From contig CAZEFW010000015.1 in assembly GCA_964511535.1 (NCBI GenBank), positions 3,754-67,753 of the forward strand: a stretch of DNA of 64,000 nucleotides, read 5' to 3'. How positions within the stretch are numbered: the first letter of the stretch is position 1; each line of letters begins with the position of its first letter. The notes beneath the pieces were generated by a model. That model was not told the DNA's origin. It saw only the letters and a list, made by a program, of their open reading frames with translations, and made no database searches. Positions 1-64,000 of the stretch are shown here, one piece after another. This stretch comes from an uncultured Myxococcales bacterium. Its GTDB lineage: Bacteria > Myxococcota_A > Polyangia > GCA-2747355 > CAZCFB01. Both the position numbers and the translations under genes were made by a program.

Positions 1-500
1 GGGGACAGTGACCAGACCAGGGTGATGAACAGCGGGATCAGCAGCAGGGCCATCATGGTGTCGTTCTGGGCCAGCTCGAACTTCGGCTCCCAGAACAGCG
101 CCAGGGCCAGGGCGCCGATCCAGCGCTCCCGCCGGGGCAGCGCGGCGCCCGTGGGCCAGTAGAACCAGATCCCGATGCAGAGGAACTCCAGCAGCAAGTA
201 CGCCAGGTGAGTGCCCACCACCGGGTTGTCCGCCAGGCGGGCGGGCAACGAGAGCCAGGTGTAGAGCGGGCCGCCCAGGGAGTAGCCGGTGCGGCCCAGC
301 TCCTCGCCCAGCACCCACCAGCCGACCTGGTCGAAGTGCTGAAACTGCAGGTCCAGCAGGTGCAGGTGGGGCATGATCGAGGCGGTGTAGAAGATGTGCA
401 GGTGGCGCAGCGCCAGCGCGCCGGTCACCAGCAGGAACAGCAAGTGCGCCGCAAGCGGCGGCCGCCCCTCCTCGGCCGAGGGGTGGCTCAGCCCGACCAC
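1..500 (-). CDS. Membrane protein, partial (runs off window start); possible GTG start at 500..498 ten nt upstream of the TGA stop of the preceding gene
   Basis: Minus-strand frame translated manually from the sequence; it is an open frame of hydrophobic helices with no stops that reaches position 1 (ending ...ALFWEPKFELAQNDTMMALLLIPLFITLVWSLS). It is not in the ORF track because it is truncated by the window edge. Confidence 0.45.
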   Translation of the reverse strand, partial: MVGLSHPSAEEGRPPLAAHLLFLLVTGALALRHLHIFYTASIMPHLHLLDLQFQHFDQVGWWVLGEELGRTGYSLGGPLYTWLSLPARLADNPVVGTHLAYLLLEFLCIGIWFYWPTGAALPRRERWIGALALALFWEPKFELAQNDTMMALLLIPLFITLVWSLS

Positions 501-1054
501 TCGCCCTGCTCGTAGAACACCACGCCCGGGATCTGCCGCCGCTCCACCTCGGCGCGGACCACCTCGTCCACGACGATGGCCGAGCAGCTCTCGGCCAGGC
601 GGAACAGGCGCAGCCCGCGGGCGCGGTCCTCGTCAATCACCAGGCTGTCGAAGCCGGTGGCCAGCGGCCCGCCCGGCATCCCGGGCATCAGGGCCGAGGC
701 CGCCAGGTCCGCGGCCGCCACCAGCCCCAGCACGTTGAAGGCGACGTAGTCGGCGTGGCGCTCCCCGGCCTCAGGGTCGATGAGCAACGCCGGGAACAGC
801 TCCAGGTTGGTGACGCCCACCGCCTCGAGCGCCTCGAGCAGGTCGGCCCGCATCACCGGGAAGGCCTCGGCGTCGTACAGCGCGCCGAGGTTGCCCGGCT
901 CGTCCGGATCCATATCCAGGGTGTACTCCAGGGGCGTGGGCACCTCGATGGCCAGCTTGCGCCCCCGGTACCAGGGGCCGCCGGGCAGCTCCGGCCCCTC
1001 CTCGATGTCCACGCCAGGATAGGGGCCCTCTCCAACCATCACGAAATGGGCCAT
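488..1054 (-). CDS. Hypothetical cytoplasmic protein (188 aa); weak resemblance to DUF1629/Imm-type immunity proteins
   Basis: Complete ORF, acidic, no signal peptide, GC3-rich codon usage; last gene of a coupled operon. Confidence 0.5.
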   Translation of the reverse strand: MAHFVMVGEGPYPGVDIEEGPELPGGPWYRGRKLAIEVPTPLEYTLDMDPDEPGNLGALYDAEAFPVMRADLLEALEAVGVTNLELFPALLIDPEAGERHADYVAFNVLGLVAAADLAASALMPGMPGGPLATGFDSLVIDEDRARGLRLFRLAESCSAIVVDEVVRAEVERRQIPGVVFYEQGEWSG

Positions 1055-1111
1055 GAAGAGATAAACGCACCGCCGCCGGTGAAGGTCAAGCTGGCCGGCG
1101 GCGCCGCCGCC

Positions 1112-1903
1112 TCAGAACATGCAGGGGATCTGCAGGTTGAGCAGCACCTTGTCGCCGGCCTTCTTGACGGCGTAGGTGGGCGAGCGGACGTCCACGTTGC
1201 GCTCCTGATTGCTGGCGTTGCGCAGGGTGATACGGAACCAGCTGGCCCGGCCCGCCGGGATGTCCTTGAGCGTCAGGGTGTAGCTGAAGAGCGTCCGGTC
1301 CAGGGTGACCAGGGAGCGCGGGTAGATGGCCAGGGCCTCGGCGTCCACCACGGAGATGGCGTACGGCTGCCAGGCGCCGGTGTTGCCCGACTTGCAGCGC
1401 ACGGTGCCCTCCATGGTGCCGGTCTCGTGGGACACCATGTCCAGGGTCAGGTCGGTCTGCTTGCCCGCCACCAGGTCCACGGTCTGCACCTTCTGCTGCC
1501 GGTAGGTGCGCAGGCCGGCGGCGGTCACCAGCCACGCCACGGCGCCGACGCTGTATGAAGGCCCGCTCGGCACGGTGAGGCTCAGCACCACCTCGCCCGA
1601 GGCGCCCTCCCCCGCGCCGACGCCCTTTTTGGGGTCGGGCCAGGTGCCGGCCACGGTCTTCTTGCCCGAGGCGCCCACGGTGACGCGCACCAGCTTGGGG
1701 AACTGGTTGTCCTTGGCCGACTGGCCCAGGCGGAACAGCCCCTGGCTGTCCCAGGGCGAGTAGGAGCCGCCCCCGGTGAGGGCCGCGGGGGGCGTGTCCA
1801 GGACAACGGACAGGGCGACATACTCCTGGTCCATGGGATCGACCAGGCAGCCGCCGGCGAGCAGCGCCCACAGCAGGGCCAGGGTCCGCAGGGTGAGGGT
1901 CAC
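1112..1903 (-). CDS. Lipoprotein, hypothetical (263 aa)
   Basis: N-terminal signal peptide with lipobox LLAGGC; start overlaps the upstream stop (ATGA-type coupling). Confidence 0.6.
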   Translation of the reverse strand: MTLTLRTLALLWALLAGGCLVDPMDQEYVALSVVLDTPPAALTGGGSYSPWDSQGLFRLGQSAKDNQFPKLVRVTVGASGKKTVAGTWPDPKKGVGAGEGASGEVVLSLTVPSGPSYSVGAVAWLVTAAGLRTYRQQKVQTVDLVAGKQTDLTLDMVSHETGTMEGTVRCKSGNTGAWQPYAISVVDAEALAIYPRSLVTLDRTLFSYTLTLKDIPAGRASWFRITLRNASNQERNVDVRSPTYAVKKAGDKVLLNLQIPCMF

Positions 1904-2700
1904 TTGAACGCCCCCTTGGGTACGCCGCGGACGGTGATGCGTACCGGCGCGGTGAAGGTCTCCGGCGTGGAGGTGCCGCCGCTCTTGCCGTCGCCCACGC
2001 CCTCGCCCGCGCCGCCGCCCTCGGTGCAGCCGCAGGCGGCGGTCTCGCGCTGGGCCTGGCGCTCACGCTGGGCCGTGCCCTCGGCGCGCTGGATGTCCTC
2101 AAGGTCGAGCTCTCCGGCGGGGGGCGCCCAGGCGGGCGGGGGCTGATACCGGGCGGCGTCGGCGAGCAGCGCCGCCGGCGGGGGGCCCTGCACCGGGGCG
2201 GTCTTGCCGTCGGACAGCAGCGCGACGCCCTGCCCGGCGCGGACCTGGCGCCGCGCGCCGCCAGCCCGCGAGACGTTGACCATCCCGGACGTGACGTACA
2301 GCTTGCCCGGGGCCAGCAGCATCACCGCGCCCGCCCGGGGGGCGACCTTCCAGCCGCTCCAGCTGACCACCGCCGGGCCGCCCGCCAGGCGCATGGCCCC
2401 CGGTCCGGAGAAGGACAGGCCGCCGAGGAACGGATCCTCCGGCGTGAGCCTGGCCGGGCCGACCACCCCCACGGCCACGGCTCCCATCACGAGCTGAGCC
2501 ACCGCGCCCCGGGCCAGGACGAGGGTCTTCTTTTCGGCCACGACGCCGCCGGCGCCCTTGAGCGGCGCGCCGTCCAGGGTCGCCTCGCCCACCAGGGAGA
2601 GCAGGCTCAGCCCCGGCCCCGGCGCGCCGGGCTCGGGCGCGGCGCTCGCGCTGGAGGCCGCCAGCAGCAGCAGCAAGGTGAAGGCTCCGGTGCGCATCAT
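1900..2700 (-). CDS. Secreted FecR-like domain protein (start MMRTGAF..., about 267 aa)
   Basis: Signal peptide; the ATG overlaps the TGA of the upstream gene (AATGATG). The track ORF 1900..2874 is an upstream extension in the same frame. Confidence 0.55.
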   Translation of the reverse strand: MMRTGAFTLLLLLAASSASAAPEPGAPGPGLSLLSLVGEATLDGAPLKGAGGVVAEKKTLVLARGAVAQLVMGAVAVGVVGPARLTPEDPFLGGLSFSGPGAMRLAGGPAVVSWSGWKVAPRAGAVMLLAPGKLYVTSGMVNVSRAGGARRQVRAGQGVALLSDGKTAPVQGPPPAALLADAARYQPPPAWAPPAGELDLEDIQRAEGTAQRERQAQRETAACGCTEGGGAGEGVGDGKSGGTSTPETFTAPVRITVRGVPKGAFK

Positions 2701-4243
2701 TGGTAGCTCCACGAGACGTTGACCGACCCGAGGTGGCGCCGGATGTCGAAGCTGGCCACGGTGGAGGGGCGCCAGTCGCGTTGATAGGAGGCCCACACGC
2801 GAAAGCCGAGGGGCAGCGTCCGTCCCAGCTCCACCGCGAGCTGGATCTGGTGGTCCTCGCGCAGCTCCTTCCACGGGCCTCCCTCCGAGTGGGGGAAACG
2901 CTGGTGCTCGTAGGCGCCGCGCAGGCCGAGCACCAGGTCCAGGGGCAGCAGCAGCGACCCGCCCACCCCCTGGCCGTAGGCGAGGGCCGTGTAGTAATCC
3001 CGGTCGGCCATGCGGTAGCGGCCGTAGAGCCAGAACAGCAGCCGCAGGCGATCCGAGAGCACCGACAGCCCGTGCTCCAGCGACAGCTCCAGGCCGAGGT
3101 TGCTGCGGGGGAAGTGGGCGAAGGTCTCCCGGGCCACGCTGTAGGTCACGCGGGTGGCCCCGCCGTCAGCGGCCCGGCGCTCCAGGGTCAGGTGCCCTGC
3201 GTGGCGCTCGAGGAAGATGTGGTGGTCGTCGGCCACCGGTGGCGTGCCGTCCTCGAACAGCTCGTTGAACCCGTCGAGGAACACCAGGTCGAAGCTGTAG
3301 CTGGCCCCGAGGGTCCAGAGGTCCGGGCCGGAGGTGAGCACCCGCGAATAGCCCGCCACGGTGGACAGGGCGGTGGCGGCCACGTCAGACGCCGTGGGCG
3401 AGCCGCCGCCGGTGTCGGCCGGAAAGTAGAAGGTGCGCGCCACGCCGACCCTGCCCTCCACCCGGTTGAACCGATCGATCCAGGGGCGCAGGGTGAGGCT
3501 GCCCGCCAGGGAGAGGCCGAAGACCGGGTCCCCCTGGGCGTCATGCTCGTACAGCGGGTTTTCGTCCACCAGTCCGCCGGCGGCCAGGGAGCCGGAGAGG
3601 AACCCGGAGGGCAGGCCCCCTGCGTCGTGGGTCGCGCGCATCAGGCGGCGGGCCAGCTCACCCCGCTCGCCCAGCAGCAGGGGCGACAGCACGGCGCGGC
3701 TGCGGTCCAGCTCCCGCGCCCGGAACAGCGCAAGGGCCAGCTGCAGATCCGACTCCTGGCGTGGGCCCCCCTTCAGCTTGCGGGCCGCCCGCAGGGCCGC
3801 GGCCGCCTCGGCGGGCTCGTCCATGGCGAGGTAGGCGATGCCGAGGTAGTGCGCGGCGGCCCAGGAGCGCGGGGCGAGCTCGTGCGCCCGGCTCAGGGCG
3901 CGCACCGCCCAGACGGCGTTCCCCTCGGCCAGGTAGATCAGCCCGAGGTCCAGCTGCAACCGCGCGTCCTGCGGGGCCAGGCGGGCGGCGCCGCGCAGCA
4001 CCCGCCGCCCCTCCTCGAGCTGGCCCAGCCGCGCCAGGGCCAGGCCCAGGTGGTGCGCCGCGGCCAGGTGCTCCGGGTTCCCGCGCAGCGCGGCGCGCAG
4101 CAGGGGCACGGCCTTGCCCAGCTCGCCCTGCTGGTAGCGCAGGATCCCGCGCGCGGCTGACAGCTCCGGGGGCACGTCCGCGGCCAGCGCCGGGGCCGCC
4201 GCGAGGAACAACAGCAGGCCTGAGAGCAGGCTACTGCGCATTG
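2697..4243 (-). CDS. TPR-repeat N-terminal domain plus C-terminal outer-membrane beta-barrel-like protein (about 515 aa from MRSSLLSG...)
   Basis: Signal peptide; TPR-like repeats (AAHHLGLALARLG, AAHYLGIAYLAMDEP); the C-terminus alternates hydrophobic residues and ends ...SVNVSWSYQ (aromatic OMP-like terminus); GGGAG RBS before the ATG at 4243. Confidence 0.6.
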
Positions 4244-4911
4244 AGCTCCCGTACCTTCTTGGCCGCCGCGGGCGCGTCCTTGTCCGAAAACTCGGACAGC
4301 TTGGAGGCCAGGCGGCCCTGCTTGTCGACGAAGAAGAAGTCGTAGTAGTTGGCACCGTAGAGGTACCAGACCCCCTTGGTGTCAGGCGTCACGGGGAAGC
4401 TCACCTTGTCGAAGCCGGGCGCGGCGTACTCCCAGGTGACGCCGCCGGCGGTCACCGCCAGCAGCTCAAAGTCGGTGATCCCCTCGGCCTGGAGGGGCTT
4501 GACCAGCTTGTTCTCGAAGGCAACAACCTGCTGCCCACAGTAGCCTCACCCGAGTAACCCGAAGTAGAGCATCACCACCTTCCCCTTGAGGGCGTTGAGG
4601 CAGACCTGCTTGTTGTAGTGGGCGCTCCTGGGGTTGACCGCCTTGAGGCAGAAGTTGGGGGCGGGGACCCGATCGGAGATGGCGAAGACGCAGCGGTTGC
4701 TCTTGCACGACTTGCCCACGGGCACGCCCTTGACGTAGCAGTCGGCGTCCTTCTCGCACTGCAGGTAGCAGCTGCCGGTGGCCAGCTCGCAGATCTGGCC
4801 GCCCGGGCAGTCGCCGTCCGCGGCGCAGCGACCGTAGGTGGAGTCCACCAGGCAGCCGCCCGCCAGCAGCAGGCAGGGGATCAGCAGCAGCGGGAGGTGG
4901 CGGCCGGGCAT
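4231..4911 (-). CDS. Candidate selenoprotein: Cys-rich lipoprotein with a TlpA/ResA-like thioredoxin-fold domain; in-frame TGA at 4548..4546 sits at the first position of CxxC (KGKVVMLYFGLLG-U-GYCGQQ)
   Basis: Track ORFs 4546..5559(-) and 4231..4455(-) are in the same frame, separated only by one TGA. Translation continues across it without stops (...UGYCGQQVVAFENKLVKPLQAEGITDFELLAVTAGGVTWEY...FFFVDKQGRL...). GGGAGG RBS lies 7 nt before the ATG at 4911. Signal peptide with lipobox LLLAGGC. A 6-bp stem with loop AGGUU lies 10 nt 3' of the UGA on the mRNA (+ strand 4535..4519). Confidence 0.6.
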
Positions 4912-6041
4912 CACTTGCCTCCCGTGGTTGTGTGGAGCATCACGCCGCCCTCGCCCACGGCCCACCCCTCGGAGGCAGAGCTGAAGCAGACCGACTCGAG
5001 CCGCTTGGTGGTGCCGGACGGCTGCACCTTCCAGGAGCCGCCGCCGTCGGTGGTGTGCAGGATGGTCCCCTTGTCGCCCACGGCCCAGCCGAGCTTGCTG
5101 CTGTACATGTAGACGTCCCACAGGTGGTTCTTGGTGGGAGACGTGATCGCCTTCCAGACCTTGCCCTTGCCGTCGGTGCTGCGCAGGATGCCGCCGAACT
5201 CGCCCACCGTGACGCCCAGGGAGGGGCCCACGAAGTCGAGGCCGCGCAGGGCGTACTTGAAGGCCGTCTTGACCGACGCCCAGGTGACGCCGCCATCGCT
5301 GGTGTAGTACACCTTGCCGCCGGTCTTGCCCACCATCCAGCCGAGCTTGTTGAACGAGAAGATGTCGTAGAACTCCTCGCTCTTGTAGGTGGGCGTGGCG
5401 CAGACCCAGCTGTAGGAGACCGAGCCGTCGTAATACTTGGACCCGCCGCCCTGCTTGTTCACCGCCACCCCGGCGCCGAGGCCGCGGTCGTAGTCGTGCA
5501 GGTGCAGGGCGTAGAAGGTGTCGAAGATGTAGGCGCTGCACTGGGGAGCGACCCCCCACTTGGTGCCCAGGTCCATGGTCTGCCAGATGTTGTAGTCCTT
5601 GCCCGCGACCACGCCGTAGGTCGCGCCCTTGGCGTTCTCACCGAACGCCACGGTGAACAGCTCCTTCTTGGTGCTGGCGGACTGGTTGACGAAGGTCTTC
5701 TTGCCCTTGGCCCGGTACAGGATGGTGCCCTTCTTGCCCACGGCGAAGACATGGCCCTTGAAGCAGGCCACGGCGTGCAGGTCCACCGGGGCCGACAGCT
5801 CCGCCTTCCACTTGGGCGGCCCCATGGTGTCGGGGGGCGGCGCCTTGTCGGGAGGCGGCTGGGTGTCCGGCGGCGGGGCGGTGTCCGGGACGGGGGCGCT
5901 GTCCGGCTTCAGGTCCGGCGTGGAGCCCAGGTCGGGCCAGACCGCCCCCGAGTCGGCGGAGGCCGCCCGGTCCGAGCAGGCGGAGGCCAGCCCTACGGAC
6001 AGGGCGATGATGGCGAGGGTTATATAGGGTACGCGCTGCAT
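4911..6041 (-). CDS. Lipoprotein with Ycf48-like/BNR (sialidase-type) beta-propeller repeats
   Basis: Signal peptide plus lipobox (LASAC); repeated motifs GWAVG...GTILHTTDGGGSW / YYTSDGGVTW; stop overlaps the start of the downstream gene (ATGA). Confidence 0.65.
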   Translation of the reverse strand: MQRVPYITLAIIALSVGLASACSDRAASADSGAVWPDLGSTPDLKPDSAPVPDTAPPPDTQPPPDKAPPPDTMGPPKWKAELSAPVDLHAVACFKGHVFAVGKKGTILYRAKGKKTFVNQSASTKKELFTVAFGENAKGATYGVVAGKDYNIWQTMDLGTKWGVAPQCSAYIFDTFYALHLHDYDRGLGAGVAVNKQGGGSKYYDGSVSYSWVCATPTYKSEEFYDIFSFNKLGWMVGKTGGKVYYTSDGGVTWASVKTAFKYALRGLDFVGPSLGVTVGEFGGILRSTDGKGKVWKAITSPTKNHLWDVYMYSSKLGWAVGDKGTILHTTDGGGSWKVQPSGTTKRLESVCFSSASEGWAVGEGGVMLHTTTGGK

Positions 6042-6098
6042 GGGGGGATCGTACCAGAGGATCTCCCGGAAACTAAAGGGGGCAAAAGCCTCCAGCAG

Positions 6099-7106
6099 TC
6101 AGCCCACCAGCTCGTGTGGGTACCGCTCCAGCGCCTCCGGGTTCACCAGGTTCGGCGGCATCCGCCCACTCAGCACCGCGTGGGCGTTGGCCGCCGCCGC
6201 CCGGGCCATGCCGGCGCGAGCCCCCACGGTGGCGCTGCCCAGGTGCGGCAGCACCAGCACGTTGTCCAGATCGGCCAGCCCCTGCGCCATGGCCGGCTCA
6301 CGCTCGAAGACGTCCAGCGCCGCGCCGGCGATGCCGCCGCGCTGGAGGCACGACACCAGCGCGGCCTCGTCGACGATGGGCCCCCGGGCGGTGTTGATCA
6401 GGTGGGCGGTGGGCTTCATCAACCCCAGGCGCTCGGCGTCGATGAGGTGCCGGGTCTGCTCGGTCAACGGCGTGTGGATCGTCACGAAGTCCGCCTCGCC
6501 CAGCAGCTGCTCCAGGGAGACCCCGTGCGCCCGGGTCAGCCCCAGGTCGACCTCGCCCTGCGCGCCGGTGTCGTGAAACAGGATCCGCATGTCGAACCCC
6601 GCCGCTCGCCGCGCCACGGCCCGGCCGATCTGTCCCAGCCCGACGATGCCGAGGGTCTTGCCCGCGACGTCCGCGCCCAGCAGCAGCAGCGGCCCCCACC
6701 CGTCGTACTGCCCCGCGCGCATGAAGCGGTCCCCCTCCACCAGCCGCCTCGCGATGCCCAGGATCAACGCCCAGGTCAGGTCCGCGGTGGCCTCGGTGAG
6801 CACCCCGGGCGTGTTGGTCACCAGCACGCCGCGCCGCGTGGCCGCGGGCACGTCCACGTTGTCGAAGCCCACCGCGTAGTTGGCCACCACCCGCAGCCGC
6901 GGCGATGCCGCCGCCAACAGCTCCTCGTCCACGGCGACGGTGAGCAGCGGCAGCAGGGCGTCGAACCGCCCCACCCGCTCCAGCACCGCGGACCGCGGCT
7001 CTGTCCCTTGAAGCTGCACCACCCGGTGGTGCTGGTGCAGCAGGTCGAGGCCGCCCTGCACCAGCGGATGCGTCACCAGGATCCGCCCGCCATCAGACAT
7101 GCTCAT
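6099..7106 (-). CDS. D-isomer-specific 2-hydroxyacid dehydrogenase (glyoxylate/hydroxypyruvate reductase family)
   Basis: NAD-binding GxGxxG (GIVGLGQIGRAVARRA), catalytic-domain pattern and overall length typical of the family. Confidence 0.85.
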   Translation of the reverse strand: MSMSDGGRILVTHPLVQGGLDLLHQHHRVVQLQGTEPRSAVLERVGRFDALLPLLTVAVDEELLAAASPRLRVVANYAVGFDNVDVPAATRRGVLVTNTPGVLTEATADLTWALILGIARRLVEGDRFMRAGQYDGWGPLLLLGADVAGKTLGIVGLGQIGRAVARRAAGFDMRILFHDTGAQGEVDLGLTRAHGVSLEQLLGEADFVTIHTPLTEQTRHLIDAERLGLMKPTAHLINTARGPIVDEAALVSCLQRGGIAGAALDVFEREPAMAQGLADLDNVLVLPHLGSATVGARAGMARAAAANAHAVLSGRMPPNLVNPEALERYPHELVG

Positions 7107-7629
7107 GCTCCTTCATCGTCCACGCCGCCAGCGCTCCGAACGCCAGCATCGCGCCCTTGGCCAGGGCCAGCGGGGCCACTGAAAGCGGCGTGAGCAGCCC
7201 GAGGGCGGTGCCCGCGCCCGCCACGGCCATGGCCGCCAGGCAGAACCACCGCGACCGCCCGGTGATGAGCAGCACGGCCGCGGCGAAGGCCATCAGCCCG
7301 CCCAGAACGGACACCGCGCCAGAGACCATCATGATGGCGCTCGAGTCCTCGAGCTCCTCGACGATCTTCGTCGCCCGGGCCTTGACTCGGGCCAGCGCTT
7401 GCCGCTCGCCCAGCTGCTTGAGCTTCACGCCCCGCTTGCGCAACAGCCGGCGCTCCGACGCGCTGAGCCCCCCCGCCGCGCTGCCGACGTTCTGTTCCAG
7501 CAGCTTGAGGCCGGCGTGGATCACGGTGCGCCCCGCGCGGCTCGCCCCGGCCGCGGCCATGTTGCACGCCCCACTGCTGAAACAGAGGATGGCAGCCAGC
7601 AAAACCACCATCCCGCCTGCGATACGCAT
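7093..7629 (-). CDS. Membrane protein, hypothetical (178 aa)
   Basis: N-terminal hydrophobic segment plus two C-terminal TM helices; overlaps the downstream gene by 14 nt. Confidence 0.5.
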   Translation of the reverse strand: MRIAGGMVVLLAAILCFSSGACNMAAAGASRAGRTVIHAGLKLLEQNVGSAAGGLSASERRLLRKRGVKLKQLGERQALARVKARATKIVEELEDSSAIMMVSGAVSVLGGLMAFAAAVLLITGRSRWFCLAAMAVAGAGTALGLLTPLSVAPLALAKGAMLAFGALAAWTMKEHEHV

Positions 7630-7694
7630 CGCTGTGCTCCTCTGTAGGTCACTTTAGCTCAAACTACGCCGGGTGAGGTACACTGCTCCCCACC

Positions 7695-8165
7695 ATGCGT
7701 GTGCTGGCTTCCATGCTGTTCATCACCGCTGCGGTGGTCCAGCTCCTGCTCGGGGGGCTGCTCATCTTCTCCGGGCAGGACCAGGAGCATGACGCCCGGG
7801 CGGAGGTGGGCGACCTGTCGTCTGTGAGCGCCGACCTGGTGAGCGAAGAGGAGCTCGCCGCCATGAAGGCCACCGGCGACCGGGAGGCCGGCGGGGCAGG
7901 CAAGCAGACCCAGGCGCTGGGCATCCTGGCGCTGGCCCTGGCCGCCCTGCTGCTGGTGGCCGCCCTGCTGGTGATGCTGCGCAAGGGACCCGCCCCGGTC
8001 CGCCTGGCCCCGGGGGTGCTCTCCATGGCCTGCCTTGCCGCCATCTGGTTCCTGGAGGGCGGGCCGCTCACCGCGATCATCGCCCTGGCCCTGCTCGCCC
8101 TTGGCCTGATCCTCGCCGGCGCGGACGCGGCTCGAAATTCCACCGCCAAGCAGGTGGCGCCGTGA
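7695..8165 (+). CDS. Membrane protein, hypothetical (156 aa, 4 predicted TM helices)
   Basis: Hydrophobic helices; stop overlaps the GTG start of the HAD gene (GTGA). Confidence 0.5.
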   Translation: MRVLASMLFITAAVVQLLLGGLLIFSGQDQEHDARAEVGDLSSVSADLVSEEELAAMKATGDREAGGAGKQTQALGILALALAALLLVAALLVMLRKGPAPVRLAPGVLSMACLAAIWFLEGGPLTAIIALALLALGLILAGADAARNSTAKQVAP

Positions 8166-8824
8166 GCGCCCCGACGCCCGGCATCATCTTCGACCTCGAC
8201 GGCCTGCTGGCTGACACCGAGCCGGTGTGGGCCGAGTCGGCCCGGCGCCTGCTGGCCCGCCGCGGCCTGGCGTGGGAGCCCCGGCTCAAGGCCCGCATCA
8301 TGGGCCGCCACCCGCTGGAGGTGGCGCGGATACTGGCGGACCACTACGACCTGGACGAGCCCCCGGAGGTGCTGTTCGAGGAGCGCATCGCGCTGGTGCA
8401 CGCGCTGTACGACGAGCAGCCGGCCCGGCCCATGCCCGGCGCCCTGGCCCTGGTGGGCGCCCTGCACGGGGCGGGGCATCCCATGGCCGTGGCGTCCGGC
8501 TCGTTGACCCCCCTCGTGGATCGCGTGGTCAGCCACCTCGGCGTCGGCCCGGCCATGAATGCCTGCATCGGCTCGGACCAGGTGGCCCGAGGCAAGCCGG
8601 CCCCGGACATCTTCTTGCTCGCCGCCCGCCGCCTGGACCTCCCGCCGGAGCGCTGCTTCGTGCTCGAGGACGCCGCCGCCGGCGTGGAGGCGGCCCTGGC
8701 CGCCGGCATGACCTGCATTTGCGTGCCCTCCCCGGAGACGCCCCCCGACGCCGCGGCCCGGGCCCATCGCGTGGTGGCAAGCCTCGAGGCGCTGGGGGTC
8801 GCGGACTTCCGACAGACATCTTAG
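8162..8824 (+). CDS. HAD-superfamily hydrolase (beta-phosphoglucomutase-like subfamily IA)
   Basis: DxDG motif (IIFDLDGLLADTE), S/T motif, K...DD motifs typical of HAD. Confidence 0.8.
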   Translation: MSAPTPGIIFDLDGLLADTEPVWAESARRLLARRGLAWEPRLKARIMGRHPLEVARILADHYDLDEPPEVLFEERIALVHALYDEQPARPMPGALALVGALHGAGHPMAVASGSLTPLVDRVVSHLGVGPAMNACIGSDQVARGKPAPDIFLLAARRLDLPPERCFVLEDAAAGVEAALAAGMTCICVPSPETPPDAAARAHRVVASLEALGVADFRQTS

Positions 8825-8833
8825 ACTTGGGGC

Positions 8834-10312
<1,479 letters not shown>

Positions 10313-10368
10313 CCCGCTGTCATTCTGCCATTTTGGCCCCAGCCCTGGCCCTCCCTGGCCCTGTACAG

Positions 10369-10426
10369 AAGTTCAAAGGTTGGCACTGACCCGATAAACC
10401 GAAAGTTCAAAGGTTGGCACTGACCC
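10369..10426. repeat. Two perfect 24-bp direct repeats (AAGTTCAAAGGTTGGCACTGACCC) at 10369..10392 and 10403..10426, between convergent gene ends
   Basis: Seen directly in the sequence. Confidence 0.8.
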
Positions 10427-10440
10427 CAATATCCGCTGAC

Positions 10441-10490
10441 CTGAAGCCTGAAGTCTGAAGCCTGATGCCTGGGCTCGCGAAGCGAGCTCT
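10441..10490. repeat. Copy of dispersed repeat family 1 (CTGAAGCCTGAAGTCTGAAGCC ... GCGAAGCGAGC)
   Basis: Same heptamer/GCGAGCGAAGCGAGC modules recur at 26527-26904, 34511-34791, 50449-50562 and 57745-57780. Confidence 0.7.
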
Positions 10491-12502
10491 CACACCTCCA
10501 TGCCCGCTCGAAACCCTTCATGGATCGCGTCGTACGCCCGCCGCGGGCTCTTGGCATCGCCCACCACGAAGATGCCGTCCCCCTCGCCCAGCGCCCCGGC
10601 CAGCGCGTCGTCCGCGGCCGCCCCCATGGCCAGCACCACCGTATCAGCCGGCAGCAGCCGCTCGCCATCGCCGCTGTCCACCGTCACGCCCTCGGCCGAG
10701 ATGCCCACCACGCAGGTCTCCGTCAGGGTCTCCACGGCGAACCGCTTGAGGTCCTGGATCAGGCTCCAGCGGGTGCTCTTGCCGATCCCCTCCCCCGCCC
10801 TCGCCTTCAGCTCCACCATGGTCACTTCATGGGTGCCGTGCAGGCATGCCTGCCGCAGCCGCTCGGGCTCCTCCGCCTCGTTGACCAGCAGGAACCGCAA
10901 GGTCTCGCCGTCCAGGGTCCCTCGCTGGGACAGCTCCCGCGCCACGTCCACCGCCACCGGCCCGCCGCCCACCACCACCACACGGCGCCCCACCAGCGCC
11001 TTGCCCGACAGCACGTCCCAGGCCTGAACCGCGCTCGGATGGTCTGCGCCCGGCAGCGCCGCCGCCACCGGCTGCGCCCCGGTGGCCACGATCACCGCGT
11101 CCGCGCCCAGCTCGGCCAGGCCCTCGGCCGTGGCCTCCTCGCCCAGCCTGATCTCCGCCCCGCTGGCGCGCAGCCGCCGCTCCAGGTCCTCTGCCACCAC
11201 CAGCAGCTCCGCCCGGTCCTCAGTGGACCCCGCCAGCAACAGCTGCCCCCCCAGGAGCAGGCCGCGCTCCATCAGCACCACCTCGTGTCCCCGGCCCGCC
11301 GCGGTGAGGGCCGCCATCATGCCCGCAGGGCCCCCGCCCACCACCGCCACCTTGCGCGGCCGCTTGACCTTGCTCAACAGGGCCGTCTGCTCCACCCCCG
11401 CCCGCGGGTTGACCATGCAGCGCACGGGCATGCCCTTGAACACATGGTCGAAGCACCCCTGGTTGCAGGCGACGCAGTGCACCGGCGCGCCTTCGCCCCT
11501 GAGGACCTTGTTCGGCAGCGCCGGGTCCGCGATGAGCGGCCGCCCGAGGTTGATGATGTCGGCCATGCCGTCTCTCAGCGCCGCCTCGGCCATGGCGGGC
11601 TTCGAGATGCGGTTGGACGCCATCACCGGCACCTCCACCGCCTCACGAATCCGCCGGGCCAGGTAGAGGTACGCGCCGCGCGGCACGCCCATGCTCAGCT
11701 GGGGCACGCGGGTCTCGTGCCAGCCGCCGGTGACGTTGATGGAGTCGGCGCCGGCCTCCTGGAAAAGCTTGCTGGCCGCCGCGCTCTCGTCGCTGCCGTG
11801 GCTCCCGGGCATGAAGTCCGAGCCCGCCACCCGCACCACCACCCCCGTGTCCGGCCCCACCGCCGCCCTGACCTGCTGCACGATCTCCTGGCCGAAGCGC
11901 GCCCGGTTCTCGAACGAGCCGCCGTATTCATCCTCCCTGTGGTTGGTCACCGGCGAGAGGAACTGGCTGATGAGGTACCCCGCCGAGCCGAGCACCTCCA
12001 CCCCATCGAAGCCCGCCTCCACTGCCCGCCGCGCGGCCTCGGCGAAGCTCGCCTGCACCGCCGGGATCTCGTCCAGCGCCAGCGCGCGCGGGGTCTCACG
12101 GGTCAGCTTCGAGGGGATGGCCGAAGGCGCCACCGCGGGCTGCCCGGTGAACATGGTGTAGGCGTATCGGCCCGCGTGGTACAGCTGAGCCACGGCGAGG
12201 CTGCCGCCGTCGTGGATGGCGTCGGCCAGGCGGCGGAGCCCCGGGATGAACCGGTCCTCGTGCAGCCCGATGAGCATCGGGCCTCCCCCGGCGAGGTCCA
12301 CGCCGCAGCCGCCCACGGTGATCAGCGCCACGCCCCCGCGTGCCCGCTCGGCGTAGAACGCCACCAGCTGGTCCGAGACCTCACCGCCCATGGTGTAGTT
12401 CAGGTGCATGGCGGGCATGGCCATGCGGTTCTTCAGCTTCATTGGGCCGACCTGGATCGGCTCGGACAGGCGAACGACGCTGGCGACAGGGGAGTGGATC
12501 AT
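10490..12502 (-). CDS. NADH:flavin oxidoreductase (Old Yellow Enzyme N-terminal domain) fused to an FAD/NAD(P)-binding domain; 2,4-dienoyl-CoA reductase (FadH)-like
   Basis: OYE TIM-barrel motifs, Cys cluster (CVACNQGC) and a C-terminal GGGPAG dinucleotide-binding domain. Start chosen at MIHSP (12502), which has a GGAGGTG RBS. Confidence 0.8.
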   Translation of the reverse strand: MIHSPVASVVRLSEPIQVGPMKLKNRMAMPAMHLNYTMGGEVSDQLVAFYAERARGGVALITVGGCGVDLAGGGPMLIGLHEDRFIPGLRRLADAIHDGGSLAVAQLYHAGRYAYTMFTGQPAVAPSAIPSKLTRETPRALALDEIPAVQASFAEAARRAVEAGFDGVEVLGSAGYLISQFLSPVTNHREDEYGGSFENRARFGQEIVQQVRAAVGPDTGVVVRVAGSDFMPGSHGSDESAAASKLFQEAGADSINVTGGWHETRVPQLSMGVPRGAYLYLARRIREAVEVPVMASNRISKPAMAEAALRDGMADIINLGRPLIADPALPNKVLRGEGAPVHCVACNQGCFDHVFKGMPVRCMVNPRAGVEQTALLSKVKRPRKVAVVGGGPAGMMAALTAAGRGHEVVLMERGLLLGGQLLLAGSTEDRAELLVVAEDLERRLRASGAEIRLGEEATAEGLAELGADAVIVATGAQPVAAALPGADHPSAVQAWDVLSGKALVGRRVVVVGGGPVAVDVARELSQRGTLDGETLRFLLVNEAEEPERLRQACLHGTHEVTMVELKARAGEGIGKSTRWSLIQDLKRFAVETLTETCVVGISAEGVTVDSGDGERLLPADTVVLAMGAAADDALAGALGEGDGIFVVGDAKSPRRAYDAIHEGFRAGMEV

Positions 12503-12551
12503 CGGCGCACCTCCGGTTGGGAGGCACAACCGTACCACAGCGTCCCTGCGG

Positions 12552-12710
12552 CTAATTATTGACCAGGCTGGCGCCCACGATGGTGCCCACGACCCCGGTG
12601 ACCACCGGGTTGCAGGTCATGACTCAGGTGGATCCGACGGTCTGCAAAAGGAACCCCAGTCCCACGCCCAGTACACCGCCGATGGTCGCGAATATGATGC
12701 CCTGCTTCAT
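12552..12710 (-). CDS. Small glycine-zipper membrane ORF with an in-frame TGA (MKQGIIFATIGGVLGVGLGFLLQTVGST-U-VMTCNPVVTGVVGTIVGASLVNN); very speculative
   Basis: Manual translation; GxxxG-type helices on both sides of the TGA at 12626..12624; hairpin CCGGUGGUCACCGG 15 nt downstream; weak RBS. Confidence 0.2.
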
Positions 12711-12846
12711 GCTGCAAAATTAGCACAAACCGGGCGGTGATCCATGATGGGTGCGGCCCCGGGACCATCCCGGCTCCTGCCTCCACTCCTAAATAGCAGG
12801 TATTTTCTGGTACTATGGGTCTCGCGGACCTGCCAAGGAGGGTTAA

Positions 12847-13965
12847 ATGCAATTGAATCCGTTACTTGCCCGGCTATTACTCCCGGGCGTCCTGGCCGTT
12901 GCCCTCACGGGCTGCAGCGATGGTACGGGCAGCAGCGACCCGGCCACCACGGAGTGGAAGCGGCAGACCATGATTGACGCCTGCGTGCGCATGCACTCCT
13001 GCGGGGTCTTCGCGGTCACCGACGTCTACGGCTGCATCACGGACTTCGAGGAGACCAAGGCCACGCCCACGGGGACTGCCGCCATGTACAAGAAGCGGCA
13101 CTTCTGCGTCAACAAGGCCGGCGGCGATTGTGACGCCATTCGCGCCTGCTTCGGCGGCCAGAAGTGGGACCTGGAGAAGCAAGGCCCTGAGTGCGACAGC
13201 ACCTTCAAGCCGAGCTGCGAGGGGACCAAGATGCGCATCTGCGACTCGCTCAACAAGCGCATCTTCGCCCTGGACTGCGCGGAGGCCGGGCTCTCCTGCG
13301 CCACCGACGTCAACGGCCAGCCCTTCTGCAGCGCAGGCCCGTGCAAGACGGCCAAGAAGAACGACAACACCTGCAGCGAGGACAAGACGCAGCACCTGTT
13401 CTGCAACGGCACCGGCCTGCAGATCGAGCAGTGTGACTGGCTCAGCCTCGTGTGCGGAAAGGACCGGGACGGCAAGATCGATTGCGTCGGGACCGGAAAG
13501 GAATGCAAGGGGTGAGCTAGCAAAGACGGCCTTTCGTGTAAAGGCATCGGCACCCCGACTTACTGCGAGACTGGCGACACCTGCGAAGACAAGGCGGCCT
13601 GGAAGTGCAAGCGGGCCAGCAACAGCAAGACCTACCTCTCGGCCGCGAGCGCCAAGGGCCCCGCCTGCGGACTGCACCCCGGCTACCGCACCGGCTGCAT
13701 GTGCGGCAACGAGGCGAACATCGACTGCCGCTCCATGCCTGGCAAACGCATCTGCGACCCGAAGGCCGACAAGTTCGACTACTGCGCCCCCGCGGGCAAG
13801 GAGTGCGGCGTCGCATCGGGCGTCAAGGACGCCTGCGACGGCGACACGCTCGTCTTCTGCGTGGACGGCTTCAAGACCCGGGTAGACTGCACCAAGTTCG
13901 GCTTCAAGGGCTGCAAGAGCCTCACCGTGGGCGGCGGCTCGGTCCTCGGCGCGCTCTGTTACTGA
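12847..13965 (+). CDS. Cys-rich secreted lipoprotein; single in-frame TGA at 13513..13515 (candidate selenocysteine, or a nonsense-interrupted pseudogene)
   Basis: Track ORFs 12847..13515 and 13699..13965 share a frame. The 183 nt between them are open and encode Cys-rich sequence of the same character (ASKDGLSCKGIGTPTYCETGDTCEDKAAWKCK...). Signal peptide with lipobox LTGC. Stem-loop GCCUUUCGUGUAAAGGC at 13529..13545, 13 nt after the TGA. Confidence 0.5.
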
Positions 13966-14193
13966 CCCCTCGGCTCTGAAGCGATATCAGCGCCGCCGGC
14001 CAACCTGGCCCGGCGGGTGGGATCCACCGTCAGTTCGTCGTACTATCTTCATAAATCAAGGATCTTCGTGGCCCTGGTACCCTGCACTCGGGTCACGGCG
14101 CCGTAGCGGAACCTTGCCCCCGGGGTGGGGCATGGGCTAGGATGCTGCGCCGGAACTACCAGTACGGCGCAGGACCAGCTTGGAGGTTGTCTC

Positions 14194-17100
14194 TTGGCCA
14201 AGAAGTTCGGGCGATATGAGCTGATCGACCGCATCAGCGTGGGCGGGATGGCCGAGATCTTCAAGGGGAGATCCTCCGGCGCGGCGGGGTTCGAAAAAAT
14301 CGTCGCCATCAAGCGCATCCTGCCCCACCTGTCCGACGATGAAGACTTCATCAACATGTTCATCGATGAGGCCAAGCTGTCCGCCAACCTGAACCACTCC
14401 AACATTGGCCAGGTGTTCGAGTTCGGGCGCATCGAGGGCCGCTACTTCATCGCCATGGAGTTCATCCATGGCAAGGATCTGCGCCGGCTGCAGCAGTTCT
14501 TCCGCTCCAAAAACAAGGTGATGCCCATCACCATGGCGGTCCGGGTGGTGCTGGAGATCTGTAACGCGCTGGAGTACGCCCACAACAAGGTGGACGCCAT
14601 GGGCAACAGCCTCGGCATCGTCCACCGGGACATCTCCCCCCAGAACGTGATCATCTCCTACGAGGGGGCGGTCAAGCTCATCGACTTCGGCATCGCCAAG
14701 GCGCTCAGCCGCTCCACCAAGACGGCCGAGGGCAACCTGAAGGGCAAGTTCGGCTACATGTCCCCCGAGCAGGTGGAGGGTGGCGAGATAGACGGGCGCT
14801 CCGACCTGTTCGCCCTCGGCACGCTGCTGTTCGAGCTGGTCACCGGCAAGCGCCTGTTCCAGGGAGAGAGCGAACTGGCCGTGCTCGAGAAGGTGCGCAA
14901 GGCCCAGGTGCCCAGCCCGTCGGGCATGAACCCCTCTGTGCCGCAGCCGCTCGAGGCGATCATCATGCGCGCGCTGTCCCGGCGTCCGGACCAGCGCTAC
15001 CAGCACGCCGAGGAGATGCACGAGGACCTGGAGGGTTTCGCCCAGCAGGCGAAGCTGGTGTTCACCGGCAAGCAGCTGTCGCGCTGGATGAAGAAGACCT
15101 TCGAGGACGAGCTCCGTCAGGAGAAGCGCTCCGCAGGGGAAGAGTCCCAGCCCTCCATGCCCACCAGCCCCGGAAGCGGCGAGACCGGGAAAGCTGTCTC
15201 GGGGACCGCGCCCACCGAGCCTCAGCCGCAGGTGGAGGACGTGGACCGGTCCACGGCGTTCCTCGACCCGTCGACCCTGGGCGGCGCCGGCAAGGCGCCG
15301 CAGCCCGGCAAGGCGCAGCAGCCCGGGCAGGCGCAGCAGCCTGTCCAGGGCGAGCAGACCTCCGACCGGGTTGCTCAGCTGCGCGCCTCGCTGCTGGGGC
15401 CCCAGGCCGCCGGTGCCGAGGGCGGGAGCAGGCAGGAGAAGAAGACTGTCCCCTTCGACCCGGCGGCCCACAGCCGGCCCCCGGGGCCATCCACGCCGCT
15501 CACGGGCGCCCAGGCCGGCGTCCCGGGCGCGGCCGGCGAGGCAACCGGCAGGGCGCGCACCATGCCGCTGCTTCAGGATGAGCCCGCGGTCCGCCCCGGA
15601 AACCAGGCCCAGGGCAGCGAGCCCACCCCCGAAGACCTCGTGGCGCAGCTCCAGTCCGTGGACGTGAGCGATGACCAGGCCACCATGGTCGTTGACGATG
15701 ACGAGGCGGTGGAGGTTGCGGCACCCGGCAACCCCACGGTGCGCCAGGTGGTGGTGAGCCCGGGCGAGGGCGAGGTGCCCGCCGCTCAGGTGCCGCACGA
15801 GGTGCTCAACGCGCCCACCCTGCGGCCTGACGCTGTGGGCCCGGGTGGCGTGACCGGGGACCAGGTGTTGGAGCGCGCTCGGCAGGAGCAACAGGCCAGC
15901 GAGGCGGCGGGAGACGCGGCCCAGGACCCAGCCGCGGTCACGCTGCAAGGACATGGCGCGGGCGGCTTCCAGGACTCCTTCACCATGGTGGATCCTGACG
16001 CCATCGAGGACCTCGTGCCCAAGCCGGGCGCGCAGATGGCCGCCCCGCCCGAGACGGCGCCCGGCTCCGAGCAGCTCACGGCGGCCGACCTGCCCGACCT
16101 GCCCGATCCCTCCGAGCTGATGGATCCCTTTGACGACGGCCCCACGGTTGTGGATCCGGACGCCAGCGCCGAGCTGTTCAAGCAGCTTCAGGCCACCGAC
16201 GGCGATCCGCAGCCGCCGGCCCGCACCATGGCCGAGACCCAGCTGGACGCTGAAGCCCAGCCCGAGCAGCCGGTGGAGATGGTGGTCTCCCCAGACGACA
16301 GCACGCCGCTGGACTCGATCCCCACCGCCGCCAAGGTGCCGGTGGTCCCTGACGAGCCGACCCCTGCCCAGGAGCCCGAGCTCGCCCCGGACCCCTACGC
16401 CGAGGAAGAGGAGCACGCGGCCACGGCGCTGTACAACCCGCCGGTGCCGATGCAGCAGCTGCTGGACGAGACGTCGGCCCAGGACATCGCCGCGAAGCAG
16501 GCCGCAGGCGTGGCGCCCACCATGACGCCGGACCAGATGGCCGAGGCCCAGGGCGGCGTCACCGTCCCGGTGCCTCCAGACACCCTCGAGGAAGCGCCTG
16601 CCATGCAGCCGCCCATGGCCCAGGTCCCCACGCCGCAGCCGGCGGACCTGGCCCCTGCAGCGCTGGATCCGCTGGCCCAGGTAGAGACCCCCGCCATGGC
16701 CGGGCCCGGCGCGGCCGCGCCCATGCCGGCGCCGCCGCCCAAGAAGAAGCGCGGATTTCTGCTGCCGGTGGTGCTGTTCCTGGTGATCTTGCTGCTGGCC
16801 GGCGGCGGCGCTGCCGCCTATTACTTCCTGGTGGTCAAGAAGGACGGCACGGGCACCGCCACCACCGCTGGCAAGACGGCGACGGGAACCGCAGCGGGCA
16901 AGGCCGCCACGACGGCAGAGGCTGGCGACAGCGACAAGCCCGGCATCGTGACGATCCAGTCTGACAGCCCCATCAGCGGCAAGCTGCTGCTCAACGGCAA
17001 GGACCGGGGGACCCTGGCCAACACCGGCAAGTACTCGCTGGAGGATATCCCGGCGGGTACCCACGAGCTGGAGATCCGCGACGGCGATCGCGTGTTCAAG

Positions 17101-17700
17101 AAGACCATCAAGCTGCGCGGCGGTGAGGCGGTCTCCATCAAGGTGGTCATGCCCGTCGAGCCGGCCAAGGAGCCGGACGCCGCACCTCCCAAGGAGGAGC
17201 CTGCTCCCAAGGAGGAGCCTGCTCCCAAGGAGGAGCCTGCTCCCAAGGAGGAGCCCATACCGGAGCCGAAGCCGGAGCCCAAGGCCGAGCCGAAGCCGGA
17301 GCCCAAGGCCGAGCCGAAGCCGAAGCCCAAGCCCAAGCCCAAGGCTGACCCGAAGCCGAAGCCCAAGCCCAAGGCCAAGCCCAAGCCCAAGCCCAAGGCC
17401 AAGCCCAAGCCCAAACCGAAGCCCAAGGCAAAGCCGAAGACCAAGCCCAAGACCAGGGTGCGCAAGCCGCGGGGCAAGCCTGGCATGCTGGTGGTGGCTT
17501 CGAGGCCGTGGGCCAAGATCTACGTGGACGGCAAGGCCACTGGGCGCAACTCCCCCATCCCCCCCTCCAACCCGCTGTCCATTCCGGCGGGCCGGCGAAA
17601 GATCACCCTGGAGGCCAAGGGGCAGAAATTTCACTTCACGGTCACCATCAAGGCCGGGAAGCTGAGCAAGCTGGTGAAGATCCTGCCGGTCAAAAAATAG
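14194..17700 (+). CDS. Ser/Thr protein kinase with a long disordered Pro/Ala/Glu-rich region, a TM segment and two C-terminal PEGA-like domains separated by (EEPAPK)n/(PKPK)n repeats
   Basis: Hanks kinase motifs (VGGMAEIFKG, VAIKRI, HRDISPQN, DFGIAK, GYMSPE). GGAGG sits 7 nt upstream of TTG 14194; the track ORF starts at GTG 14125. TM segment LLPVVLFLVILLLAGGGAAAYYFLVV. Confidence 0.85.
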   Translation: MAKKFGRYELIDRISVGGMAEIFKGRSSGAAGFEKIVAIKRILPHLSDDEDFINMFIDEAKLSANLNHSNIGQVFEFGRIEGRYFIAMEFIHGKDLRRLQQFFRSKNKVMPITMAVRVVLEICNALEYAHNKVDAMGNSLGIVHRDISPQNVIISYEGAVKLIDFGIAKALSRSTKTAEGNLKGKFGYMSPEQVEGGEIDGRSDLFALGTLLFELVTGKRLFQGESELAVLEKVRKAQVPSPSGMNPSVPQPLEAIIMRALSRRPDQRYQHAEEMHEDLEGFAQQAKLVFTGKQLSRWMKKTFEDELRQEKRSAGEESQPSMPTSPGSGETGKAVSGTAPTEPQPQVEDVDRSTAFLDPSTLGGAGKAPQPGKAQQPGQAQQPVQGEQTSDRVAQLRASLLGPQAAGAEGGSRQEKKTVPFDPAAHSRPPGPSTPLTGAQAGVPGAAGEATGRARTMPLLQDEPAVRPGNQAQGSEPTPEDLVAQLQSVDVSDDQATMVVDDDEAVEVAAPGNPTVRQVVVSPGEGEVPAAQVPHEVLNAPTLRPDAVGPGGVTGDQVLERARQEQQASEAAGDAAQDPAAVTLQGHGAGGFQDSFTMVDPDAIEDLVPKPGAQMAAPPETAPGSEQLTAADLPDLPDPSELMDPFDDGPTVVDPDASAELFKQLQATDGDPQPPARTMAETQLDAEAQPEQPVEMVVSPDDSTPLDSIPTAAKVPVVPDEPTPAQEPELAPDPYAEEEEHAATALYNPPVPMQQLLDETSAQDIAAKQAAGVAPTMTPDQMAEAQGGVTVPVPPDTLEEAPAMQPPMAQVPTPQPADLAPAALDPLAQVETPAMAGPGAAAPMPAPPPKKKRGFLLPVVLFLVILLLAGGGAAAYYFLVVKKDGTGTATTAGKTATGTAAGKAATTAEAGDSDKPGIVTIQSDSPISGKLLLNGKDRGTLANTGKYSLEDIPAGTHELEIRDGDRVFKKTIKLRGGEAVSIKVVMPVEPAKEPDAAPPKEEPAPKEEPAPKEEPAPKEEPIPEPKPEPKAEPKPEPKAEPKPKPKPKPKADPKPKPKPKAKPKPKPKAKPKPKPKPKAKPKTKPKTRVRKPRGKPGMLVVASRPWAKIYVDGKATGRNSPIPPSNPLSIPAGRRKITLEAKGQKFHFTVTIKAGKLSKLVKILPVKK

Positions 17701-17791
17701 GCCAAAACAGGCAGGACAAATAAAACTTGCATTTCTGATAAACTCTGCACACCCTGGTATTCATCACAGACCTTTAGAGGAGGGAGTCCAG

Positions 17792-18820
17792 ATGAATGCG
17801 CGGATGGGTGCACTCGTATTGGCCGTTGTCATCGGATCGACTGGATGCGGGACGATTCTCAGGAGCCTGGGACCAAAGGGGGGCGGCGGAGGCGGAGGTG
17901 GAGGAGGTGACTCCAGGGAGGAGCGAGTTCGCGCCAAGGCTGAGCGCGAAAAGCAACGCTTCCTGACCTTGCAGGCGCCCGACTCGGCCGCCGCTCACAT
18001 GAACTGGATCAAGCAGTACGAGAAATCCCGGGGCTACTGCCACACCTGGGCCTGGAAGGACCACGGGATGAAGGACAAGATCGAGGCGTGCGCCAAGGCC
18101 GTCAACGCCCACTACCTCGACCTCGCCCCGGTAGCCGTTCAGATGCTCATCGACAAGGGCAAGGCCCTGCAGGCCCACTGGGCCGTACGCAAGCTGGGCG
18201 ACCACTCCCGCCACCGCTTCTGGAACCTGGACAGCCAGGCCCCGGTGAAGCTGGCCCAGACAGCGGCCAAGGCCAGGGCCGAGTGGGCCCAGAAGCTGTA
18301 CGAGGGCTCCAAGAAGTACGTGGAGCCCAACAACATGGGCTGCGTGGCCAGCGCCTCGCCGCTGCCCAAGGACAACGGCCGCATCGCAGAGCCGGTCTAC
18401 CACGTCAAGATCGGCCAGAAGCTGTACGTGCGCTGCTACTTCCCGTCCACCGTCGCCAGCGTGCTGTCCGGCAAGGAGGGCGCGGTGCTCAAGGGCGAGG
18501 TCAACACCACCGACCAGAACCTCTCCAACTGCAAGGGGTACGAGTGTGAGAAGGACCCCGACCTGAGCTTCCACTACGACATGGCCATCAACCACGCCAA
18601 GTTCGCGAGCAAAGATTACATCGACTACGAGATCAACACCGGCGCCTCGCCCAAGGGCACCAAGGTGACCAAGGACAACTTCGGCACCATCGAGCTCACC
18701 GGCAGCGTGTACTGGGTGATCAAGTACGAGAAGAAATACAACGACAAGACCAAGGCCGTTGAGGTGGTGCCGATCTACGAGAAGGCGGGCGGGACCACCT
18801 CCATCAGCTATCACAACTAG
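17792..18820 (+). CDS. Lipoprotein, hypothetical (342 aa), Gly-rich linker
   Basis: Signal peptide plus lipobox (GSTGC); AGGAGGGAG RBS; noticeably less GC3-biased than its neighbours. Confidence 0.6.
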   Translation: MNARMGALVLAVVIGSTGCGTILRSLGPKGGGGGGGGGGDSREERVRAKAEREKQRFLTLQAPDSAAAHMNWIKQYEKSRGYCHTWAWKDHGMKDKIEACAKAVNAHYLDLAPVAVQMLIDKGKALQAHWAVRKLGDHSRHRFWNLDSQAPVKLAQTAAKARAEWAQKLYEGSKKYVEPNNMGCVASASPLPKDNGRIAEPVYHVKIGQKLYVRCYFPSTVASVLSGKEGAVLKGEVNTTDQNLSNCKGYECEKDPDLSFHYDMAINHAKFASKDYIDYEINTGASPKGTKVTKDNFGTIELTGSVYWVIKYEKKYNDKTKAVEVVPIYEKAGGTTSISYHN

Positions 18821-18829
18821 AGATCTCCG

Positions 18830-19522
18830 CTATAGCTCCCCCCTCTCGGCCAGGCTGACATACCCGCCGGCGCCCACCACCAGATGATCCAGCAGCGGAA
18901 TGCCCATCAGGTCCCCTGCGCGCTGGAGCCGCAATGTCAGGTCGAGGTCTTCTCCGCTCGGCTCGGGATCACCGCTCGGGTGGTTATGGGCCACGATTGC
19001 CGCGGCCGCGCCCTCACGTACAGCCGGCCCGAACACCTCGCGCGGGTGAACTTCCACGCAGGTCGCGCTCCCCTGGGCGACCCGCCGCAGCGCCAGCACC
19101 CGGTGGCGGCCATCCAGGGCCAGGGCGATGAACACCTCCTGGCGCAGCATGGACAGCCGAGATCTGACGCGAAGGTAGGCGTCCTCGGCACACCGGATGG
19201 CGTCCCCGCGTAGCAGCGCGCTGCTCCCCAGCCGGCGGGCGAGCTCGGTGGCGGCGCACAGAGCGCTGGCGCGGGCCTCTCCGATCCCCGGCACCTGCAT
19301 CAACTCTCCAGGCCCACAGTTGCCCAGCCCCTCCAGCCCGCCCAGGTCCACCAGCACACGACGCGCCGTCTGCAAAACGCCCCCTGATCCGCGGCTCGAG
19401 CTGCCGAGCACAAGGGCCAGCAGCTCGGAGTCGGTCATCACCTCCGGGCCGCTGCACAGGATGCGCTCGCGCGGACGCTCGGCCGCAGGCCAGTGGTCGA
19501 GTTCGCTCATGCGCGCTGGCAT
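18830..19522 (-). CDS. radC: RadC-family JAB/MPN domain protein (UPF0758)
   Basis: JAMM motif HNHPSG(D)PEPSxxD and N-terminal helix-hairpin-helix region. Confidence 0.85.
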   Translation of the reverse strand: MPARMSELDHWPAAERPRERILCSGPEVMTDSELLALVLGSSSRGSGGVLQTARRVLVDLGGLEGLGNCGPGELMQVPGIGEARASALCAATELARRLGSSALLRGDAIRCAEDAYLRVRSRLSMLRQEVFIALALDGRHRVLALRRVAQGSATCVEVHPREVFGPAVREGAAAAIVAHNHPSGDPEPSGEDLDLTLRLQRAGDLMGIPLLDHLVVGAGGYVSLAERGEL

Positions 19523-19651
19523 TGCACGCAGCGTTCCATCCAGGGACGACGCGGCCGCGTGCTGTATTTTCAGCAGCTTCCGCGTGGACTGCTGACGCCC
19601 GGATGCTCAGCCCCGTCCGCTATCCGGATCAAGATCCGGTGGCCGGATCAA

Positions 19652-20567
19652 TCAGTCCACCCGGTTGACCACCAGGTCCACGGTCTCCCCCCGGGTGGCT
19701 GGCGTGCCAGACCGGGGCGACTGAGAGAGCACGTAGTCCTCCATGTGGTCCTCATCTCTGCTGTAGCTGATCTTGCCCGGCGCCAGGCCGCTGGAGCGCA
19801 GCCGGTTGATCGCGAACTTCAGCCGGATTCCGGTCACCCGCGGAACCCGCGGAACCCGCGGCACCGCCCCCTTGCGCGCGCGGGCCGGCGGGGCCGCGGG
19901 AAGCGCCGGAGCCGCGGTGGGCCGGGCGGGCGCGCCCCTGGAGGCCGCGGGATTCGCGCCGCTGGAGACCACCAGCGCCACCCTGGCGCCATCGGTGAGC
20001 ACGCTCCCCGGTCCCGGGCTGCTGGCCAGCACCTGCCCTGCAGCCGCCGACGGGTGGTGCCTGTAGGTCACCTCGCCCGCGCCGATCCCGATGCTCCGCA
20101 GCCGATCCCTGGCGTCGGTGAGCGACAGACCGGCCAGCGCCCCCAGGGTGATCTGCCCGTACCCCGAGGAGAGGGTCACCGCCACCGCCGCCCCCGGCTT
20201 CGCCTGGGCTCCGGCCAGCGGATCCTGTCGGGCCACGCGCCCCTTCTCGATCACCGGGTCCTTCATCTGCCCCGCGGTGTTGATGACGAGCCGCGCGTTG
20301 GCGGCCGCCGCCTGGGCCTGCTCGAGGGTCATGCCCACCAGGGCCGGGACCGGCACCTTGCCCCCGGCCGTCACCGTCTCCATCACCAGGAACAGCGACA
20401 CCACGGTCAGCGCAGAGATCAGCGCCGAGCAGATGATCACCAGCAAGTATGGCGGCCGGGATGCGTCCTCATCGTAGTCGGGCGGCACCCAGCGATCGCC
20501 GTACGGCGTCGGCTCCTGGACCTGCCCTTGCCACGCTTGATCCGGCCCCTGATAAGAAGGACCCATG
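19652..20567 (-). CDS. Membrane-anchored protein with three PASTA domains (no kinase or PBP domain)
   Basis: One TM helix followed by three repeats of about 65 aa resembling PASTA (VPALVGMTLEQAQ..., ITLGALAGLSLTDARDRL..., VTGIRLKFAINRLRSSG...). Start taken at MGPSYQ so it does not overlap the divergent gene. Confidence 0.55.
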
Positions 20568-20633
20568 AACAGAAATATTACCCGGGCGGATTCTGATGGC
20601 CAATCAAAAGGCGCGCGTGTAATAGACCATGCA

Positions 20634-21821
20634 ATGCGCCCCCTGCTGACAAACATCGAATCCACCGCGGCCCGGTTGGAAGAGGTGCTGTGGGATCTGG
20701 CCCGCGAGCAGCTGGGCCCGGTGCGCCAGCGCGAGCTGGTCCAGGCGATCCAGGAGCTCTCCAGCAGCTACAACCGGCCCGAGGGCAAGCCCTTGCGCGC
20801 CGGCGCGACCCTCCCGCTTCAACAGGCGCGGTTGCTGTTCTTCACGGCTGCCGACCTGCCCAAGGTGGCGTTGCCGCTGGGGGAGCTCCGCGCCGCCGGG
20901 CGGCTCCCTGCTCCGCCCGACGGGGAGCCGCTGCGGGTGCTGGATCTGGGCGCGGGTCACGGAGCCCTGTCCCTGGGGCTGCTGGCGTTTCGTGCGGCCT
21001 GCGGCCCGGACTGGGACGGCCCTGTGGAGCTGTGGGCCATGGACCGGGAGCCCGGGGCGCTGCAGCTCATGGGCCAGGCCATCGAGGCTGCCGTGGGCGA
21101 TGGGATCGTCCCCGGCCCCGTGTCATTCCACCCGCGCACTGTGGACCTGGCGCGGTCCGTGGACCTGCAGCCCCCATTCCACCTGGTGCTGTCCGGCGCG
21201 GTGCTCAACGAGCTGCCCCCCCGGCGCGACGAGGACCTGGCCCGGACAGCCCTGGACGCCCTGACCCCCGACGGCGTGGCCCTGCTGCTGGAGCCGGCCC
21301 TGCGCCACACCTCCAGGCGGTTGCACCGGCTGCGTGACCTGCTGCTGCGGGACGGCGCCGCCACCGTGCTGGCGCCGTGCACCCACAGCGCGCCCTGCCC
21401 CATGCTCGAGACCGACCGTGACTGGTGCCACGAGCGCAGGCCCTGGCAGCCGCCACCCCGCCTCAGGACCCTGGCCGCGGCCACCGCCCTGCGCCGGCGG
21501 GACCTGCGGTTCTCCTTCCTCGCCCTGGCCCCCCCCGGAGCGGCGCCCGTGGAGCGGGCACCCGGCGCCCACCGCGTGGTGAGCGACCCCCTGGGCAGCA
21601 AGGGGCGGGTCGAGCGGTTCCTGTGTGGCGCTGACGGCCGGCAGCGGGTGGTGCTGCTAAAGCGGCATCGCGGTCAGGGCAACCGTGACTTCGGCCGCCT
21701 GGCGAGAGGAGATCTGGCGTGGTTCCAGGGCGCGCGCCCCGCCGCTGACGGCCTCCGGCTGGAGCCCGGCTCGCGGGTACGCGGCGCGGACCCGGTCAGC
21801 GGAGAGGAAGAGGAAGCGTAG
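20634..21821 (+). CDS. Rsm22-family SAM-dependent methyltransferase-like protein
   Basis: SAM-binding motif VLDLGAGHGALS and the C-terminal Cys cluster (CTHSAPCPM...DWCHE) characteristic of Rsm22-like proteins. Confidence 0.55.
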   Translation: MRPLLTNIESTAARLEEVLWDLAREQLGPVRQRELVQAIQELSSSYNRPEGKPLRAGATLPLQQARLLFFTAADLPKVALPLGELRAAGRLPAPPDGEPLRVLDLGAGHGALSLGLLAFRAACGPDWDGPVELWAMDREPGALQLMGQAIEAAVGDGIVPGPVSFHPRTVDLARSVDLQPPFHLVLSGAVLNELPPRRDEDLARTALDALTPDGVALLLEPALRHTSRRLHRLRDLLLRDGAATVLAPCTHSAPCPMLETDRDWCHERRPWQPPPRLRTLAAATALRRRDLRFSFLALAPPGAAPVERAPGAHRVVSDPLGSKGRVERFLCGADGRQRVVLLKRHRGQGNRDFGRLARGDLAWFQGARPAADGLRLEPGSRVRGADPVSGEEEEA

Positions 21822-22313
21822 CTACTCCGAGGCCACCGGGGCGATGCAGGTGAGCTCGCCATGCACCGGGATCGCCTCTTCGTTGTCCATGATCTCGATG
21901 ATCAGGTCGTCGGCGTTGAACGCCTCTTCCAGCTCGAGGTTGTCGATGGCCCGGCGCTCGCCCTCGCGCCGCTCGCCGCACGTGTCCCGCGGATCGGGCA
22001 GCTCCCGCCGGCGGTCGTTCCAGCGCCGGTCCCGGCTGAGCCGCTGGCGCAGGCCCTCGATGCTGTGTGGCATGGGGGCGATGCGCATGGCCCGGGCCCC
22101 ACAGTTGTGGCACATGGGCAGCCAGGCGTTGCGAAACTCCACCAGCTTCAGGTTCTCGTGTCGGCGGTCATTGCAGATGACGCAGGCCGCGCCATGCCCC
22201 ACCGGGCGCGCCTCGGCCCAGCGGATGTAGCATATCCAACAACGGCCCCGGCGCAGGTTCTGTACGCGCGCGCCGCACACTTCGCAGGTCTGTGTGTCCT
22301 GGGACTCGATCAT
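21822..22313 (-). CDS. Zinc-ribbon protein, hypothetical (two CxxC...CxxC pairs); track ORF extends to 22328
   Basis: CEVCG...CWIC and CVICN...CHNCG motifs; acidic C-terminus. Confidence 0.45.
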   Translation of the reverse strand: MIESQDTQTCEVCGARVQNLRRGRCWICYIRWAEARPVGHGAACVICNDRRHENLKLVEFRNAWLPMCHNCGARAMRIAPMPHSIEGLRQRLSRDRRWNDRRRELPDPRDTCGERREGERRAIDNLELEEAFNADDLIIEIMDNEEAIPVHGELTCIAPVASE

Positions 22314-22440
22314 GGGTTCACCTCGCATAGTTCCTTACATTGTCGTACACGTCGCCAACGGGCCGGGCAAATTTTTCGCCCGCGATAATTGCCAGGCCCG
22401 ACCGGGTCAGCCTAACCTGTGGAGCAGAGGAGTTTTTTTG

Positions 22441-23157
22441 ATGCGCCGTCCGCGTTGGACCCTTGCCGTTGCCGCCCCCCTGCTGCTGCTGGTGTGCGGC
22501 GCCTTTGACTGCCCCATCGCCCTGGACGAGCCCACGCCCAAGAACAAGGACGGCGGGACCAGCGCCACGCCCGCCATCATCATCGGCGGCAACACCCCCG
22601 TCTATTGGACCCTGACCACCACGCCGTACATCACGGTCACTGCCCACGGCCCCAAGGCGGTGCAGACCAAGGTGCTGCAGGCCACGACGTCCGGCCAGGT
22701 GGGCGACAGCTTCATCAGCCTGCTCTCCTTTTGTGGCCTGGCCAACGCCGTCTGCCCCCACAAGGTGTTGCCCAACCCCACCGCCGTGGCCCAGTACTTG
22801 AGCCAGCCGTCGACGCCGGTGTTCGGGTTCAACCGAACCGGGCCGCTGGCGCTGCTCAAGAAGGCCATGGGCCTGCTCGGGACGCTGTCGGGCAACCAGC
22901 TGATCATCTCCCTGGCCACGGACCACCTGAGCGCCGCCAAGGCCGACCCCTGCGCCCTGGGCCAGGCGTCGCGCATCAGCGCCACGGTGAGCGGCAAGGG
23001 GGGCAAGGTCATCGCGGCCCCGGCCAAGGGGGAGCTGATCCAGGGCACCATCAAGCTGGCCTACAAGTCCGACTGCTTCACACTCTCCGGTCAGAGCGTG
23101 GTGCCCACCGGCACCCGGGTGGAGCTGAGCGTGCCGTTCACGGCGAGCCGCAGGTAA
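22441..23157 (+). CDS. Secreted hypothetical protein (238 aa, 6 Cys)
   Basis: AGGAG RBS; signal peptide MRRPRWTLAVAAPLLLLVCGA; lies 17 nt upstream of the radical SAM gene. Confidence 0.55.
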   Translation: MRRPRWTLAVAAPLLLLVCGAFDCPIALDEPTPKNKDGGTSATPAIIIGGNTPVYWTLTTTPYITVTAHGPKAVQTKVLQATTSGQVGDSFISLLSFCGLANAVCPHKVLPNPTAVAQYLSQPSTPVFGFNRTGPLALLKKAMGLLGTLSGNQLIISLATDHLSAAKADPCALGQASRISATVSGKGGKVIAAPAKGELIQGTIKLAYKSDCFTLSGQSVVPTGTRVELSVPFTASRR

Positions 23158-23173
23158 GCGGGAGCGCGGCGCC

Positions 23174-24145
23174 GTGGCAGTGCCCGAGGTACCCACCTGC
23201 CTCATCGCGGTGCCCACCTTCCGCTGCCCCCTGCGCTGCATGCACTGCGACCTGCCGGGGCTGCGCGGCGACGAGGTGCCGCCTGCCCTGTGGCGGCAGC
23301 GGCTGCAGGAGCTCGGCCAGGAGGTCGAGCGGCCGTTTCTGGTGGGGATCTCCGGCGGCGAGCCGCTGGTGTACGAGGGGATCGACGAGCTCGTCGGGGC
23401 CTGCGCGGAGGCGGACATGCTCACCGCCCTGGCCACCAGCACCCTCCCCCTGACCGAGGACCGCGCCCGCAGCCTGCTGGCCGCCGGCGTCAACGCCCTG
23501 GTGCTGCCCCTGGACGGCATCGGCCTGCACCACGACGAGCTGCGACGCAAGCCGGGCATGTTCGAGCGCACCGTGAAGGCCGCGCAGATGGTCAAGGGCT
23601 TCAGCCCCATGCTGCATGTCAGCGCCGTGTCCACGGTGACCCAACGCAACGCGGACCAGCTGGTCTCCATCGCCCACTGGATCTACGGGCAGCCCGAGAC
23701 CTTCAACCAGATCTGCTTCCACACCCTGAGCGGCAACCTCGGCGGGCCCCTGGAGCATGACCCGCAGTGGCACCGCAAGAGCCCGCTCTGGCCCGGCGGA
23801 CATGAGCACCTGCAGGACCAGATCGAGCAGCTGGCCGCGCTGGCCGAGGAGGGGCTCCCGTTCGTCAACAGCGCCGACGAGCTGCGCGCCATGGCGCGCT
23901 TCTACGCCCGGCCCGACGAGCCCCTGCGCAGCTGCGATCAGTACAACCGCGGCATGCTCGCGCTGCCCGACGGCCACGTGAAGATCTGCCCGCTTCACGA
24001 CCCGGTGGGCAACTTCCGCGAGCAGTCGCTGCTGGAGATCTGGCGTTCACCCGCCGCCCGGGCGCTGCGGCAGGAGATGCGCGGCTGCCGGCGCAACTGC
24101 CACTTCATCACCAACTACGCGTACCAGCGGCACGAGGTGCGCTGA
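23174..24145 (+). CDS. Radical SAM enzyme with C-terminal SPASM-like domain
   Basis: CxxxCxxC (CPLRCMHC) near the N-terminus; C-terminal Cys cluster (CDQYNRG...KICPLH...CRRNCHF). Confidence 0.8.
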   Translation: MAVPEVPTCLIAVPTFRCPLRCMHCDLPGLRGDEVPPALWRQRLQELGQEVERPFLVGISGGEPLVYEGIDELVGACAEADMLTALATSTLPLTEDRARSLLAAGVNALVLPLDGIGLHHDELRRKPGMFERTVKAAQMVKGFSPMLHVSAVSTVTQRNADQLVSIAHWIYGQPETFNQICFHTLSGNLGGPLEHDPQWHRKSPLWPGGHEHLQDQIEQLAALAEEGLPFVNSADELRAMARFYARPDEPLRSCDQYNRGMLALPDGHVKICPLHDPVGNFREQSLLEIWRSPAARALRQEMRGCRRNCHFITNYAYQRHEVR

Positions 24146-24149
24146 AGGA

Positions 24150-24986
24150 TCAGAAGGGCAGGTAGTTGGGGCCGAAGACCATCTTGGCGCCGAGGTGCCC
24201 GCCGATGAAGGCCAGCACCACGGCCGCGGCCACCATCACCAGGTAGATGGTGCGCACCCCGCCCTCGAGGTTGTTGCGCACGCGCACTCTCAGGAGGAGG
24301 GCCAGCACGCAGATCCCCACCACGGAGAGCATCAGGTTCTGGTGCAGCCCCACCAGCTGCTGCTTGAAGAACCCGCTGACATAGTCCGCCCGCAGAAATC
24401 CGGTAATGGCGGCCGGGATGGCGCTGAGGATGGTGGCGAACAGGATCAGCGGCCCGGCCCTGCGCCAGTCGGTGATGCGCAGCAGGAAGGTGCCGAGGTC
24501 CACGATGAGCAGCAGCACGAGCCAGGCCAACGGCAGGTGCACCAGCACCGGGTGGAAGCGGCTGATCAGATCCTTGCCGTCGGCGGGTTTCTTGACCGTG
24601 GGCGGACCGCCCATCGGGTCGAGGTCGTCCTGGGCCCGGGCAATCTGCCGGGCGCGCTCCCGCTGCGCGGGCGTGGCGCCCTCTGACGCTGGCGCGCCGC
24701 CCCCTCCCGTTGCGCCTTTCTCCCCGGCCGGCTCGGCAGGTGGCTTGGGCGGGGGGGTGTCGGGATCCGCCATCACCGCCGGGGAGGCGAGCAGGATCGC
24801 GGCGAAAGCACCGATCAGGTAGACGGACCGAGCATGGTGAGGGTATTGGAATCCCTGGCGAGGCGTGAGGAGGGAGCTTGCTGGAGGCAAGTGACCGACG
24901 AGCAACGAAGCCAGGGATTTCAAGGGCAAGCCAGGCGACGGGAGTCTGGCTGTTCGGTGCTCTCGCAGTGGCAAGATTTTGCGCAT
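24150..24986 (-). CDS. Membrane protein, DUF2231-like (FHPVLVHLP motif), with Pro/Ala-rich N-terminal region
   Basis: Four TM helices in the C-terminal half; no SD, so the start is uncertain. Confidence 0.5.
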   Translation of the reverse strand: MRKILPLREHRTARLPSPGLPLKSLASLLVGHLPPASSLLTPRQGFQYPHHARSVYLIGAFAAILLASPAVMADPDTPPPKPPAEPAGEKGATGGGGAPASEGATPAQRERARQIARAQDDLDPMGGPPTVKKPADGKDLISRFHPVLVHLPLAWLVLLLIVDLGTFLLRITDWRRAGPLILFATILSAIPAAITGFLRADYVSGFFKQQLVGLHQNLMLSVVGICVLALLLRVRVRNNLEGGVRTIYLVMVAAAVVLAFIGGHLGAKMVFGPNYLPF

Positions 24987-25110
24987 GGCTCTCGCTTGGC
25001 TGACGATTTTGGGGGCCTATTTATTAAATGCCACAGGTCGGCTCAATAGTGGAACAGATTTCATGTCGCAGCCATCAATGGATGGCGCGCGATGAGGCAT
25101 AATTCAGCCA

Positions 25111-26547
25111 GTGGAACGCAAGCAACAGGTGTGGGCGCTGGCTCGGCGCGAGATGACGCGCCTCGGGTATTCTCCCGAACAGCTGGGCAACGCCAGCTCC
25201 CTGCTGGACCAGTACTTCGAACGGCGCCGGCCCCGGATCCACAAGCCGGCGGTGGCCGCGGCGGCGCTCGAGTACACCATCGCCCGCATCGACTTCCACG
25301 ACGAGGTGACCCAGGCCGACGTGGCCGCGCGCTACGAGGTGAGCGTGTCCTCGGTCTCCCGGGTGCACGGCGACATGGTGGAGAGCCTGGGCATCGCCAT
25401 GTTCGACGAGCGGTTCTGCACCGTGGAGGCGCCGCTGGAGGGCGCGCTCGACCTGGCAGACCTGATGCTCTCCGGCGGCCTTCGAGACGAGGCGCTGGAG
25501 GCCGGACAGTGGGACGATCCCCTGTTTCAGGACAGCCCGTCCCTCAGCGCGCTGGGGCAGCTGCCCCGGGCGGAGGAGGTGTGGGGCGGGGCGCGGAGCA
25601 CCCTGCGCTCGTACATCCTTACGCCGCGGCCCTTCCGCCCGGACCTGGTGATCTTCGCCGACGAGGCGTCGAGCCTCATCGTCGGGCAGCGCCTGATCTA
25701 CCCGGATGATGGCCTGGACGCCGTGCTCGGCGCGCTGGTGGAGGCCATGGAGGAGCCGGCGGTGGGTGAGCCCCGGCGCCCGCGGGCGCTGCTGGTGCCC
25801 GACGAGGCGCTGGCCCGGCAGCTGGCAGAGGTGCTCGAGCCGCTCGAGATCGCGGTGGGGCACGGGCCGGCCCCATCGGTGGAGGCGGCCCTCCGCTTCC
25901 TGGAGCGCACCATGGCCGCGGACGCGCCGCGGGCGGGCTACCTCGACGGCGGACAGGTGGGGCCGGAGGTCGCGGCCCGGTTGTTTGCCAGCGCCGCCCG
26001 GCTCCACGCGGCCGCCCCCTGGGACAGCGCTCGCGACTACCAGGTCTCCGGGGTGGACCTGCACCGGTGGGGCTACGAGCGCGCCAGCGTCTCCATCATG
26101 GGAGCGGGGGGCGTGGTGCGAGGCCTGCTCATCTTCCGCACCCTGCGCGACTTCTTAACCTTCGACCAGCTTGCGAGCCTGGCGGACCGGACCGGGCGCC
26201 GCATCACGCGCCCCCACGTGGAGGTGCTCTCCCTGAGCTACCAGAACGGCGCGGATCTGGGCGCGCCCCTGCTCAAGGAGGTGCTGCGGCATGGCTGGCA
26301 GGTGGCCGACGCGCACTCCTACCCGGTGCTGCTGCACACGGACCCGGACAACATCGCGATCCCGGTGTCGGAGGAGTCCTGCCTGGCAGCGGCGGCATGC
26401 GCCGAGGCCGTGGCCCGGATGGCCAGCAAGCACCCGCATGTCCTGTCGGCCCGCGGCAGGTGGAGCGAGGTGCCGCGCGCGGAAGAGCGGCTGGAGGTGG
26501 TCGGGGAGCCGGTGGTGATCTCGGCGCCGCACCCGGACCTGAGGTAG
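25111..26547 (+). CDS. Hypothetical protein (478 aa)
   Basis: Long ORF with consistent codon bias. The last approximately 20 nt plus the stop lie inside a family-1 repeat unit. Confidence 0.55.
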   Translation: MERKQQVWALARREMTRLGYSPEQLGNASSLLDQYFERRRPRIHKPAVAAAALEYTIARIDFHDEVTQADVAARYEVSVSSVSRVHGDMVESLGIAMFDERFCTVEAPLEGALDLADLMLSGGLRDEALEAGQWDDPLFQDSPSLSALGQLPRAEEVWGGARSTLRSYILTPRPFRPDLVIFADEASSLIVGQRLIYPDDGLDAVLGALVEAMEEPAVGEPRRPRALLVPDEALARQLAEVLEPLEIAVGHGPAPSVEAALRFLERTMAADAPRAGYLDGGQVGPEVAARLFASAARLHAAAPWDSARDYQVSGVDLHRWGYERASVSIMGAGGVVRGLLIFRTLRDFLTFDQLASLADRTGRRITRPHVEVLSLSYQNGADLGAPLLKEVLRHGWQVADAHSYPVLLHTDPDNIAIPVSEESCLAAAACAEAVARMASKHPHVLSARGRWSEVPRAEERLEVVGEPVVISAPHPDLR

Positions 26548-26904
26548 CGCTCGCTTCGCTCGCGGACTTGAGACTTGAGACTTGAGGGCAATTCGCCCCT
26601 GCAGCCAGGGCTCCCGCACCCGGATCTGAGGTAGCGCTCGCTTCGCTCGCGGACTTGAGACTTGAGGCTTGAGACTTGAGGGTAGATAGCCCCTGCGGCC
26701 TGGGCTTTTCAAGCCTCAAGCCCAAAGCCTCAAGCCTGGCCGACGCGAAGCGGCGGCCTAGTTGAGGTAGCGCTCGCTTCGCTCGCGGACTTGAGACTTG
26801 AGGCTTGAGACTTGAGGGTAGATAGCCCCTGCGGCCTGGGCTTTTCAAGCCTCAAGCCCAAAGCCTCAAGCCTCAAGCCTGGCCGGCGCGAAGCGGCGGC
26901 CTAA
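26527..26904. repeat. Tandem array of repeat family 1: one short unit plus two units of about 146 bp, each unit internally palindromic (GACTTGAGACTTGAGG...CCTCAAGCCCAAAGCCTCAAGCC)
   Basis: Direct inspection. Units begin at about 26527, 26613 and 26759 and overlap the 3' ends of the flanking convergent genes. Confidence 0.85.
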
Positions 26905-28109
26905 TGCAGGTCCTCGTCGTTGACCCAGCCCTCGCGGCCGAACAGGTCGCGGACCTTGACCTTCTTGCCCTTGCGGTCCAGCTCCCGCAGGCGGTAGTCC
27001 TTGCCGACCTTGCCGGTTGAGCGGCCCTTGCCGCTGGCGCGGGACTTGAGCGGGAGCGCCTTCTTGGCCCGGCGCTTGTACTTCTTGAGCAGCTTCTTGT
27101 TGGCCTTCTGCTTGCTCACCACCACGTTGGCCGTGACCTGCTGCATTGAGTAAGCGCTGTTCAGCTCCCCCGCCTTGACCTTGTCCAGCCCCTTCTTCTT
27201 GAGCGCCTTGACCTCCTGACGGTCCAGCCCGGCGGACCGGGCGAAGGCGGTGCCCCGGGCCTTCTCGGCGGAGCTGCGCAGCTTGGCCTGCTGTAGGTAG
27301 AAGTGGCTGGTCATGTGCAACACCTTGCCGTCGTCGTAGCGGAAGGAGACGGCGATGGGCGAGTGGCCGTACTTCTTGCGCATCTCCTTGCTGTCGATGA
27401 GCACCTTGACCTTCTGCTTGTTCAGGATCCGGATCGGGTAGCTCGACCCCTCCAGCCACCAGCGCGGGTTCTCCTTCATGCCCTTGATGTTCTGCAGGAA
27501 CGGCGCGTCGTCGTCGTGAATCGACACCTTCACCACGTCGTCCTTGGTGTTGCGCTTGCCGCGCTTGACGTAGCCGGGGAAGGCCCTGGTCAGCAGGGTG
27601 AGCGCCCAGTCGGTGGTCACAAGGAAGCCGCCGGTCTTGACGAAGCGGTTGACCTTCTTGGTGGCCGCCTTGCTCAGCCGCCCGGGGCAGTTGATCATCA
27701 GCGTCTGGGTGCTCATGAGCGGGATGCGCGACACCAGCCGCGGCGGCACCACCACATGCTTGACCTTCAGCGCCTTGAGCACGTCCTGCACCCGGTCGTA
27801 GCCACCGCGCACCACCACGATGTCAGCGGCGCCGGCCTTGCGCAGCAGCTTGAGATCCCGCGGGCGCTTCTTGGCCATGCGCTTCTTGACGATCTCCGAC
27901 GCCACCTCGTTGGCCTGGCGCATGCGCTTTGAGCCGAGCTTGCCCTTGGCGGTGCCGTCGGTGGACTTGGCCGCGGGCTTGCTCTTGGTCACGGCCTGCA
28001 TGAACTCTTCCTGCTCCGGCGAGACCTTCCCGCCGCCCGCCCGGGCCGGCGCGGCCATGGCGAGGGTGAGGGTCAGGGCGACTGCGGTGTTGGCGACCAG
28101 GCGTGACAT
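26901..28109 (-). CDS. Secreted Lys-rich protein, paralog family A (GATase1/ThuA-like core followed by a basic C-terminal tail)
   Basis: Signal peptide; paralog of the 42673..43890 gene (shared blocks GGYDRVQDVL, HVV(V/I)PPRLV, VNCPGR, GGFLVTTDWAL, SPRWWLEG(S/A)SYPIR, LTSHFYLQQ). Confidence 0.6.
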   Translation of the reverse strand: MSRLVANTAVALTLTLAMAAPARAGGGKVSPEQEEFMQAVTKSKPAAKSTDGTAKGKLGSKRMRQANEVASEIVKKRMAKKRPRDLKLLRKAGAADIVVVRGGYDRVQDVLKALKVKHVVVPPRLVSRIPLMSTQTLMINCPGRLSKAATKKVNRFVKTGGFLVTTDWALTLLTRAFPGYVKRGKRNTKDDVVKVSIHDDDAPFLQNIKGMKENPRWWLEGSSYPIRILNKQKVKVLIDSKEMRKKYGHSPIAVSFRYDDGKVLHMTSHFYLQQAKLRSSAEKARGTAFARSAGLDRQEVKALKKKGLDKVKAGELNSAYSMQQVTANVVVSKQKANKKLLKKYKRRAKKALPLKSRASGKGRSTGKVGKDYRLRELDRKGKKVKVRDLFGREGWVNDEDLH

Positions 28110-28187
28110 CGGGTCCTCTCCTGTTGGGGTATCCCCGTTGCCAACGCACGGGGTGCGGTGAGGTTCTGAAAAAAATCAGATAACCTT

Positions 28188-29471
28188 GTGGACGACATGG
28201 GATCGGTCCTGACATCGCTGCTGCTGCTGCTGCCCTTCCTGCTCTGGGACCTGGCGGCTTACCTCCTGCGGCGCCGCGGGGACCGCTCACCGGAGCGCAG
28301 GGCGGCGCTGCTGCGCCACTTCACCGGGGAAGAGCTGGAGGCGGGGCGGCGCCATGTGCTGATCCATAACCGCCTGGTCCCGCTGTCCCGGGCGCTGTAC
28401 TACGCATACTTCGTCGCGCTGCTGCCCGGCGGCCTCGGGTCCTGGATGGAGCAGCAGCTGCTCCACCTGACGGGCGGGCGCTGGGTCCTCGCGCTGCCGC
28501 TGTTCCTGCTGGCGGTGATGCTGCTCTGGACCGTCACGCGCCTGCCCCTCGAGGCGTACCGGGAGCTGGTCATCGAGCGGAACCTGGGCCTCTCCAACAC
28601 CACGGCGGGGCTCTTCGTCGCCGACGCGGCCAAGGGGTTGCTGGTGGGCTGGGTCCTGGCCTGGGTGGTCGGCTTCTGCGTCATGGGGCTGGTGCGAGCC
28701 ATGCCCGGCACCTGGCCGGTCCCGGCGGCGGCGACCCTGCTCTGCATCAGCGCCTTCATCACCTGGATCAGCCCGTGGTTCATCGCGCCGCTGTTCAACA
28801 AGTTCCAGCCGCTGCAGGACGAGGCGCTGGAGGCGGACCTGCGCGCGCTGGTGGACCGCGCCGGGCTCGCGCTGGAGCATGTCCATGTCATGGACGCCAG
28901 CCGCCGCTCGCGCTACCTCAACGCCTACTTCACCGGCATGGGCAACAGCCGGCGCGTGGTGCTGTACGACACCCTGGTGGAGGCGTGCCCGCCTGGAGAG
29001 ATCCTCTCGGTGGTGGCTCACGAGCTGGGGCACTGGCGCGGCCGGCACATCGCCAAAGGGTTCGCCATGTCCAGCGTCGGGCTGGTGCTGGGGCTGCTGC
29101 TGCTGAAGGGCGCCCTCGCGTGGCCCGCGGCCCTGGCGCTGCTCGGCCTCCCCGGGCCGGACAGCCTGGTGCTGCTGGTGGCCCTGCCCTTCGTGGCCGC
29201 GCTTGCGGGCACGCTCACCGCCCCGCTGGGCGCGGCCATCTCCCGGCGCTTCGAGCGCGAGGCGGATCAGGCGGCGTTCGACCTCACCGGCGACCCGGAC
29301 GCCTTCGTCAGCCTGGAGCAGCGGCTGGTGCGCCGGGCCCAGGCGGATCTGCTGACGCCGAAGCTGCTGCACTGGTGGTATGCGAGCCACCCGCTGCCGG
29401 AAGACAGAATCGCTGCTGCGCTGCGCTGGCAGCGATTAAACAAAAAACAAGGAACAAGAAACTCCAAATAA
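28188..29471 (+). CDS. M48-family zinc metallopeptidase (Ste24/HtpX-like) with N-terminal TM helices
   Basis: HELGHW zinc-binding motif with a downstream E; multiple TM segments. The last approximately 11 codons are encoded by the left inverted repeat of the adjacent cassette. Confidence 0.8.
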   Translation: MDDMGSVLTSLLLLLPFLLWDLAAYLLRRRGDRSPERRAALLRHFTGEELEAGRRHVLIHNRLVPLSRALYYAYFVALLPGGLGSWMEQQLLHLTGGRWVLALPLFLLAVMLLWTVTRLPLEAYRELVIERNLGLSNTTAGLFVADAAKGLLVGWVLAWVVGFCVMGLVRAMPGTWPVPAAATLLCISAFITWISPWFIAPLFNKFQPLQDEALEADLRALVDRAGLALEHVHVMDASRRSRYLNAYFTGMGNSRRVVLYDTLVEACPPGEILSVVAHELGHWRGRHIAKGFAMSSVGLVLGLLLLKGALAWPAALALLGLPGPDSLVLLVALPFVAALAGTLTAPLGAAISRRFEREADQAAFDLTGDPDAFVSLEQRLVRRAQADLLTPKLLHWWYASHPLPEDRIAAALRWQRLNKKQGTRNSK

Positions 29472-29920
29472 GAAATGAGCTAGCTTCCGCGGTCGCGGGC
29501 TGTTTTCGTCGAGGCGGTCAAGATGGCTATGAGTTCAGTAGCCTCCCTCAGGAGTCTGTCCGTGGGGCCGTCAGGCAGGAGATCCGATCTGACAGCCAGC
29601 CTCAGCCAGTAGCGTGACTCCCTCAGTTCTTTTGTACAGATCCTGAGCTTGTGGATGAAATCGGCTCTACTCTCTGCGCTTCTCGCCTCTTCGTAGTTCG
29701 CTCCCGGCGCGGTGCCTGCGCGAAGCAACTGTCCCTTGATGTGGGCGGTCGAGGGGGCTCCCTTGAATTTCGAGCAGATCCAAACAATGTTCGAGGCGAA
29801 GTTCAACAGCCTCTCGGATATATCCTGTCCAGGGCGTTTGTTTGTCATGCATGGTTTTCGCCCCTCGCCCTCGAATGTTGCTTCAATTTTTAATTTCTTG
29901 TTTCTTGTTCCTTGTTTTTT
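29442..29920. mobile_element. Small cassette bounded by perfect 21-bp inverted repeats (AAAAAACAAGGAACAAGAAAC at 29442..29462; reverse complement at 29900..29920) carrying a four-helix-bundle protein gene; AT-rich relative to its surroundings
   Basis: Inverted repeats seen directly; local GC is clearly lower than the flanks. Confidence 0.6.
29480..29848 (-). CDS. Four-helix-bundle protein (23S rRNA intervening-sequence protein family, PF05635-like)
   Basis: Pattern ERLLNFASNIVW...GANYEEA(R)S..S..DF..KL.I...EL.ES..WL.LA resembles the IVS four-helix-bundle family. Start at MTNKRP; the track ORF 29480..29947 extends into the right inverted repeat. Confidence 0.55.
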   Translation of the reverse strand: MTNKRPGQDISERLLNFASNIVWICSKFKGAPSTAHIKGQLLRAGTAPGANYEEARSAESRADFIHKLRICTKELRESRYWLRLAVRSDLLPDGPTDRLLREATELIAILTASTKTARDRGS

Positions 29921-29995
29921 GTTGTCATTTTTTGTTCCCCTTCGCACATCTTCAAGCCGCTATCGTATTAGGATCTCCCTCTCTCAGGAGTTCAT

Positions 29996-30691
29996 ATGCC
30001 CTCGATAACGGTTCTTGTAATCGACGACGACGCTCACCTTCGCGAGGTGGCTCAGTACGCCCTGGAGCGGGAGGGGTATGTGGTGGAGACGGCGGCGGAT
30101 GGGGCGGCGGGGCTGGCTCGGGCTTTGGCTGGCGGTGTGGATCTGGTGGTGCTCGACGTCATGATGCCCGAGCTGGACGGGCGCGAGGTGTGCCGGCGCA
30201 TCCGGGCCGAGGGTAACCTGCCCATCATCTTCCTCTCATCCCGCGGCGACGAGGTGGACCGCATCGTCGGGCTCGAGCTGGGCGGGGACGATTACATGAC
30301 CAAGCCCTTCTCTCCGCGGGAGCTGGTGGCCCGGGTCAAGGCGGTGCTGCGGCGTCACAAGGCGCCGGCCGAGGCGGCGCCGGCGAAGGGCCCCGAGGTG
30401 CTCGAGCTGGGCCCGGTTCGGCTCGACCCCGCGCGCCACGAGCTCACCTGCCACGGCGAGCCGGTGGCGCTGACGGTCACCGAGTTCACGCTGCTGCAGG
30501 TCATGCTGGGGCGTCCGGGCCGGGTGATGACCCGCGCCGGGCTGGTGGAGGAGGTCTACAGCTTCAACCACCACATCACCGAGCGCACCATCGACACCCA
30601 CGTGCGCCGCATCCGCGCCAAGTTCCGCGCCCTGGACCATGATCCCATCGAGACGGTGCACGGCCTGGGCTACAAGGCCCGCGAGGCGTAG
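29996..30691 (+). CDS. OmpR/PhoB-family response regulator
   Basis: Receiver motifs ([14 protein letters not shown]) plus a winged-helix output domain. Confidence 0.9.
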
Positions 30692-30697
30692 GGCGCG

Positions 30698-32203
30698 GTG
30701 GACCGGTTGAGGCGCGCGCTGGCATGGCTGCACCGCCACCTGGTGGCCATCCGCACCCGGCTGCTGCTGATCAACCTGATCATCGTGATGGTGCCGGTGG
30801 TGGGCATCGAGTGGGCGCGCACCTTCGAGCGAGAGGGCCTGCAGGCGCTGGAGCAGGACATGCAGCACCAGGCCCAGCTGCTGCGCACGCTGCTGGAGAA
30901 GAACCTCGACTGGGCCGGGATCCCGCGGTTCGAGCTGGTCTCCCCTGCCCTGGAGGCCATGGCCAAGCGCACCCGCACGCGCATCCGCATCCTCGACCGG
31001 GAGGGGCGGCTGCTGGCGGACTCCCACCGGCGCGGCGCGCCCGAGGGGCCGGAGCCGGCCGTCTCCGGCCTCTGGACCCGGGGCAAGCAGCCCGAGCGGC
31101 GCCACGCGGCCACCAGGCCGTCCACCGATCCCGGGCCGGTGCTCGATCGCGTGGAGGTCCGCGCCGCGCGCAAGGGGCAGCTCGGCACCGCCACCCGCAT
31201 CCACAAGCGCATCGGGCGGGTGTTCCTGTTCCTCACCATGCCGGTGATGGTGGAGCGGCGGGTGCGCGGCATCGTCTACCTCACCCGCTCCACCGTGCCG
31301 GTAATGCAGTCGATGATCCGCCTGCGCCAGCACCTGATCCAGGTGCTGACCGTGGCCCTCTGCGTCACCGCCCTGCTTACGCTCTTTTTGGCCGGCACCA
31401 TCTCGCGCCCCCTCGCCCGGCTGAGCCGCTCGGCCGGCCGTATCAGCTCTGGCGACCGGACCATCAGCCTGCAGCTGCGACGCGCCGACGAGATCGGCCA
31501 GCTGGCGCGCACCTTCGACGATCTGGTGCAGCGCCTGGACGCCCGCGCGCGCTACATCTCGGAGTTCGCGGCGAACATGTCCCACGAGTTCAAGACGCCG
31601 CTGGCCTCCATCCGGGGCGCGGCCGAGCTGCTGGACGACGGGGCCGACGACGACCCGGCGGCGCGCCGGCGCTTCCTGGCCAACATCCAGGAGGACGTGG
31701 CGCGGCTGGACCGGCTGGTCTCGCGCATCCTGGAGCTGAGCCGCATCGAGGCCACCCTGGAGCTGCGCGAGCCGCTGGACCTGGCAGACCTGGTGCTCGA
31801 GGTGGCCGACCGGTTCCCCGACCACCCGGTGGAGGTGGAGCTGCTGCATGACCGCCTGCCCTATAGCGGCAACGGGCCCCACCTCACCGCGGCCATGGCC
31901 GCGCTGGTTGAGAACGCAGTGCGGTTCAGCCCGGACGAGAGTCCGGTGGTGCTGCGCGCCGCCGCCGCGGGAGACGGCGGGGTGGTCATCTCGGTCATCG
32001 ACCGCGGCCCCGGCATCAGCGCGGCGAACCGGGACAAGGTGTTCGAGCGCTTCTTCACCACCGAGAGCAAGCGGGGCGGCACCGGCCTGGGCCTGGCCAT
32101 CGTCACGGCGGTGGTGGGGGCCCACGGCGGGGAGGTGACCCTGCAGAGCGAGCCGGGCGAGGGGACCACCTTCACCATCGAGCTGCCGCCCGCGGCGGCG
32201 TGA
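30698..32203 (+). CDS. Sensor histidine kinase (two TM helices, HAMP, HisKA, HATPase_c)
   Basis: H-box HEFKTPLASIRG; N, G1 and G2 boxes (DRGPGI, GGTGLGL). Confidence 0.9.
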   Translation: MDRLRRALAWLHRHLVAIRTRLLLINLIIVMVPVVGIEWARTFEREGLQALEQDMQHQAQLLRTLLEKNLDWAGIPRFELVSPALEAMAKRTRTRIRILDREGRLLADSHRRGAPEGPEPAVSGLWTRGKQPERRHAATRPSTDPGPVLDRVEVRAARKGQLGTATRIHKRIGRVFLFLTMPVMVERRVRGIVYLTRSTVPVMQSMIRLRQHLIQVLTVALCVTALLTLFLAGTISRPLARLSRSAGRISSGDRTISLQLRRADEIGQLARTFDDLVQRLDARARYISEFAANMSHEFKTPLASIRGAAELLDDGADDDPAARRRFLANIQEDVARLDRLVSRILELSRIEATLELREPLDLADLVLEVADRFPDHPVEVELLHDRLPYSGNGPHLTAAMAALVENAVRFSPDESPVVLRAAAAGDGGVVISVIDRGPGISAANRDKVFERFFTTESKRGGTGLGLAIVTAVVGAHGGEVTLQSEPGEGTTFTIELPPAAA

Positions 32204-33313
32204 TCACAGCCGGGTCAGGAAGAACACCAGGCTGCGCAGCTGCTCGTCGCGCAGCTGCGCGCTGTGGTGGTAGGTGGTGAAGCCTGCTCTGCCCTGCCCT
32301 TGATCCCAGACCACCACGTGGGGCTCGCCGGTCTCCCGATCCGACAGCAGCACCCGGGTGCCTCGCTGCGCCTGCTTCAGCCGGCGCCACCCGCCGAGGT
32401 TGAAGTTGATCTGAACCTCCGAAGTGGGCGCCAGGAACGACGCCATCTCCGGATCGGCGGGCCGCGCCCATCGCCGCTGAACGCCGTGATTGCCCGGCCG
32501 GGGGGTCAACCGTCCGGGCCACGCCTGAAGCAGCTTCGGCAGGGTCAGGTCCGAGAAGTAGAGCGCCCCACCCTGCTGGACGAACCGACGCAGCCGCGTC
32601 ACCTCGGCGTCCTTCAGCGCGCGGGGGTGCCTGCAGTTGATGAAGGCCAGGTCGAACTTCTCACGATCCAGCTCGCCGTACGCGTCGGGGCCGAGCAACT
32701 CGAAGGGCACGCCGAGGCTGGCCAGGATCACCTCCACCCGGTCGAAGCGGCCCCTGAGCACCGCCGTGCGCACGAGGGCCTTTTCCACGCGAAAGACGCG
32801 CCGCTCCACGCCCGCCTCCAGCTCCACCGAGAAGCTGCCGCGGAAGGATCGCACGCGGAATTCGCCCCGGTAGCGCCCCACTGCCAGGCCCGTGATGGCG
32901 AAGCGCCCGCAGCCGTCGGATCGGGCCCGGGCCACCTCCGCGCCGGCCTCCACGCGCAGGACGATCTCGGCCGCCGCCAGGGGCACCTGGCTCAGCGGCA
33001 GCTTCAGCCGCCCCTGCAGGGTGGCCTCCCCCCGGCCCGCCACCACCACCGCCTCGCCGGTCAGCGGGCCCTGGCAGTGAGCGCGCTCTGCCTCACGGGC
33101 GTCGAGCCGGCCGCGCAGCTTCTTGACCAGCCGGGCCATCAGCGCGGTCCCCTCGGGCCCCCTGGCCCGCTCCAGCAGGGCCTCGAGCCGGCCACGCTTT
33201 GTCTTTTTCAGGGCTGGCTCGGCAGGTGGCGCCGCACCGGAGCACGCCCCCAGCGTCACCAGGAGAAACGCCAGGGCCGAGCAGACGCCGCCGCGCCTCA
33301 CAGCCCCGGGCAT
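32204..33313 (-). CDS. Lipoprotein with a carboxypeptidase-regulatory-like beta-sandwich segment and a GATase1/ThuA-like C-terminal domain
   Basis: Signal peptide plus lipobox (LVTLGAC) from MPGAV; GCGRFAITGLAVGRY motif; C-terminus (ILASLGVPF...FINCRH...GGALYFSD) is related to family A. Confidence 0.5.
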   Translation of the reverse strand: MPGAVRRGGVCSALAFLLVTLGACSGAAPPAEPALKKTKRGRLEALLERARGPEGTALMARLVKKLRGRLDAREAERAHCQGPLTGEAVVVAGRGEATLQGRLKLPLSQVPLAAAEIVLRVEAGAEVARARSDGCGRFAITGLAVGRYRGEFRVRSFRGSFSVELEAGVERRVFRVEKALVRTAVLRGRFDRVEVILASLGVPFELLGPDAYGELDREKFDLAFINCRHPRALKDAEVTRLRRFVQQGGALYFSDLTLPKLLQAWPGRLTPRPGNHGVQRRWARPADPEMASFLAPTSEVQINFNLGGWRRLKQAQRGTRVLLSDRETGEPHVVVWDQGQGRAGFTTYHHSAQLRDEQLRSLVFFLTRL

Positions 33314-34359
33314 CGCCGACGATCGCGCTGGCGCAGCAGCAGCACCGCCTCGGGGGCCACGGCGAACCATCGGGCGCCAGGCAGCGTGATCCGCAGCCAC
33401 CCCTCGCCGCCGCCGTTGTGGGCCCGCACCCGGGCCCCCTGCCGCACCACCCCGACGCGCGCGGTCTTGCCCCCGGCGCGGGCGTAGAGCTTGAGGTCCA
33501 CCGGGCAGGCCACGGCGCCGTCCGAGATCGGCTCGCTGGAGGCAGGCTCCCCGATGCCCACCGGCGTCTGCTCGCCGCCCTTGCGGCGCAGGGCGCGCGC
33601 GTTGACCCAGCCCACGATGTCCAGGTTCCAGGCGGGGGTCAGGATCTTCATCCGTCCCTTCTTCAGCTTGATGAAGTACATCTGCCGACCGGAGTCCGCG
33701 TCGAAGAATGGGTCCTTGATGGCAGGCGGCAGGAAGATCCGCGGCCCGCCCCCCGGCTCCGCGGACACGGGCACCTCCTCCTTCAGCCGAACCCAGCGCA
33801 TCTCGGCGTGCCGCTTGACCCCGTGGGTCTTGCGGAACCTGGCGCCCGCCCCCTCCTCGAGCCCCACGTCAGCGCACATCACCATGGCGCTGGTTCGCGG
33901 GTTGACGGCCCGGTAGGACCGGTGCAGCTCGGGGAAGCCCACCTTGACCCTCCCCTTTTTGCCGCCCAGCCATCGCAGCCTGGTGCGCTGGTGAGCATGC
34001 AGCACCTCGCTGACCCTGATGGGGCGCTGAGGATAGAGCAGGTCCCGGCTCTCCACCCCCCCGTTGAGCACCACCCCGCCATGCTCCAGCTTCACCCGGG
34101 GCGGCACAGCCTCGTTCTCGGGCAGCTCCACCCGCGCCTCCAGCGCTGCCCAGAGGCGGAGCCGCACGAACCGCGGTGAGGTCCCGTCCGGGGTCGGGCT
34201 CTGGGCCTCGCGCACGCTCCAGGTCTTGGTGCGGTAGGTGCAAGCGATGGCCCCCTTCTTCTCAACGGGCAGAAACAGCGCGGGGCCGTGGGCATGCTCG
34301 GCCAGCGCCGGAGCGGGGAGCAGCAAAACAAGCGAGGCTATGAGGCTAAGACGGCTCAT
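33298..34359 (-). CDS. Secreted hypothetical protein (start MSRLSLIAS...)
   Basis: Signal peptide; consistent codon usage. Confidence 0.5.
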   Translation of the reverse strand: MSRLSLIASLVLLLPAPALAEHAHGPALFLPVEKKGAIACTYRTKTWSVREAQSPTPDGTSPRFVRLRLWAALEARVELPENEAVPPRVKLEHGGVVLNGGVESRDLLYPQRPIRVSEVLHAHQRTRLRWLGGKKGRVKVGFPELHRSYRAVNPRTSAMVMCADVGLEEGAGARFRKTHGVKRHAEMRWVRLKEEVPVSAEPGGGPRIFLPPAIKDPFFDADSGRQMYFIKLKKGRMKILTPAWNLDIVGWVNARALRRKGGEQTPVGIGEPASSEPISDGAVACPVDLKLYARAGGKTARVGVVRQGARVRAHNGGGEGWLRITLPGARWFAVAPEAVLLLRQRDRRRCPGL

Positions 34360-34420
34360 ACGAGCACCAATGCCTAAGATCCTACACCAAGGTTGGCCTG
34401 GACGCCCAAAAGTGGCCGGG

Positions 34421-34476
34421 CAACAGTCGACCGTTAGTAGTCGACAGTTCACAGTCGACAGTTGACACCCAACAGC
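34421..34476. repeat. Repeat family 2 (GTCGACAGTT-type: CAACAGTCGACCGTTAGTAGTCGACAGTTCACAGTCGACAGTTGACA)
   Basis: Related copies at 46541..46573 and in the inverted pair 47909..47938 / 48009..48040. Confidence 0.7.
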
Positions 34477-34510
34477 TTGGGGTCGGTCGTCTTCAGTCGG
34501 CAGGGCACCC

Positions 34511-34791
34511 TCCCCTCAAGCCTCAAGCCCCAAGCCGCCGAGCGCAGCGAGGCCACGGATCACGCGGCAGGATGCCGCGTCTACACAAGCCGCCGAGCGA
34601 AGCGAGGCCCAACCATCTCCCCTGAAGTCTGAAGCCCGAAGCCTGAAGCCGGCGAGCGCAGCGAGCCAGCCATCTCCCCTCAAGCCTCAAGTCTCAAGCC
34701 CCAAGTCTCAAGCCGGCGAGCGAAGCTCGCCAGCCATCTCCCCTGAAGCCCGAAGCCTGAAGCCTGAAGCCAGGCGAGCGAAGCTCGGCCC
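34511..34791. repeat. Array of about four units of repeat family 1 (CATCTCCCCT[C/G]AAG[C/T]CT[C/G]AAGCC...GCGAGCG[A/C]AGCGAGCC)
   Basis: Direct inspection. Confidence 0.8.
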
Positions 34792-36609
34792 CTACGGCGG
34801 GTAGGCGCCGCCGCACTTCTTCCACCACCAGCTCACCATGGGCAGCTTGAGCGAAGTGGGGAAGACATGGTGGCCGCCCTTGAACTCGGTGTAGGTCACG
34901 TCGTAGCCGGCGGTCTTGAGGTTCTTGGAGATGGCCCGTGCGTTGGCCACGGGCAGGATCTTGTCCGCGTCGCCGTGGGTGATCCAGAACGGCGGCTTGT
35001 GGCCGGCCAGCGCCTTTTTGCCCATGCCGCCCGGCGAGTTGGGCATGGCCGCGCAGAACGACTTGTGGTTCAGGCCCATGTACAGCGTCATGGATCCGCC
35101 GTCGCTGAAGCCCTCCACCGCCACCCTGTTGCCCGCCACGTTGTAGCGCCCCTTGAGCCAGCTGAGCGCCTTGATGATGGGCGCCTCCTCGTCCACCGGG
35201 TTGCTCGGCGACGGGTAGAACACCGCCGAAAGATCCCATGACTTCTTCATGGACGATGGGGCCAGCACGATGAAGCCGGTCTCCTCGGCCAGGGTCTTCC
35301 AGACGTTGACCATCCAGATCCCCTGCTCATAGGCGCCGTGCAGCGCCACCAGCACCGGCGTCGGCCGGTGGGCGTCGTAGGAGGTGGGGATGATGTACTT
35401 GCCCTGGATGCCCACGGTGGCCGACGGCAGGTCGAAGATGCCGCCCGACATGTTGCCCGCCTTGCCCGAGGGCAATCCCCCCTTCTCCGGCGCCGGCGCG
35501 CCGATGGCCTTGAACCCGGACGGCACCGCCACGTTGAGGTTGCTGCCCGAGGCCGCCACCTTGAGCGCGGTCGTCCCCCCGCCGTGGGTGGCGTGGCAGG
35601 TCACCCCGTTGGGCTTGGTGTAGCTGCTGCCGCCGATGTCCACGTAGAAGCGCACCTTGTCCCCGGGCCGGGCCAGGCCGAGGTGCGGGAACAGCCGCCC
35701 CTTGCCGATCTGCGCCGACAGGCGGCAGCTGTAGATGGCGTCGCCCTTCTTCTTGTCCCCCTTGAGCCCCTCGTCGTTGCACAGCAGCGGCGCCCAGTGG
35801 GTGGCCGTGGAGCGGATCACCACCGCCTGATACCCCGGGTCCACCTTCTTGCCCGACAGGTACTTGTTGTCCACGGTCCACAGCAGGTCCACGCCGGCGC
35901 GCGGCGGCAGCTTGTGGCCGGGCATGTTCACCGTGCCGCCGCCCGGCTTGATGGTCACCTTGGCGTTTCCCGACGAGGGCCACATCCATCCGGCTGGCGA
36001 GATCAGGCCGTACTGATAGGTGGTGGTGGAGCCGGGCTGGGCGTAGACCACGGTGCCGAGCTTGTGGTCCCACGCCTTGGATCCGGGGCCCTCCCGGCCG
36101 CCCGGCCCGTCGTCCCACAGCGGTACGAAGGGCCCGCTCCACTTGCTGTCGGGCGAGATGACGTTGGTCTTGGGGTTGTACTTGAAGTTCCCCTTGAGCA
36201 GCAGCTCACCGCCGGAGTAGGTCTTGTCGATGCTGTCGTCCACGCTGATCCGCAGGATCACCGCGCCGGGCGGGGGCGGCGGCAGCTTGGCCGACACCTG
36301 GCCGTCCTTCTTGGGCGTCGCCTTGTCGGGCTGGGGCTGGCCCTTGTCCTTCTTGGGCCCCACCGGACCGTCCTTCTTCGGGTTGACCGGCCCGTCCTTC
36401 TTCGGGTTGACCGGTCCGTCCTTCTTCGGGTTGACCGGTCCATCCTTCTTCGGGCCGACCTTGCCGTCCTTCTTCGGGCCTACCTTGCTGTCCTTGCCCG
36501 GGCCCAGGTCCGCCCCGGTGCCCACATCCACGCCCTCGAAGCCATCGTCGCTGCAGCCGGCCAGGGCCAGGAGCAGGGACATGGCCGCGGCCATGCTCGT
36601 TCTGTTCAT
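34792..36609 (-). CDS. Lipoprotein with (KKDGPVNP)n repeats and a C-terminal alpha/beta-hydrolase domain (esterase/PHB-depolymerase-like)
   Basis: Lipobox LALAGC; GxSxG-type nucleophile elbow GFSDGGSM; VLVALHGAYEQG block; 24-bp tandem DNA repeats at about 36363..36460. Confidence 0.6.
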   Translation of the reverse strand: MNRTSMAAAMSLLLALAGCSDDGFEGVDVGTGADLGPGKDSKVGPKKDGKVGPKKDGPVNPKKDGPVNPKKDGPVNPKKDGPVGPKKDKGQPQPDKATPKKDGQVSAKLPPPPPGAVILRISVDDSIDKTYSGGELLLKGNFKYNPKTNVISPDSKWSGPFVPLWDDGPGGREGPGSKAWDHKLGTVVYAQPGSTTTYQYGLISPAGWMWPSSGNAKVTIKPGGGTVNMPGHKLPPRAGVDLLWTVDNKYLSGKKVDPGYQAVVIRSTATHWAPLLCNDEGLKGDKKKGDAIYSCRLSAQIGKGRLFPHLGLARPGDKVRFYVDIGGSSYTKPNGVTCHATHGGGTTALKVAASGSNLNVAVPSGFKAIGAPAPEKGGLPSGKAGNMSGGIFDLPSATVGIQGKYIIPTSYDAHRPTPVLVALHGAYEQGIWMVNVWKTLAEETGFIVLAPSSMKKSWDLSAVFYPSPSNPVDEEAPIIKALSWLKGRYNVAGNRVAVEGFSDGGSMTLYMGLNHKSFCAAMPNSPGGMGKKALAGHKPPFWITHGDADKILPVANARAISKNLKTAGYDVTYTEFKGGHHVFPTSLKLPMVSWWWKKCGGAYPP

Positions 36610-36657
36610 GATTGCTGCCTCTGAAAGGTTAAGCCTCAGTCTATTTCCGACCCGCTG

Positions 36658-39225
36658 TTACCGCTTGTAGTTCTGCCGTCCCTTGTAGCCGCCGCCCCGC
36701 TGGCCCTTGGCGTTCCAGCCGGACTTGTTCTTCACCACCTTCAGGTGAGGCCGCCCCTGGACCACCTGCTTCTTGTGAAACTTGGTGGTCTTCTTGGCCT
36801 TCGCCTTGCGCACCCGCGGCGCCTTGAGCTTGTGGGTGTGGAGCGCCGCGGTGCCCGACTTCTGGATCGCCCGCTGCAGAGCGCGCTGGTGGCGCGGCGT
36901 GCGGGGTTTGGTGGTCTTCTTGGTGGTGGCGGTCTTCTTCTTGCCCCTGGAGGCCTGCCGCGAGCGCTCGTTGTTGAACAGCGCCTTGCTCACCGCGCGC
37001 AGGGAGTTGGACTTGAGCGCCCCGCGGCTACCGCCGCGCCGCCGCGCCTCCACGGAGAGGGCCACCTGCACGTCGCTGCTGTCGAGCACCGACTGGATCC
37101 CCTTGCCGTAGTTGCGCCCGCCGTTGTTGAGCCACTTCTTGTTGCGGCCGGTGGCGTCGAAGAACGCGGCCCGGATCTTCTTGATCGGCGCCTCGCCCAG
37201 CGGGATGTCATAGGTCGCCTCCGCCCCGTTTACCGAGGAGGGGCTGTAGTCCTTCCAGCTGTCGCCGCCCAGGTTCAGGTGGAGCTTGTAGTTCTTGCCG
37301 GTGCGCAGGCCCAGCGGGTCGCCCTTGACCGTGACCCGCACCATGTCCTTGGTGCCGTTGGAGAGCTGCTGGATGGTGACGCCGTCCTCCTTGTGCTTGC
37401 TCAGCACCAGGTAGCCGTCCCGGGTCTTGGGCGCCCGACCGCCCAGCACCATGTCCGCGGTGTGCACCGCCGAGCCCGGGCCGAGCACGTTGTTCTTGCG
37501 CATGAAGGCGTTGAGGTCGGCGCGCACCTGGTTCAGGGGCTCGCCGCCCTTGACCCGGTCGGTGACGCTGATGGAGTAGTCGCGCAGGTCCTGGCGCACC
37601 AGAGAGACGGCGTGGCGGTTGCGGTGCCCTGCCCGCTCCTTCATCAGCTTGATGCGCCCGCGCGCCTCGGCGGCGCCCAGCTTGCCCACCACCGGCTTGA
37701 TCACCTTGTCGTAGGCCTCCACCAGCATCTTGGCGCGGTTGGTGTCCGTGGTGTCCAGCTTGGCCCCCGGGCGCATGGCCCTGGCCACCGCGTCCACCCG
37801 CTGCGCCATGGTCATGGTGCCCAGCTTCGTCTCCGGCAGCTTGTTCAGCGCGGCGAACATGTCGTAGCGCGCCGGGTTCTCCACCTGGGTGCTCTTGCCC
37901 ATCTTGTGCTTCTTGCCCTGCTCCACGATGTTGCCCATGGTGGTGAAGGCCGTCATGAAGGTCTTGGCCGCGCCGCGGTCCTTGTTCATGGCCTTCTTGG
38001 CCTCGGCCTTGGACATGCCCGCGTGCAGCAGGGTGTTCTGGGTGAAGCGGCGCTCCAGCATGCCGTCGGCGATCTTGTCCGGGCGCAGCTTCTTGAGCTC
38101 CTTCTGCTCCGCCGGTGTGGCGGACTTCATCATCAGGTTGTACAGCTCGGTCTTGACGTAGCGGTCCATGACGAACTTGGGCTCGCCGCCGTAGCCGATC
38201 CACTTGGAGAAGAAGGAGTAGTTCTTGTGGGTCCGGTCCACGGTGGAGCCGGTGCCGTGGTCCATGTTCTCCATCAGGCCGATGTTGTCGTAGGTGGTGG
38301 AGCCGTGCACCGTGCGCAGGAAGAACATGTCGGCCATCTCGTTGGCCTTGCGCTGGGTCAGCGTCTTGTACAGGCCGGGGATGGACATCTTGCGGCTGCG
38401 GCCCATCTCCATGCTCACCTGGGTGTTGGCGAAGTCCACCAGCTGGCGCAGGGCCTTCTTGTCGTTGCGCACCAGGTTCCAGTGGGCCAGGCGGGTGAAG
38501 TTGCCGCCACGGATCAGCAGGCCGGCGCGCTCGCGCCCGCCGTTGGGGTGGACGATGTCGCTGCCGCTGTCGATGACCGCCAGCCACTTGTTGGTCTTTA
38601 TGCCGTTGCGGGAGAGGTAGTCGGAGAACAGCGCGTCCTCGGTGGCCTGGCGCAGCGACTCCTTGCCGTGGCGGTGGCCGAAGCCTTTCCAGTTGGGGTG
38701 CAGCCCGGTGCCAACGCCCTTGACCTGGATGTCGTACACGCCGGTGATGTTGCCCTTGCGATCCTTGATCACCACCTCGCCCGTGAGCGCGGCGCGGCCG
38801 TCGCCCTTGACGCCCTTTTCGCCGCCGCGGGCGTCCGCGTAGCGCGTGGCCAGGCCCATGTGGGTGTGCTTACCGGCCTTGATCTCGGCCTCGGTGGCCG
38901 GGCGGAAGGCGAAGTTGTTGACCACGCCCTTCTCGAGGTTGTGGTCATGGCGGCTGCCGGGGGAGGTCCGGAAGCCCAGCCTCTTGAGCTCGCGATGGTT
39001 GGCCATCACCACCCGCGCGCCCTCCTCGCGTACCAGCGGGACCTCCTTGACCATGGTCTTGCGGACCTGGTTATCGAAGGCCCTGCCAAAGCTGCTGCCG
39101 CCAGAGAAGCGGGCCAGCTGACCGGGCTCCTGGGCGTGGGCGGCTGAGAGGCTCAGGGCGAGCACGCCGGCCATCAGCGCGGTGGCCAGCTGCTTCAGGA
39201 TATGATTTCGGCGGTTCAATCTCAT
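36658..39225 (-). CDS. Secreted SelO/YdiU (UPF0061)-like pseudokinase-fold protein with a long Lys-rich C-terminal extension (about 855 aa)
   Basis: Signal peptide (start MRLNRR, with GGAG RBS). Blocks match SelO/YdiU conserved motifs: GDGRAALTGE, DIQVKGVGTG, ERAGLLIRGGNFTRLAHWN, HGSTTYDNIGLMENMDHGTGSTVD (cf. E. coli YdiU GDGRGILLGE / DWHLKGAGLTP / GAMLMRVAPSHLRFGHFE / [25 protein letters not shown]). Lower GC than neighbours. Confidence 0.6.
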   Translation of the reverse strand: MRLNRRNHILKQLATALMAGVLALSLSAAHAQEPGQLARFSGGSSFGRAFDNQVRKTMVKEVPLVREEGARVVMANHRELKRLGFRTSPGSRHDHNLEKGVVNNFAFRPATEAEIKAGKHTHMGLATRYADARGGEKGVKGDGRAALTGEVVIKDRKGNITGVYDIQVKGVGTGLHPNWKGFGHRHGKESLRQATEDALFSDYLSRNGIKTNKWLAVIDSGSDIVHPNGGRERAGLLIRGGNFTRLAHWNLVRNDKKALRQLVDFANTQVSMEMGRSRKMSIPGLYKTLTQRKANEMADMFFLRTVHGSTTYDNIGLMENMDHGTGSTVDRTHKNYSFFSKWIGYGGEPKFVMDRYVKTELYNLMMKSATPAEQKELKKLRPDKIADGMLERRFTQNTLLHAGMSKAEAKKAMNKDRGAAKTFMTAFTTMGNIVEQGKKHKMGKSTQVENPARYDMFAALNKLPETKLGTMTMAQRVDAVARAMRPGAKLDTTDTNRAKMLVEAYDKVIKPVVGKLGAAEARGRIKLMKERAGHRNRHAVSLVRQDLRDYSISVTDRVKGGEPLNQVRADLNAFMRKNNVLGPGSAVHTADMVLGGRAPKTRDGYLVLSKHKEDGVTIQQLSNGTKDMVRVTVKGDPLGLRTGKNYKLHLNLGGDSWKDYSPSSVNGAEATYDIPLGEAPIKKIRAAFFDATGRNKKWLNNGGRNYGKGIQSVLDSSDVQVALSVEARRRGGSRGALKSNSLRAVSKALFNNERSRQASRGKKKTATTKKTTKPRTPRHQRALQRAIQKSGTAALHTHKLKAPRVRKAKAKKTTKFHKKQVVQGRPHLKVVKNKSGWNAKGQRGGGYKGRQNYKR

Positions 39226-39392
39226 GTCACGCAATCTCCAGCACCTCTTTATAGCAACAGAGGTGCCAGATCGTAAAATCAAAAATTACGCTTACTTGAA
39301 AGATCGGGCTGGGGTGAGATGACCCTGGCGGTGGTACCCCGGGTGGCCACCTGGGGGCCGGATCCCTCAAATGCCCCATGCTCTCGGGGTGT

Positions 39393-40490
39393 TTACTCAA
39401 TAATTTCGTAAGTATGAATCAGGCCCTTGCCGCGCCGGATCAGGGCGAAGGTGAGCTTCTTCGCCCCTCGGAGTTTGGAGTACACCCGCAGCGCCCGGTC
39501 GGGGCTGGCAATGGACATCCCGTTGACAGCGGTGATGGTATCGCCGTTGCGCAGCCCCAGAACGGCGTAAATACTGCCCGGACGGATGGCGTACAGCTTG
39601 AACCCGATGGGCTTGCCATCGCGGACGGTCGGGACGATTCGCGCGCTCCGCGCCAGCTTGCTGGGATCCCCGAGCAGGTTGTCCAACAGCTCTCGCTGGA
39701 TGGTCCAGTGGCCATCTCCGACCTTGCTGACGAGCCGGGTTGCCCAGTCCGCAGGGAGCGGCTTCGGGCGGCGCGGAGGAAAGGGATCCTCACTGGGATC
39801 CGGCGGATCGGGCGGCGCGGTCTCCTTGCGGATCATCCCGCTCATTCGTCGAAGCGGCCCCTGGATCGTGAACAGGTAGCTGCCGTCATCCTGCTGCTTG
39901 TTGGCGTAGGTGGCGTAGAAGATCTTCAGCGCGACGCTCTTTTCCAGCAGGGCCTTGCCCAGGCGTACGCGGATCCGCGCCGAAACCACGGACGCTTCAA
40001 TGGGATGTCGGAGGCGCACGGAACCCGATACCTTGAGCGTGATGTCCCCCTTCTCTGCAGTGAGCGACTCCAGCGCCAGGTTGCCGTTTCCAAGGGTGAT
40101 CCGGGCGCGCACCTGACCCAGATCGATGTCCGGCAGGGTCATGCTGGCCCACACCGGGTGTCCACGTGCGGAGAGCTGCGAGGCCGGGATGCGGCACCCC
40201 TTGCAGGTCAGCTCCAGGGCGCCGGTGGCCTGGCTGATGTTCTCGCCGGGGGGCAGAAGGATCTCCCCGGTGGCGGTCACCTCGCCCTCCAGGGGCACTC
40301 CCAACACAGATCTTGCCATCTCTGCAGGAACTCTCATTTTTCGCCCGGTGAAGCTGAGCCGTAGCCCATCCGGCGGTGCTGGTTTTACGCATGGACGCGG
40401 GGAGGGGGGCGGTTTTGGCGGCGGGGTGGCGCTGCAGGCGCACAGGGCGAAGAGAGTCGGGATCAGGCAGTGGATCGGTTTCATGCGCAC
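39393..40490 (-). CDS. Lipoprotein with C-terminal PDZ domain (T2SS GspC/GspN-like architecture)
   Basis: Lipobox LFALCAC, Pro-rich linker, C-terminal PDZ-like segment (GFKLYAIRPGSIYAVLGLRNGDTITAVNGMSI). Confidence 0.45.
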   Translation of the reverse strand: MRMKPIHCLIPTLFALCACSATPPPKPPPSPRPCVKPAPPDGLRLSFTGRKMRVPAEMARSVLGVPLEGEVTATGEILLPPGENISQATGALELTCKGCRIPASQLSARGHPVWASMTLPDIDLGQVRARITLGNGNLALESLTAEKGDITLKVSGSVRLRHPIEASVVSARIRVRLGKALLEKSVALKIFYATYANKQQDDGSYLFTIQGPLRRMSGMIRKETAPPDPPDPSEDPFPPRRPKPLPADWATRLVSKVGDGHWTIQRELLDNLLGDPSKLARSARIVPTVRDGKPIGFKLYAIRPGSIYAVLGLRNGDTITAVNGMSIASPDRALRVYSKLRGAKKLTFALIRRGKGLIHTYEIIE

Positions 40491-40658
40491 CAGTTGAACC
40501 TACTAATGGCCCTGACAACAACTTCGGCGACCAGTTTTCGGCCTGGTCACGCCGAAAATCCACGCTCATTGAAATAGTTCACAACTACTGGTCCCCATTC
40601 CTGGGGTCGCCAACACTATAGAGGCAGATTACGTCGCGGCCTTTGCCCTGGAGCATTC

Positions 40659-41597
40659 ATGCTGACCCGCTGCTCGCCTCTACTCGTTGCTCTGCTGACC
40701 CCACTGACGCTGGCCTGTACTGACATTGACCGCGCCATCAATCAGGATCCCTCCCCTGGAGCCTGCGACCTGGAGCGACGGCTGGGCGAGCCCCCCCGCG
40801 CCATCAAGCAGGTCAAGCTTCAGGGCGTCTTCAACGCCTCGGGCATGGTGCTCGACCGGCACGCAGAGCAGCGCGTGGTGACCGGCTCGGACTGGGTCAT
40901 GGGCAATCCGCTGCCCGGCCTGCTCGAGGGCACGGTCCCGCCATCACTGGTGGTCTCCGCTGCCGCGAGCGGCAAGATGATCGAGGGCCGTTCAGCTGCC
41001 AAGACGGTGTTTGAACTCGAGGGACTCTCCTGGAAAGGTTCCGAGATCGCTGCGCTTTATCAAGAAGGTGGCAAAGCCTTCATTCAGGTCGGGAGCACCC
41101 GGACAGATCTGGATACCGACGCGGCCGGCGCGGCCACGGGCAAGCACTCCCTGCGCCTGTTCGAGGGCCTGGCCCACAATTCCGGGCACTGGGTGGTGCT
41201 GATGACCATCAGCCGTCAAGCAGCCGGGGGCGATCCCCATCCGCACCAGATGGAGATGTACCTGGCGTCCTTCAAGGATGGCTCGGGAGCGCTGGCAGGG
41301 GTGAAGGGACCGGTGCAGACCTCAAACGGCGAGATCATCAGGGAGCTGGGCGGCGACCTGCTGAGGCTGCCGAGCGGCAAATTTCTCATCCCGGGGTTCA
41401 ACTCCAGGGGGCTTAAGGTCGTGTCGCCCGACGGCACGGTGCTGAAGCAGGTGGATCTGGACACCCGTCGGGTGGAGGGCATCGCCTTCGACAAAAAGCG
41501 CTGTGATTTGCTGCTGGTACGCGAATGTGCCGGCCCTGGAGACTTGTGCAACGAGCCTCCTACCCTCGGTACGCCCCTCTGGATCATGAGCTATTGA
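40659..41597 (+). CDS. Lipoprotein, hypothetical; tandem paralog 1
   Basis: Lipobox LTLAC; shares VFNASGMVLDR..., GLAH(N/T)...WVVLMTISRQA..., EMY..., RELGGDLLRL..., ...GTPLW(I/V) blocks with the next gene. Confidence 0.55.
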   Translation: MLTRCSPLLVALLTPLTLACTDIDRAINQDPSPGACDLERRLGEPPRAIKQVKLQGVFNASGMVLDRHAEQRVVTGSDWVMGNPLPGLLEGTVPPSLVVSAAASGKMIEGRSAAKTVFELEGLSWKGSEIAALYQEGGKAFIQVGSTRTDLDTDAAGAATGKHSLRLFEGLAHNSGHWVVLMTISRQAAGGDPHPHQMEMYLASFKDGSGALAGVKGPVQTSNGEIIRELGGDLLRLPSGKFLIPGFNSRGLKVVSPDGTVLKQVDLDTRRVEGIAFDKKRCDLLLVRECAGPGDLCNEPPTLGTPLWIMSY

Positions 41598-41704
41598 GCA
41601 CAGATCCGGGATCCGGATTCGCCCAATACGCCCAAAACCTGCATAATTTGACAAACCAGATTTCCCCTGCTAATCAATCATAAGACTCATAGCGGGAGAA
41701 AGCC

Positions 41705-42667
41705 ATGTATACGCTGAATAGCAGGGATTTCAGGATCGCCAGTTGCTTGCTGGGGCTGAGCCTCGTGGCAGCGTGCGGGGACCCGGAGCCGGATGTCCAG
41801 GGTACGCGGCAGGGCATGGACAGCTGCAACCTGACGCAGCTGATGCAGAAAGGCCCCGCCTCCCTGGACCGGGTCACCCTGAATCGGGTATTCAACGCCT
41901 CCGGCATGGTGCTCGACCGCAAGGGCCCGACTCGCCAGGTGATCACCGGGGCGGACTGGCGCGAGGGCGATCCCCTGCCCGTCAACTGGAAGGAGTCTGA
42001 AAAACCGAGCCTGCTCACGACCTCTTCGGCGGACAGCGGGCTGTTCATCGACGCACCGGTCCTGCCTGCGCCCAAGTATTCGGAGCTCGAGGCCCTCACA
42101 TGGGCCGGATCCAGGCTCTCGGCTCTGTTCCAGAAGGGAGGCAACGTGACTGTGGGGGACACCGAGCGCCAGGTCATCCTGGACACGCCTGCCGCCGAGG
42201 CGCGGGTGGGTAAGCATCGCTACCCAATTTACGAGGGGCTGGCCCACACCGACGGCACCTGGTACGTGCTGATGACCATCAGCCGCCAGGCCAAGGCGGG
42301 CGACCAGGTGCGGGACAAGATGGAGATGTACATCGTCACCTTTCGGGAGGAAACCGGCGGGCTGATGGACGTGCAAGGCCCGGTGCGGCACAGGGACGGC
42401 CGCATCGTGCGTGAGCTCGGCGGCGACCTTCTGCGGCTGGACGACGGCAACTACATCATCCCCGGCTTCTACGACGAGGGCCTGCTGCTGGTGGACCGCT
42501 CCGGGCAGGTGATCACCCACGTACAGATGAAGGTCAACCGCGTGGAGGGGATCGACCTGGACCGCGACGCCTGCGAGCTGCTGCTGGCCCGCGAGTGCCA
42601 CGGTACGGGTCACACCTGCACCGAGCCCACCGTCACCGGCACGCCCCTGTGGGTGGCCGGGTTCTGA
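41705..42667 (+). CDS. Lipoprotein, hypothetical; tandem paralog 2
   Basis: Lipobox LVAAC; paralog of 40659..41597. Confidence 0.55.
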   Translation: MYTLNSRDFRIASCLLGLSLVAACGDPEPDVQGTRQGMDSCNLTQLMQKGPASLDRVTLNRVFNASGMVLDRKGPTRQVITGADWREGDPLPVNWKESEKPSLLTTSSADSGLFIDAPVLPAPKYSELEALTWAGSRLSALFQKGGNVTVGDTERQVILDTPAAEARVGKHRYPIYEGLAHTDGTWYVLMTISRQAKAGDQVRDKMEMYIVTFREETGGLMDVQGPVRHRDGRIVRELGGDLLRLDDGNYIIPGFYDEGLLLVDRSGQVITHVQMKVNRVEGIDLDRDACELLLARECHGTGHTCTEPTVTGTPLWVAGF

Positions 42668-42672
42668 GGTCC

Positions 42673-43890
42673 TCACCGCTTCTCGATATTTCCCGCCCCG
42701 GTCCACCCCTGGCGCGCCAGCAGATCTCGCACCAGCACCCATTTGCCAGCGCGCCTGATCACGCGCAACAGGAACCCGGCCTTGACCTGCCCCCCGGGCA
42801 GCGGCGCCGCGCCGGCTGCAGGCCCCGCGCGCAGGGTGAATGACCTCGCCGCCCGCCAGGGGTGGTTCATGATCAGGACCCGGTTCTCCCGGGCCTTGGA
42901 CACCAGCAGGTTCGTGGTCACCTGCTGCATGGCGTAGGCGCTGTTCAGGGAGCCTGCCGCCACCTGGTCCAGGCCCTGGCGCCGCAGGGCCTCCAGGTCA
43001 GCGCCCGACAGCCCCGCAGAGCGCGCGAAGGCGCTGCCCCGGGCGCGCTCCGCCGCGGTCTTCAGCTTCGACTGTTGCAGGTAGAAGTGGCTGGTCAGGT
43101 GCATCACCTGGCCGTCATGCCAGCGGAAGGCCACCGCGATGGGGGCGTGGCCGTACTTGCGCTTCATCTCACGGCTGGAGATGAGCACCTTCACCCGTTT
43201 GGGATCCAGCACCCGGATCGGGTAGCTCGCGCCCTCCAGCCACCAGCGCGGCGAGGCCTTCATCGCCCTGGCCTGGCTCACCAGCCCGCCGGCGCTCTTC
43301 GTGATCTGTACCGCCACCACGTCATCCTTGGTGTTGCGCCCCCCCCGGGCGATTGTGCGGGGGAAGGTGCGCTGCACCAGGGACAGGGCCCAGTCGGTGG
43401 TCACCAGAAAACCGCCGGTGCGCACGAACCGCCCCAGCCTCTTCTCGGCGGCGCGGCTCATGCGGCCGGGGCAGTTGACCATCACGGTCTGCAGGGACAT
43501 GAGCGGGACCTTCGCCACCAGGCGCGGCGGGATCACCACATGCTTGATCTTCACCGCCCGCAGCACGTCCTGCACCCGGTCGTAGCCGCCGCTGACCACC
43601 ACCACGTCGGCCGCGCCGGCCCGGCGGATCAGCTTCATGTCGGTGGGCCGGCTGCGCCGCATGCGCCGCTGCAGGATCTCCCCGGCCAGGCGGTTGGCCC
43701 GCTTCATCCGGCCCGTGCCGAGGGACTGGTACGCGCCGTCCGGGCGGCTCAGGTCGGCCTCCACCACGTCGTCTGAAAAGTCATAGAAGAACTTGCGCTC
43801 GGCCTCCTGGGCCAGCAGGGGGGGCGCCGGGGCGCACAACACCAGGGCGAGGCCCGCCAGCGGGAGCCCGCGTCTCCGTCTCGCATACAT
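42673..43890 (-). CDS. Secreted protein, paralog family A (second copy)
   Basis: Signal peptide from MYARRRRGLPLAGLALVLCAPA; collinear with the 26901..28109 gene. Confidence 0.6.
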   Translation of the reverse strand: MYARRRRGLPLAGLALVLCAPAPPLLAQEAERKFFYDFSDDVVEADLSRPDGAYQSLGTGRMKRANRLAGEILQRRMRRSRPTDMKLIRRAGAADVVVVSGGYDRVQDVLRAVKIKHVVIPPRLVAKVPLMSLQTVMVNCPGRMSRAAEKRLGRFVRTGGFLVTTDWALSLVQRTFPRTIARGGRNTKDDVVAVQITKSAGGLVSQARAMKASPRWWLEGASYPIRVLDPKRVKVLISSREMKRKYGHAPIAVAFRWHDGQVMHLTSHFYLQQSKLKTAAERARGSAFARSAGLSGADLEALRRQGLDQVAAGSLNSAYAMQQVTTNLLVSKARENRVLIMNHPWRAARSFTLRAGPAAGAAPLPGGQVKAGFLLRVIRRAGKWVLVRDLLARQGWTGAGNIEKR

Positions 43891-43973
43891 GGTTGATTCC
43901 TCCTCGTGCATGACTGACGCGCAGGGCGGGGCTTTTTGTCCCTGCCTGCTACCCTTGTGCTTTCCCCTGGGAG

Positions 43974-45509
43974 GTGTCGGTGATGAAGCGGCTCATCTAC
44001 AGCGGCGACGACCTGCTCCTGGCCGACCTGCCGGACGATACGCGGGTCATCGCGCCGCCGACGCCAGGGCCACCGCCCGGCGATGCGGGCCCTGTCATCG
44101 CCCGCGCCCTGGACCGACCGGTGGGCGCGGGCCCCCTGGAGGAGCTGGTGCGCCCTGGCTCCCGGATTGTCATCGCATTCGATGACAACGCCCTGCCCTT
44201 GCCGGCCATGCGGCGAGATCTGCGGCCCGTGGCCGTGGCGTTGATCCTCGAGCGACTGAAGCGGGCCGGCGTGAGCGAGCAGCAGGTTCGGCTGCTCTGC
44301 GCCCAGGGCCTGCACCGCCGGCTCACCGACGGGGAGCTGGCGCGGCTGGTGGGCCGGCGCACCTTCCGCCGCTTCGCGCCTGACCGGGTGGGGAACCACG
44401 ACGCCGAGGACCCCGCCGGGGTGGTGGAGCTCGGGTCCACCGACGAGGGCGAGGTGGTGGAGATCAACCGCGCGGCCGCCGAGTGCGACCTGCTGATCTA
44501 CGTCAACATCAACTGGACGCAGATGAACGGCGGCTGGAAATCGGTGGCGGTGGGCCTCGGGACCTACCGCTCCATCAGCCAGCACCACAACCCGGGCGTG
44601 CTCACAACCAGCCGCTCGCTCATGGAGCCGGGCCAGTCTGCCATGCACGGCATGTACGAGCGCATGGGCCAGGTGATCCAGGACCGGGTGCGTTGCCTCA
44701 GCCTGGAGATGGTCATCGACTGGCGGCTCTGGTGGGGCCCGTGGCGCGGGCTGACCCTCGATCCCGGGGCGCGGCGCCTCCCCCTGGCGGCGCGGGCAGC
44801 GGGCCTGTTGCCGCGCCGGGCCAGGGACCTGATGCGCGGCGCCTTCACCGCCGACTACGGCCTGCGCCAGGCAAACTTCGGCCAGGTGGATCAGGTGCAT
44901 CGCCGGACCCTCTCGGCGCTGGACCAGGCGCCGGCCGTGCAGGTGCAGGGGCAGACCGACGCGCTGCTGCTCGGGGTGGCCAACCTGAGCCCCTACGCCG
45001 TGGGCGGCTACCCGAACCCGATCCTGGTGGCCAACCTCGGCCTCGGCTACATCTTCAACCTGCACCAGGGCGCGCCCCTGGTACGCCGGGGGGGCACGGT
45101 GATCATCGCCAGCCCGTGCGAGGCGCGGTTCCACCCGGTGCACCACCCGTCGTACGCCAGGTTCTACGAGCACGCCCTGGCCGAGACCTTCGATCCGGAG
45201 GTGCTGCACAGAGAGTTCGAGCGAGGGTACGCCGAGGACCCGGAGTTCCGCCGGCTCTACCGCGAGTCGTACGCCTACCACGGCGTGCACCCGTTCTTCA
45301 CCTGGTACTGGTGCTGTCACGCCCGGGCCCACGCGGGCAGGATCATCGTGGCGGGCGCCCAGGAGCCAGAGGCCGCGCGGCGGCTCGGCTTCGAGGCGGC
45401 GCCCACCGTGGAGCGGGCGCTGGAGATGGCGCGCGAGGATCACCCGGACGGCATGAGCCTGACCTACCAGATGGTGCCGCCGGCGTTCGTATGTCAGGTC
45501 ACGGTGTGA
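43974..45509 (+). CDS. LarA-like (nickel-dependent lactate racemase, DUF2088) family protein
   Basis: N-terminal DUF2088-like region (RIVIAFDDNALPLP) and the overall pattern; assignment by recall only. Confidence 0.45.
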   Translation: MSVMKRLIYSGDDLLLADLPDDTRVIAPPTPGPPPGDAGPVIARALDRPVGAGPLEELVRPGSRIVIAFDDNALPLPAMRRDLRPVAVALILERLKRAGVSEQQVRLLCAQGLHRRLTDGELARLVGRRTFRRFAPDRVGNHDAEDPAGVVELGSTDEGEVVEINRAAAECDLLIYVNINWTQMNGGWKSVAVGLGTYRSISQHHNPGVLTTSRSLMEPGQSAMHGMYERMGQVIQDRVRCLSLEMVIDWRLWWGPWRGLTLDPGARRLPLAARAAGLLPRRARDLMRGAFTADYGLRQANFGQVDQVHRRTLSALDQAPAVQVQGQTDALLLGVANLSPYAVGGYPNPILVANLGLGYIFNLHQGAPLVRRGGTVIIASPCEARFHPVHHPSYARFYEHALAETFDPEVLHREFERGYAEDPEFRRLYRESYAYHGVHPFFTWYWCCHARAHAGRIIVAGAQEPEAARRLGFEAAPTVERALEMAREDHPDGMSLTYQMVPPAFVCQVTV

Positions 45510-45528
45510 GCTGGAGGCGGGGGTGTCC

Positions 45529-45777
45529 GCCGTGCTCGCCTCGCTACGCTTAGAACGTGCAACGCCCCTCCGGGGGAGCGCCCCGTGCTCGCCTCGCTAC
45601 GCTTGGAACGTGCAACGCCCCTCCGGGGGAGCGCCCCGTGCTCGCCTCGCTACGCTTGGAACGTGCAACGCCCCTCCGGGGGAGCGCCCCGTGCTCGCCT
45701 CCTTCGGAGGCTCCGCGATGAAGCGGGGCGCTGCTCCGCGATGAAGCGGGGCGCTGCTCCGTGATGAAGCGGGGCGC
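45529..45777. repeat. Tandem repeats: 3 x 53 bp (CCGTGCTCGCCTCGCTACGCTTRGAACGTGCAACGCCCCTCCGGGGGAGCGCC) then 3 x 23 bp (CGCGATGAAGCGGGGCGCTGCTC)
   Basis: Direct inspection. A single degenerate copy lies at 48096..48175, downstream of the paralogous Cys-rich gene. Confidence 0.85.
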
Positions 45778-46499
45778 TACTTGAACGGGTTGTAGCTCTG
45801 GCAGGTGTAGCCGGCCTTGAGGGCGCCGCCCTGGAACTCCGGATTGTTGTTCTTGTCCAGGGTCAGCAGGATGAGCCACTGCTCGCCGCCGGCGATGGTG
45901 GCCGAGCCCTTGATCATCACCTGCCCGTTGTACCAGACCTCCATGGGCATGTTGTTGCCGATGGGCATCTGGTGGCACTGCACGCCCACCACGGTGCTGC
46001 AGGCGCCGGACCACGCCGACAGGGATACCTGGCTCGAGCCGGTGCCGATCTTGAGGGTCAGGGTGATGGTCTTGTTGTTCTTGTCCACCAGGTTGTGACA
46101 GAACTTGCCCACCGACTTCTTGCCGGTGCCGCCCTTGTCCAGCTTCACGCCGCCGCCGTCCAGCTTGGAGCAGTCGCAGCCGCTGAAGCCCTTGCCGTCC
46201 TGGTTGCAGCTCTGCACGCCCTTGACCCCGCCGCTGCAGCTGCACTGCTGGGTGGTGCCGGGCACGCAAACCTTGCCGCCGGAGCCGCCGTCATGCTTGG
46301 TGCCGCCGCAGTTGCACGTGCTCCAGGAGGCGCCGGTGATGTTGCAGGTCTGCACGCCCTGAGCCCCGCCGGGGCAGGCGCACACCTGGGTGGCGCCCGG
46401 CGCGCAGATCTTGTTGTTGTTGCCACCGTCATCGTCGGCGCAAGCCAACGACAGGGCCGCTGCGGACAGCACCACACAGATAAGCCAGGACCTCTTCAT
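45777..46499 (-). CDS. Secreted Cys-rich protein (Myxococcales-type Cys-rich repeat), paralog 1
   Basis: Signal peptide; CAPGATQVCACPGGAQGVQTCNITGASWSTCNCGG repeat; 78-80% identical blocks with the 48171..48899 gene. Confidence 0.6.
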   Translation of the reverse strand: MKRSWLICVVLSAAALSLACADDDGGNNNKICAPGATQVCACPGGAQGVQTCNITGASWSTCNCGGTKHDGGSGGKVCVPGTTQQCSCSGGVKGVQSCNQDGKGFSGCDCSKLDGGGVKLDKGGTGKKSVGKFCHNLVDKNNKTITLTLKIGTGSSQVSLSAWSGACSTVVGVQCHQMPIGNNMPMEVWYNGQVMIKGSATIAGGEQWLILLTLDKNNNPEFQGGALKAGYTCQSYNPFK

Positions 46500-46574
46500 G
46501 TCAAAACTCCAGGGCTAAATTATTTCCACTGACCATCTTAAAACTGTCGACTGTCGACTGTCGACTCCCGACGC

Positions 46575-47831
46575 TCACCCCTCCTTGATCTTCTTCAGCT
46601 CCAGCGCCGTCTTCAGCCCCTTCTCGCGGATGGTGTGCAGGATCAGCCGGGTCTTTGTCAGGTTGTAGAACCGCCGGCCGTACCGCCGCAGGCGCCCGGG
46701 ATCCACGCGCAGGCCGAGGCCTGGCTCCTGGGGCACCGGCAAGGTGCCTCGCGGGGTGAGGCTCATGGGCTCGGCCATGACGCCGTCGCGCGCCTCGGGG
46801 ATCCAGCCGGGGGGCTGGAAAGGGTACTCCAGCGGCAGGTGGCGCCCGGTCCAGGCGGCCTTGACGTGCAGGTTGATCAGCAACCCGATGCCGTTGGTCC
46901 AGGTGTGGGGCGAGAAGGCCACCTCTCCGTCTGCCAGGCAGGCGCGCATCACCTGCATGGCCTGGGCGATGCCGCCGGCCAGGGTGACGTCGGGCTGGTA
47001 GATGTCGTAGCTCCCCTTCTCCAGCATCACCTTGAACTCATGCCAGCCGGCGTTCAGCTCGCCGCCCGCGATGGCGGTCTTGACCCGGCGGCGCAGCTCG
47101 GCCTGGCCGTCGTAGTCGTACATCTCCAGCGGCTCCTCGATCCAGGTGTAGCGGCACTCGTCGCACACCGCGCCGAAGCGCGCCGCGCGCTCCAGATCCC
47201 ACAGCGGCGCGCCGCCGAACAGGTCCACGCGCCAGCCCTGGTTGGCGTCCACCATCAGCTGCAGATCGTCGCCGGCCAGGCGCCGCGCCTCGCGCACCGC
47301 GGCGTGGTCCTCGGCCTCGTCCTGGGCGTGCACGCGGATCTTCACCGCGCCCACGCCGCGCTCCTTTGCGCCGTCCAGGTATTCGCGCAGGGCGGCCCCG
47401 CGGCTCAGGTCACCCATGGAGAAGTAGACCGGCACCTCGGCCACTGCCTCGTCGGCCACCCCCATCTCCCGGCGCAGCAGCCGGTACAGCGGCAGCCCCT
47501 CGGCCTGGGCGCGGATGTCCCAGAAGGCGGCCTCGATGAAGCTGTTGCGCCAGCCCAGATAGCTCGCCTCGCGCAGGCGCTGGTTGACCGCGTCGATGTC
47601 CAGGGCGTCGGCGCCCAGCAGGTACGGACCGAGCAGGCTGCCCAGCCCCTGGCGCTCGCGCTCCATGGCCACCCCGGCGCTCTGCCCCACCAGGCCCCCC
47701 TCGGTGGTGAGCCGCAGCAGGGTGAAGTTGCACGCCGTCTGCGGATACTTCGGGATCCAGGAGGGATAGAAGCTGTGCTTCAGCGGGATGGAGACATGAA
47801 ACAGCTCGATACGTGAGATCAGCTCGGGCAT
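46575..47831 (-). CDS. Enolase-superfamily enzyme (mandelate racemase / muconate-lactonizing enzyme family)
   Basis: KIRV, MVDANQGW and D/E metal-ligand pattern typical of MR/MLE proteins. Confidence 0.8.
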   Translation of the reverse strand: MPELISRIELFHVSIPLKHSFYPSWIPKYPQTACNFTLLRLTTEGGLVGQSAGVAMERERQGLGSLLGPYLLGADALDIDAVNQRLREASYLGWRNSFIEAAFWDIRAQAEGLPLYRLLRREMGVADEAVAEVPVYFSMGDLSRGAALREYLDGAKERGVGAVKIRVHAQDEAEDHAAVREARRLAGDDLQLMVDANQGWRVDLFGGAPLWDLERAARFGAVCDECRYTWIEEPLEMYDYDGQAELRRRVKTAIAGGELNAGWHEFKVMLEKGSYDIYQPDVTLAGGIAQAMQVMRACLADGEVAFSPHTWTNGIGLLINLHVKAAWTGRHLPLEYPFQPPGWIPEARDGVMAEPMSLTPRGTLPVPQEPGLGLRVDPGRLRRYGRRFYNLTKTRLILHTIREKGLKTALELKKIKEG

Positions 47832-47908
47832 GGGCGCACCTCCGGGGGATGAGTGGTCGCAGATTTTAGCAGAGCGTTGGACAGAGCTGTCCGTGAAGGG
47901 CGGCCAGC

Positions 47909-48040
47909 GGTTGACGGTTGACAGTTAACAGTTGAAGGCGGCGAGGCAACGGGTGGTTAGCATCCAAGGGCGTGAAATTGAAGCCAGACGCCATCACCTG
48001 CACGAAGGCTCAACCGTCAACTGATAACTGTCAACGAACC
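47909..48040. repeat. Inverted pair of family-2 repeats (GGTTGACGGTTGACAGTTAACAGTTGA ... TCAACCGTCAACTGATAACTGTCAAC) separated by about 70 bp
   Basis: Direct inspection; lies upstream of the MR/MLE-family gene. Confidence 0.7.
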
Positions 48041-48170
48041 TTGCCGCAGCTCACAGCGCCTCCAGGCAGGTGAAATCGCCCTCATGAGAGGTTGTGCCCG
48101 CGCGATGCCCCTCCGGGGGAGCTCGCGCTTGCTCGCCTCGCTTCGCGAGGCTCCGCGATGAAGGCGCGAG

Positions 48171-48899
48171 CTACTTGTACGGCTTGAAGCTCTGACAGGT
48201 ATACCCGGCCTTCAGCTCGCCGCCGGAGAGCAGCGCCGTGCCGGTCTTGTCCATGTCCAGGAAGAAGACGTAGTCCTTTCCTGCGGAGATGTTCACCGAG
48301 CCCTTGGCCACCACCTGGCCCTGCAGCCAGAACTCCACCGGGAGGTTGTTGCCCGTGGGCAGCTGATGGCACTGCACGCCGACCACGGTGCTGCACGCCT
48401 TGGACCACGCCGCCAGGGACACCTGGCTGGCGCCGGAGCCGATCTTCATGGTGATGGTCAGGGTGCCCCCGCCGTTCTTGCCCACCAGCGCGTGACAGAA
48501 CTTGCCCACCGCCTTCTTGCCGCCGCCGCCCTTGTCCAGCTTCACCGCGCCGCCGTCCAGCTTGGAGCAGTCGCAGCCGCTGTAGCTCTTGCCGTCCTGC
48601 TTGCAGCTCTGCACGCCGCTGAGGCCGCCGCTGCAAGTGCACGCCTTGGTGCTGCCCGGCACGCAAACCTTGCCGCCGCCGCCGCCGTCATGCTTGGTGC
48701 CGCCGCAGTTGCAGGTGCTCCAGGACGCGCCGGTGATGTTGCAGGTCTGGACCCCCTGGGTGCCGCCGGGGCAGGCGCACACCTGGGTCGCCCCGGGCGC
48801 GCAGATCTTGTTGTTGTTGCTGCTGCCGTCGTCATCGCTGCAGGCCAGGGAGAGCGCGCCGAGCAAGACAACGGAGAGTGACAGGGCTGTTAATCTCAT
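48171..48899 (-). CDS. Secreted Cys-rich protein, paralog 2 (start MRLTALSL...)
   Basis: GGAGAAAC RBS; signal peptide; collinear with the 45777..46499 gene. Confidence 0.6.
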   Translation of the reverse strand: MRLTALSLSVVLLGALSLACSDDDGSSNNNKICAPGATQVCACPGGTQGVQTCNITGASWSTCNCGGTKHDGGGGGKVCVPGSTKACTCSGGLSGVQSCKQDGKSYSGCDCSKLDGGAVKLDKGGGGKKAVGKFCHALVGKNGGGTLTITMKIGSGASQVSLAAWSKACSTVVGVQCHQLPTGNNLPVEFWLQGQVVAKGSVNISAGKDYVFFLDMDKTGTALLSGGELKAGYTCQSFKPYK

Positions 48900-48957
48900 T
48901 TCAAGTTTCTCCATGCGACATCTTAGGTATTGACCCGCCATGATAGCCTAATTCCCC

Positions 48958-50448
48958 GTGGCGGCGAACAGGGACCTCATCCTCTACAGCCTGCTGCTGG
49001 TCTGCGTGGCCGGGCTGCAGGTGCTGCTGGTGCTGGGCCAGGGACATGGCCCACCGCCGGGGGATCTGCACGACCTGCTCAAGGGGCCGGAGCTGTGGCA
49101 GACCCACGGGGGCGAGCTCCCTCCCCTGGCCCGGGTGTTCGGCAGCTACGGCGCCTGCGATGACTACCCGCCCCCGTTGATGCTGGTGGGTCAGCTGGCA
49201 TTCCTGGTCGCCACCGGCTCACCGCGGCTGCTGCCCCTGCTCAACCTGCTCTACCTGGCCGGGTTCGGCCTGTTCTTCTGGCTGCTGGTGCGGCGAGTGT
49301 CCGGGCCCGCGGCTGCGCTGCTGGCGCTGGTGATGTTCTTCTCCCGGCCGGCCTCCCTCTGGGCGGCCCTGGCCATCGGCCCCGAGGCGCCGCTGCTCTG
49401 TCTGCTGAGCGCGCTGTTCTACCTGCTGCACCGCTGGCGCGCCGACCTGCGGCGTCCTCTGTGGCCGGCCCTGGCCGCCCTCTGCCTGGGGCTCGTCTCG
49501 CTGACCAAGGTCACCTTCTTCCTGCACGCGGCCGCGCCGACGCTGCTGGTGCTCTGGTGGAGCCGCCGGGAACGAAGGGGGGTCGCGCTCTTCGTGGGGG
49601 TGGCGTTGCTCTGCTGCTTGCCCTGGTACCTGGCCCACCTGCCCGAGCTGATGTGCTACGTCTCGAGCAACCTGCAACCGTCGGACGGCGCCGACATGGC
49701 CGGGGACTTCCTGTTCAAGGAGTTCCTCCCATCGGCCGCGGCCCGCGCGCTGGGGGCCCTGGCCGCCCCGGGCCTGGCCGCCCTGCTGGCGGCGGTGCTG
49801 TGGCGCTCCTCGTCGACGAAGCCGGGCAAGGGGCCGGCGTTCCTGGCGGCCTGCTGCGTGCCGGCGCTGGGGTTGATCTGGATCGCCAGCTCCCTGGGCC
49901 GCTTTCAGCTGCTGGAGCTCACCGTGGCGCTGCCCTTTGCGCTGGCCCTGGCGTCACACCTGATCATCAGCCGGGGCGGCGTGGTGGCGCGCAGCCTGGC
50001 GTTCCTGGTGGCCGGCGTGCTGCTCGTGGCCAACCTGTCCAACTTCATCCCGGAGGGACGCCTGGAGCGGGCCCTGGGCGGTGGCGCGAACCCGGGCGCG
50101 ATGTTGGACGAGACCACCCTGCACGAGGCAGTGGCGCGGCAGGTGCTGACGCGGCGGGTGCTGACGCAGCAGGCTCCTGCCGGCGGCCATGTTCTCCTGG
50201 TCAACGCGGCCGACCTTCCCAACCGGGTGATGCTGGATCCCATCTGCTTCTGGTGGGCAGCCATGACCCTGGGCCACGACCTGGAGTTCCGCTGCCAGGG
50301 CTGCCGCCCGGAGCGCTACGAGATGCAGCGCGAGCTGAAGCCTGCCGCCGGCGAGCCGGCGGTGAAGGTGATCTTCGGCGAAGAGGGCGCGCTACGCGTG
50401 CGAGCGGGCGTGCTGGCGCCGGCAGAGGTTGGCGTGAGGTTCGAGTAG
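48958..50448 (+). CDS. Polytopic membrane protein, glycosyltransferase family 39/83-like (ArnT/PMT-type)
   Basis: About 11 TM helices with an N-terminal DxD-like loop and a C-terminal soluble domain; call from architecture only. Confidence 0.45.
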   Translation: MAANRDLILYSLLLVCVAGLQVLLVLGQGHGPPPGDLHDLLKGPELWQTHGGELPPLARVFGSYGACDDYPPPLMLVGQLAFLVATGSPRLLPLLNLLYLAGFGLFFWLLVRRVSGPAAALLALVMFFSRPASLWAALAIGPEAPLLCLLSALFYLLHRWRADLRRPLWPALAALCLGLVSLTKVTFFLHAAAPTLLVLWWSRRERRGVALFVGVALLCCLPWYLAHLPELMCYVSSNLQPSDGADMAGDFLFKEFLPSAAARALGALAAPGLAALLAAVLWRSSSTKPGKGPAFLAACCVPALGLIWIASSLGRFQLLELTVALPFALALASHLIISRGGVVARSLAFLVAGVLLVANLSNFIPEGRLERALGGGANPGAMLDETTLHEAVARQVLTRRVLTQQAPAGGHVLLVNAADLPNRVMLDPICFWWAAMTLGHDLEFRCQGCRPERYEMQRELKPAAGEPAVKVIFGEEGALRVRAGVLAPAEVGVRFE

Positions 50449-50559
50449 AAGATGAGGATGGCTTCAGACTTCAGGCTTCAGGCTTCAGGTGTGATTGCCT
50501 TGGCACTTCAGCCTGAAGCCCGAGGCCTGAAGCCCGAAGCCGCAGCCGCGCAGCGGCTG

Positions 50560-50562
<3 letters not shown>
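50449..50562. terminator. Long imperfect palindrome built from family-1 heptamer repeats, plus a perfect 8-bp stem (GCAGCCGC/GCGGCTGC), between convergent genes; probable bidirectional terminator
   Basis: Arms GGCTTCAGACTTCAGGCTTCAGGCTTCAGG and CCTGAAGCCCGAGGCCTGAAGCCCGAAGCC. Confidence 0.5.
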
Positions 50563-51075
<513 letters not shown>

Positions 51076-51126
51076 TGTGGTCGCTCCTTGTGATCGGGTC
51101 TTGGTCAAATGAGTTGGGAGTATGGC

Positions 51127-51582
51127 TCAGGCTCGGGCGCGGCGCACGTTGTACACACCGCTGCCCGTGGTGATGATTCTGTCGGGGTTCGAGCGCGCCC
51201 AGACCTTCATGGAGGTGGCGCCCACGTGGTTGCCGATGCGCACCACCACGGCCTCGCAGATCAGGTCTTCAAGGGGGCCGGGCCGCAGGTAATCCACCCG
51301 CAGGTCCACCGTGGAGACCCGGTCGCTGGGCCGCGCGGCGCACCACACCGCGGCGCCGCCGCAGGTGTCCACCAGGGTGCTCATGGCGCCGCCGTGCATG
51401 GCCGGCCTGAACGGATCGCCGATGAGCTCGTCGCGGAACGGCAACTCCATCACCGCGCGGCCGCCGCCGATCTCCAGCAGGTGGATGCCGAGGAACTTGT
51501 TGAACGGCACCTGCTCGTCCATGAATTTGGTGACGCGGGCGTTGACCTCGCTCATGTCCATGTCGGGGTTGTCGTCGGGCAT
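51127..51582 (-). CDS. PaaI/YbgC-type hotdog-fold thioesterase
   Basis: Pattern LG....E.G.G.AV.EL.....L....G..HGGA..TL.D. Confidence 0.7.
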   Translation of the reverse strand: MPDDNPDMDMSEVNARVTKFMDEQVPFNKFLGIHLLEIGGGRAVMELPFRDELIGDPFRPAMHGGAMSTLVDTCGGAAVWCAARPSDRVSTVDLRVDYLRPGPLEDLICEAVVVRIGNHVGATSMKVWARSNPDRIITTGSGVYNVRRARA

Positions 51583-51595
51583 GTCGGTCAGGACC

Positions 51596-52813
51596 CTACA
51601 CCCAGTTGCGCAGCACGAGCAAGGTCAGGTGGATGCCCCCCATGAGGCCGCCGAGCAGCGCGCCGTAGATCACCAGGTATATCTCCTCGGCGGCGAACAG
51701 CTGGCGGATGAACTGCTCGAAGCGCAGCTTCGGCAGCGCCACCACCTTCTTGACCAGGATGTCGTGCACGTCGAGCTGACGCGCGGCCGCTTCCACCACT
51801 CGCTCCAGCGCGGCGGGCAGCTCATCCCGGTACAGCTCCAGCAGCCGCTGGCGCAGCTCCTCTTGCTGCTCGGGCTTGAGCGTGGCGTTGACCAGCCCCT
51901 GCACCGCGGGCATGCGCTGGTAGAGCGCCTGCTCCAGCTGCCCTGCCAGCTCCGGGGAAGCGGCGTCGGGCAGGGCGCGCTCGGCCAGGCGGGAGAAGAT
52001 CTTCTCCGGCACGATGAACTGGTCGGCGGCGATGCTGGCCAGCTCGGTGGCGATCTCCTCCTGGCGTTTCGGGAACATGCCCTGGAACGAGAAGGGCCCC
52101 AGGTTCAGCGGCCGGCGCGGCACGAACAGCATCTTTATGGCCAGGAAGTTGGTCACCGCTCCCACCACCATGCCCATGACCACCAGCGACAGGCGCACCG
52201 GGAAGAAGGCGCTGACCGTGAACTGGATCAGACCGATGAGCAGGCCGAACACCCCGCCGTAGACGCGGATCCAGAACAGCTCCCCCTTGCCCAGCTCGCG
52301 GATGATGGCCACAAAGCGCGCCGGCCCCAGCTCCAGCAGCTTGTCCACGATGAGCTGGTTCAGGTCGAGCAGGCGGTCGGCCCGCGCGGCCAAACCCCCC
52401 AGGGCGCCGGGGAGCTCGGCGGCCATCTCCTGCTCCAGCCGGGCGCGGGCCTTGGCCACCACCCGTTCGCCCAGCAGCATCTCGGCCTGGGCAGGCGGCA
52501 GCAGGGCCCTGAGATCCGCCAGCGCGCGGTCGAGCAGCGGCTCCAGCTGCGGCCGCACCTCCTCGAGCAGCCGCCCGGGATCGAGGCGCTGCACAAGCTC
52601 GCCGGTGGTCATGAAGTCGCCAGTGACCGCCGCGGCCATCTCCCCGCAGAAGAACTTGTGGTGCTTGGGCAGCACGCCCTGCCAGCGAAACCCGAGGTAG
52701 CGCCGCGGCTCGATGGGGAAGAAGATCATCCGCACCGCGATGACGTTGGTCACCCACCCCACCAGCGCGAAGAAGCAGGGGAAGATGATCAGGAGCCCGT
52801 ACCAGGGAATCAT
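51596..52813 (-). CDS. DUF445-family membrane protein
   Basis: N- and C-terminal TM helices with a central helical region. Start at MIPWYG; track ORF extends to 53005. Confidence 0.55.
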   Translation of the reverse strand: MIPWYGLLIIFPCFFALVGWVTNVIAVRMIFFPIEPRRYLGFRWQGVLPKHHKFFCGEMAAAVTGDFMTTGELVQRLDPGRLLEEVRPQLEPLLDRALADLRALLPPAQAEMLLGERVVAKARARLEQEMAAELPGALGGLAARADRLLDLNQLIVDKLLELGPARFVAIIRELGKGELFWIRVYGGVFGLLIGLIQFTVSAFFPVRLSLVVMGMVVGAVTNFLAIKMLFVPRRPLNLGPFSFQGMFPKRQEEIATELASIAADQFIVPEKIFSRLAERALPDAASPELAGQLEQALYQRMPAVQGLVNATLKPEQQEELRQRLLELYRDELPAALERVVEAAARQLDVHDILVKKVVALPKLRFEQFIRQLFAAEEIYLVIYGALLGGLMGGIHLTLLVLRNWV

Positions 52814-52913
52814 GCTGACTCGGATTCTACGGCGCGCTCCCGCGAGGGGCCACAACAACCGCTGCCCCCTCAAAATGTCAAGTAGGGGGGTCTGACCCCT
52901 ACACTTGACATTT

Positions 52914-53873
52914 TTACTGGGGGAAGATGACTTCCAGCAGGCGGGCGCCGCCGGCGCCTGCCGCCACGCGCGCGGGGCGGCACGCGGCGGGGAGCAGCAC
53001 CACATCGCCCAGGCCGCAGGTCTCCTCGAACACGCACGCTTCGAGCCGCGCGCCGCCGTACAGGCCCACCACCACCACCGGCCCCTCCTCCGCGATGGTC
53101 GCGGTCTCGCCCGGCGTCAGGTCCACCAGGCGGAACCTGAACATCGCCACCGGCACGCTGCCGGTGCGGATGATGGGCGGCGGCGCCTCGCCGAAGTGGA
53201 TGCTCTGCAGGGCCTGCTCAACATGGAGGTCGCGCGGTTTGCCGTCCAGGCCCAGCCGCCCCCAGTCGTAGACCCGGTAGGTGGTGTCCGAGGGCTGCTG
53301 CACTTCTGCCAGCAGCACGCCGGCGCCGATGGCGTGCACGGTGCCCGGTGGCACCGGAACCAGATCCCCCGGCTCCACCTGTTCGGCCTCCAGCAGCTGC
53401 TCCACCTCGCCCGAGGCCAGGGCCGCGGCCAGCGCCTCGCGGTCCGTGCCCTGCTTCAGCCCACGGTAGATCACGCCGCCAGGCTGCACGCCGAGGATGT
53501 ACCACGCCTCGCTCTTGGGTCTCCCCCCCAGCTTCGCCGCCGTCTCTGCGTCCGGGTGTACCTGCACGCTCAGGGTCTGGCAGGCGTCCAGGTACTTGAC
53601 CAGCAGCGGGAAGCGACCGCCGTCCAGGCCGGCGCTGCCCATGAGGAGCGGCCCCCAGCTGTGAATCAACTGCTCGAGGCTGGCACCCCTGGCCGGCCCG
53701 GCACGCACCACGCTCTGATCGCCGGGCAGGTCCACCAGGTCCCAGCTCTCCCCCACTGGCCCGTCGCCGGGCAGGGTCTTGTTGACATCCACCAGCCGCC
53801 TGCCCCCCCACACCTTGTCCTTGAGGATCGGTTCGAAGGTCAGGGGGTACGGATCCACCTGTTTGAGATCCAT
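52914..53873 (-). CDS. manA: Mannose-6-phosphate isomerase, class I (cupin)
   Basis: Motifs KVWGG, SWDLVDLP, QVHPD, SEAWYIL; GGAG RBS before the ATG at 53873. Confidence 0.75.
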   Translation of the reverse strand: MDLKQVDPYPLTFEPILKDKVWGGRRLVDVNKTLPGDGPVGESWDLVDLPGDQSVVRAGPARGASLEQLIHSWGPLLMGSAGLDGGRFPLLVKYLDACQTLSVQVHPDAETAAKLGGRPKSEAWYILGVQPGGVIYRGLKQGTDREALAAALASGEVEQLLEAEQVEPGDLVPVPPGTVHAIGAGVLLAEVQQPSDTTYRVYDWGRLGLDGKPRDLHVEQALQSIHFGEAPPPIIRTGSVPVAMFRFRLVDLTPGETATIAEEGPVVVVGLYGGARLEACVFEETCGLGDVVLLPAACRPARVAAGAGGARLLEVIFPQ

Positions 53874-54008
53874 CGATTGTCTCCAGTCCGGGCCACGCCA
53901 CTCGCCCAATGACGTTTATACCAGCCTCGTCATTTTGGTCCATCTCGCCGCAGCGCGTCGTAAGGGCAGCCGTAAGATACTGACCGGACAGTCATTTTCG
54001 CTACCCTG

Positions 54009-54037
54009 TTGACGATACTCGCAAAAATCGCTATGAC
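54009..54037 (+). promoter_or_regulatory. Candidate sigma70-like promoter (TTGACG - 17 bp - TATGAC) upstream of the beta-oxidation operon
   Basis: Hexamers and spacing seen in sequence, about 100 nt upstream of ATG 54141. Confidence 0.25.
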
Positions 54038-54140
54038 TCGCCGTGTCAAACGTATGAGTCCATCGAACAAAAAGAGCGAGGCGAACGGAGCCAGAGAGTC
54101 TGGCAGCCGTGAAGGCCTCGCGTATTCCTAAGGAGAGATC

Positions 54141-56540
54141 ATGGCTCAGAGGATCAAGACTGTCGCCGTGCTCGGCTCCGGCGTGATGGGAAGCGGAATA
54201 GCGGCCCATCTTGCCGGCGTCGGCCTGAAGACCCTGCTGCTGGACATCGTTCCGCCCGAGTTCACCGAGGCGGACCAGAAGAAGGGCCTCACCCAGGATG
54301 ACCCTGCCTTCAGGAACAAGTTCGCCTTAAGCAACATCGCGGCGGCCAAGAAGTCCAAGCCGCCGGTCTTCTACAACACCGAGGACGCCGAGTTCATCCA
54401 CGCCGGCAACTTCGACGACGACCTGGACAAGATCGCCGAGTGCGACTGGATCGTCGAGGCCATCATCGAGCGGCTGGACATCAAGCAGCAGCTGTTCGCA
54501 AAGCTCGACGCCATCCGCAAGCCGGGCTCCCTGATCACGTCCAACACCAGCGGGCTGTCCATCAAGGGTATGTGCGAGGGGCGCACCGACGACTTCCGCC
54601 AGAACTTCTTCGTGACCCACTTCTTCAACCCGGTGCGCTTCATGCGCCTGCTGGAGCTGGTGGCTGGCGAGGAGACCAACCTCGACGCCATGCACAGCTT
54701 CGCCCAGTTCGGCGCCGACGTGCTGGGCAAGGGCATCGTCTACGGCAAGGACACGCCCAACTTCATCGCCAACCGCATCGGCACCTACGGCATGATGTAC
54801 CTGCTCAACGCCATGGTGGAGCAGGACTTCACCATCGGCGAGATCGACGCCCTGTTCGGCCCGGCGTCGGGGCGTCCCAAGAGCGCCGTGTTCCGCACCG
54901 CCGATCTGGTGGGCCTCGACACCCTCGCTCACGTGGCGCAGAACTGCTACGACAGCCTCACCGAGGACGAGTGCCGCGACACCTTCAAGATGCCGCAGTT
55001 CGTGCTCGACATGATCGACAAGGGGATGCTCGGCTCCAAGACCAAGGGCGGCTTCTACAAGAAGATCGACGGCAAGATCTGCGCCCTCGACTGGAAGACC
55101 GGCGAGTACGCGCCCAAGGAGAAGGTCCGGGCCGACTCCATCGGCGCCGCCCGCGGCGTGGAGGACGTGGGCAAGCGCATCAAGACCCTGGTCAACGGCA
55201 CCGACCGGTTCGCCCAGCTGGCCTGGGAGTGCACGGCCCAGACCCTGATCTACTCCGCCAACAGGCTGGGTGAGATCGCCGACGACGTGGTCAACTGCGA
55301 CCGCGCCATGCGCTGGGGCTTCGCCTGGGATCTCGGGCCGTTCCAGACCTGGGACGCCATCGGCGTGGCCGAGAGCTGCGAGCGCATGGCCAAGGACGGC
55401 TACGAGGTGCCCAAGCTGGTCACCGAGATGCTGGACAAGGGCGTGACCTCTTTTTATGGCGGCACCGCGGTCAAGCCGCTGTACTACGACGTGGTCAAGA
55501 AGGAGGAGGTGCCCAAGCCAGTGGACGCGCGCCTCATCACCCTGGCCGCGCTCAAGGAGCAGGACAAGGTGCTGGAGCAGAACGCTGGCGCCACCATGTA
55601 CGACATGGGCGACGGTGTCCTGCTGCTGGAGTTCCACACCAAGATGAACGCGGTGGACGATGACATCATCGCGATGATCCACAAGACCATCGACAAGGCC
55701 GAGGATGAGGGCTGGAACGGCGTGGTCATCGGCAACGAGGGCAAGGACGCCTTCAGCGCCGGCGCCAACATCTTCGCCGTGATGATGGCGATCCAGATGG
55801 GCCAGTGGGACCAGCTGGAGCAGATGATCAACAGCTTCCAGCAGTCCACCCTGCGCCTGCGTCAGTCGGACATCCCGGTGGTCACCGCGCCTGCGGGCCT
55901 GGCCCTGGGTGGCGGCGCCGAGATCGTCATGGGCGCCGACCGCGTGCGCGCCTTCGCCGAGCTGTACATGGGCCTGGTGGAGCTGGGCGTGGGCCTCATC
56001 CCGGCCGGCGGCGGCTGCCTCGAGCTGCTGGAGCGCTTCATGGAAGGCGCGCCGGACGACCCGAGCTTCAACCCGCTGCCGCTGATCCAGGGCGCGTTCA
56101 TGAACATCGGCATGGCCAAGGTGTGCGTGGGCGCCGAGGAGGGGCGCAAGTTCGGCATGCTGCGGCCGCATGATCAGATCACCCTCAACAAGGACCGGCT
56201 GTTCCACGACGCCAAGGAGACGGCGCTCGGCATGGCGCGGGCAGGTTACCGCCAGCCGCGGCCGGCCAAGTTCCGCCTGCCCGGCGAGAACGGCGCCACG
56301 GCGATCCGCTGGTTCCTCGACGGCATGATGCGCGGCGGGCAGATCACCGAGCACGAGTACCTGATGGCCGGCAAGCTGGCCCGGGTGCTGTGCGGCGGCG
56401 ACACGTCCTGCCGTGTCAAGGTTGGTCAGCAGCACATCCTCGACCTGGAGCGTGAGACGTTCCTGTCGCTGTGCGGCGAGACCAAGAGTCAGGAGCGGAT
56501 CCAGCACATGCTGACCAAGAACAAGCCGCTGCGTAACTAG
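54141..56540 (+). CDS. Bifunctional 3-hydroxyacyl-CoA dehydrogenase (N-terminal) / enoyl-CoA hydratase (C-terminal), FadN-type domain order
   Basis: AAGGAGAG RBS; NAD-binding motif VAVLGSGVMGSGIAAHLA; C-terminal crotonase-fold region. Confidence 0.9.
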   Translation: MAQRIKTVAVLGSGVMGSGIAAHLAGVGLKTLLLDIVPPEFTEADQKKGLTQDDPAFRNKFALSNIAAAKKSKPPVFYNTEDAEFIHAGNFDDDLDKIAECDWIVEAIIERLDIKQQLFAKLDAIRKPGSLITSNTSGLSIKGMCEGRTDDFRQNFFVTHFFNPVRFMRLLELVAGEETNLDAMHSFAQFGADVLGKGIVYGKDTPNFIANRIGTYGMMYLLNAMVEQDFTIGEIDALFGPASGRPKSAVFRTADLVGLDTLAHVAQNCYDSLTEDECRDTFKMPQFVLDMIDKGMLGSKTKGGFYKKIDGKICALDWKTGEYAPKEKVRADSIGAARGVEDVGKRIKTLVNGTDRFAQLAWECTAQTLIYSANRLGEIADDVVNCDRAMRWGFAWDLGPFQTWDAIGVAESCERMAKDGYEVPKLVTEMLDKGVTSFYGGTAVKPLYYDVVKKEEVPKPVDARLITLAALKEQDKVLEQNAGATMYDMGDGVLLLEFHTKMNAVDDDIIAMIHKTIDKAEDEGWNGVVIGNEGKDAFSAGANIFAVMMAIQMGQWDQLEQMINSFQQSTLRLRQSDIPVVTAPAGLALGGGAEIVMGADRVRAFAELYMGLVELGVGLIPAGGGCLELLERFMEGAPDDPSFNPLPLIQGAFMNIGMAKVCVGAEEGRKFGMLRPHDQITLNKDRLFHDAKETALGMARAGYRQPRPAKFRLPGENGATAIRWFLDGMMRGGQITEHEYLMAGKLARVLCGGDTSCRVKVGQQHILDLERETFLSLCGETKSQERIQHMLTKNKPLRN

Positions 56541-56569
56541 AGCGGCTTGGACCGATAAAGGAGAATCAG

Positions 56570-57733
56570 ATGCGAGATATCGCTGTCGTTTCCATAGCCC
56601 GGACGCCGGTGGCCAAAGCCCTCAAGGGGGGCTTCCGCGACACCCGCCCGGACACACTTCTCGGCCTCGCCATCAAGGAGGCCATCAACAGAGCCGAGGG
56701 GCTCGACCCGGCCGTACTGGGTGACGTCATCGCTGGCTGCGCCTTCCCCGAGGGCGACCAGGGCATGAACGTCGCCCGGGTGGCCAGCTTCCTGGCGGGC
56801 GTCCCCAACGAGGTGCCGGCCATGACCGTCAACCGGTTCTGCTCGTCGGGCATCCAGGCCATGGCCTCGGCCGCCGGGCGCATCGCCATGGGCGGCATCG
56901 ACGCGGCCATCGCGGGCGGCGTGGAGTGCATGAGCGCGGTGCCCATGGGCGGCGGCAAGCCGTCGGCCAACCCGGAGCTGTTCGAGCGTTACCCCGAGGC
57001 CTACGCCTCCATGGGCATCACCGCCGAGAACGTGGCCAAGAAATACGACGTCTCGCGGGAGGTCCAGGACGAGGTGGCCGCCAACAGCAACCAGCGCGCC
57101 TGCGCCGCCATCGAGGCGGGCAAGTTCGACAAGGAGACCTTCCCGGTGACCACCACCGTGTTCACCGACGACGGCCCCGAGGAGATCACCGTCACCACCG
57201 ACGAGGGCCCGCGCGCCGGCACCACCAAGGAAGGCCTGGCCAAGCTGCGCCCGGTGTTCGACGTCAAGGGCACGGTCACCGCGGGTAACGCCTCGCAGAT
57301 GAGCGACGGCGCGGCCGCAGCGGTGCTGATGACCGTGGAGAAGGCGGAGGAGCTCAACATCAAGCCGCTGGCAATCTTCCGCCACTTCGTGGTGGTGGGC
57401 TGCGATCCCGAGATCATGGGCATCGGGCCCCTGCCGGCCATCAAGAAGCTGTGGGAGACCTCCGGCCTCACCGACGCGGACATCCCGGTCTACGAGATCA
57501 ACGAGGCGTTCGCGGCCCAGGCCGCCTACTGCGTGCGCGAGCTCGGCATCGACCCGGCCAAGGTCAACCCCAACGGCGGGGCCATCGCCCTGGGCCACCC
57601 CCTGGGCGGCACCGGCGCCATCCTCTCGGCCAAGATCCTGCACGAGATGGAGCGCGAGGATCACCGCTTCGGCGTGGTGAGCATGTGCATCGGCGGCGGC
57701 ATGGGCGCCGCAGGCCTGTTCGAGCGGGTTTAG
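56570..57733 (+). CDS. fadA: Acetyl-CoA C-acyltransferase (3-ketoacyl-CoA thiolase)
   Basis: Thiolase motifs (NRFCSSG active-site Cys, [18 protein letters not shown]-terminal CIGGG). Confidence 0.9.
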
Positions 57734-57813
57734 GGCTGGCCCCTGGCCGGCAGGCTTGAGGCTTCAGGCCTCGGGCGCAAATGAATCCTGCCCCCGGGCT
57801 TCGGTCCGGGGGC

Positions 57814-58494
57814 TTATTTCTTCCGCCCCATGAAGAACCCGTCGATCACCTCGATCTTGCCCTTGCTCTTGGCGCCCGGGTCGCGGCGGCGGGAGATGGT
57901 GTTCACCCTGAACACGCGGCTGCCGCTGTACATCTCGCGGTAGTTGCGCACGTGGGCGAAGTCATTGTCGTAGAAGGCCAGCGGCTTGCCGTGAGCCAAC
58001 ACCCGCGGCTTGGCGCTGCGCTTCCACAGGTCTCCCTTGAGGCGAGTGTCGTTCATGAGCAGGTGGTCCGCGCCGGCCACCGGCAGGCGCTTGCGCTTGA
58101 GCATGGCCGTGGTCTCGGCGCGCGCCTTCTCCTTGCGGGCCGTGAGGTAGACGATGGTGGCCCCGGCCTTGTGCAGAGACTTGACGTATTTCACCGCGCC
58201 ATACATCGCCCTGGACTTGCCGGTGGTGTGGTTCTTGCGCACGAGGGTGTCGTCGATGTCGAACACCACCACGGGCTTCTTGCCCGCGCGGGCCAGGCTC
58301 CGCACCTGGCGGTACACCTGCTTCAGCCGCAGGCGCCCCTGAGCCTTTGGCAGCGACTTGCTCAGCTGCTTTGACTTGTAGCCCTTCCAGACCCAGCCGC
58401 TGGCTCGGGCATGGGCGCAGGGCGATGCCAGCAAGACGGCCAGCAACAGGAGCAGCGGGGTGATGTTGGATTTGCGTGGCGACTGGAGTTGCAT
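57814..58494 (-). CDS. Secreted HAD-superfamily acid phosphatase-like protein (class B/IIIB-like)
   Basis: Signal peptide; DxDxT motif (VVFDIDDTL); K and DD motifs. ATG at 58494 is immediately preceded by TATATAAG. Confidence 0.65.
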   Translation of the reverse strand: MQLQSPRKSNITPLLLLLAVLLASPCAHARASGWVWKGYKSKQLSKSLPKAQGRLRLKQVYRQVRSLARAGKKPVVVFDIDDTLVRKNHTTGKSRAMYGAVKYVKSLHKAGATIVYLTARKEKARAETTAMLKRKRLPVAGADHLLMNDTRLKGDLWKRSAKPRVLAHGKPLAFYDNDFAHVRNYREMYSGSRVFRVNTISRRRDPGAKSKGKIEVIDGFFMGRKK

Positions 58495-58559
58495 GCCGCT
58501 TATATAAGCAACTCGCGTGCCCAATGGCCGCGGGGCAACTTTGGGCTGCGATCTCTCCT

Positions 58560-58703
58560 ACTTGGACGCCTGGGTGCTGTCGTCGCCCCTGGCGGCCCTC
58601 ACCGATATTCGAACGATCACGAACAACAGCCCCAGCAGGACCAGGGCCGCCGCGCCGCACACACCACGCCGATGATGACGCCGAGCATGATCGTTCTGCG
58701 CAT
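58560..58703 (-). CDS. Small membrane protein (47 aa, MRRTIMLGVIIGVVCAAAALVLLGLLFVIVRISV...)
   Basis: Manual translation; single TM helix; GGAGAG-like RBS. Confidence 0.3.
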
Positions 58704-58740
58704 GGGACTCTCCAGGGGTTTGGAGGATGGAGACCCCAGG

Positions 58741-59568
58741 TTATCGCTTCAGCTTCACCTCTTCCAGGATGACCGGGTACCGGTAGCCGTGGCCGAAGTC
58801 CTTGTCCACGCGCACCACCCCGGTGGCCACCACCACCTCGCCCAGCTTGGCGTCCTCGGCGGTGGTCAGCGTCAGGTCATGGGTGCCGGCTGCCGCGGCC
58901 CCCGAGCCGTCCTGCATGTGGAGCCAGTTGCGCCCCATGATGCCCCGGTTGATCTTGACCACCTTGCCCCGCACCGAGACCTTCTTGTCGGCCAGCGCCT
59001 TGCCCTGGCCGAAGATCTCCGCGATGGTCCGGCCGTCAACCCCCTCGGCCTTTTTCAGCGGTTCGCCGATGTCCATCACGGGCTGCTTGCGGGTGCCTGA
59101 TTTCTGTCCCCCGCCCGCCGTCGGCGGGTGACCGGCCGGCAGCTTGCCTGCCGGCGACGCGCCGCCGTGGCTCCCGCCCTCCCGCGCCAGGGCGCCGAAG
59201 TAGATCTCCTCGAAGGTGCGCTCCAGGCTCTTGCTCTTGAAGCCCTTCATCAGGGTGGGCCCCGAGATCGTCACCTCCTGGCCCACCTTCACCGCGCTCT
59301 TGCTCACCGCAGCCCACTTCTCCCCGCCGGTGGTCTTGAGCTTCATGTAGGTGTAGCCGCCGGAGTCCATGGTCTCCACCACGGCGCCAGAGAGCCTGCC
59401 GACCTCCGGCACCGGGACCGCCGCCGGATCACTCGGCGACGCCTTGACCGCGCCGGCGTGGGCGCCCTCCTCTTTGGCAGGCGCCTTCTCCTTCTTGCAC
59501 GCCCCCAGGGGCGCGAGCAGTGACAGGGTGAGCGTAAAGATTAGCTGGCGCATGGGTGTCCCTCTCAT
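58741..59568 (-). CDS. Lipoprotein, hypothetical (275 aa) with OB-fold-like C-terminal domain
   Basis: Lipobox LAPLGAC; the ATG overlaps the TGA of the NHL gene (ATGA). The track ORF 58741..60969 is a spurious upstream extension. Confidence 0.55.
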   Translation of the reverse strand: MRGTPMRQLIFTLTLSLLAPLGACKKEKAPAKEEGAHAGAVKASPSDPAAVPVPEVGRLSGAVVETMDSGGYTYMKLKTTGGEKWAAVSKSAVKVGQEVTISGPTLMKGFKSKSLERTFEEIYFGALAREGGSHGGASPAGKLPAGHPPTAGGGQKSGTRKQPVMDIGEPLKKAEGVDGRTIAEIFGQGKALADKKVSVRGKVVKINRGIMGRNWLHMQDGSGAAAAGTHDLTLTTAEDAKLGEVVVATGVVRVDKDFGHGYRYPVILEEVKLKR

Positions 59569-61055
59569 GGTTTGACCAGCCTGAGCCGGTGATTGTCCCA
59601 GTCCGCAACATATACGCCAGAAGCGCCGGCGAACGCCACCCCCTGGGGGTTCTTGAACCGCGCGGCGCCGAGGGCGCCCTCCGCGAAGCCGCCGCCGTTG
59701 GGGCCCCAGCCGCCGCCGCCGGCGATGGTGGAGACCACGCCCCCGGAGATCATCCGCACCAGGTGGTTGTACCGGTCCACCACGTAGACCTTGGTGCCCG
59801 TCGGGTTTACGTCCACGTCGTAGGTGTGCCAGAAGCGCGCCTTGTTCGCCGGGCCGTCCACCTTGCCGCTTGATGGCAGCGAGCCGCAGTGGCCACCGAT
59901 GGTGGATACCGTGGCGTTGCCGGCCGCGACCTTGCGCACCAGGTAGTTGGAGGTGTCGCCCACGTAGATGTTTCCACTGCTGTCCACCGCCACCCCGTTC
60001 GGCTTGTAGAACCGCGCCTGGCCCGGCGCCCCGTCGGTGCAGCCGAACTTTCCGCTGCCGGCCAGGGTGGTCACCATCCCGCCCTTGATCATCCGGATCA
60101 GGTGGTTGTCCGTGTCGGCCACATAGACCACGCCCTTGCCGTCCACGGCCACGCCCCGGGGTTTTTTGAACTCGGCGCTGCTCGCCAGCCCGTTTTTGAG
60201 CCCGGCGGTGCCCGACCCGGCCAGCACCTTCACCTTGCCGCCGCTGATGATCTTGATCTGGCTGGAACCACGGTCCGCCACGTAGACCGTGGTGCCGGCG
60301 CTGTTGACCGCCACGTCCGCCACCTCCCCGAAGGTGACCGCCGGCGCCAGGGTGCTGACCTTGGCCGCGGACAGCACCCGCACCCGGTTGTTGCTGTCGG
60401 CGATGTAGACCACGCCCTTGCCGTCCACGGCCACGCCGAGGGGCTTCTTCAGCTGGGCCACCGAGACTGGCCCGTCCTGGTAGCCGCCCGTGGTCCCCGC
60501 GGCGGTGGTCACGCACGCCTTGCCCGGGGTGTGCTTGCAGAACCCCTTGTCGCAGGCGTCGGTGGTGCAGCCGATCTTGTCGTCGCAGTCCTTGGCCGTC
60601 TTGCACTCGGTGCCCCAGGGCATGTCCTTCCACGGCGGCGCATCTGCCAGCAGCGTCTTGTCCGGCAGGGGCGCCTGGTCCAGGACCCCGGCGTCCTTGC
60701 CGCCGCTGGACCGGTCCGGGCGGCCCGCATCTGTCGGCCCCTTCGCCGCGTCGCACTTGCCGTTGACGCACCGCCCGCTGGCACACTCCTGGCCGTTGAG
60801 GCATGGCCCTCCGCCGGGGTCCTTGCCCGCCACGCAGACGCCGCCAACGCAGAGGTACGACAGGCAGCTCGCCGCCGAGGCGCAGGGCTGGCCATTGTCT
60901 GCTGGCGCGGGGGAAGCGCACAGCCCCTTGTGACACACATGGTCGGCGCAGTCGGTCTTTGCGGCGCACACGCTGCCTGCGGCGCCGCCGCCATCATCGG
61001 CGCTGCAGGCAGCCATGATCAGGGCCGCCATCATAACCATCGGATTCCTGGACAT
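59565..61055 (-). CDS. Lipoprotein with N-terminal Cys-rich modules and C-terminal NHL-repeat beta-propeller
   Basis: Lipobox MAACS; repeated GVAVD..G.VYVAD..N..I NHL-type blades. Confidence 0.75.
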   Translation of the reverse strand: MSRNPMVMMAALIMAACSADDGGGAAGSVCAAKTDCADHVCHKGLCASPAPADNGQPCASAASCLSYLCVGGVCVAGKDPGGGPCLNGQECASGRCVNGKCDAAKGPTDAGRPDRSSGGKDAGVLDQAPLPDKTLLADAPPWKDMPWGTECKTAKDCDDKIGCTTDACDKGFCKHTPGKACVTTAAGTTGGYQDGPVSVAQLKKPLGVAVDGKGVVYIADSNNRVRVLSAAKVSTLAPAVTFGEVADVAVNSAGTTVYVADRGSSQIKIISGGKVKVLAGSGTAGLKNGLASSAEFKKPRGVAVDGKGVVYVADTDNHLIRMIKGGMVTTLAGSGKFGCTDGAPGQARFYKPNGVAVDSSGNIYVGDTSNYLVRKVAAGNATVSTIGGHCGSLPSSGKVDGPANKARFWHTYDVDVNPTGTKVYVVDRYNHLVRMISGGVVSTIAGGGGWGPNGGGFAEGALGAARFKNPQGVAFAGASGVYVADWDNHRLRLVKP

Positions 61056-61157
61056 GGTCAGAGAGCTACCACGACAACGACATCGCCGCCACGGTGGCTG
61101 TACGGGATCAGAGGCTGGGAGCTGCGGGGTTCAGGCAGGAACGGCGCCGGGGTCGGC

Positions 61158-63087
61158 TCAGGCGAATCGCTCCTCGAGCACCGCCTCGGCGGCGGACCTC
61201 GTGGGCGGGTCGGCCTCACCCTCGCGGGTGTTGAGCCCGCGCTCGTACACGTCGGCCATTGTGGCGCGGGCCACCTCACCGTGCAGCTTGCCGTCGATGA
61301 CCTTGGGCACCACCTCGCCGAAGTCCGGCTTCTCCCCGCGCAGGTCGCGGGTGCGCGAGGCGATGGCCCTGGCCGCCGCCACGCCCGCGGGGATGTCCAG
61401 GGTCAGCGCCCCCGAGAACATCAGCCCGGCCAGCAGCCCGGGGAAGGCCACGGCGTTGTTGATCTGGTTCGGGTAGAGCGAGGAGCCGGTGCCGAACACC
61501 AGGTCGGGCCGGCTGGCCTTGGCTTCATCGAAGGAGATCTCCGGGTGCGGGTTGGCGCAGGCGAACACCACCGGCTTGTCGTTCATGGAGCGCACCATCT
61601 CCTGGCTGATGATGTTTGCCACGGACATGCCGATGAACACGTCAGCGCCATCGAGGGACAGCGCCCGGTCGGCCTCCAGGATCGGGTTGCGGTCCGTGGG
61701 GGCAGGCTCGCCCTTCATGGCGGCCTGGGCGAACCCGCCCTGAAGATCGCTGTTGATGTCCCGCATCAGCTCGATCTTCTCCTCCTGGCTCTTGTAGCGC
61801 GGGTTCACCTCCGGGTCGTCCAGCAGGTCAGGCCGCCGGGAGGACAGGATCCCCTTGGAGTCGAGCATGACGATGTTCTCGCCCCGGGCCCCGGCCTCCA
61901 TCAGGAAGCGCGCGATCTTGATGCCCGCCGCGCCCGCGCCGGACATGACGATCTTGGCGTCCGACAGCTCCTTGCCCTGGTCCTGCAGCGCCGTGAACAG
62001 GCCGGCCAGGGTGATGATGGCCGTGCCGTCCTGGTCGTCGTGGAAGATCGGAATCGGCAGGCGGCTCTGCAGCTCTCGCTGGATGCGGAAGCAGCGCCCG
62101 CCCTTGCCGGTGATGTCCTCCAGGTTGATCGCCTTGACGCCCTCGGTCTGGGCCAGGTACTCGGTGATCTCCACGATGTTGTCGTCCCGCGTGGAGTCGA
62201 TGCTCACCGGCAGCGCGGTGAACCGGCCGGCCGAGGCGTTGATCTTGGCCTTGCCCACCATCACCGGGTGGCCGCCGCGGGGGCCGATGTTCTCCAGGCC
62301 GAGCACCGCGGTCTGGTCGGTGACCACCAGGCAGATGGGGCCTGGCAGCGACTCGATGTAGGCCCGGGCGCCGCGCAGCACCGGGTGGACCTCCCACTTG
62401 CGCGTGGCCGGGTTGCGCCACTCGATGCCGTGGGACAGGCGCGGGATGTGGATCGAGCCGGTGGCGCCGGTGAGGGAGCGCACCGCCTCGTCCACCCGGT
62501 CCTGCACCACGTGGATCACCTTGCGCATCAGGCCGCGCAGGTCCATGAAGCTGATGTTGGACAGGATGGCCTTGTGGGTGTGCAGCGCCTGCACCAGCAG
62601 GCACATCTGAGCCACGCCCGGGGTGTAGGCCACCTTGTACGCCTCCATGTCTTTGAGCTCGGTGATGCCCCGCTCGACATGGGAGAACCCGGGGTAGTCG
62701 GTGGTCTCCAGGTAGCGGCGCACGAAGCTGAGGAACGCCTCGCCGTTGTACTCGCTGGACAGCAGGTGGGCCAGGTTCGACAGCCCCTCCTTGATGCCTT
62801 CCAGCCCCTCGTCCGTCATGGCGGGCACGTAGCGCTTGATGCTGCGCAGCAGGAAATCGTTGATCCGTTCCGAGCTGTCGCGCAGGTGCGCCAGCAGCAG
62901 GACCACCTCGGCGATGCGCTTGTGGTTCGGCACCGACGGCGATGCGTCCAGGGTCTCGGCGTCCCGGATCAGCCCCTCGATCTCGAGGTCGAACAGGCGA
63001 ATGCGGTCGGCGGCCTTGGCCAGGTACGGGCCAGCCAGGTCGAGGATTTCCTCGGGGTGACCCTGCGTGGGACGGTCGGCGGACATG
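61158..63087 (-). CDS. NAD(P)-dependent malic enzyme with an N-terminal extension of about 190 aa
   Basis: Malic-enzyme N-terminal motif (AYTPGVAQMC) and NAD-binding domain (SGAGAAGIKIARFL). AAGGAG RBS before the ATG at 63087; track ORF extends to 63197. Confidence 0.8.
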
Positions 63088-63187
63088 AGCGGTCTCCTTG
63101 GTCGGTAGTTGTGGCAAACAAAGTTAGTACCAATAACGCGCTGCGCAAGAGGCGAAGTGAATCCGGACCTATTCAGCCGTGTTATGA

Positions 63188-63691
63188 ATGGGATCAATGA
63201 TCGATACCCCGTGCCCCTGCGGCTCCGGCCGCGCCCTGGACCGTTGCTGCGGCCCGTACCTCGAGGGGGCCGCGCAGGCCCCCACAGCCGAGGCGCTGAT
63301 GCGCTCGCGCTACACCGCGCATGTCAAGCTGGCGGCCGGGTACCTGAACCGCACCCAGCGCAGCGACCGGCTACCTCCGTTCGACGCCGCGGAGATGGCG
63401 CGGGCGGCCAACAACATCCGCTGGACCGGCTTGCGGGTGCTGGGCACCACGGCGGGCGGCCCGGAGGACACGCAGGGCGAGGTGGAGTTCCAGGCCGCCT
63501 TCGAGCAGCATGGCCAGCCCGGCGCGCACCACGAGCGCTCCCGCTTCGAGCGCCACGGCGGGCGCTGGTTCTACACCAAAGGCACCGTGATCCAGGAGCC
63601 GGCGCGGCGCGGCGCGCCCAGGGTGGGGCGCAACGAGCCGTGCCCTTGCGGCTCGGGCAAGAAGTACAAGAAATGCTGCGCGCGGCGGTAG
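63188..63691 (+). CDS. ychJ: YchJ-family (UPF0225) protein with terminal SEC-C metal-binding motifs
   Basis: CPCGSG...CC motifs at both ends. Confidence 0.75.
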
Positions 63692-63737
63692 CGGTCCCCC
63701 GCTCCGCCGACGCGCCGAACAGAGGAGAAGCTGTCAG

Positions 63738-64000
63738 ATGAACATCGGAATCGTCATCGGCCGCATGGGCGGCATCGACGGGGTCGCCCTCGAGACCGAG
63801 AAGTGGATCACGGTGCTGCAGCGCATGGGCCACCAGGTCCGGCTGCTCACCGGCGAGCTCGAGGCCGAGGTGCAAGACGCCGACCTGCTGCCCGAGCTGG
63901 CCTTCAGCCACCCGGCCACGGTGGCCGAGCAGGCGTACGCCTTCTTCGGCGAGCCCATCGCGGAGGCCGAGTTCATGGCCGACCTGCAGCGCCGGGCGGC
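63738..64000 (+). CDS. Partial ORF running off window end; glycosyltransferase GT4-like N-terminus ([19 protein letters not shown]...)
   Basis: Open frame to the window end; weak pattern resemblance only. Confidence 0.3.

What the first reader, a model, noticed from the sequence alone, without database searches (positions are those of the whole stretch)
488..6041. Seven-gene translationally coupled envelope operon: BNR/Ycf48-like lipoprotein, Sec-TlpA lipoprotein, TPR plus OM beta-barrel, FecR-like, lipoprotein, immunity-like protein, membrane protein
Consecutive minus-strand genes share overlapping start and stop codons: ATGA at 4911-4913, the 4231-4243 overlap, AATGATG at 2697-2700, the overlap at 1900-1903, and a GTG 10 nt before the TGA at 488. 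Every product is envelope-targeted (signal peptides, lipoboxes, an OMP-like C-terminus). A periplasmic thiol-disulfide oxidoreductase (possibly Sec-containing) coupled to a TPR/beta-barrel outer-membrane protein and a beta-propeller lipoprotein suggests an undescribed outer-membrane redox or assembly module.
Basis: partly seen in the sequence, partly recalled or inferred. Interest (0 to 1): 0.55.

Follow-up and report, generated by a model that had tools for sequence, protein, structure and literature searches.

The report
Selenoprotein redoxin in outer-membrane operon
An uncultured marine Myxococcota-like bacterium carries a conserved five-gene outer-membrane operon whose thiol-disulfide oxidoreductase lipoprotein is a genuine selenocysteine protein that annotation pipelines split in two, and it sits beside a barrel protein built like a surface-lipoprotein translocon; the operon's job is still unknown.

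Summary
The conserved unit is five genes (A-E, 1112-6041, minus strand), not seven. Imm11 (F) and the membrane protein (G) are missing at this position in relatives.

Gene B (4231-4911) is very likely a selenoprotein:
- Its in-frame TGA (4546-4548) lies at the first position of a UxxC motif in a TlpA/ResA-type thioredoxin fold.
- The TGA is kept in every relative whose DNA I could read, five further distinct loci, down to about 43% identity.
- Two full-length homologues have Cys there (CTPC, CAPC). One of them sits in the same A-B-C context.
- A 7-bp hairpin with an AGGYU loop starts 9 nt after the UGA. It shows compensatory changes and is absent from the Cys form.
- Purifying selection is equal on both sides of the TGA.

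Gene C models as a signal peptide, a TPR domain and a 14-stranded barrel. That is the architecture of Slam/T11SS translocons, but there is no DUF560 sequence match. A is a Ycf48-like propeller lipoprotein. E is a tandem Ig-like lipoprotein. D is an orphan secreted protein; "FecR-like" is unsupported.

Function is inferred, not shown. The finding is a new variant of known kinds and of moderate interest.

The parts
6048..6053 (-). Conserved TACGAT hexamer exactly 6 nt upstream of the ATG of gene A, with no Shine-Dalgarno sequence. Candidate -10 box for a leaderless transcript that starts the operon (inferred).
   Evidence: The same hexamer and spacing occur in window, L005, L007 and L015, and as TATCAT in L014, while the flanking bases vary. 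The consensus promoter scan did not call it.
4911..6041 (-). Gene A: 376-aa lipoprotein (lipobox ...GLASAC) with a Pro-rich linker and a Ycf48-like BNR beta-propeller.
   Evidence: Pfam PSII_BNR 9.2e-20, 71.5 bits against a cut-off of 27. The NCBIfam Ycf48 equivalog scores only 72.6 against a cut-off of 326. A homologue precedes B in L005, L007, L012, L013, L014 and L015.
4231..4911 (-). Gene B: 226-aa lipoprotein (LAGGC). It has an N-terminal domain with eight conserved Cys followed by a TlpA/ResA-type thioredoxin fold with active site U-G-Y-C. It is a selenoprotein that gene callers split into 121 + 74 aa.
   Evidence: (NF053656 redoxin_TUGYCR 7.4e-15).
4546..4548 (-). In-frame UGA read as selenocysteine (residue 122 of B).
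   Evidence: The TGA is at the same alignment column in L005, L007, L008, L013, L014 and L015. Cys occupies that column in P0033 and P0045. It is the only TGA in the window with coding signal on both sides inside a real gene. Genes A, C, D, E and F all end in TGA, so TGA is otherwise a stop in this genome.
4518..4536 (-). SECIS-like hairpin: a 7-bp stem (GGGCAGC/GUUGCCU) with an AGGUU loop, starting 9 nt after the UGA.
   Evidence: All 35 pair cells are paired in 5 distinct sequences, and 3 of 7 pairs show compensatory changes, against none when the partner is slid. It is absent at the homologous place in the Cys form L012. Its folding energy is not exceptional against shuffles (z = 0.62).
2697..4241 (-). 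Gene C: 514 aa, made of a signal peptide, a TPR domain (about 25-208) and a 14-stranded beta-barrel (215-513).
   Evidence: AlphaFold2 model with pLDDT 83.4 and 14 strands. Pfam finds TPR families only and no DUF560. PDB Foldseek finds BcsC, TPR proteins and the 14-strand barrel CymA. The 11-nt B/C overlap is conserved in L005, L007, L012, L015 and in the P0006 and P0027 contigs.
1900..2700 (-). Gene D: 266-aa secreted protein with no family assignment and a conserved C-terminal tail (…ETAACGCTEGGG…TPETFTxPVRVxVRGVPKG).
   Evidence: Alignment A6. No Pfam or PDB match. It follows C in every relative whose contig extends far enough.
1112..1903 (-). Gene E: 263-aa lipoprotein (LAGGC) with two Ig-like beta-sandwich domains. 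Conserved Cys170 and Cys261.
   Evidence: Alignment A2. AlphaFold2 model with pLDDT 81.8. PDB Foldseek gives weak matches to Bacteroides 'putative cell adhesion' lipoproteins.
1068..1081 (-). Weak terminator-like hairpin in the 57-nt gap after E. Possible end of the conserved unit.
   Evidence: The scan found 2 sites against 1.9 expected by chance, so on its own it is not significant.
488..1054 (-). Gene F: Imm11 immunity-family protein, cytoplasmic. A neighbour, not part of the conserved module.
   Evidence: Pfam Imm11 2.2e-9. It is absent after E in L005, L007, L015 and the P0027 and P0006 contigs.
1..500 (-). Gene G: 5' part of a 633-aa polytopic membrane protein with no family hit. A neighbour, not part of the conserved module.
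   Evidence: In L007 a gene of the same length (633 aa, homology not checked) lies elsewhere on the opposite strand.
6099..7629 (-). Upstream conserved neighbours: a 178-aa membrane protein (7093-7629) and a glyoxylate-reductase-like D-2-hydroxyacid dehydrogenase (6099-7106). Possibly co-transcribed with the module. No functional link is evident.
   Evidence: NCBIfam glyoxylate reductase 1.8e-108. The same pair lies upstream of A in L005, L007 and L015, and the dehydrogenase also in L012.

Best explanation
Genes A-E form a conserved operon for an outer-membrane protein complex in an uncultured Myxococcota-like lineage.

Shown here:
- B is translated through UGA(4546-4548) as selenocysteine, directed by the hairpin immediately downstream. 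The product is a lipoprotein whose TlpA/ResA-type thioredoxin fold carries a U-G-Y-C redox centre.
- C is a TPR plus 14-stranded barrel protein.
- A and E are lipoproteins, a Ycf48-like propeller and a tandem Ig-like protein. D is a secreted protein.
- The five genes travel together, with conserved start/stop overlaps.

Inferred mechanism:
- C works like a Slam/type-11-secretion outer-membrane protein. Its periplasmic TPR domain receives the co-encoded lipoproteins, and its barrel anchors them at the outer membrane or passes them across it.
- B is the catalytic subunit. It reduces or isomerises disulfides, or a peroxide-type oxidant, on a substrate held by the propeller and Ig-like partners. 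Selenocysteine gives it a more reactive nucleophile that is less prone to irreversible over-oxidation than the Cys forms have.

Confidence by layer: selenoprotein about 0.9; conserved five-gene envelope module about 0.9; Slam-like translocon or scaffold role of C about 0.35.
For: Selenocysteine in B:
- The in-frame TGA is conserved at one alignment column in 7 Sec-form loci (6 distinct sequences, window included). The protein is conserved on both sides of it, down to about 43% identity.
- Synonymous and non-synonymous codon differences are alike upstream and downstream of the TGA, for example 23/25 against 22/26.
- Two full-length Cys homologues have CTPC and CAPC at that column. P0033 sits in the same dehydrogenase-A-B-C context with the same overlaps.
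- Most database relatives are 84-112-aa fragments that begin just after the TGA. These are split Sec genes.
- The hairpin is fully paired, with 3 compensatory pairs. It has a small G-containing loop and is missing from the Cys form. This matches the criteria for bacterial selenoprotein calls in PMC1088965.
- NCBIfam 'TUGYCR motif thioredoxin fold (seleno)protein' matches at 7.4e-15.
- The closest solved relatives are TlpA-like proteins and ResA, with their CxxC aligned to UxxC.

The module:
- The order A-B-C-D-E, or the part that fits on the contig, is found in L005/L006, L007, L015, L008/L013, L014, L012 and the P0006 and P0027 contigs. C-D(-E) is found in two Myxococcales/Deltaproteobacteria MAGs.

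The architecture of C:
- The model has a signal peptide (about 1-20), a TPR domain (25-208) and a 14-strand barrel (215-513).
- Neisseria Slam has a signal peptide (1-18), a TPR domain (19-198) and a DUF560 barrel (199-497) with 14 strands (PMC13230968; PMC8406197).
- Slam genes characteristically sit beside the genes of their lipoprotein cargo (title and abstract of PMC5449769, listed; not read further).
Against: - No selA, selB, selD or tRNA-Sec gene lies in the 64-kb window. The rest of the genome could not be searched.
- The hairpin's folding energy is unremarkable for this GC content (z = 0.62). All compensatory changes come from one lineage (L014).
- Rfam reports nothing in the region.
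- C has no detectable DUF560/Slam barrel similarity in any of 8 homologues, even at E<=10. The only Slam-related hit is a weak generic match to the TPR_Slam model.
- E lacks the C-terminal 8-stranded barrel that marks classical T11SS cargo. Its C-terminal domain has 7 strands in an Ig-like fold (PMC12282271).
- No electron donor of the CcdA/DsbD type and no obvious substrate gene is linked to the operon.
- T11SS has so far been described only in Proteobacteria.
Confidence: 0.45

Rival explanations
1. Periplasm-facing complex. The lipoproteins stay on the inner leaflet of the outer membrane, and C is only a docking barrel or small-solute channel. B acts as a classical TlpA/ResA-type periplasmic reductase, or as a peroxide-scavenging redoxin, for envelope proteins. 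Nothing is moved to the cell surface.
For: B's nearest solved relatives are periplasmic reductases such as ResA, DsbE and TlpA-like proteins. C has no DUF560 signature. E lacks the T11SS cargo barrel. A beta-propeller lipoprotein together with a TPR element and a barrel also describes periplasm-facing machines such as BAM (own knowledge).
Against: A fused TPR plus 14-strand barrel of about 500 aa next to lipoprotein genes is the Slam layout. B carries a Myxococcus-type Cys-rich repeat region (TIGR04201 0.004, TraA 0.012). Such repeats are typical of surface proteins (own knowledge). Tethering to the outer membrane puts B far from the inner-membrane electron donors that TlpA/ResA enzymes normally use.
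Confidence: 0.35
2. C is an exopolysaccharide export porin of the PgaA/BcsC/PelB type, and the neighbouring proteins are polymer-modifying or polymer-binding factors.
For: The best PDB fold match is BcsC (E 1.9e-14). NCBIfam gives weak TPR-region hits to PgaA, BcsC and PrsT.
Against: The family hits cover TPR repeats only. The barrel has 14 strands against 16 in PgaA-type barrels. hhalign of the barrel profile against E. coli PgaA is not significant (probability 0.3). No glycosyltransferase or synthase gene is linked in any of the loci. The TM-score to BcsC is only 0.34.
Confidence: 0.05
3. The TGA in B is a true stop. Either B is a pseudogene, or two separate small proteins are made, and the gene cluster is fortuitous synteny among close relatives.
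For: All pipelines call two ORFs. No Sec machinery was seen in the window. The hairpin is not thermodynamically exceptional.
Against: The stop is kept at the active-site column across lineages as divergent as about 43% identity, with equal purifying selection on both sides. The internal start codons chosen by the pipelines differ between loci, giving 74, 77, 78, 90 and 97 aa. A split at that point would cut the thioredoxin fold between strand 1 and helix 1. Cys forms exist in the same operon context. The gene order persists while the flanking genes change.
Confidence: 0.04

Closest known systems
Slam / type 11 secretion system outer-membrane proteins (DUF560; Neisseria Slam1/2, Xenorhabdus NilB)
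   Same: Both have a signal peptide, a periplasmic TPR domain of about 180 aa and a 14-stranded C-terminal barrel, about 500 aa in total. Both genes lie directly next to lipoprotein genes.
   Different: There is no DUF560 sequence match. The neighbouring lipoproteins lack the usual C-terminal 8-strand cargo barrel. The host is Myxococcota-like, whereas T11SS is described only in Proteobacteria. Secretion is untested.
TlpA / ResA / CcmG(DsbE) extracytoplasmic thiol-disulfide oxidoreductases
   Same: Both have a thioredoxin fold of the AhpC-TSA/Redoxin type, with the redox motif at the start of helix 1, and both are exported and membrane-tethered.
   Different: B has Sec in place of the first Cys. 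It carries an extra N-terminal domain with eight conserved Cys and a lipoprotein anchor. It is encoded with outer-membrane components, not with cytochrome-maturation or copper-chaperone genes.
Catalogued Sec-containing thioredoxin-fold families: NCBIfam NF053656 'TUGYCR motif thioredoxin fold (seleno)protein', Prx-like thiol:disulfide oxidoreductase, and Redoxin-family UxxC selenoproteins
   Same: All share a UxxC motif in a redoxin fold, the existence of Cys-form homologues, and a bacterial-type SECIS directly after the UGA.
   Different: B scores 55 bits against a cut-off of 100 for NF053656. The motif here is G-U-G-Y-C-G or T-U-P-H-C-G. The lipobox, the Cys-rich N-domain and the fixed five-gene context were not found in the papers read here.
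Ycf48/HCF136 photosystem II assembly factor
   Same: A is a lipoprotein with a BNR-type beta-propeller that passes the Pfam PSII_BNR threshold.
   Different: A falls far below the Ycf48 equivalog cut-off (72.6 against 326). It has a long Pro-rich linker, and nothing photosynthetic is seen in its gene context.

Membership tests
Bacterial selenoprotein (UGA decoded as Sec) | In-frame UGA with a conserved, selected reading frame on both sides | tested here: met
Bacterial selenoprotein (UGA decoded as Sec) | Homologues with Cys aligned to the UGA (at least two, per PMC1088965) | tested here: met
   P0033 (CTPC) and P0045 (CAPC).
Bacterial selenoprotein (UGA decoded as Sec) | Stem-loop immediately downstream of the UGA, with a small apical loop containing G | tested here: met
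   A 7-bp stem with an AGGYU loop starts 9 nt after the UGA. All pairs form, 3 pairs are compensatory, and the hairpin is absent from the Cys form. Its stability z-score is unremarkable.
Bacterial selenoprotein (UGA decoded as Sec) | selA, selB, selC (tRNA-Sec) and selD present in the same genome | not testable with these tools
   There is no tRNA in the window. Only 64 kb plus flanks of the genome are accessible.
NCBIfam NF053656 redoxin_TUGYCR (seleno)protein | HMM score at or above the curated cut-off (100 bits) and the T-U-G-Y-C-R motif | tested here: not met
   55.1 bits, E 7.4e-15. The motif is G-U-G-Y-C-G, or T-U-P-H-C-G in L008, L013 and L014. B is related to this family but is not a member by the curated threshold.
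TlpA/ResA-type thioredoxin-fold oxidoreductase | AhpC-TSA/Redoxin domain with a CxxC-position redox motif aligned to ResA/TlpA | tested here: met
   Pfam AhpC-TSA scores 27.5 bits against a cut-off of 26. A PDB profile search finds 2ls5, 3kcm and ResA at 6.5e-7 to 1e-4, with the motif aligned.
Slam / T11SS outer-membrane protein | DUF560 (PF04575) barrel detectable by sequence | tested here: not met
   The window protein has no hit at E<=10, and DUF560 is not among the 25 most-shared families (of 33) listed for the 8 homologues.
Slam / T11SS outer-membrane protein | N-terminal periplasmic TPR domain followed by a 14-stranded barrel | tested here: met
Slam / T11SS outer-membrane protein | Adjacent cargo with a C-terminal 8-stranded beta-barrel domain | tested here: not met
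   E consists of two Ig-like sandwiches. A is a propeller and B a thioredoxin fold. Marine cluster-3 T11SS also rarely have this domain (PMC12282271).
Slam / T11SS outer-membrane protein | Cargo reaches the cell surface or medium in a barrel-dependent way | not testable with these tools
   This needs an experiment.
Ycf48 (PSII assembly factor) | Equivalog-level match (NF010237, cut-off 326 bits) | tested here: not met
   72.6 bits. A passes only the Pfam domain-family threshold.
FecR | FecR domain (PF04773) detectable in D | tested here: not met
   None of 5 D homologues has a hit at E<=10. PDB gives nothing.
Imm11 immunity protein (gene F) | Pfam PF07791 above the gathering score | tested here: met
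   37.4 bits against 22.1.
PgaA/BcsC exopolysaccharide porins | Barrel homology and linkage to synthase genes | tested here: not met
   NCBIfam hits fall in the TPR region only. hhalign against the E. coli PgaA barrel gives probability 0.3. No synthase genes lie in the flanks.

The most novel reading that the evidence does not exclude
C represents a sequence-unrelated (or unrecognisably diverged) counterpart of the Slam/T11SS translocon outside the Proteobacteria, and it displays a selenocysteine-dependent thiol-disulfide oxidoreductase on the cell surface together with propeller and Ig-like lipoproteins. This would be an extracellular, outer-membrane-anchored selenoenzyme complex in marine Myxococcota.
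Probability: 0.2. Interest if true: 0.75.

Novelty: new variant of a known kind. Interest (0 to 1): 0.5.

Why it matters
- Every pipeline that annotated these contigs splits gene B in two, so the selenoprotein is invisible in databases. Recognising it adds an exported, lipid-anchored UxxC redoxin with a Cys-rich N-domain to the bacterial selenoproteome. It also shows Sec and Cys forms alternating within one fixed operon, which is a clean natural experiment on why Sec is chosen.
- The operon couples this enzyme, by conserved start/stop overlap, to a TPR plus 14-strand barrel protein that copies the Slam/T11SS blueprint without its sequence signature. If the resemblance is functional, it extends lipoprotein surface-display machinery beyond Proteobacteria and points to an outer-membrane redox activity of unknown substrate.
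- If the resemblance is not functional, the result is still a well-delimited, testable five-protein envelope complex from an uncultured lineage.

Tried and rejected
- The word-indexed protein search with B (U replaced by C) found nothing.
- The representative library and the structure tool refuse edited or stop-containing sequences. Only the 104-aa part after the UGA could be searched, and B itself could not be modelled.
- My metagenome scan used an alignment with Cys at the Sec column. One search pattern therefore excluded TGA forms, and the scan returned only two loci, both Sec forms found through the other pattern.
- Rfam at E<=10 gave no SECIS or other relevant family in 1-8000.
- The genome-contig scan with the C alignment found only two distant MAG contigs.
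- PDB profile searches for the barrel and for D found nothing. Pfam on D homologues found nothing.
- hhalign of the barrel against E. coli PgaA was not significant.
- Cluster look-up gave no organism names.
- I rejected 'TGA is reassigned genome-wide', because five of the operon's genes end in TGA.
- I rejected 50560-51624 as a second Sec gene. It is a thioesterase gene and a cyclophilin gene that happen to lie in the same frame, with a GC3 dip between them.


Full report
**Setting.** The window has about 71% G+C. Identical copies of the region lie on marine metagenome contigs of up to 118 kb, and 168 kb in NCBI. The only relatives of gene C among 185,579 species-representative genomes are two MAGs labelled Myxococcales and Deltaproteobacteria. 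B also carries a weak Myxococcus-type Cys-rich repeat. A Myxococcota-like host is therefore likely, though this is inferred.

**Observation.**
- Seven minus-strand ORFs are present, with third-position G+C of 0.94-0.97 in the proposed frames.
A/B is TGATG with a 1-nt overlap. B/C overlaps by 11 nt (4231-4241). C/D is ATGA. D/E is GTGA. F/G overlaps by 13 nt, with a GTG at 500.
- E/F is separated by 57 nt and holds the only terminator-like hairpin on this strand. That scan is at chance level.
- Pfam confirms a Ycf48-like BNR propeller (A), an AhpC-TSA/Redoxin fold (B), TPR repeats (C) and Imm11 (F).
- D has no FecR signal or any other family signal, even across five homologues at E<=10 or against PDB sequences.
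- F has no signal peptide, so 'every product is envelope-targeted' is not correct.

**The unit is five genes.** I looked up the contigs that encode homologues of C and E.
- L005/L006, L007 and L015 (C about 70-75% identical) carry the 2-hydroxyacid dehydrogenase, A, a split B, then C, D and E, followed by a PALP-family enzyme.
- The P0027 contig (E 35% identical) carries A, a split B, C, D and E, followed by rpmE and prfA.
- The P0006 contig (C 45% identical) carries a B fragment, C, D and E, followed by unrelated genes.
- L008, L013 and L014 carry A, B and C as far as the short contigs reach.
- L009/L010 and L011 (C 28-29% identical) carry C and D, plus E in L009/L010 where the contig reaches far enough.
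- Imm11 and the 633-aa membrane protein follow E only in the window's own lineage.
- The 11-nt B/C overlap recurs in six independent loci. This argues for coupled synthesis of B and C.
- Upstream of A, the hexamer TACGAT (TATCAT in L014) lies exactly 6 nt before the ATG in five lineages, with no Shine-Dalgarno sequence. I read this as a -10 box for a leaderless transcript that starts at A. This is an inference, and the consensus scan did not call it.

**Gene B is a selenoprotein.**
- The TGA at 4546-4548 interrupts an otherwise continuous frame. It sits where thioredoxin-fold enzymes carry the first Cys of CxxC...VVMLYFGLLG-U-GYCGQQ....
- The same column is TGA in L005, L007, L015 (GLLG*GYCGQQ), L008 and L013 (GWIT*PHCGQQ) and L014 (GWIT*PHCGGQ).
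- Between the window, L005 and L007, the 104 codons after the TGA show 21-25 synonymous and 16-26 non-synonymous codon differences. The 100 codons before it show the same pattern. Both halves are therefore under equal purifying selection.
- A search of 1.84 billion representative proteins with the post-UGA part returned 29 hits. Most are 84-112-aa fragments that start just after the UGA region, which are split genes. Two are full-length proteins with Cys at the column: P0033 (LLGCTPCG) and P0045 (LLGCAPCG).
- P0033 lies between a Ycf48-like gene and the start of a TPR gene, with the same 1-nt and 11-nt overlaps. Sec and Cys forms therefore alternate inside one operon.
- Nine nucleotides after the UGA, a 7-bp stem with an AGGYU loop is paired in all five distinct sequences. 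Three pairs changed on both sides in L014, and sliding the partner column removes the signal. The Cys form has no such hairpin.
- These are the criteria used for calling bacterial selenoproteins (PMC1088965). From my own knowledge, the loop sequence and its distance from the UGA resemble the E. coli fdhF SECIS.
- TGA is a normal stop in this genome, since A, C, D, E and F end in it.
- A window-wide scan finds no other TGA with coding signal on both sides inside a real gene.
- Caveats: no Sec machinery is visible in the 64 kb. The hairpin's energy is ordinary for this G+C content. Rfam reports nothing.

**What kind of enzyme B is.**
- NCBIfam's 'TUGYCR motif thioredoxin fold (seleno)protein' matches at 7.4e-15 but below its cut-off (55 against 100 bits).
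- The nearest solved structures are TlpA-like proteins and ResA, with the CxxC aligned to UxxC.
- UxxC Prx-like, Redoxin and TlpA-type selenoproteins are already listed in the 2026 review of prokaryotic selenoproteomes (PMC13188914).
- The novelty lies in the architecture and context: a lipobox, an N-terminal domain with eight invariant Cys, and the fixed operon.

**Gene C.**
- With eight homologues, AlphaFold2 gives a confident model (pLDDT 83.4). It has a signal peptide, TPR helices at 25-208 and 14 beta-strands at 215-513.
- PDB Foldseek finds BcsC (TPR plus barrel, TM 0.34), many TPR proteins and the 14-strand barrel CymA (TM 0.55 on the target).
- No barrel family is detected by Pfam in any homologue, by PDB sequence profile or by hhalign against E. 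coli PgaA.
- The domain plan and size match Neisseria Slam almost residue for residue: TPR 19-198 and DUF560 barrel 199-497 with 14 strands (PMC13230968; PMC8406197).
- Slam/T11SS genes are typically adjacent to the lipoproteins they export.
- Membership fails on the DUF560 test and on the cargo-barrel test. The claim is therefore 'works like', not 'is a'.

**Genes A, D and E.**
- A passes the Pfam PSII_BNR threshold but is far below the Ycf48 equivalog threshold. It has a Pro-rich linker of about 40 residues after the lipid anchor.
- E models as two Ig-like sandwiches (pLDDT 81.8), with weak matches to Bacteroides fimbrial or adhesin-type lipoproteins.
- D is an orphan protein with a strongly conserved C-terminal tail.

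**Interpretation.**
- Shown: a conserved five-gene set encoding one barrel protein, three lipoproteins and one secreted protein, and Sec in the redoxin.
- Inferred: the products form an outer-membrane complex in which C docks the lipoproteins or moves them to the surface, and B supplies Sec-based thiol-disulfide or peroxide chemistry.
- The main rival keeps everything on the periplasmic face. The two differ only in topology, and that needs an experiment.
- An exopolysaccharide porin role and a pseudogene or chance reading are unlikely, for the reasons given under rival explanations.

**Verdict.** The strongest result is a bona fide, mis-annotated selenoprotein lipoprotein embedded in a conserved outer-membrane operon with a Slam-like barrel. 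It is a new variant of known kinds and of moderate interest.

Noticed in passing
window 12847-13965 (+), TGA at 13513-13515: A Cys-rich lipoprotein ORF is interrupted by an in-frame TGA (...GKECKG*ASKDGLSCKG...). The frame stays open and Cys-rich for 149 more codons. GC3 dips for about 30 codons after the TGA and then returns to 0.9-1.0. A 6-bp hairpin (GCCUUU/AAAGGC, loop CGUGU) begins 13 nt after the TGA and is built from the atypically AT-rich codons. This could be a second selenoprotein gene, a pseudogene or two genes. Pipelines + 88 aa.
   Followed up: partly
window 6042-6053 (-); also L005 8186-8197, L007 8198-8209, L015 5806-5817: The hexamer TACGAT is conserved exactly 6 nt upstream of the start codon of gene A, with no ribosome-binding site. 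This suggests a leaderless mRNA.
   Followed up: partly
L005 12349-12511: A 163-nt insertion between D and E is packed with GCCTGGC/GCCAGGC inverted repeats, like a REP or MITE element. Here it breaks the GTGA coupling seen in the window.
   Followed up: no
window 488-1054 (-): An orphan Imm11 immunity gene has no toxin gene nearby. Its end overlaps the start of a 633-aa membrane protein gene. The pair is absent from this position in relatives, so it looks like a lineage-specific insertion.
   Followed up: partly
L001 19255-21131 (about 3-5 kb beyond the left end of the window): A large protein carries eukaryote-type Stig1, fibrillar-collagen C-terminal (COLFI) and Fibrinogen_C Pfam domains.
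   Followed up: no
window 50560-51624 (-): Two ORFs, read by eye as a PaaI-type thioesterase and a cyclophilin-type isomerase, lie in the same frame separated by a TGA. GC3 drops between them, so they are two ordinary genes, not a read-through.
   Followed up: yes

What the first reader, a model, noticed from the sequence alone, without database searches (positions are those of the whole stretch)
4231..4911. Thioredoxin-fold (TlpA-like) lipoprotein with TGA in place of the first Cys of CxxC: candidate selenoprotein with a SECIS-like hairpin
Two track ORFs (4546..5559 and 4231..4455, minus strand) are in the same frame, separated only by a TGA at 4548..4546. Read through, they form one lipoprotein: signal peptide with lipobox, a Cys-rich module, then KGKVVMLYFGLLG-U-GYCGQQ...FFFVDKQGRL. 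This aligns with the canonical TlpA/ResA pattern KGKvvLlNFWAsW-C-gPC...fLIDkdGkI, so the TGA falls exactly at the redox-active first cysteine (a UxxC motif). Starting 10 nt 3' of the UGA, the mRNA can form a 6-bp stem with apical loop AGGUU (+ strand 4535..4519), compatible with a bacterial SECIS. Thioredoxin-like UxxC selenoproteins are an established class, especially in deltaproteobacteria-like anaerobes and microaerophiles.
Basis: partly seen in the sequence, partly recalled or inferred. Interest (0 to 1): 0.8.

Follow-up and report, generated by a model that had tools for sequence, protein, structure and literature searches.

The report
Selenocysteine TlpA-like envelope lipoprotein gene
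Two short "hypothetical" ORFs separated by a TGA are really one exported thiol-disulfide oxidoreductase whose active-site cysteine is replaced by selenocysteine; the case is well supported, but this is an already familiar kind of bacterial selenoprotein.

Summary
On the minus strand, ATG 4911 to TAG 4231 is a single reading frame interrupted once, by TGA at 4548..4546. Read through, it encodes a 226-residue lipoprotein with a signal peptide, an 8-Cys module and a thioredoxin fold.

The TGA sits at the first Cys of the CxxC motif. In 11 of 11 related genes from independent metagenomes (42-74% identical) the same column is TGA. Two further homologs have TGC there (CTPC, CAPC).

A 7-bp hairpin, GGGCAGC-AGGNN-GYUGCCC, starts 9 nt after the UGA. 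It is present and fully paired in all 11 TGA forms and absent from both Cys forms. It is held in place by rare synonymous codons and meets the published bacterial SECIS criteria.

Profile and fold comparisons place the domain with ResA/TlpA/DsbE. The closest curated model is NCBIfam's "TUGYCR motif (seleno)protein", but the scores (31-55 bits) are below its 100-bit cutoff.

No selA, selB, selC or selD lies in the 64 kb window. However, a second conserved TGA-plus-hairpin gene (12847..13965) suggests that the organism decodes Sec.

Verdict: a real selenoprotein that gene callers split in two. It is a new member of a known kind, and of moderate interest.

The parts
4231..4911 (-). Complete selenoprotein gene (226 codons including UGA-122). 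ATG 4911..4909, TAG 4233..4231.
   Evidence: The identical sequence occurs in three independent assemblies. Gene callers split it into 121-aa and 74-aa products.
4546..4548 (-). In-frame UGA (codon 122), read as selenocysteine. It occupies the position of the first Cys of the CxxC redox motif (U-G-Y-C).
   Evidence: TGA at the same alignment column in 11 of 11 homologous genes, and TGC in 2 Cys-form homologs. It aligns with the first Cys of CGVC in PDB 2ls5.
4518..4536 (-). SECIS-like hairpin within the coding sequence. 5' stem 4536..4530 (GGGCAGC), loop 4529..4525 (AGGUU), 3' stem 4524..4518 (GUUGCCU). It starts 9 nt after the UGA, with 16 nt between the UGA and the loop.
   Evidence: Conserved and paired in all 11 Sec forms, with a free energy of -9.7 to -13.8 kcal/mol. 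Synonymous positions are fixed to rare codons.
4537..4539 (-). Codon of Cys125, the resolving Cys of the U-x-x-C motif.
   Evidence: Invariant in the family alignment.
4852..4911 (-). Signal peptide ending in the lipobox-like LLAGG-C. Cys20 (4854..4852) is the predicted lipidation site.
   Evidence: Read from the sequence. The G/A-C-[LV]-V motif after a hydrophobic stretch is kept in all full-length homologs. No signal-peptide predictor was available.
4690..4827 (-). N-terminal module with 8 Cys (residues 29-74), of the myxobacterial Cys-rich repeat type.
   Evidence: Weak TIGR04201 Myxo_Cys_RPT hit. The only part that found relatives among reference genomes, all of them Myxococcota.
4300..4665 (-). 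Thioredoxin-fold (TlpA/ResA-like) domain, residues 83-204, which spans the UGA.
   Evidence: Pfam AhpC-TSA 27.5 bits against a cutoff of 26. PDB profile hits to TlpA/ResA-like proteins, best E = 1.8e-7. AF2 model of the Cys homolog, with ResA and DsbE as top Foldseek hits.
4911..6041 (-). Upstream operon partner: a Ycf48/BNR beta-propeller lipoprotein. Its TGA stop overlaps the selenoprotein ATG (TGATG).
   Evidence: The adjacency is conserved in L010, L012, L013 and L016.
2697..4241 (-). Downstream operon partner: a 514-aa exported protein with N-terminal TPR repeats and no Cys. Its ATG (4241) overlaps the last 11 nt of the selenoprotein gene.
   Evidence: The adjacency is conserved in L012 and L022-L024.

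Best explanation
This is one gene for a selenocysteine-containing, exported thiol-disulfide oxidoreductase of the TlpA/ResA type.

Proposed recoding mechanism:
1. When the ribosome reaches UGA-122, the hairpin 9 nt downstream (GGGCAGC-AGGUU-GUUGCCU) is bound by SelB-GTP-Sec-tRNA(Sec).
2. This delivers Sec instead of allowing termination.
3. The ribosome then melts the hairpin and translates it as G-Q-Q-V-V-A-F.

Proposed fate and function of the protein:
1. The 226-residue product is exported and probably lipidated at Cys20. It carries a disulfide-rich N-terminal module and a thioredoxin fold.
2. Its active site, U122-G-Y-C125, cycles between a selenol/thiol state and a selenylsulfide state. 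It thereby reduces or isomerises disulfides, or other oxidised sulfur species, in the cell envelope.
3. It most likely acts together with the co-translated operon partners: the Ycf48-like propeller lipoprotein, the TPR protein and two further exported proteins.

Shown here:
- a single frame;
- the conserved TGA and the Cys/Sec pairing;
- the conserved SECIS-like hairpin;
- the TlpA/ResA-type fold;
- conserved synteny with overlapping start and stop codons.

Inferred:
- actual Sec insertion;
- export and lipidation;
- reductase rather than peroxidase chemistry;
- the identity of the substrates.
For: Single frame and coding signal:
- There is one frame with one TGA.
- Codon-position composition is coding-like on both sides of the TGA.

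Homolog search:
- An exhaustive HMMER search with the part after the TGA found 24 real relatives. Of these, 22 are 52-112-aa fragments that begin just after the motif, and 2 are full-length proteins with Cys at the TGA column.
- DNA was recovered for 10 homologs (L010-L012, L014, L015, L017-L021). All 10 have TGA, never TAA or TAG, at the same column, and protein similarity continues across it.
- Motifs in the TGA forms are U-G-Y-C, U-G-H-C and U-P-H-C, each followed by G-Q-Q.

Hairpin:
- It is 100% paired in 77 of 77 cells. Pair 30/38 occurs as G-C x5, G-U x3 and A-U x3, and never as A-C. RNAalifold predicts the same helix.
- Stem codons are fixed at rare synonymous choices. GTT or GCT occurs in 11 of 11, against a background of 6% of Val codons and 12% of Ala codons. 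GGG occurs in 11 of 11 (background 34%) and GCC in 11 of 11 (background 41%).
- The two Cys forms lack both the hairpin and the GQQ[VA][VA]A peptide.
- All four bSECIS model criteria quoted in PMC13188914 are met: loop 3-9 nt, stem 4-16 bp, a G in the first two loop positions, 16-37 nt spacing, and MFE <= -7.5 kcal/mol.

Fold and family:
- Pfam AhpC-TSA scores above its cutoff.
- The family profile hits PDB TlpA/ResA/DsbE proteins, and U aligns with the first Cys of CGVC.
- The AF2 model of Cys homolog P0006 has pLDDT 83.5, with CTPC at the N-cap of helix 121-140. Its top Foldseek matches are ResA, TlpA-like proteins and DsbE, with target TM-scores up to 0.81.
- The nearest curated family is itself a selenoprotein family, NF053656 TUGYCR.

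Alternatives ruled out or weakened:
- TGA is the ordinary stop codon of 17 of 34 likely genes in the window, so it has not been reassigned.
- A second gene in the same window (12847..13965) shows an independent conserved TGA with a covarying hairpin at similar spacing. This argues that the organism has the Sec trait.
Against: - No selA, selB, selD or tRNA-Sec was found in the 64 kb window or in any fetched locus. The rest of the genome could not be reached.
- Covariation in the hairpin is thin. Five of 7 pairs never vary, and 59 of 500 shuffles reach the observed score.
- The hairpin lies in conserved coding sequence, so part of its conservation is due to the protein.
- In the single window sequence the hairpin is not statistically unusual.
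- The metagenome scan used the peptide pattern [GP][YH]CGQQ[VA][VA]A. It therefore selected for that peptide, though not for the codons.
- The 16-nt UGA-to-loop spacing is at the lower limit of the model.
- There is no experimental evidence for selenium incorporation or for function.
Confidence: 0.87

Rival explanations
1. The TGA is a real stop. The locus would then be a pseudogene, a sequencing or assembly error, or two separate small genes: a 121-aa Cys-rich lipoprotein and an independent 74-104-aa protein.
For: Gene callers in every source split the locus this way. TGA is the commonest stop codon in the window. No Sec machinery was seen.
Against: - The split cuts a single thioredoxin fold between strand beta1 and helix alpha1. 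Neither half is a domain.
- The stop is always TGA and always at the same column in 11 genes that are only 42-74% identical. Purifying selection acts on both sides.
- Continuous Cys-form homologs exist.
- Three independent assemblies give the identical sequence.
Confidence: 0.03
2. The UGA is read through, but not as selenocysteine. Possibilities are near-cognate Trp or Cys insertion, or a SelB-independent read-through stimulated by the hairpin.
For: The Sec machinery is unverified for this genome. Downstream hairpins can stimulate read-through in general (own knowledge).
Against: - The column pairs with catalytic Cys in homologs, and Sec is the only recoded residue that preserves the chemistry.
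- The hairpin has the loop (N-G-G/U-N-N) and the spacing typical of SelB-dependent bSECIS elements.
- The nearest curated family is annotated as a selenoprotein family.
- A second gene in the window has the same architecture.
Confidence: 0.05
3. It is a selenoprotein, but its chemistry is peroxide reduction (a Prx- or GPx-like thiol peroxidase at the envelope) rather than disulfide reduction or isomerisation.
For: - The best Pfam hit is AhpC/TSA.
- Peroxiredoxins appear among the profile and fold matches.
- Sec is favoured in peroxidases because it resists over-oxidation (PMC13188914).
- The canonical cis-Pro position of TlpA-like proteins is not clearly kept: NYYD in the window against PYD or PHN in others (read by eye).
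Against: - The Prx signature PxxxTxxC is absent. The motif is the U/C-x-x-C type of TlpA/ResA/DsbE.
- The top structural and profile matches are ResA, TlpA-like proteins and DsbE, ahead of Prx.
- The Cys forms have CxPC, like CcmG, TlpA and ResA (comparison from own knowledge).
Confidence: 0.2

Closest known systems
NCBIfam NF053656, 'TUGYCR motif thioredoxin fold (seleno)protein'
   Same: It has a thioredoxin fold with Sec at the first position of a U-G-Y-C motif. It is the best NCBIfam hit for the window protein and for all six other Sec forms tested (E = 7e-15 to 1e-7).
   Different: Scores of 31-55 bits are far below the curated 100-bit cutoff. The flanks differ (G-U-G-Y-C-G-Q-Q here against T-U-G-Y-C-R). 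This family also has a lipoprotein signal and an 8-Cys N-terminal module. It is a sister family, not a member.
[quoted passage not shown]
   Same: The same kind of protein: an AhpC/TSA-TlpA superfamily fold, Sec replacing the N-terminal Cys of CxxC, Cys-form homologs, and a bSECIS immediately downstream.
   Different: Their representative sequences could not be fetched, so identity with any of them is untested. The database copies of this family are unnamed or 'hypothetical protein' fragments. The Myxococcota-type Cys-rich module and the conserved operon are not described in the review.
ResA / TlpA / CcmG (DsbE), the extracytoplasmic Cys-based thiol-disulfide reductases
   Same: These are the best structural and profile matches (1st9, 4nmu, 3gl3, 2ls5). 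The active site is at the N-terminus of helix alpha1, and they are membrane-anchored or exported. The Cys forms of this family have a CxPC motif.
   Different: Sec replaces Cys here. There is no link to cytochrome c maturation or to Sco/CuA genes in the neighbourhood. The cis-Pro position is not clearly conserved. There is an extra Cys-rich module.
E. coli fdhF-type bacterial SECIS (consensus model of Zhang and Gladyshev, as summarised in PMC13188914)
   Same: A hairpin inside the coding sequence just 3' of the UGA, with a small apical loop carrying G-G/U at loop positions 2-3 and a 16-nt UGA-to-loop distance.
   Different: The stem is short (7 bp) with no bulged U. The spacing is at the minimum of the allowed range. 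Binding by SelB is untested.

Membership tests
Bacterial selenoprotein gene (SelB/SECIS-dependent UGA recoding) | In-frame UGA conserved at the same position in orthologs, with protein similarity continuing across it | tested here: met
   TGA in 11 of 11 genes at one alignment column. Both flanks are conserved.
Bacterial selenoprotein gene (SelB/SECIS-dependent UGA recoding) | Homologs with Cys at the UGA position (Cys/Sec pair) | tested here: met
   P0006 (LLG-C-TPCG) and P0018 (LLG-C-APCG) have TGC codons there.
Bacterial selenoprotein gene (SelB/SECIS-dependent UGA recoding) | [quoted passage not shown] | tested here: met
   7 bp stem, loop AGGUU, 16 nt spacing, -9.7 kcal/mol. Conserved in all 11 Sec forms and absent from the Cys forms. 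No Rfam model for bacterial SECIS matched or is available.
Bacterial selenoprotein gene (SelB/SECIS-dependent UGA recoding) | selA, selB, selC (tRNA-Sec) and selD present in the genome | not testable with these tools
   None is in the 64 kb window or in the fetched loci. A second conserved TGA-plus-hairpin gene in the window gives indirect support.
Bacterial selenoprotein gene (SelB/SECIS-dependent UGA recoding) | Selenium physically incorporated (75Se labelling or mass spectrometry) | not testable with these tools
   This needs an experiment.
TlpA/ResA/DsbE-like extracytoplasmic thioredoxin-fold oxidoreductases | Thioredoxin fold of the TlpA-like type | tested here: met
   Pfam PF00578 27.5 bits against a cutoff of 26. 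Family profile against PDB: 2ls5 at 1.8e-7, then 4evm, 4hqs, 3hdc and ResA. AF2 model of the Cys homolog matches ResA, DsbE and TlpA-like proteins with target TM-scores of 0.7-0.8.
TlpA/ResA/DsbE-like extracytoplasmic thioredoxin-fold oxidoreductases | C-x-x-C active site at the N-terminus of helix alpha1 | tested here: met
   U122-G-Y-C125 aligns with C-G-V-C of 2ls5. In the model of P0006, CTPC 120-123 precedes helix 121-140.
TlpA/ResA/DsbE-like extracytoplasmic thioredoxin-fold oxidoreductases | Conserved cis-proline loop opposite the active site | tested here: inconclusive
   The aligned region is [PYSD]-Y-[DE] before FLVDKKGRL. A Pro is present in some members (PYD, PHN) but not in the window protein (NYYD). 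No structure-based residue alignment was made.
TlpA/ResA/DsbE-like extracytoplasmic thioredoxin-fold oxidoreductases | Export or membrane anchoring (signal peptide, lipobox or TM anchor) | tested here: met
   There is an N-terminal hydrophobic stretch followed by LLAGG-C. The equivalent Cys is conserved in all full-length homologs. This was read by eye, since no predictor was available.
NCBIfam NF053656 redoxin_TUGYCR | HMM score at or above the curated cutoff (100 bits) | tested here: not met
   55.1 bits for the window protein and 31.5-49.9 bits for six other Sec forms.
Peroxiredoxin (AhpC/TSA, Prx) | PxxxTxxC peroxidatic motif | tested here: not met
   The sequence before U122 is YFGLLG, with no P-x3-T. 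The motif definition is from PMC13188914.

The most novel reading that the evidence does not exclude
The gene may be the signature of an undescribed Myxococcota envelope system. This would be a conserved, translationally coupled operon of a Ycf48-like propeller lipoprotein, the Sec-TlpA-like lipoprotein, a Cys-free TPR protein with a possible outer-membrane barrel, and two further exported proteins. In it, selenium-based redox chemistry would serve an outer-membrane assembly or export machine. The host would also have an expanded extracytoplasmic selenoproteome. That would include a second Cys-rich lipoprotein selenoprotein family with no recognisable domain (12847..13965, motif CKG-U-A), which matches no Pfam or NCBIfam model and for which no Cys form was found.
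Probability: 0.25. Interest if true: 0.6.

Novelty: new member of a known kind. Interest (0 to 1): 0.4.

Why it matters
- It corrects a systematic misannotation. In every public source this gene appears as two unnamed fragments (121 aa and 74-97 aa), so the family is invisible to protein-level searches.
- It adds a lipoprotein subfamily, apparently restricted to Myxococcota, to the TlpA/Prx-like UxxC selenoproteins.
- Within this narrow family, Sec forms outnumber Cys forms (22 clusters against 2). That is the reverse of the usual pattern.
- The SECIS visibly dictates the peptide that follows the active site (GQQ[VA][VA]A occurs only in Sec forms). This is a clean example of an RNA structure constraining protein sequence.
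- Together with the second TGA gene in the window, it flags the organism as a user of extracytoplasmic selenoproteins.
- It does not change what is understood about Sec decoding or thioredoxin-fold chemistry.

Tried and rejected
- **Word-indexed protein search.** The search with the full read-through (U replaced by C) found nothing. The family exists in databases only as fragments.
- **Handing in the read-through.** The 104-aa part after the TGA was used instead.
- **Reference-genome scan.** It matched only the Cys-rich module in Myxococcota genomes. Local tblastn showed no thioredoxin part in those loci. Neither the source genome nor close relatives are among the species representatives.
- **Metagenome scan.** A 6-sequence alignment worked.
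- **RNA and tRNA searches.** Rfam at gathering threshold and at permissive E-value gave nothing relevant. ARAGORN found no tRNA in the window or in 19 loci.
- **Pfam survey.** About 40 likely genes in the window include no selA, selB or selD. There is only a SelO-domain protein, which is unrelated to Sec insertion.
- **Walking beyond the window.** The attempt failed because the chosen protein was not on record with that start codon.
- **Spurious hits.** P0001, P0025 and P0027-P0029 in the exhaustive search are long multi-stretch hits, not relatives. P0001 and P0025 were inspected and are repeat proteins.
- **Extending the helix.** A longer lower stem reaching towards the UGA is not consistently paired (read).
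- **Rejected explanations.**
  - Genetic-code reassignment of TGA is rejected because 17 of 34 likely genes end in TGA.
  - Sequencing error is rejected because three assemblies are identical.
  - Peroxiredoxin membership is rejected because there is no PxxxT motif.
Full report
**1. Observation**

On the minus strand, an ATG at 4911..4909 opens a frame that runs to TAG 4233..4231. It has exactly one internal stop, TGA at 4548..4546. The read-through is a 226-codon product:

MPGRHLPLLLIPCLLLAGGC / an 8-Cys stretch (C29...C74) / ...PAPNFCLKAVNPRSAHYNKQVCLNALKGKVVMLYFGLLG-U-GYCGQQVVAFENK...YYDFFFVDKQGRLASK...NAQ

Sequence upstream of ATG 4911 in ORF 4546..5559 is only the out-of-frame shadow of the neighbouring gene.

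The part after the TGA is compositionally coding, with GC3 0.91 and GC2 0.39 in a 68.6% GC window. A scan of all TGAs for coding-like composition on both sides returns this site plus one antisense artefact. Three independent assemblies from different samples carry the identical 681 nt, including the TGA, so it is not a sequencing error. TGA terminates 17 of 34 likely genes in the window, so the codon has not been reassigned.

**2. Protein family**

- Pfam places residues 83-201 in AhpC/TSA, at 27.5 bits against a cutoff of 26.
- The best NCBIfam hit is NF053656, "TUGYCR motif thioredoxin fold (seleno)protein", at 55 bits against a cutoff of 100.
- A profile built from six family members hits solved TlpA/ResA/DsbE-type proteins, with 2ls5 at E = 1.8e-7, followed by 4evm, 4hqs, 3hdc and ResA. 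In the 2ls5 alignment the TGA column sits on the first Cys of C-G-V-C and Cys125 on the second.
- An AlphaFold model of the Cys-form homolog P0006 has pLDDT 83.5. It shows strand 110-116 followed by CTPC (120-123) at the start of helix 121-140.
- Foldseek ranks ResA, TlpA-like proteins and DsbE first, with target TM-scores up to 0.81 and rmsd 2.6 A. Peroxiredoxins rank behind them.
- The Prx motif PxxxTxxC is absent.

**3. Homologs decide the question**

The word-indexed search found nothing with the read-through. The exhaustive HMMER search with the 104 residues after the TGA found 24 true relatives.

- Twenty-two are fragments of 52-112 aa that begin a few residues after the motif.
- Two are full-length: P0006 (229 aa) and P0018 (234 aa). 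They read ...FNLLG-C-TPCGEE... and ...FHLLG-C-APCGQE....
- P0001, P0025 and P0027-P0029 are long multi-stretch hits, not relatives. P0001 and P0025 were inspected and are repeat proteins.

DNA was fetched for five fragment loci (L010, L011, L012, L014, L015). A metagenome scan gave five more (L017-L021). In all ten the fragment is preceded, in frame, by TGA at the same alignment column. It is never TAA or TAG. An N-terminal half homologous to the window's follows on the other side. The motifs are:

- GLMA-U-GHCGQQ
- GLLG-U-GYCGQQ
- AWLT-U-PHCGQQ
- AQLF-U-GYCGQQ
- GLLA-U-GHCGQQ
- GWLT-U-PHCGQQ
- GQLG-U-GYCGQQ
- GWIT-U-PHCGQQ
- ALLA-U-GHCGQQ

The two Cys forms have TGC at this column. Counting the window gene, this gives 11 of 11 TGA plus a Cys/Sec pair. 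That is the standard comparative signature of a selenoprotein, as described in PMC13188914.

**4. The SECIS**

An alignment of the 11 Sec forms around the TGA shows an invariant register:

UGA - 9 nt - GGGCARC - AGGNN - GYUGCC(C/U)

- All 77 cells pair. Position 30/38 occurs as G-C (5), G-U (3) and A-U (3), and never as A-C.
- RNAalifold predicts exactly this helix and nothing else.
- The free energy of the hairpin alone is -9.7 kcal/mol in the window and reaches -13.8 kcal/mol in other members.
- The formal covariation signal is weak. Five of 7 pairs are invariant, and 59 of 500 shuffles reach the observed score.

The synonymous positions carry the argument:

| Stem codon | Observed | Background usage |
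|---|---|---|
| 3' stem, third-position U that pairs with the A of CAG (GTT or GCT) | 11 of 11 | GTT 6% of Val, GCT 12% of Ala |
| Gly (GGG) | 11 of 11 | 34% |
| Following Ala (GCC) | 11 of 11 | 41% |

At 42-74% protein identity, synonymous sites should be largely randomised. This fixation therefore points to selection on the RNA (inference).

The Cys forms have neither the hairpin nor the GQQ[VA][VA]A peptide. This is what is expected if the peptide is dictated by the SECIS.

The element meets the bSECIS model quoted in PMC13188914: loop 3-9 nt, stem 4-16 bp, G within the first two loop nucleotides with a G[G|U] core, 16-37 nt between the UGA and the loop (here 16), and MFE <= -7.5 kcal/mol.

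One caveat applies. In a single sequence such a hairpin is unremarkable. About 11% of all TGA triplets in this GC-rich window are followed by one, and the local fold has z = 0.42. Rfam has nothing to offer here.

**5. Context**

The gene sits in a tight minus-strand operon.

- The TGA stop of a Ycf48/BNR-type lipoprotein gene (6041..4911) overlaps the selenoprotein ATG (TGATG).
- The ATG of a 514-aa TPR protein gene (4241..2697, no Cys) overlaps the last 11 nt of the selenoprotein gene.
- Two further exported proteins follow, with 4-nt overlaps (2700..1900 and 1903..1112).
- The order 2-hydroxyacid dehydrogenase, Ycf48-like, selenoprotein, TPR, 277 aa, 256 aa recurs in L012. The Ycf48-like neighbour also precedes both Cys forms.

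The organism is a member of Myxococcota, by inference from three observations. The Cys-rich module finds only Myxococcota genomes. There is a weak hit to TIGR04201, the myxobacterial Cys-rich repeat. The window contains a PEGA-domain Ser/Thr kinase.

**6. Sec machinery**

No tRNA-Sec, selA, selB or selD lies in the window or in any fetched locus. The attempt to walk beyond the window failed.

Indirect support comes from a second gene at 12847..13965 on the plus strand. It encodes a Cys-rich lipoprotein with an in-frame TGA at 13513..13515 (...KECKG-U-ASKDGLSC...). The TGA, both flanks and the whole downstream frame are conserved in L025 (46% identity) and L028. A hairpin 12-13 nt after the UGA, GGCCUU(U/C)-NGUGU-(A/G)A(A/G)GGCC, shows a U-A to C-G compensatory exchange. 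All database homologs of that gene are fragments that end or start at the TGA, and no Cys form was found.

**7. Mechanism**

The committed mechanism is SelB/SECIS-dependent insertion of Sec at codon 122. This is followed by export, probable lipidation at Cys20, and action as an envelope thiol-disulfide oxidoreductase that cycles through a U122-C125 selenylsulfide.

- Recoding: confidence about 0.87.
- Reductase or isomerase rather than peroxidase chemistry: roughly 0.6 against 0.2, by inference from motif type and nearest structures.
- Substrates: unknown. The operon partners are the obvious candidates.

**8. Comparison with what is known**

UxxC selenoproteins of the AhpC/TSA-TlpA-redoxin type are established. 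[quoted passage not shown]

The nearest curated HMM, NF053656, is matched by all seven Sec forms tested, but only at 31-55 bits, below its 100-bit cutoff. This is therefore a related but distinct subfamily. No paper mentions the TUGYCR motif. The family's database entries are unnamed or "hypothetical protein" fragments.

Verdict: the finding and its interpretation are right. It is a new member of a known kind, of moderate interest.

Noticed in passing
window 12847..13965 (+), TGA at 13513..13515, hairpin about 13529..13545: A second candidate selenoprotein. It is a Cys-rich lipoprotein (LTGC lipobox) with no Pfam or NCBIfam match, interrupted by an in-frame TGA (KECKG-U-ASKDGLSC). The TGA, its flanks and the downstream frame are conserved in L025 (46% identity) and L028. 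A hairpin 12-13 nt after the UGA shows a U-A to C-G compensatory change. All database homologs are fragments that end or start at the TGA, and no Cys form was found. This may be an undescribed selenoprotein family and deserves its own follow-up.
   Followed up: partly
window 1112..6041 (-); also L012 and L022-L024: A conserved, translationally coupled operon of exported proteins surrounds the selenoprotein. Its members are a Ycf48/BNR propeller lipoprotein, the selenoprotein, a Cys-free 514-aa TPR protein, a 266-aa secreted protein and a 263-aa lipoprotein with the same LLAGGCLVD lipobox context. The TPR protein has weak PgaA/PrsT-like hits and its C-terminal approximately 350 residues match no family. 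The function of the operon is unknown.
   Followed up: partly
family level; L010 and L016: Among clusters at 50% identity, Sec-type fragments (22) far outnumber Cys forms (2), the reverse of the usual Cys-over-Sec ratio. A Sec form (L010) and a Cys form (L016) come from the same sample, SRR28093593.
   Followed up: no
window 4318..4350 (-), residues about 188-198 (NYYDFFFVDKQ): The position where TlpA/ResA-like proteins carry the cis-proline loop is not clearly conserved. Some members have P-Y-D or P-H-N, while the window protein has Y-Y-D. This might indicate an altered substrate groove. It was judged by eye from the alignments only.
   Followed up: no
window 36658..39282 (-): An 874-aa protein has a weak SelO (protein adenylyltransferase) domain hit (E = 6.6e-10). 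It is unrelated to Sec insertion and has no in-frame TGA. SelO-like proteins do, however, appear in the selenoprotein inventory of PMC13188914.
   Followed up: no
window 488..1054 (-), and the 633-aa ORF next to it in L022: An Imm11-family immunity protein lies directly downstream of the operon, next to a large protein with no family match. This may be a polymorphic toxin-immunity pair.
   Followed up: no
window 23174..24145 (+): A radical SAM/SPASM-domain protein is flanked by ORFs with no family match (22294..23157 and 21822..22328). This may be a peptide-maturation locus.
   Followed up: no

Follow-up and report, generated by a model that had tools for sequence, protein, structure and literature searches.

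The window analysed here, a 64-kb stretch of DNA with a G+C content of ~69% and a myxobacteria-like composition, carries two genes with an internal TGA, and only these two. Gene A (4231-4911, minus strand), which is read through one UGA at residue 122 and ends in TAG, would encode a 226-residue lipoprotein. Gene C (12847-13965, plus strand), read through one UGA at residue 223, would encode a 372-residue Cys-rich lipoprotein with the lipobox LTGC. Gene A follows a BNR/Ycf48-like lipoprotein gene (4911-6041, minus strand; Pfam PSII_BNR) with an ATG and a signal peptide of its own. The stop codon of this gene, a TGA, shares nucleotides with the start codon of gene A (TGATG); the two are therefore probably co-transcribed and translationally coupled. 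The order BNR, gene A, TPR is kept in two related loci (L017 and L018), and the order 2-Hacid_dh, BNR, gene A in two others (L015 and L016).

A preliminary description of this DNA had proposed three reading frames continuing through a TGA, each with a hairpin shortly downstream. Genes A and C bear this out, with selenocysteine (Sec) as the best explanation and with hairpins that start 9 and 13 nt after the respective UGA, while the third case turns out to be the junction of two genes. The third frame had not been listed and is assumed here to be the one at 6099-6101 (minus strand), the only other TGA between 4231 and 13965 that has coding signatures both before and after it. This TGA is the ordinary stop of a 2-hydroxyacid dehydrogenase gene (6099-7106), whose Pfam domains are complete before it, and 57 nt further on lies the ATG of the separate BNR/Ycf48-like lipoprotein gene. 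Orthologues of the dehydrogenase end in TAG, the intergenic peptide is not conserved, and in one related locus (L001) the dehydrogenase and lipoprotein genes lie in different frames. The hairpin downstream has a UUUU loop without G and does not resemble a selenocysteine insertion sequence (SECIS). On all these grounds we reject 6099-6101 as a Sec codon. Four in-frame gene-gene junction stops, three TGA and one TAG, were examined in all, and none of the four is followed by such a hairpin.

How TGA is used elsewhere in the window bears on what such frames can mean. By hand count, the 46 confident genes end in TGA (21), TAG (20) or TAA (5); the statement that most genes end in TGA was thus too strong, while TGA is clearly a normal stop. 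Because 21 of the 46 genes end in this codon, systematic recoding, which had been offered as an alternative to extensive Sec usage, is excluded, and with it a genetic-code reassignment of TGA in the window. In the window, 254 TGAs have 40 or more open codons both before and after them, and a comparable hairpin follows 55 of all 1596 TGAs (3.4%) vs 2.5% in simulated sequence. An open frame through a TGA with a hairpin behind it, taken alone, is not above chance. Compared with shuffled sequence, the hairpins of genes A and C themselves show no gain in stability (z = -0.1 and +0.4). Open frames through a TGA and hairpins of this kind both arise readily by chance; the case for both genes rests on conservation. 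When a coding signature on both sides of the TGA is required together with the hairpin, only genes of the A and C families are left in a scan of ~240 kb that took in the window and related loci; the window's own gene C did not pass the G+C cut-offs and was confirmed separately. Neither the remainder of the window nor ~175 kb of related loci yielded a further candidate, and two genes do not imply the selenoprotein-rich organism that had been suggested.

The predicted Sec codon of gene A (4546-4548, minus strand) occupies the first position of a U-G-Y-C (UxxC) active-site motif. The encoded protein has a signal peptide with a lipobox and a Cys-rich N-terminal module, followed by a TlpA/AhpC-TSA thioredoxin fold. 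The Pfam AhpC-TSA model (PF00578) matches residues 83-201, spanning the TGA, with 27.5 bits against a gathering cutoff of 26 and over profile positions 4-121 of 124, U having been replaced by C in the query. Thioredoxin-family chains in the PDB (4hqz, 2yp6 and 3hdc) align with residues 72-223, and in the solved proteins 4hqz and 3hdc the first Cys of WCGPC/WCPYC falls on the TGA. Three full-length homologues carry Cys at this very position (P0010, LLGCTPCG; P0011, LLGCAPCG; P0046, SCGYC), so that Sec/Cys pairs exist for this family. The TGA itself, together with U-x-x-C-G-Q-Q-V, is kept in four orthologous DNA loci (L014, L017, L019 and L021), and the frame downstream remains coding, with a dN/dS of 0.18 vs L014. 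An exhaustive HMMER search of the databases returned many ~120-residue N-terminal fragments of family A ending exactly before the TGA, as well as ~92-residue C-terminal fragments. Public databases contain family A mainly in such pieces, besides full-length Cys forms.

The best match of gene A among curated families is NCBIfam NF053656, 'TUGYCR motif thioredoxin fold (seleno)protein' (E = 7e-15). The score of 55.1 bits lies below the curated cutoff of 100, and gene A is a relative of this family and not a member. The T-U-G-Y-C-R motif of NF053656 is replaced by G-U-G-Y-C-G in the window and by [TA]-U-x-x-C-G-Q-Q in orthologues, and the true TUGYCR domain stands second in larger relatives (P0023, P0028, P0035 and P0047), proteins that are truncated at '...YFG[SA]CT'. 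Catalogued UxxC types include the Prx-like thiol:disulfide oxidoreductase (PF00578), the thiol-disulfide isomerase-like/TlpA family (cd02966) and the redoxin family (PF08534) (PMC13188914). Gene A shares with the UxxC thioredoxin-fold selenoproteins the AhpC-TSA/TlpA fold, Sec as the first residue of UxxC, Cys-form homologues and a bSECIS-type hairpin directly after the motif; unlike those known, it combines an N-terminal Cys-rich module with a lipoprotein signal.

In gene C the predicted Sec codon (13513-13515, plus strand) is the last position of a C-x-G-U motif (GKECKG-U-ASKDGLSC). Neither the TGA nor C-x-G-U varies among 12 distinct DNA sequences, gene C and 11 other loci, with identity as low as 38% (L013). 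The databases contain 14 clusters of family C proteins, all of which end at ...C-x-G immediately before the TGA, and NCBI annotates one homologue as a 220-residue hypothetical protein. The frame downstream is conserved in its turn: dN/dS is 0.26-0.45 vs close relatives, every Cys in the 149 codons after the TGA is kept in the alignment, and a 45-codon in-frame deletion in L007, L010, L023 and L024 leaves the gene C frame intact. The protein, with more than 30 Cys, has no Pfam or NCBIfam match, no fold match in the PDB and no match among the 119 selenoprotein families of a 2026 review. The family is known so far from one Myxococcota genome bin and myxobacteria-like metagenome contigs. No Cys-containing or full-length homologue was found in 5.8 billion clusters, GTDB genomes and JGI metagenomes by searches that were limited in sensitivity (shared words, back-translated patterns), and gene C is thus so far without a Sec/Cys pair.

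The SECIS-like hairpin of gene A (4518-4536, minus strand; GGGCAGC / AGGUU / GUUGCCU) has a stem of 7-8 bp, a loop (A)GGU(U) and an energy of -9.7 kcal/mol, with 16 nt from the UGA to the apical loop. RNAalifold predicted it independently on five orthologues; 94% of the alignment cells are paired and two pairs show compensatory change. That of gene C (13528-13546, plus strand; (G)GCCUUU / CGUGU / AAAGGC(A)) has a stem of 6-7 bp and a loop CGUGU/AGUGU with a conserved GUG, lying 19 nt from the UGA; in the RNAalifold consensus of 11 family C sequences there are six pairs, none of them broken and two with compensatory change. Covariation thus amounts to few independent events, about two compensatory pairs per hairpin. 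The published bSECIS model specifies an apical loop of 3-9 nt, an upper stem of 4-16 bp, a G in the first two loop positions and a distance of 16-37 nt from UGA to loop (PMC13188914), and both hairpins agree with it in loop, stem, G position and spacing. Against the energy cut-off of -7.5 kcal/mol or lower (PMC13188914), the gene A hairpin lies on the stable side; that of gene C is weaker in its minimal form in the window (-6.3 kcal/mol) and folds at -9.6 kcal/mol with flanking sequence, and its homologues range from -11.3 to -11.6 kcal/mol. The Rfam SECIS models gave no match. Like the E. coli fdhF-type SECIS and the bSECISearch consensus, the two elements lie inside the coding sequence just behind the UGA, carry G(G/U) at the start of their small loops and have a spacing of 16-19 nt, whereas their stems are short (6-8 bp) and a bulged U or extended lower helix is not evident. 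As predicted structures, both fit the geometry of the bSECIS model and are candidate SelB sites.

Taken together, these data make it very probable that the window carries two selenoprotein genes, both for exported lipoproteins, in which UGA is decoded as Sec. Speaking against it are the Rfam search without a hit, the ordinary stability of the hairpins, the weak minimal hairpin of gene C, the small number of compensatory pairs, the lack of Cys homologues found for family C and the absence of sel genes and tRNA-Sec from the DNA scanned. A rival reading is that the TGAs are true stops, each closing a short N-terminal protein ahead of a separate gene or a decaying remnant. Gene callers do annotate both loci as separate pieces, the short hypothetical protein at NCBI conforms to it, and TGA is a normal stop here. 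A true stop would, however, cut the thioredoxin fold of gene A at its active site, and in both families conservation picks up again at the first codon after the TGA. Nearby starts or signal peptides are lacking beyond it, the first ATG in gene C lying 62 codons on and the first possible start in gene A, a GTG, 31 codons on. Purifying selection downstream (dN/dS <0.5 in close pairs for both genes) and the recurrence of the same 'break' in lineage after lineage at identities as low as 38%, a pattern that decay would not maintain, leave this reading, split gene or pseudogene included, very unlikely. A coincidence due to chance, or a fault of assembly or sequencing in a window rich in G+C, could draw on the abundance of open frames around TGAs, on the frequency of similar hairpins and on hairpin energies that are unremarkable. 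The same TGA recurs, however, in independent assemblies from ENA, JGI, NCBI and Logan, and the combination of two-sided coding signature and hairpin singles out the two families; this explanation is exceedingly improbable, being effectively refuted by cross-assembly conservation.

Read-through of the UGA without selenium, by a near-cognate Trp, Cys or Arg and possibly stimulated by the hairpin, would yield mixed short and long products. Hairpin-stimulated read-through exists in other systems, and the Sec machinery does not appear nearby: selA, selB, selD and tRNA-Sec were not found in the 64-kb window, scanned apart from the open reading frames at 1-632, 59565-61130, 61158-63323 and 63188-64000, nor was tRNA-Sec in the related loci that were fetched. 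Yet the UGA falls at the redox Cys of CxxC in gene A and in a CxxU-type motif in gene C, which are typical Sec positions (motif catalogue PMC13188914), the hairpins agree in geometry with SelB-type bSECIS elements and keep G(G/U) in their loops, and the closest curated family of gene A is annotated as a (seleno)protein. We thus regard read-through without selenium as unlikely. Sec usage has a precedent in the phylum, Anaeromyxobacter having 11 selenoproteins (PMC1794560).

From the sequences we infer Sec as the inserted residue, the binding of the hairpins by SelB and the functions of both proteins. One UGA in each gene would be decoded by the standard bacterial route, in which the intragenic hairpin 16-19 nt downstream is bound by SelB-GTP-Sec-tRNA(Sec) and the complex delivers Sec to the ribosome in place of release factor; the recoding mechanism as known would stay unchanged. 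The product of gene A may act as an extracytoplasmic thiol:disulfide oxidoreductase of the TlpA/ResA/AhpC-TSA type, with Sec in place of the attacking Cys of CxxC to give U-G-Y-C, and is probably encoded in an operon with the BNR/Ycf48-like lipoprotein and a TPR protein. Outside the cytoplasm, the C-x-G-U of gene C would most likely form a redox-active selenenylsulfide or a site that binds metal or selenium. Gene C has one Sec, set in a C-x-x-U arrangement, and a bSECIS-type hairpin behind it, and in this it resembles the bacterial selenoproteins with CxxU motifs (SelW-like, AhpD-like, DUF1858, CC/Se motif family, UshA-like family 2 and TonB-dependent receptor of the FCYXU type), families that are computationally defined (PMC13188914). 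It differs from them as a Cys-rich lipoprotein of ~370 residues without a Pfam or NCBIfam model, a PDB fold or a Cys-for-Sec homologue among those found.

The expectation that such genes are cut short or split by gene callers is confirmed in public data, where family C stops at the TGA and family A is in fragments: every public assembly that was examined has both genes wrongly annotated as fragments, and the annotation of two protein families can be corrected. Among the known UxxC thioredoxin-fold selenoproteins, gene A forms a divergent branch whose product is a lipoprotein with an N-terminal module rich in Cys. For gene C we lean, by a modest degree, towards the founding of a previously uncatalogued selenoprotein family of Cys-rich lipoproteins with an invariant C-x-G-U, to which selenium is possibly indispensable. 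Cys homologues exist for almost all selenoproteins (PMC12013277), and a family that appears to be Sec-only is unusual in this respect. Methods of discovery that work without SECIS need Cys homologues, and a Sec-only family escapes every search based on Sec/Cys pairs; family C is everywhere annotated as a hypothetical protein of 220 residues. As no Cys counterpart was found, selenium may be indispensable to the gene C protein, and if this is true, it would serve, for instance, in a selenenylsulfide redox centre outside the cytoplasm or at a site that handles metal or selenium. Gene C suggests that Myxococcota use selenium in exported proteins of the envelope.

The window, with a G+C content of about 69%, holds two probable selenoprotein genes among its approximately 46 genes, namely gene A (4231-4911, minus strand; in-frame TGA at 4546-4548), whose type is already known, and gene C (12847-13965, plus strand; in-frame TGA at 13513-13515), which is apparently uncatalogued. 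The preliminary description had proposed that three frames continue plausibly through a TGA, each followed by a stem-loop with a G/U apical loop, and had read the TGAs as selenocysteine (Sec, U) codons. This probably holds for genes A and C, where TGA, downstream frame and hairpin are conserved. The remaining TGA, at 6099-6101 (minus strand), was rejected as a Sec codon and is an ordinary stop followed by a hairpin with a UUUU loop. It closes a complete 2-hydroxyacid dehydrogenase gene, and a BNR/Ycf48-like lipoprotein gene starts 57 nt beyond it at an ATG of its own and encodes a signal peptide. In the related loci L015, L016 and L001 the dehydrogenase stop is TAG, in L001 the next gene lies in another frame with stops in between, and the "linker" peptide between the two genes is not conserved. 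Directly upstream of the BNR/Ycf48-like ATG, the element CTCTGGTACGATCCCC (approximately 6042-6060, minus strand; approximately 1290-1308 in L015) is a short stretch in which the window and L015/L016 show nucleotide conservation, the rest of this intergenic region not being conserved, and it may serve in translation initiation or regulation.

An in-frame TGA followed by a hairpin is, as originally stated, not above random expectation. There are 254 TGAs in the window with at least 40 open codons on both sides, and a hairpin (8-16 nt after the TGA, stem of at least 6 bp, GU in the loop) stands behind 55 of 1596 TGA triplets (3.4%) versus 2.5% in first-order Markov simulations. The hairpins of genes A and C fold no better than dinucleotide shuffles, and stability thus does not discriminate. 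When a coding signature, that is, high third-codon-position G+C (GC3) together with low second-codon-position G+C, is demanded on both sides of the TGA, five true cases are left in the window, the remaining passes being antisense shadows. Three of them, at 4548 (minus, gene A), 6101 (minus, the dehydrogenase stop) and 13513 (plus, gene C), fall inside the range 4231-13965 originally considered, and two, at 1114 and 51129 (both minus), fall outside it. The latter (1112-1114 and 51127-51129) were rejected as Sec sites, each being a gene junction at which the downstream gene has its own start and a hairpin is absent. Also rejected were the TGAs at 21125, 46096 and 46360, which belong to antisense frames shadowing real genes, and the stop at the HAD hydrolase/HtrA junction (8822-8824), which is TAG.

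GC3 also served to part real genes from many spurious open frames, and stops were counted by hand from the list so filtered. TGA ends 21 of the 46 confident genes and is thus a normal stop, although not that of most genes, as had been claimed, with TAG nearly equal at 20 and TAA at 5. A TAG share this near to that of TGA is unusually high at such a G+C content and may reflect the lineage or an avoidance of TGA. Two lipoprotein-like ORFs (39393-40490, minus; 40659-41597, plus) failed the filter and lie in a stretch, 39286-41692, where G+C falls to 63-64%. The gene content is myxobacteria-like, with Ser/Thr kinases, Cys-rich lipoproteins and an Imm11-family immunity gene (488-1111, minus) near the left end. 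A radical SAM/SPASM-domain protein (23129-24145, plus) is preceded by an ORF without a Pfam match (22231-23157), and the two could form a peptide-maturation pair.

Read through its TGA, gene A encodes 226 residues with a lipoprotein signal and a Cys-rich N-terminal module, the sequence around the Sec site being ...KGKVVMLYFGLLG-U-GYCGQQVV.... The Pfam AhpC-TSA domain spans the TGA (residues 83-201, with U written as C in the query), the thioredoxin-family structures 4hqz, 2yp6 and 3hdc align with residues 72-223, and the TGA aligns with the first Cys of WCGPC/WCPYC in solved members of this family. Gene A is predicted to be a lipid-anchored extracytoplasmic thiol:disulfide oxidoreductase with Sec as its attacking residue (UxxC). 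A word-based search returned no homologues and an exhaustive HMMER search returned 99, in three groups: many fragments of approximately 120 residues whose last residue is the one before the TGA, many C-terminal fragments of approximately 92 residues, and full-length proteins that have Cys where the TGA falls (P0010, LLGCTPCG; P0011, LLGCAPCG; P0046, SCGYC). In four orthologous DNA loci (L014, L017, L019 and L021) the TGA is kept and is followed by x-x-C-G-Q-Q-V, and dN/dS after the TGA is 0.18 against the closest orthologue, L014. Gene A is also carried by the assembly GCA_964575815.1. Four two-domain relatives of approximately 400 residues (P0023, P0028, P0035 and P0047) combine a CxxC thioredoxin domain with an abrupt end at ...YFG[SA]CT, the very point after which the TUGYCR motif of NCBIfam would have its U; they are probably further selenoproteins shortened by gene callers. 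Gene A and the BNR/Ycf48-like gene before it share a TGATG, in which the start of the former and the stop of the latter overlap (4909-4913, minus; counterpart in L017 at 10001). L017/L018 repeat the order BNR, A, TPR protein, and L015/L016 have 2-Hacid_dh, BNR, A; this kept neighbourhood suggests that the genes form a functional module of the cell envelope. Related loci also have myxobacteria-like neighbours, namely PEGA and type VI secretion genes, and in L017 the module adjoins VgrG and PAAR genes (4445-8221).

Gene C, read through its TGA, gives a lipoprotein of 372 residues, over 30 of them Cys, in which a CxxU motif (...GTGKECKG-U-ASKDGLSCKG...) sits between two Cys-rich halves. Sequence and profile searches gave 14 clusters of 201-224 residues, each ending in ...C-x-G, and in every locus a small orphan ORF is called after the TGA. 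At the DNA level, all 11 other distinct loci (ENA, JGI, Logan, GenBank) have TGA at the Sec position, followed by a frame that is open for 102-154 codons and keeps every Cys; the conservation of both extends as far as L013, at 38% identity, and L007, L010, L023 and L024, from which 45 codons are deleted in frame, keep frame and TGA all the same. After the TGA, dN/dS is 0.26-0.45 in three close pairs, with similar values upstream, distant pairs being saturated and uninformative. There is no start codon or signal peptide after the TGA, the first ATG being 62 codons on, and searches of a 5.8-billion-cluster collection, GTDB genomes and JGI metagenomes turned up neither a form with Cys nor a full-length annotated one. 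Among genomes that bear a name, a relative is present in one, the Myxococcota genome bin HK-STAS-MYXO-11 (JACKDQ01), which carries C. Near the N-terminus, A-C-V-R-M-H-S-C-G (12985-13005, residues 46-52) is almost invariant in all members of the family, at 38% to 79% identity, and this Cys/Met/His cluster may bind a metal. For the protein as a whole, metal binding or a selenenylsulfide redox centre would be a plausible role. An AlphaFold model, for which only N-terminal fragments were the input, reaches confidence only in residues 35-217, where a helical subdomain precedes beta-hairpin repeats; its pLDDT is below 35 around Sec, and it has no fold match in the PDB.

RNAalifold recovers the hairpins of both genes without guidance. 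In gene C (11 sequences aligned) a 6-bp stem is broken in none and shows two compensatory pairs (U-A to C-G; G-C to U-A), and the apical loop, CGUGU or AGUGU, is 19 nt from the UGA; in gene A (five sequences) an 8-bp upper stem shows one to two compensatory pairs, and the loop, GGU or AGGUU, is 16 nt from the UGA. Covariation is modest, with few independent events. Both hairpins match the consensus of the bacterial selenocysteine insertion sequence (bSECIS), which has a loop of 3-9 nt with G in its first two positions and a spacing of 16-37 nt (PMC13188914). For folding energy, the consensus asks for -7.5 kcal/mol at most (PMC13188914); gene A (-9.7) and the gene C homologues (-11.3 to -11.6) lie below this, and the window's bare gene C hairpin, at -6.3 kcal/mol, is borderline. 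bSECIS-like hairpins are absent from the in-frame stops at four gene junctions, of which three are TGA and one is TAG, and Rfam SECIS models gave no match, whether at gathering thresholds or with E allowed up to 10.

These data bear on three other explanations. If the TGAs were true stops and the loci split genes, the stop would interrupt a domain at the active site, yet conservation starts again at the codon right after it. Chance or assembly error would have to contend with the recurrence of the identical TGA in independent assemblies. Taken together, these observations make both explanations, as well as a readthrough of UGA that is independent of selenium, much less likely than Sec insertion. 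The recoding mechanism for Sec is most likely conventional: following the standard bacterial pathway, SelB-GTP-Sec-tRNA(Sec) would recognize the hairpin directly 3' of the UGA and insert Sec there.

Two such genes do not by themselves make the case for the wider proposal of a selenoprotein-rich genome. Pfam scans of approximately 40 window ORFs revealed no selA, selB or selD, and tRNA scans of the window and six loci found none. The sole related name in the Pfam scans is a SelO-like protein, unrelated to Sec insertion: an 875-residue ORF (36658-39285, minus) with a weak match to SelO, a protein adenylyltransferase (E = 6.6e-10), that stops with TAA, has the next gene in the same frame and gives no sign of a Sec codon. 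Bacterial SelO-like proteins with Sec are on record (PMC12013277). In all fetched related loci (approximately 175 kb, partly redundant) there are no candidates beyond the A and C families, which are unlinked, L001 having C without A and L017 A without C. Anaeromyxobacter, with 11 selenoproteins, is a precedent for selenocysteine in Myxococcota (PMC1794560); a literature search on myxobacterial selenoproteins or "TUGYCR" gave no relevant work.

Among known selenoproteins, gene A is related to, and works like, the UxxC thioredoxin-fold families (Prx-like, TlpA-like, redoxin) of a 2026 catalogue of 119 families (PMC13188914). Its top NCBIfam match is NF053656, "TUGYCR motif thioredoxin fold (seleno)protein", to which it is related but at 55 bits against a cutoff of 100 and without the exact motif; this makes it a new and divergent representative of a type already known. 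Gene C, on the other hand, belongs to none of the 119 families (PMC13188914), matches no Pfam or NCBIfam model and resembles CxxU families in motif only. Cys homologues exist for almost all selenoproteins (PMC12013277); for gene C, none was found, and such an absence would hide it from searches that rely on Sec/Cys pairs.
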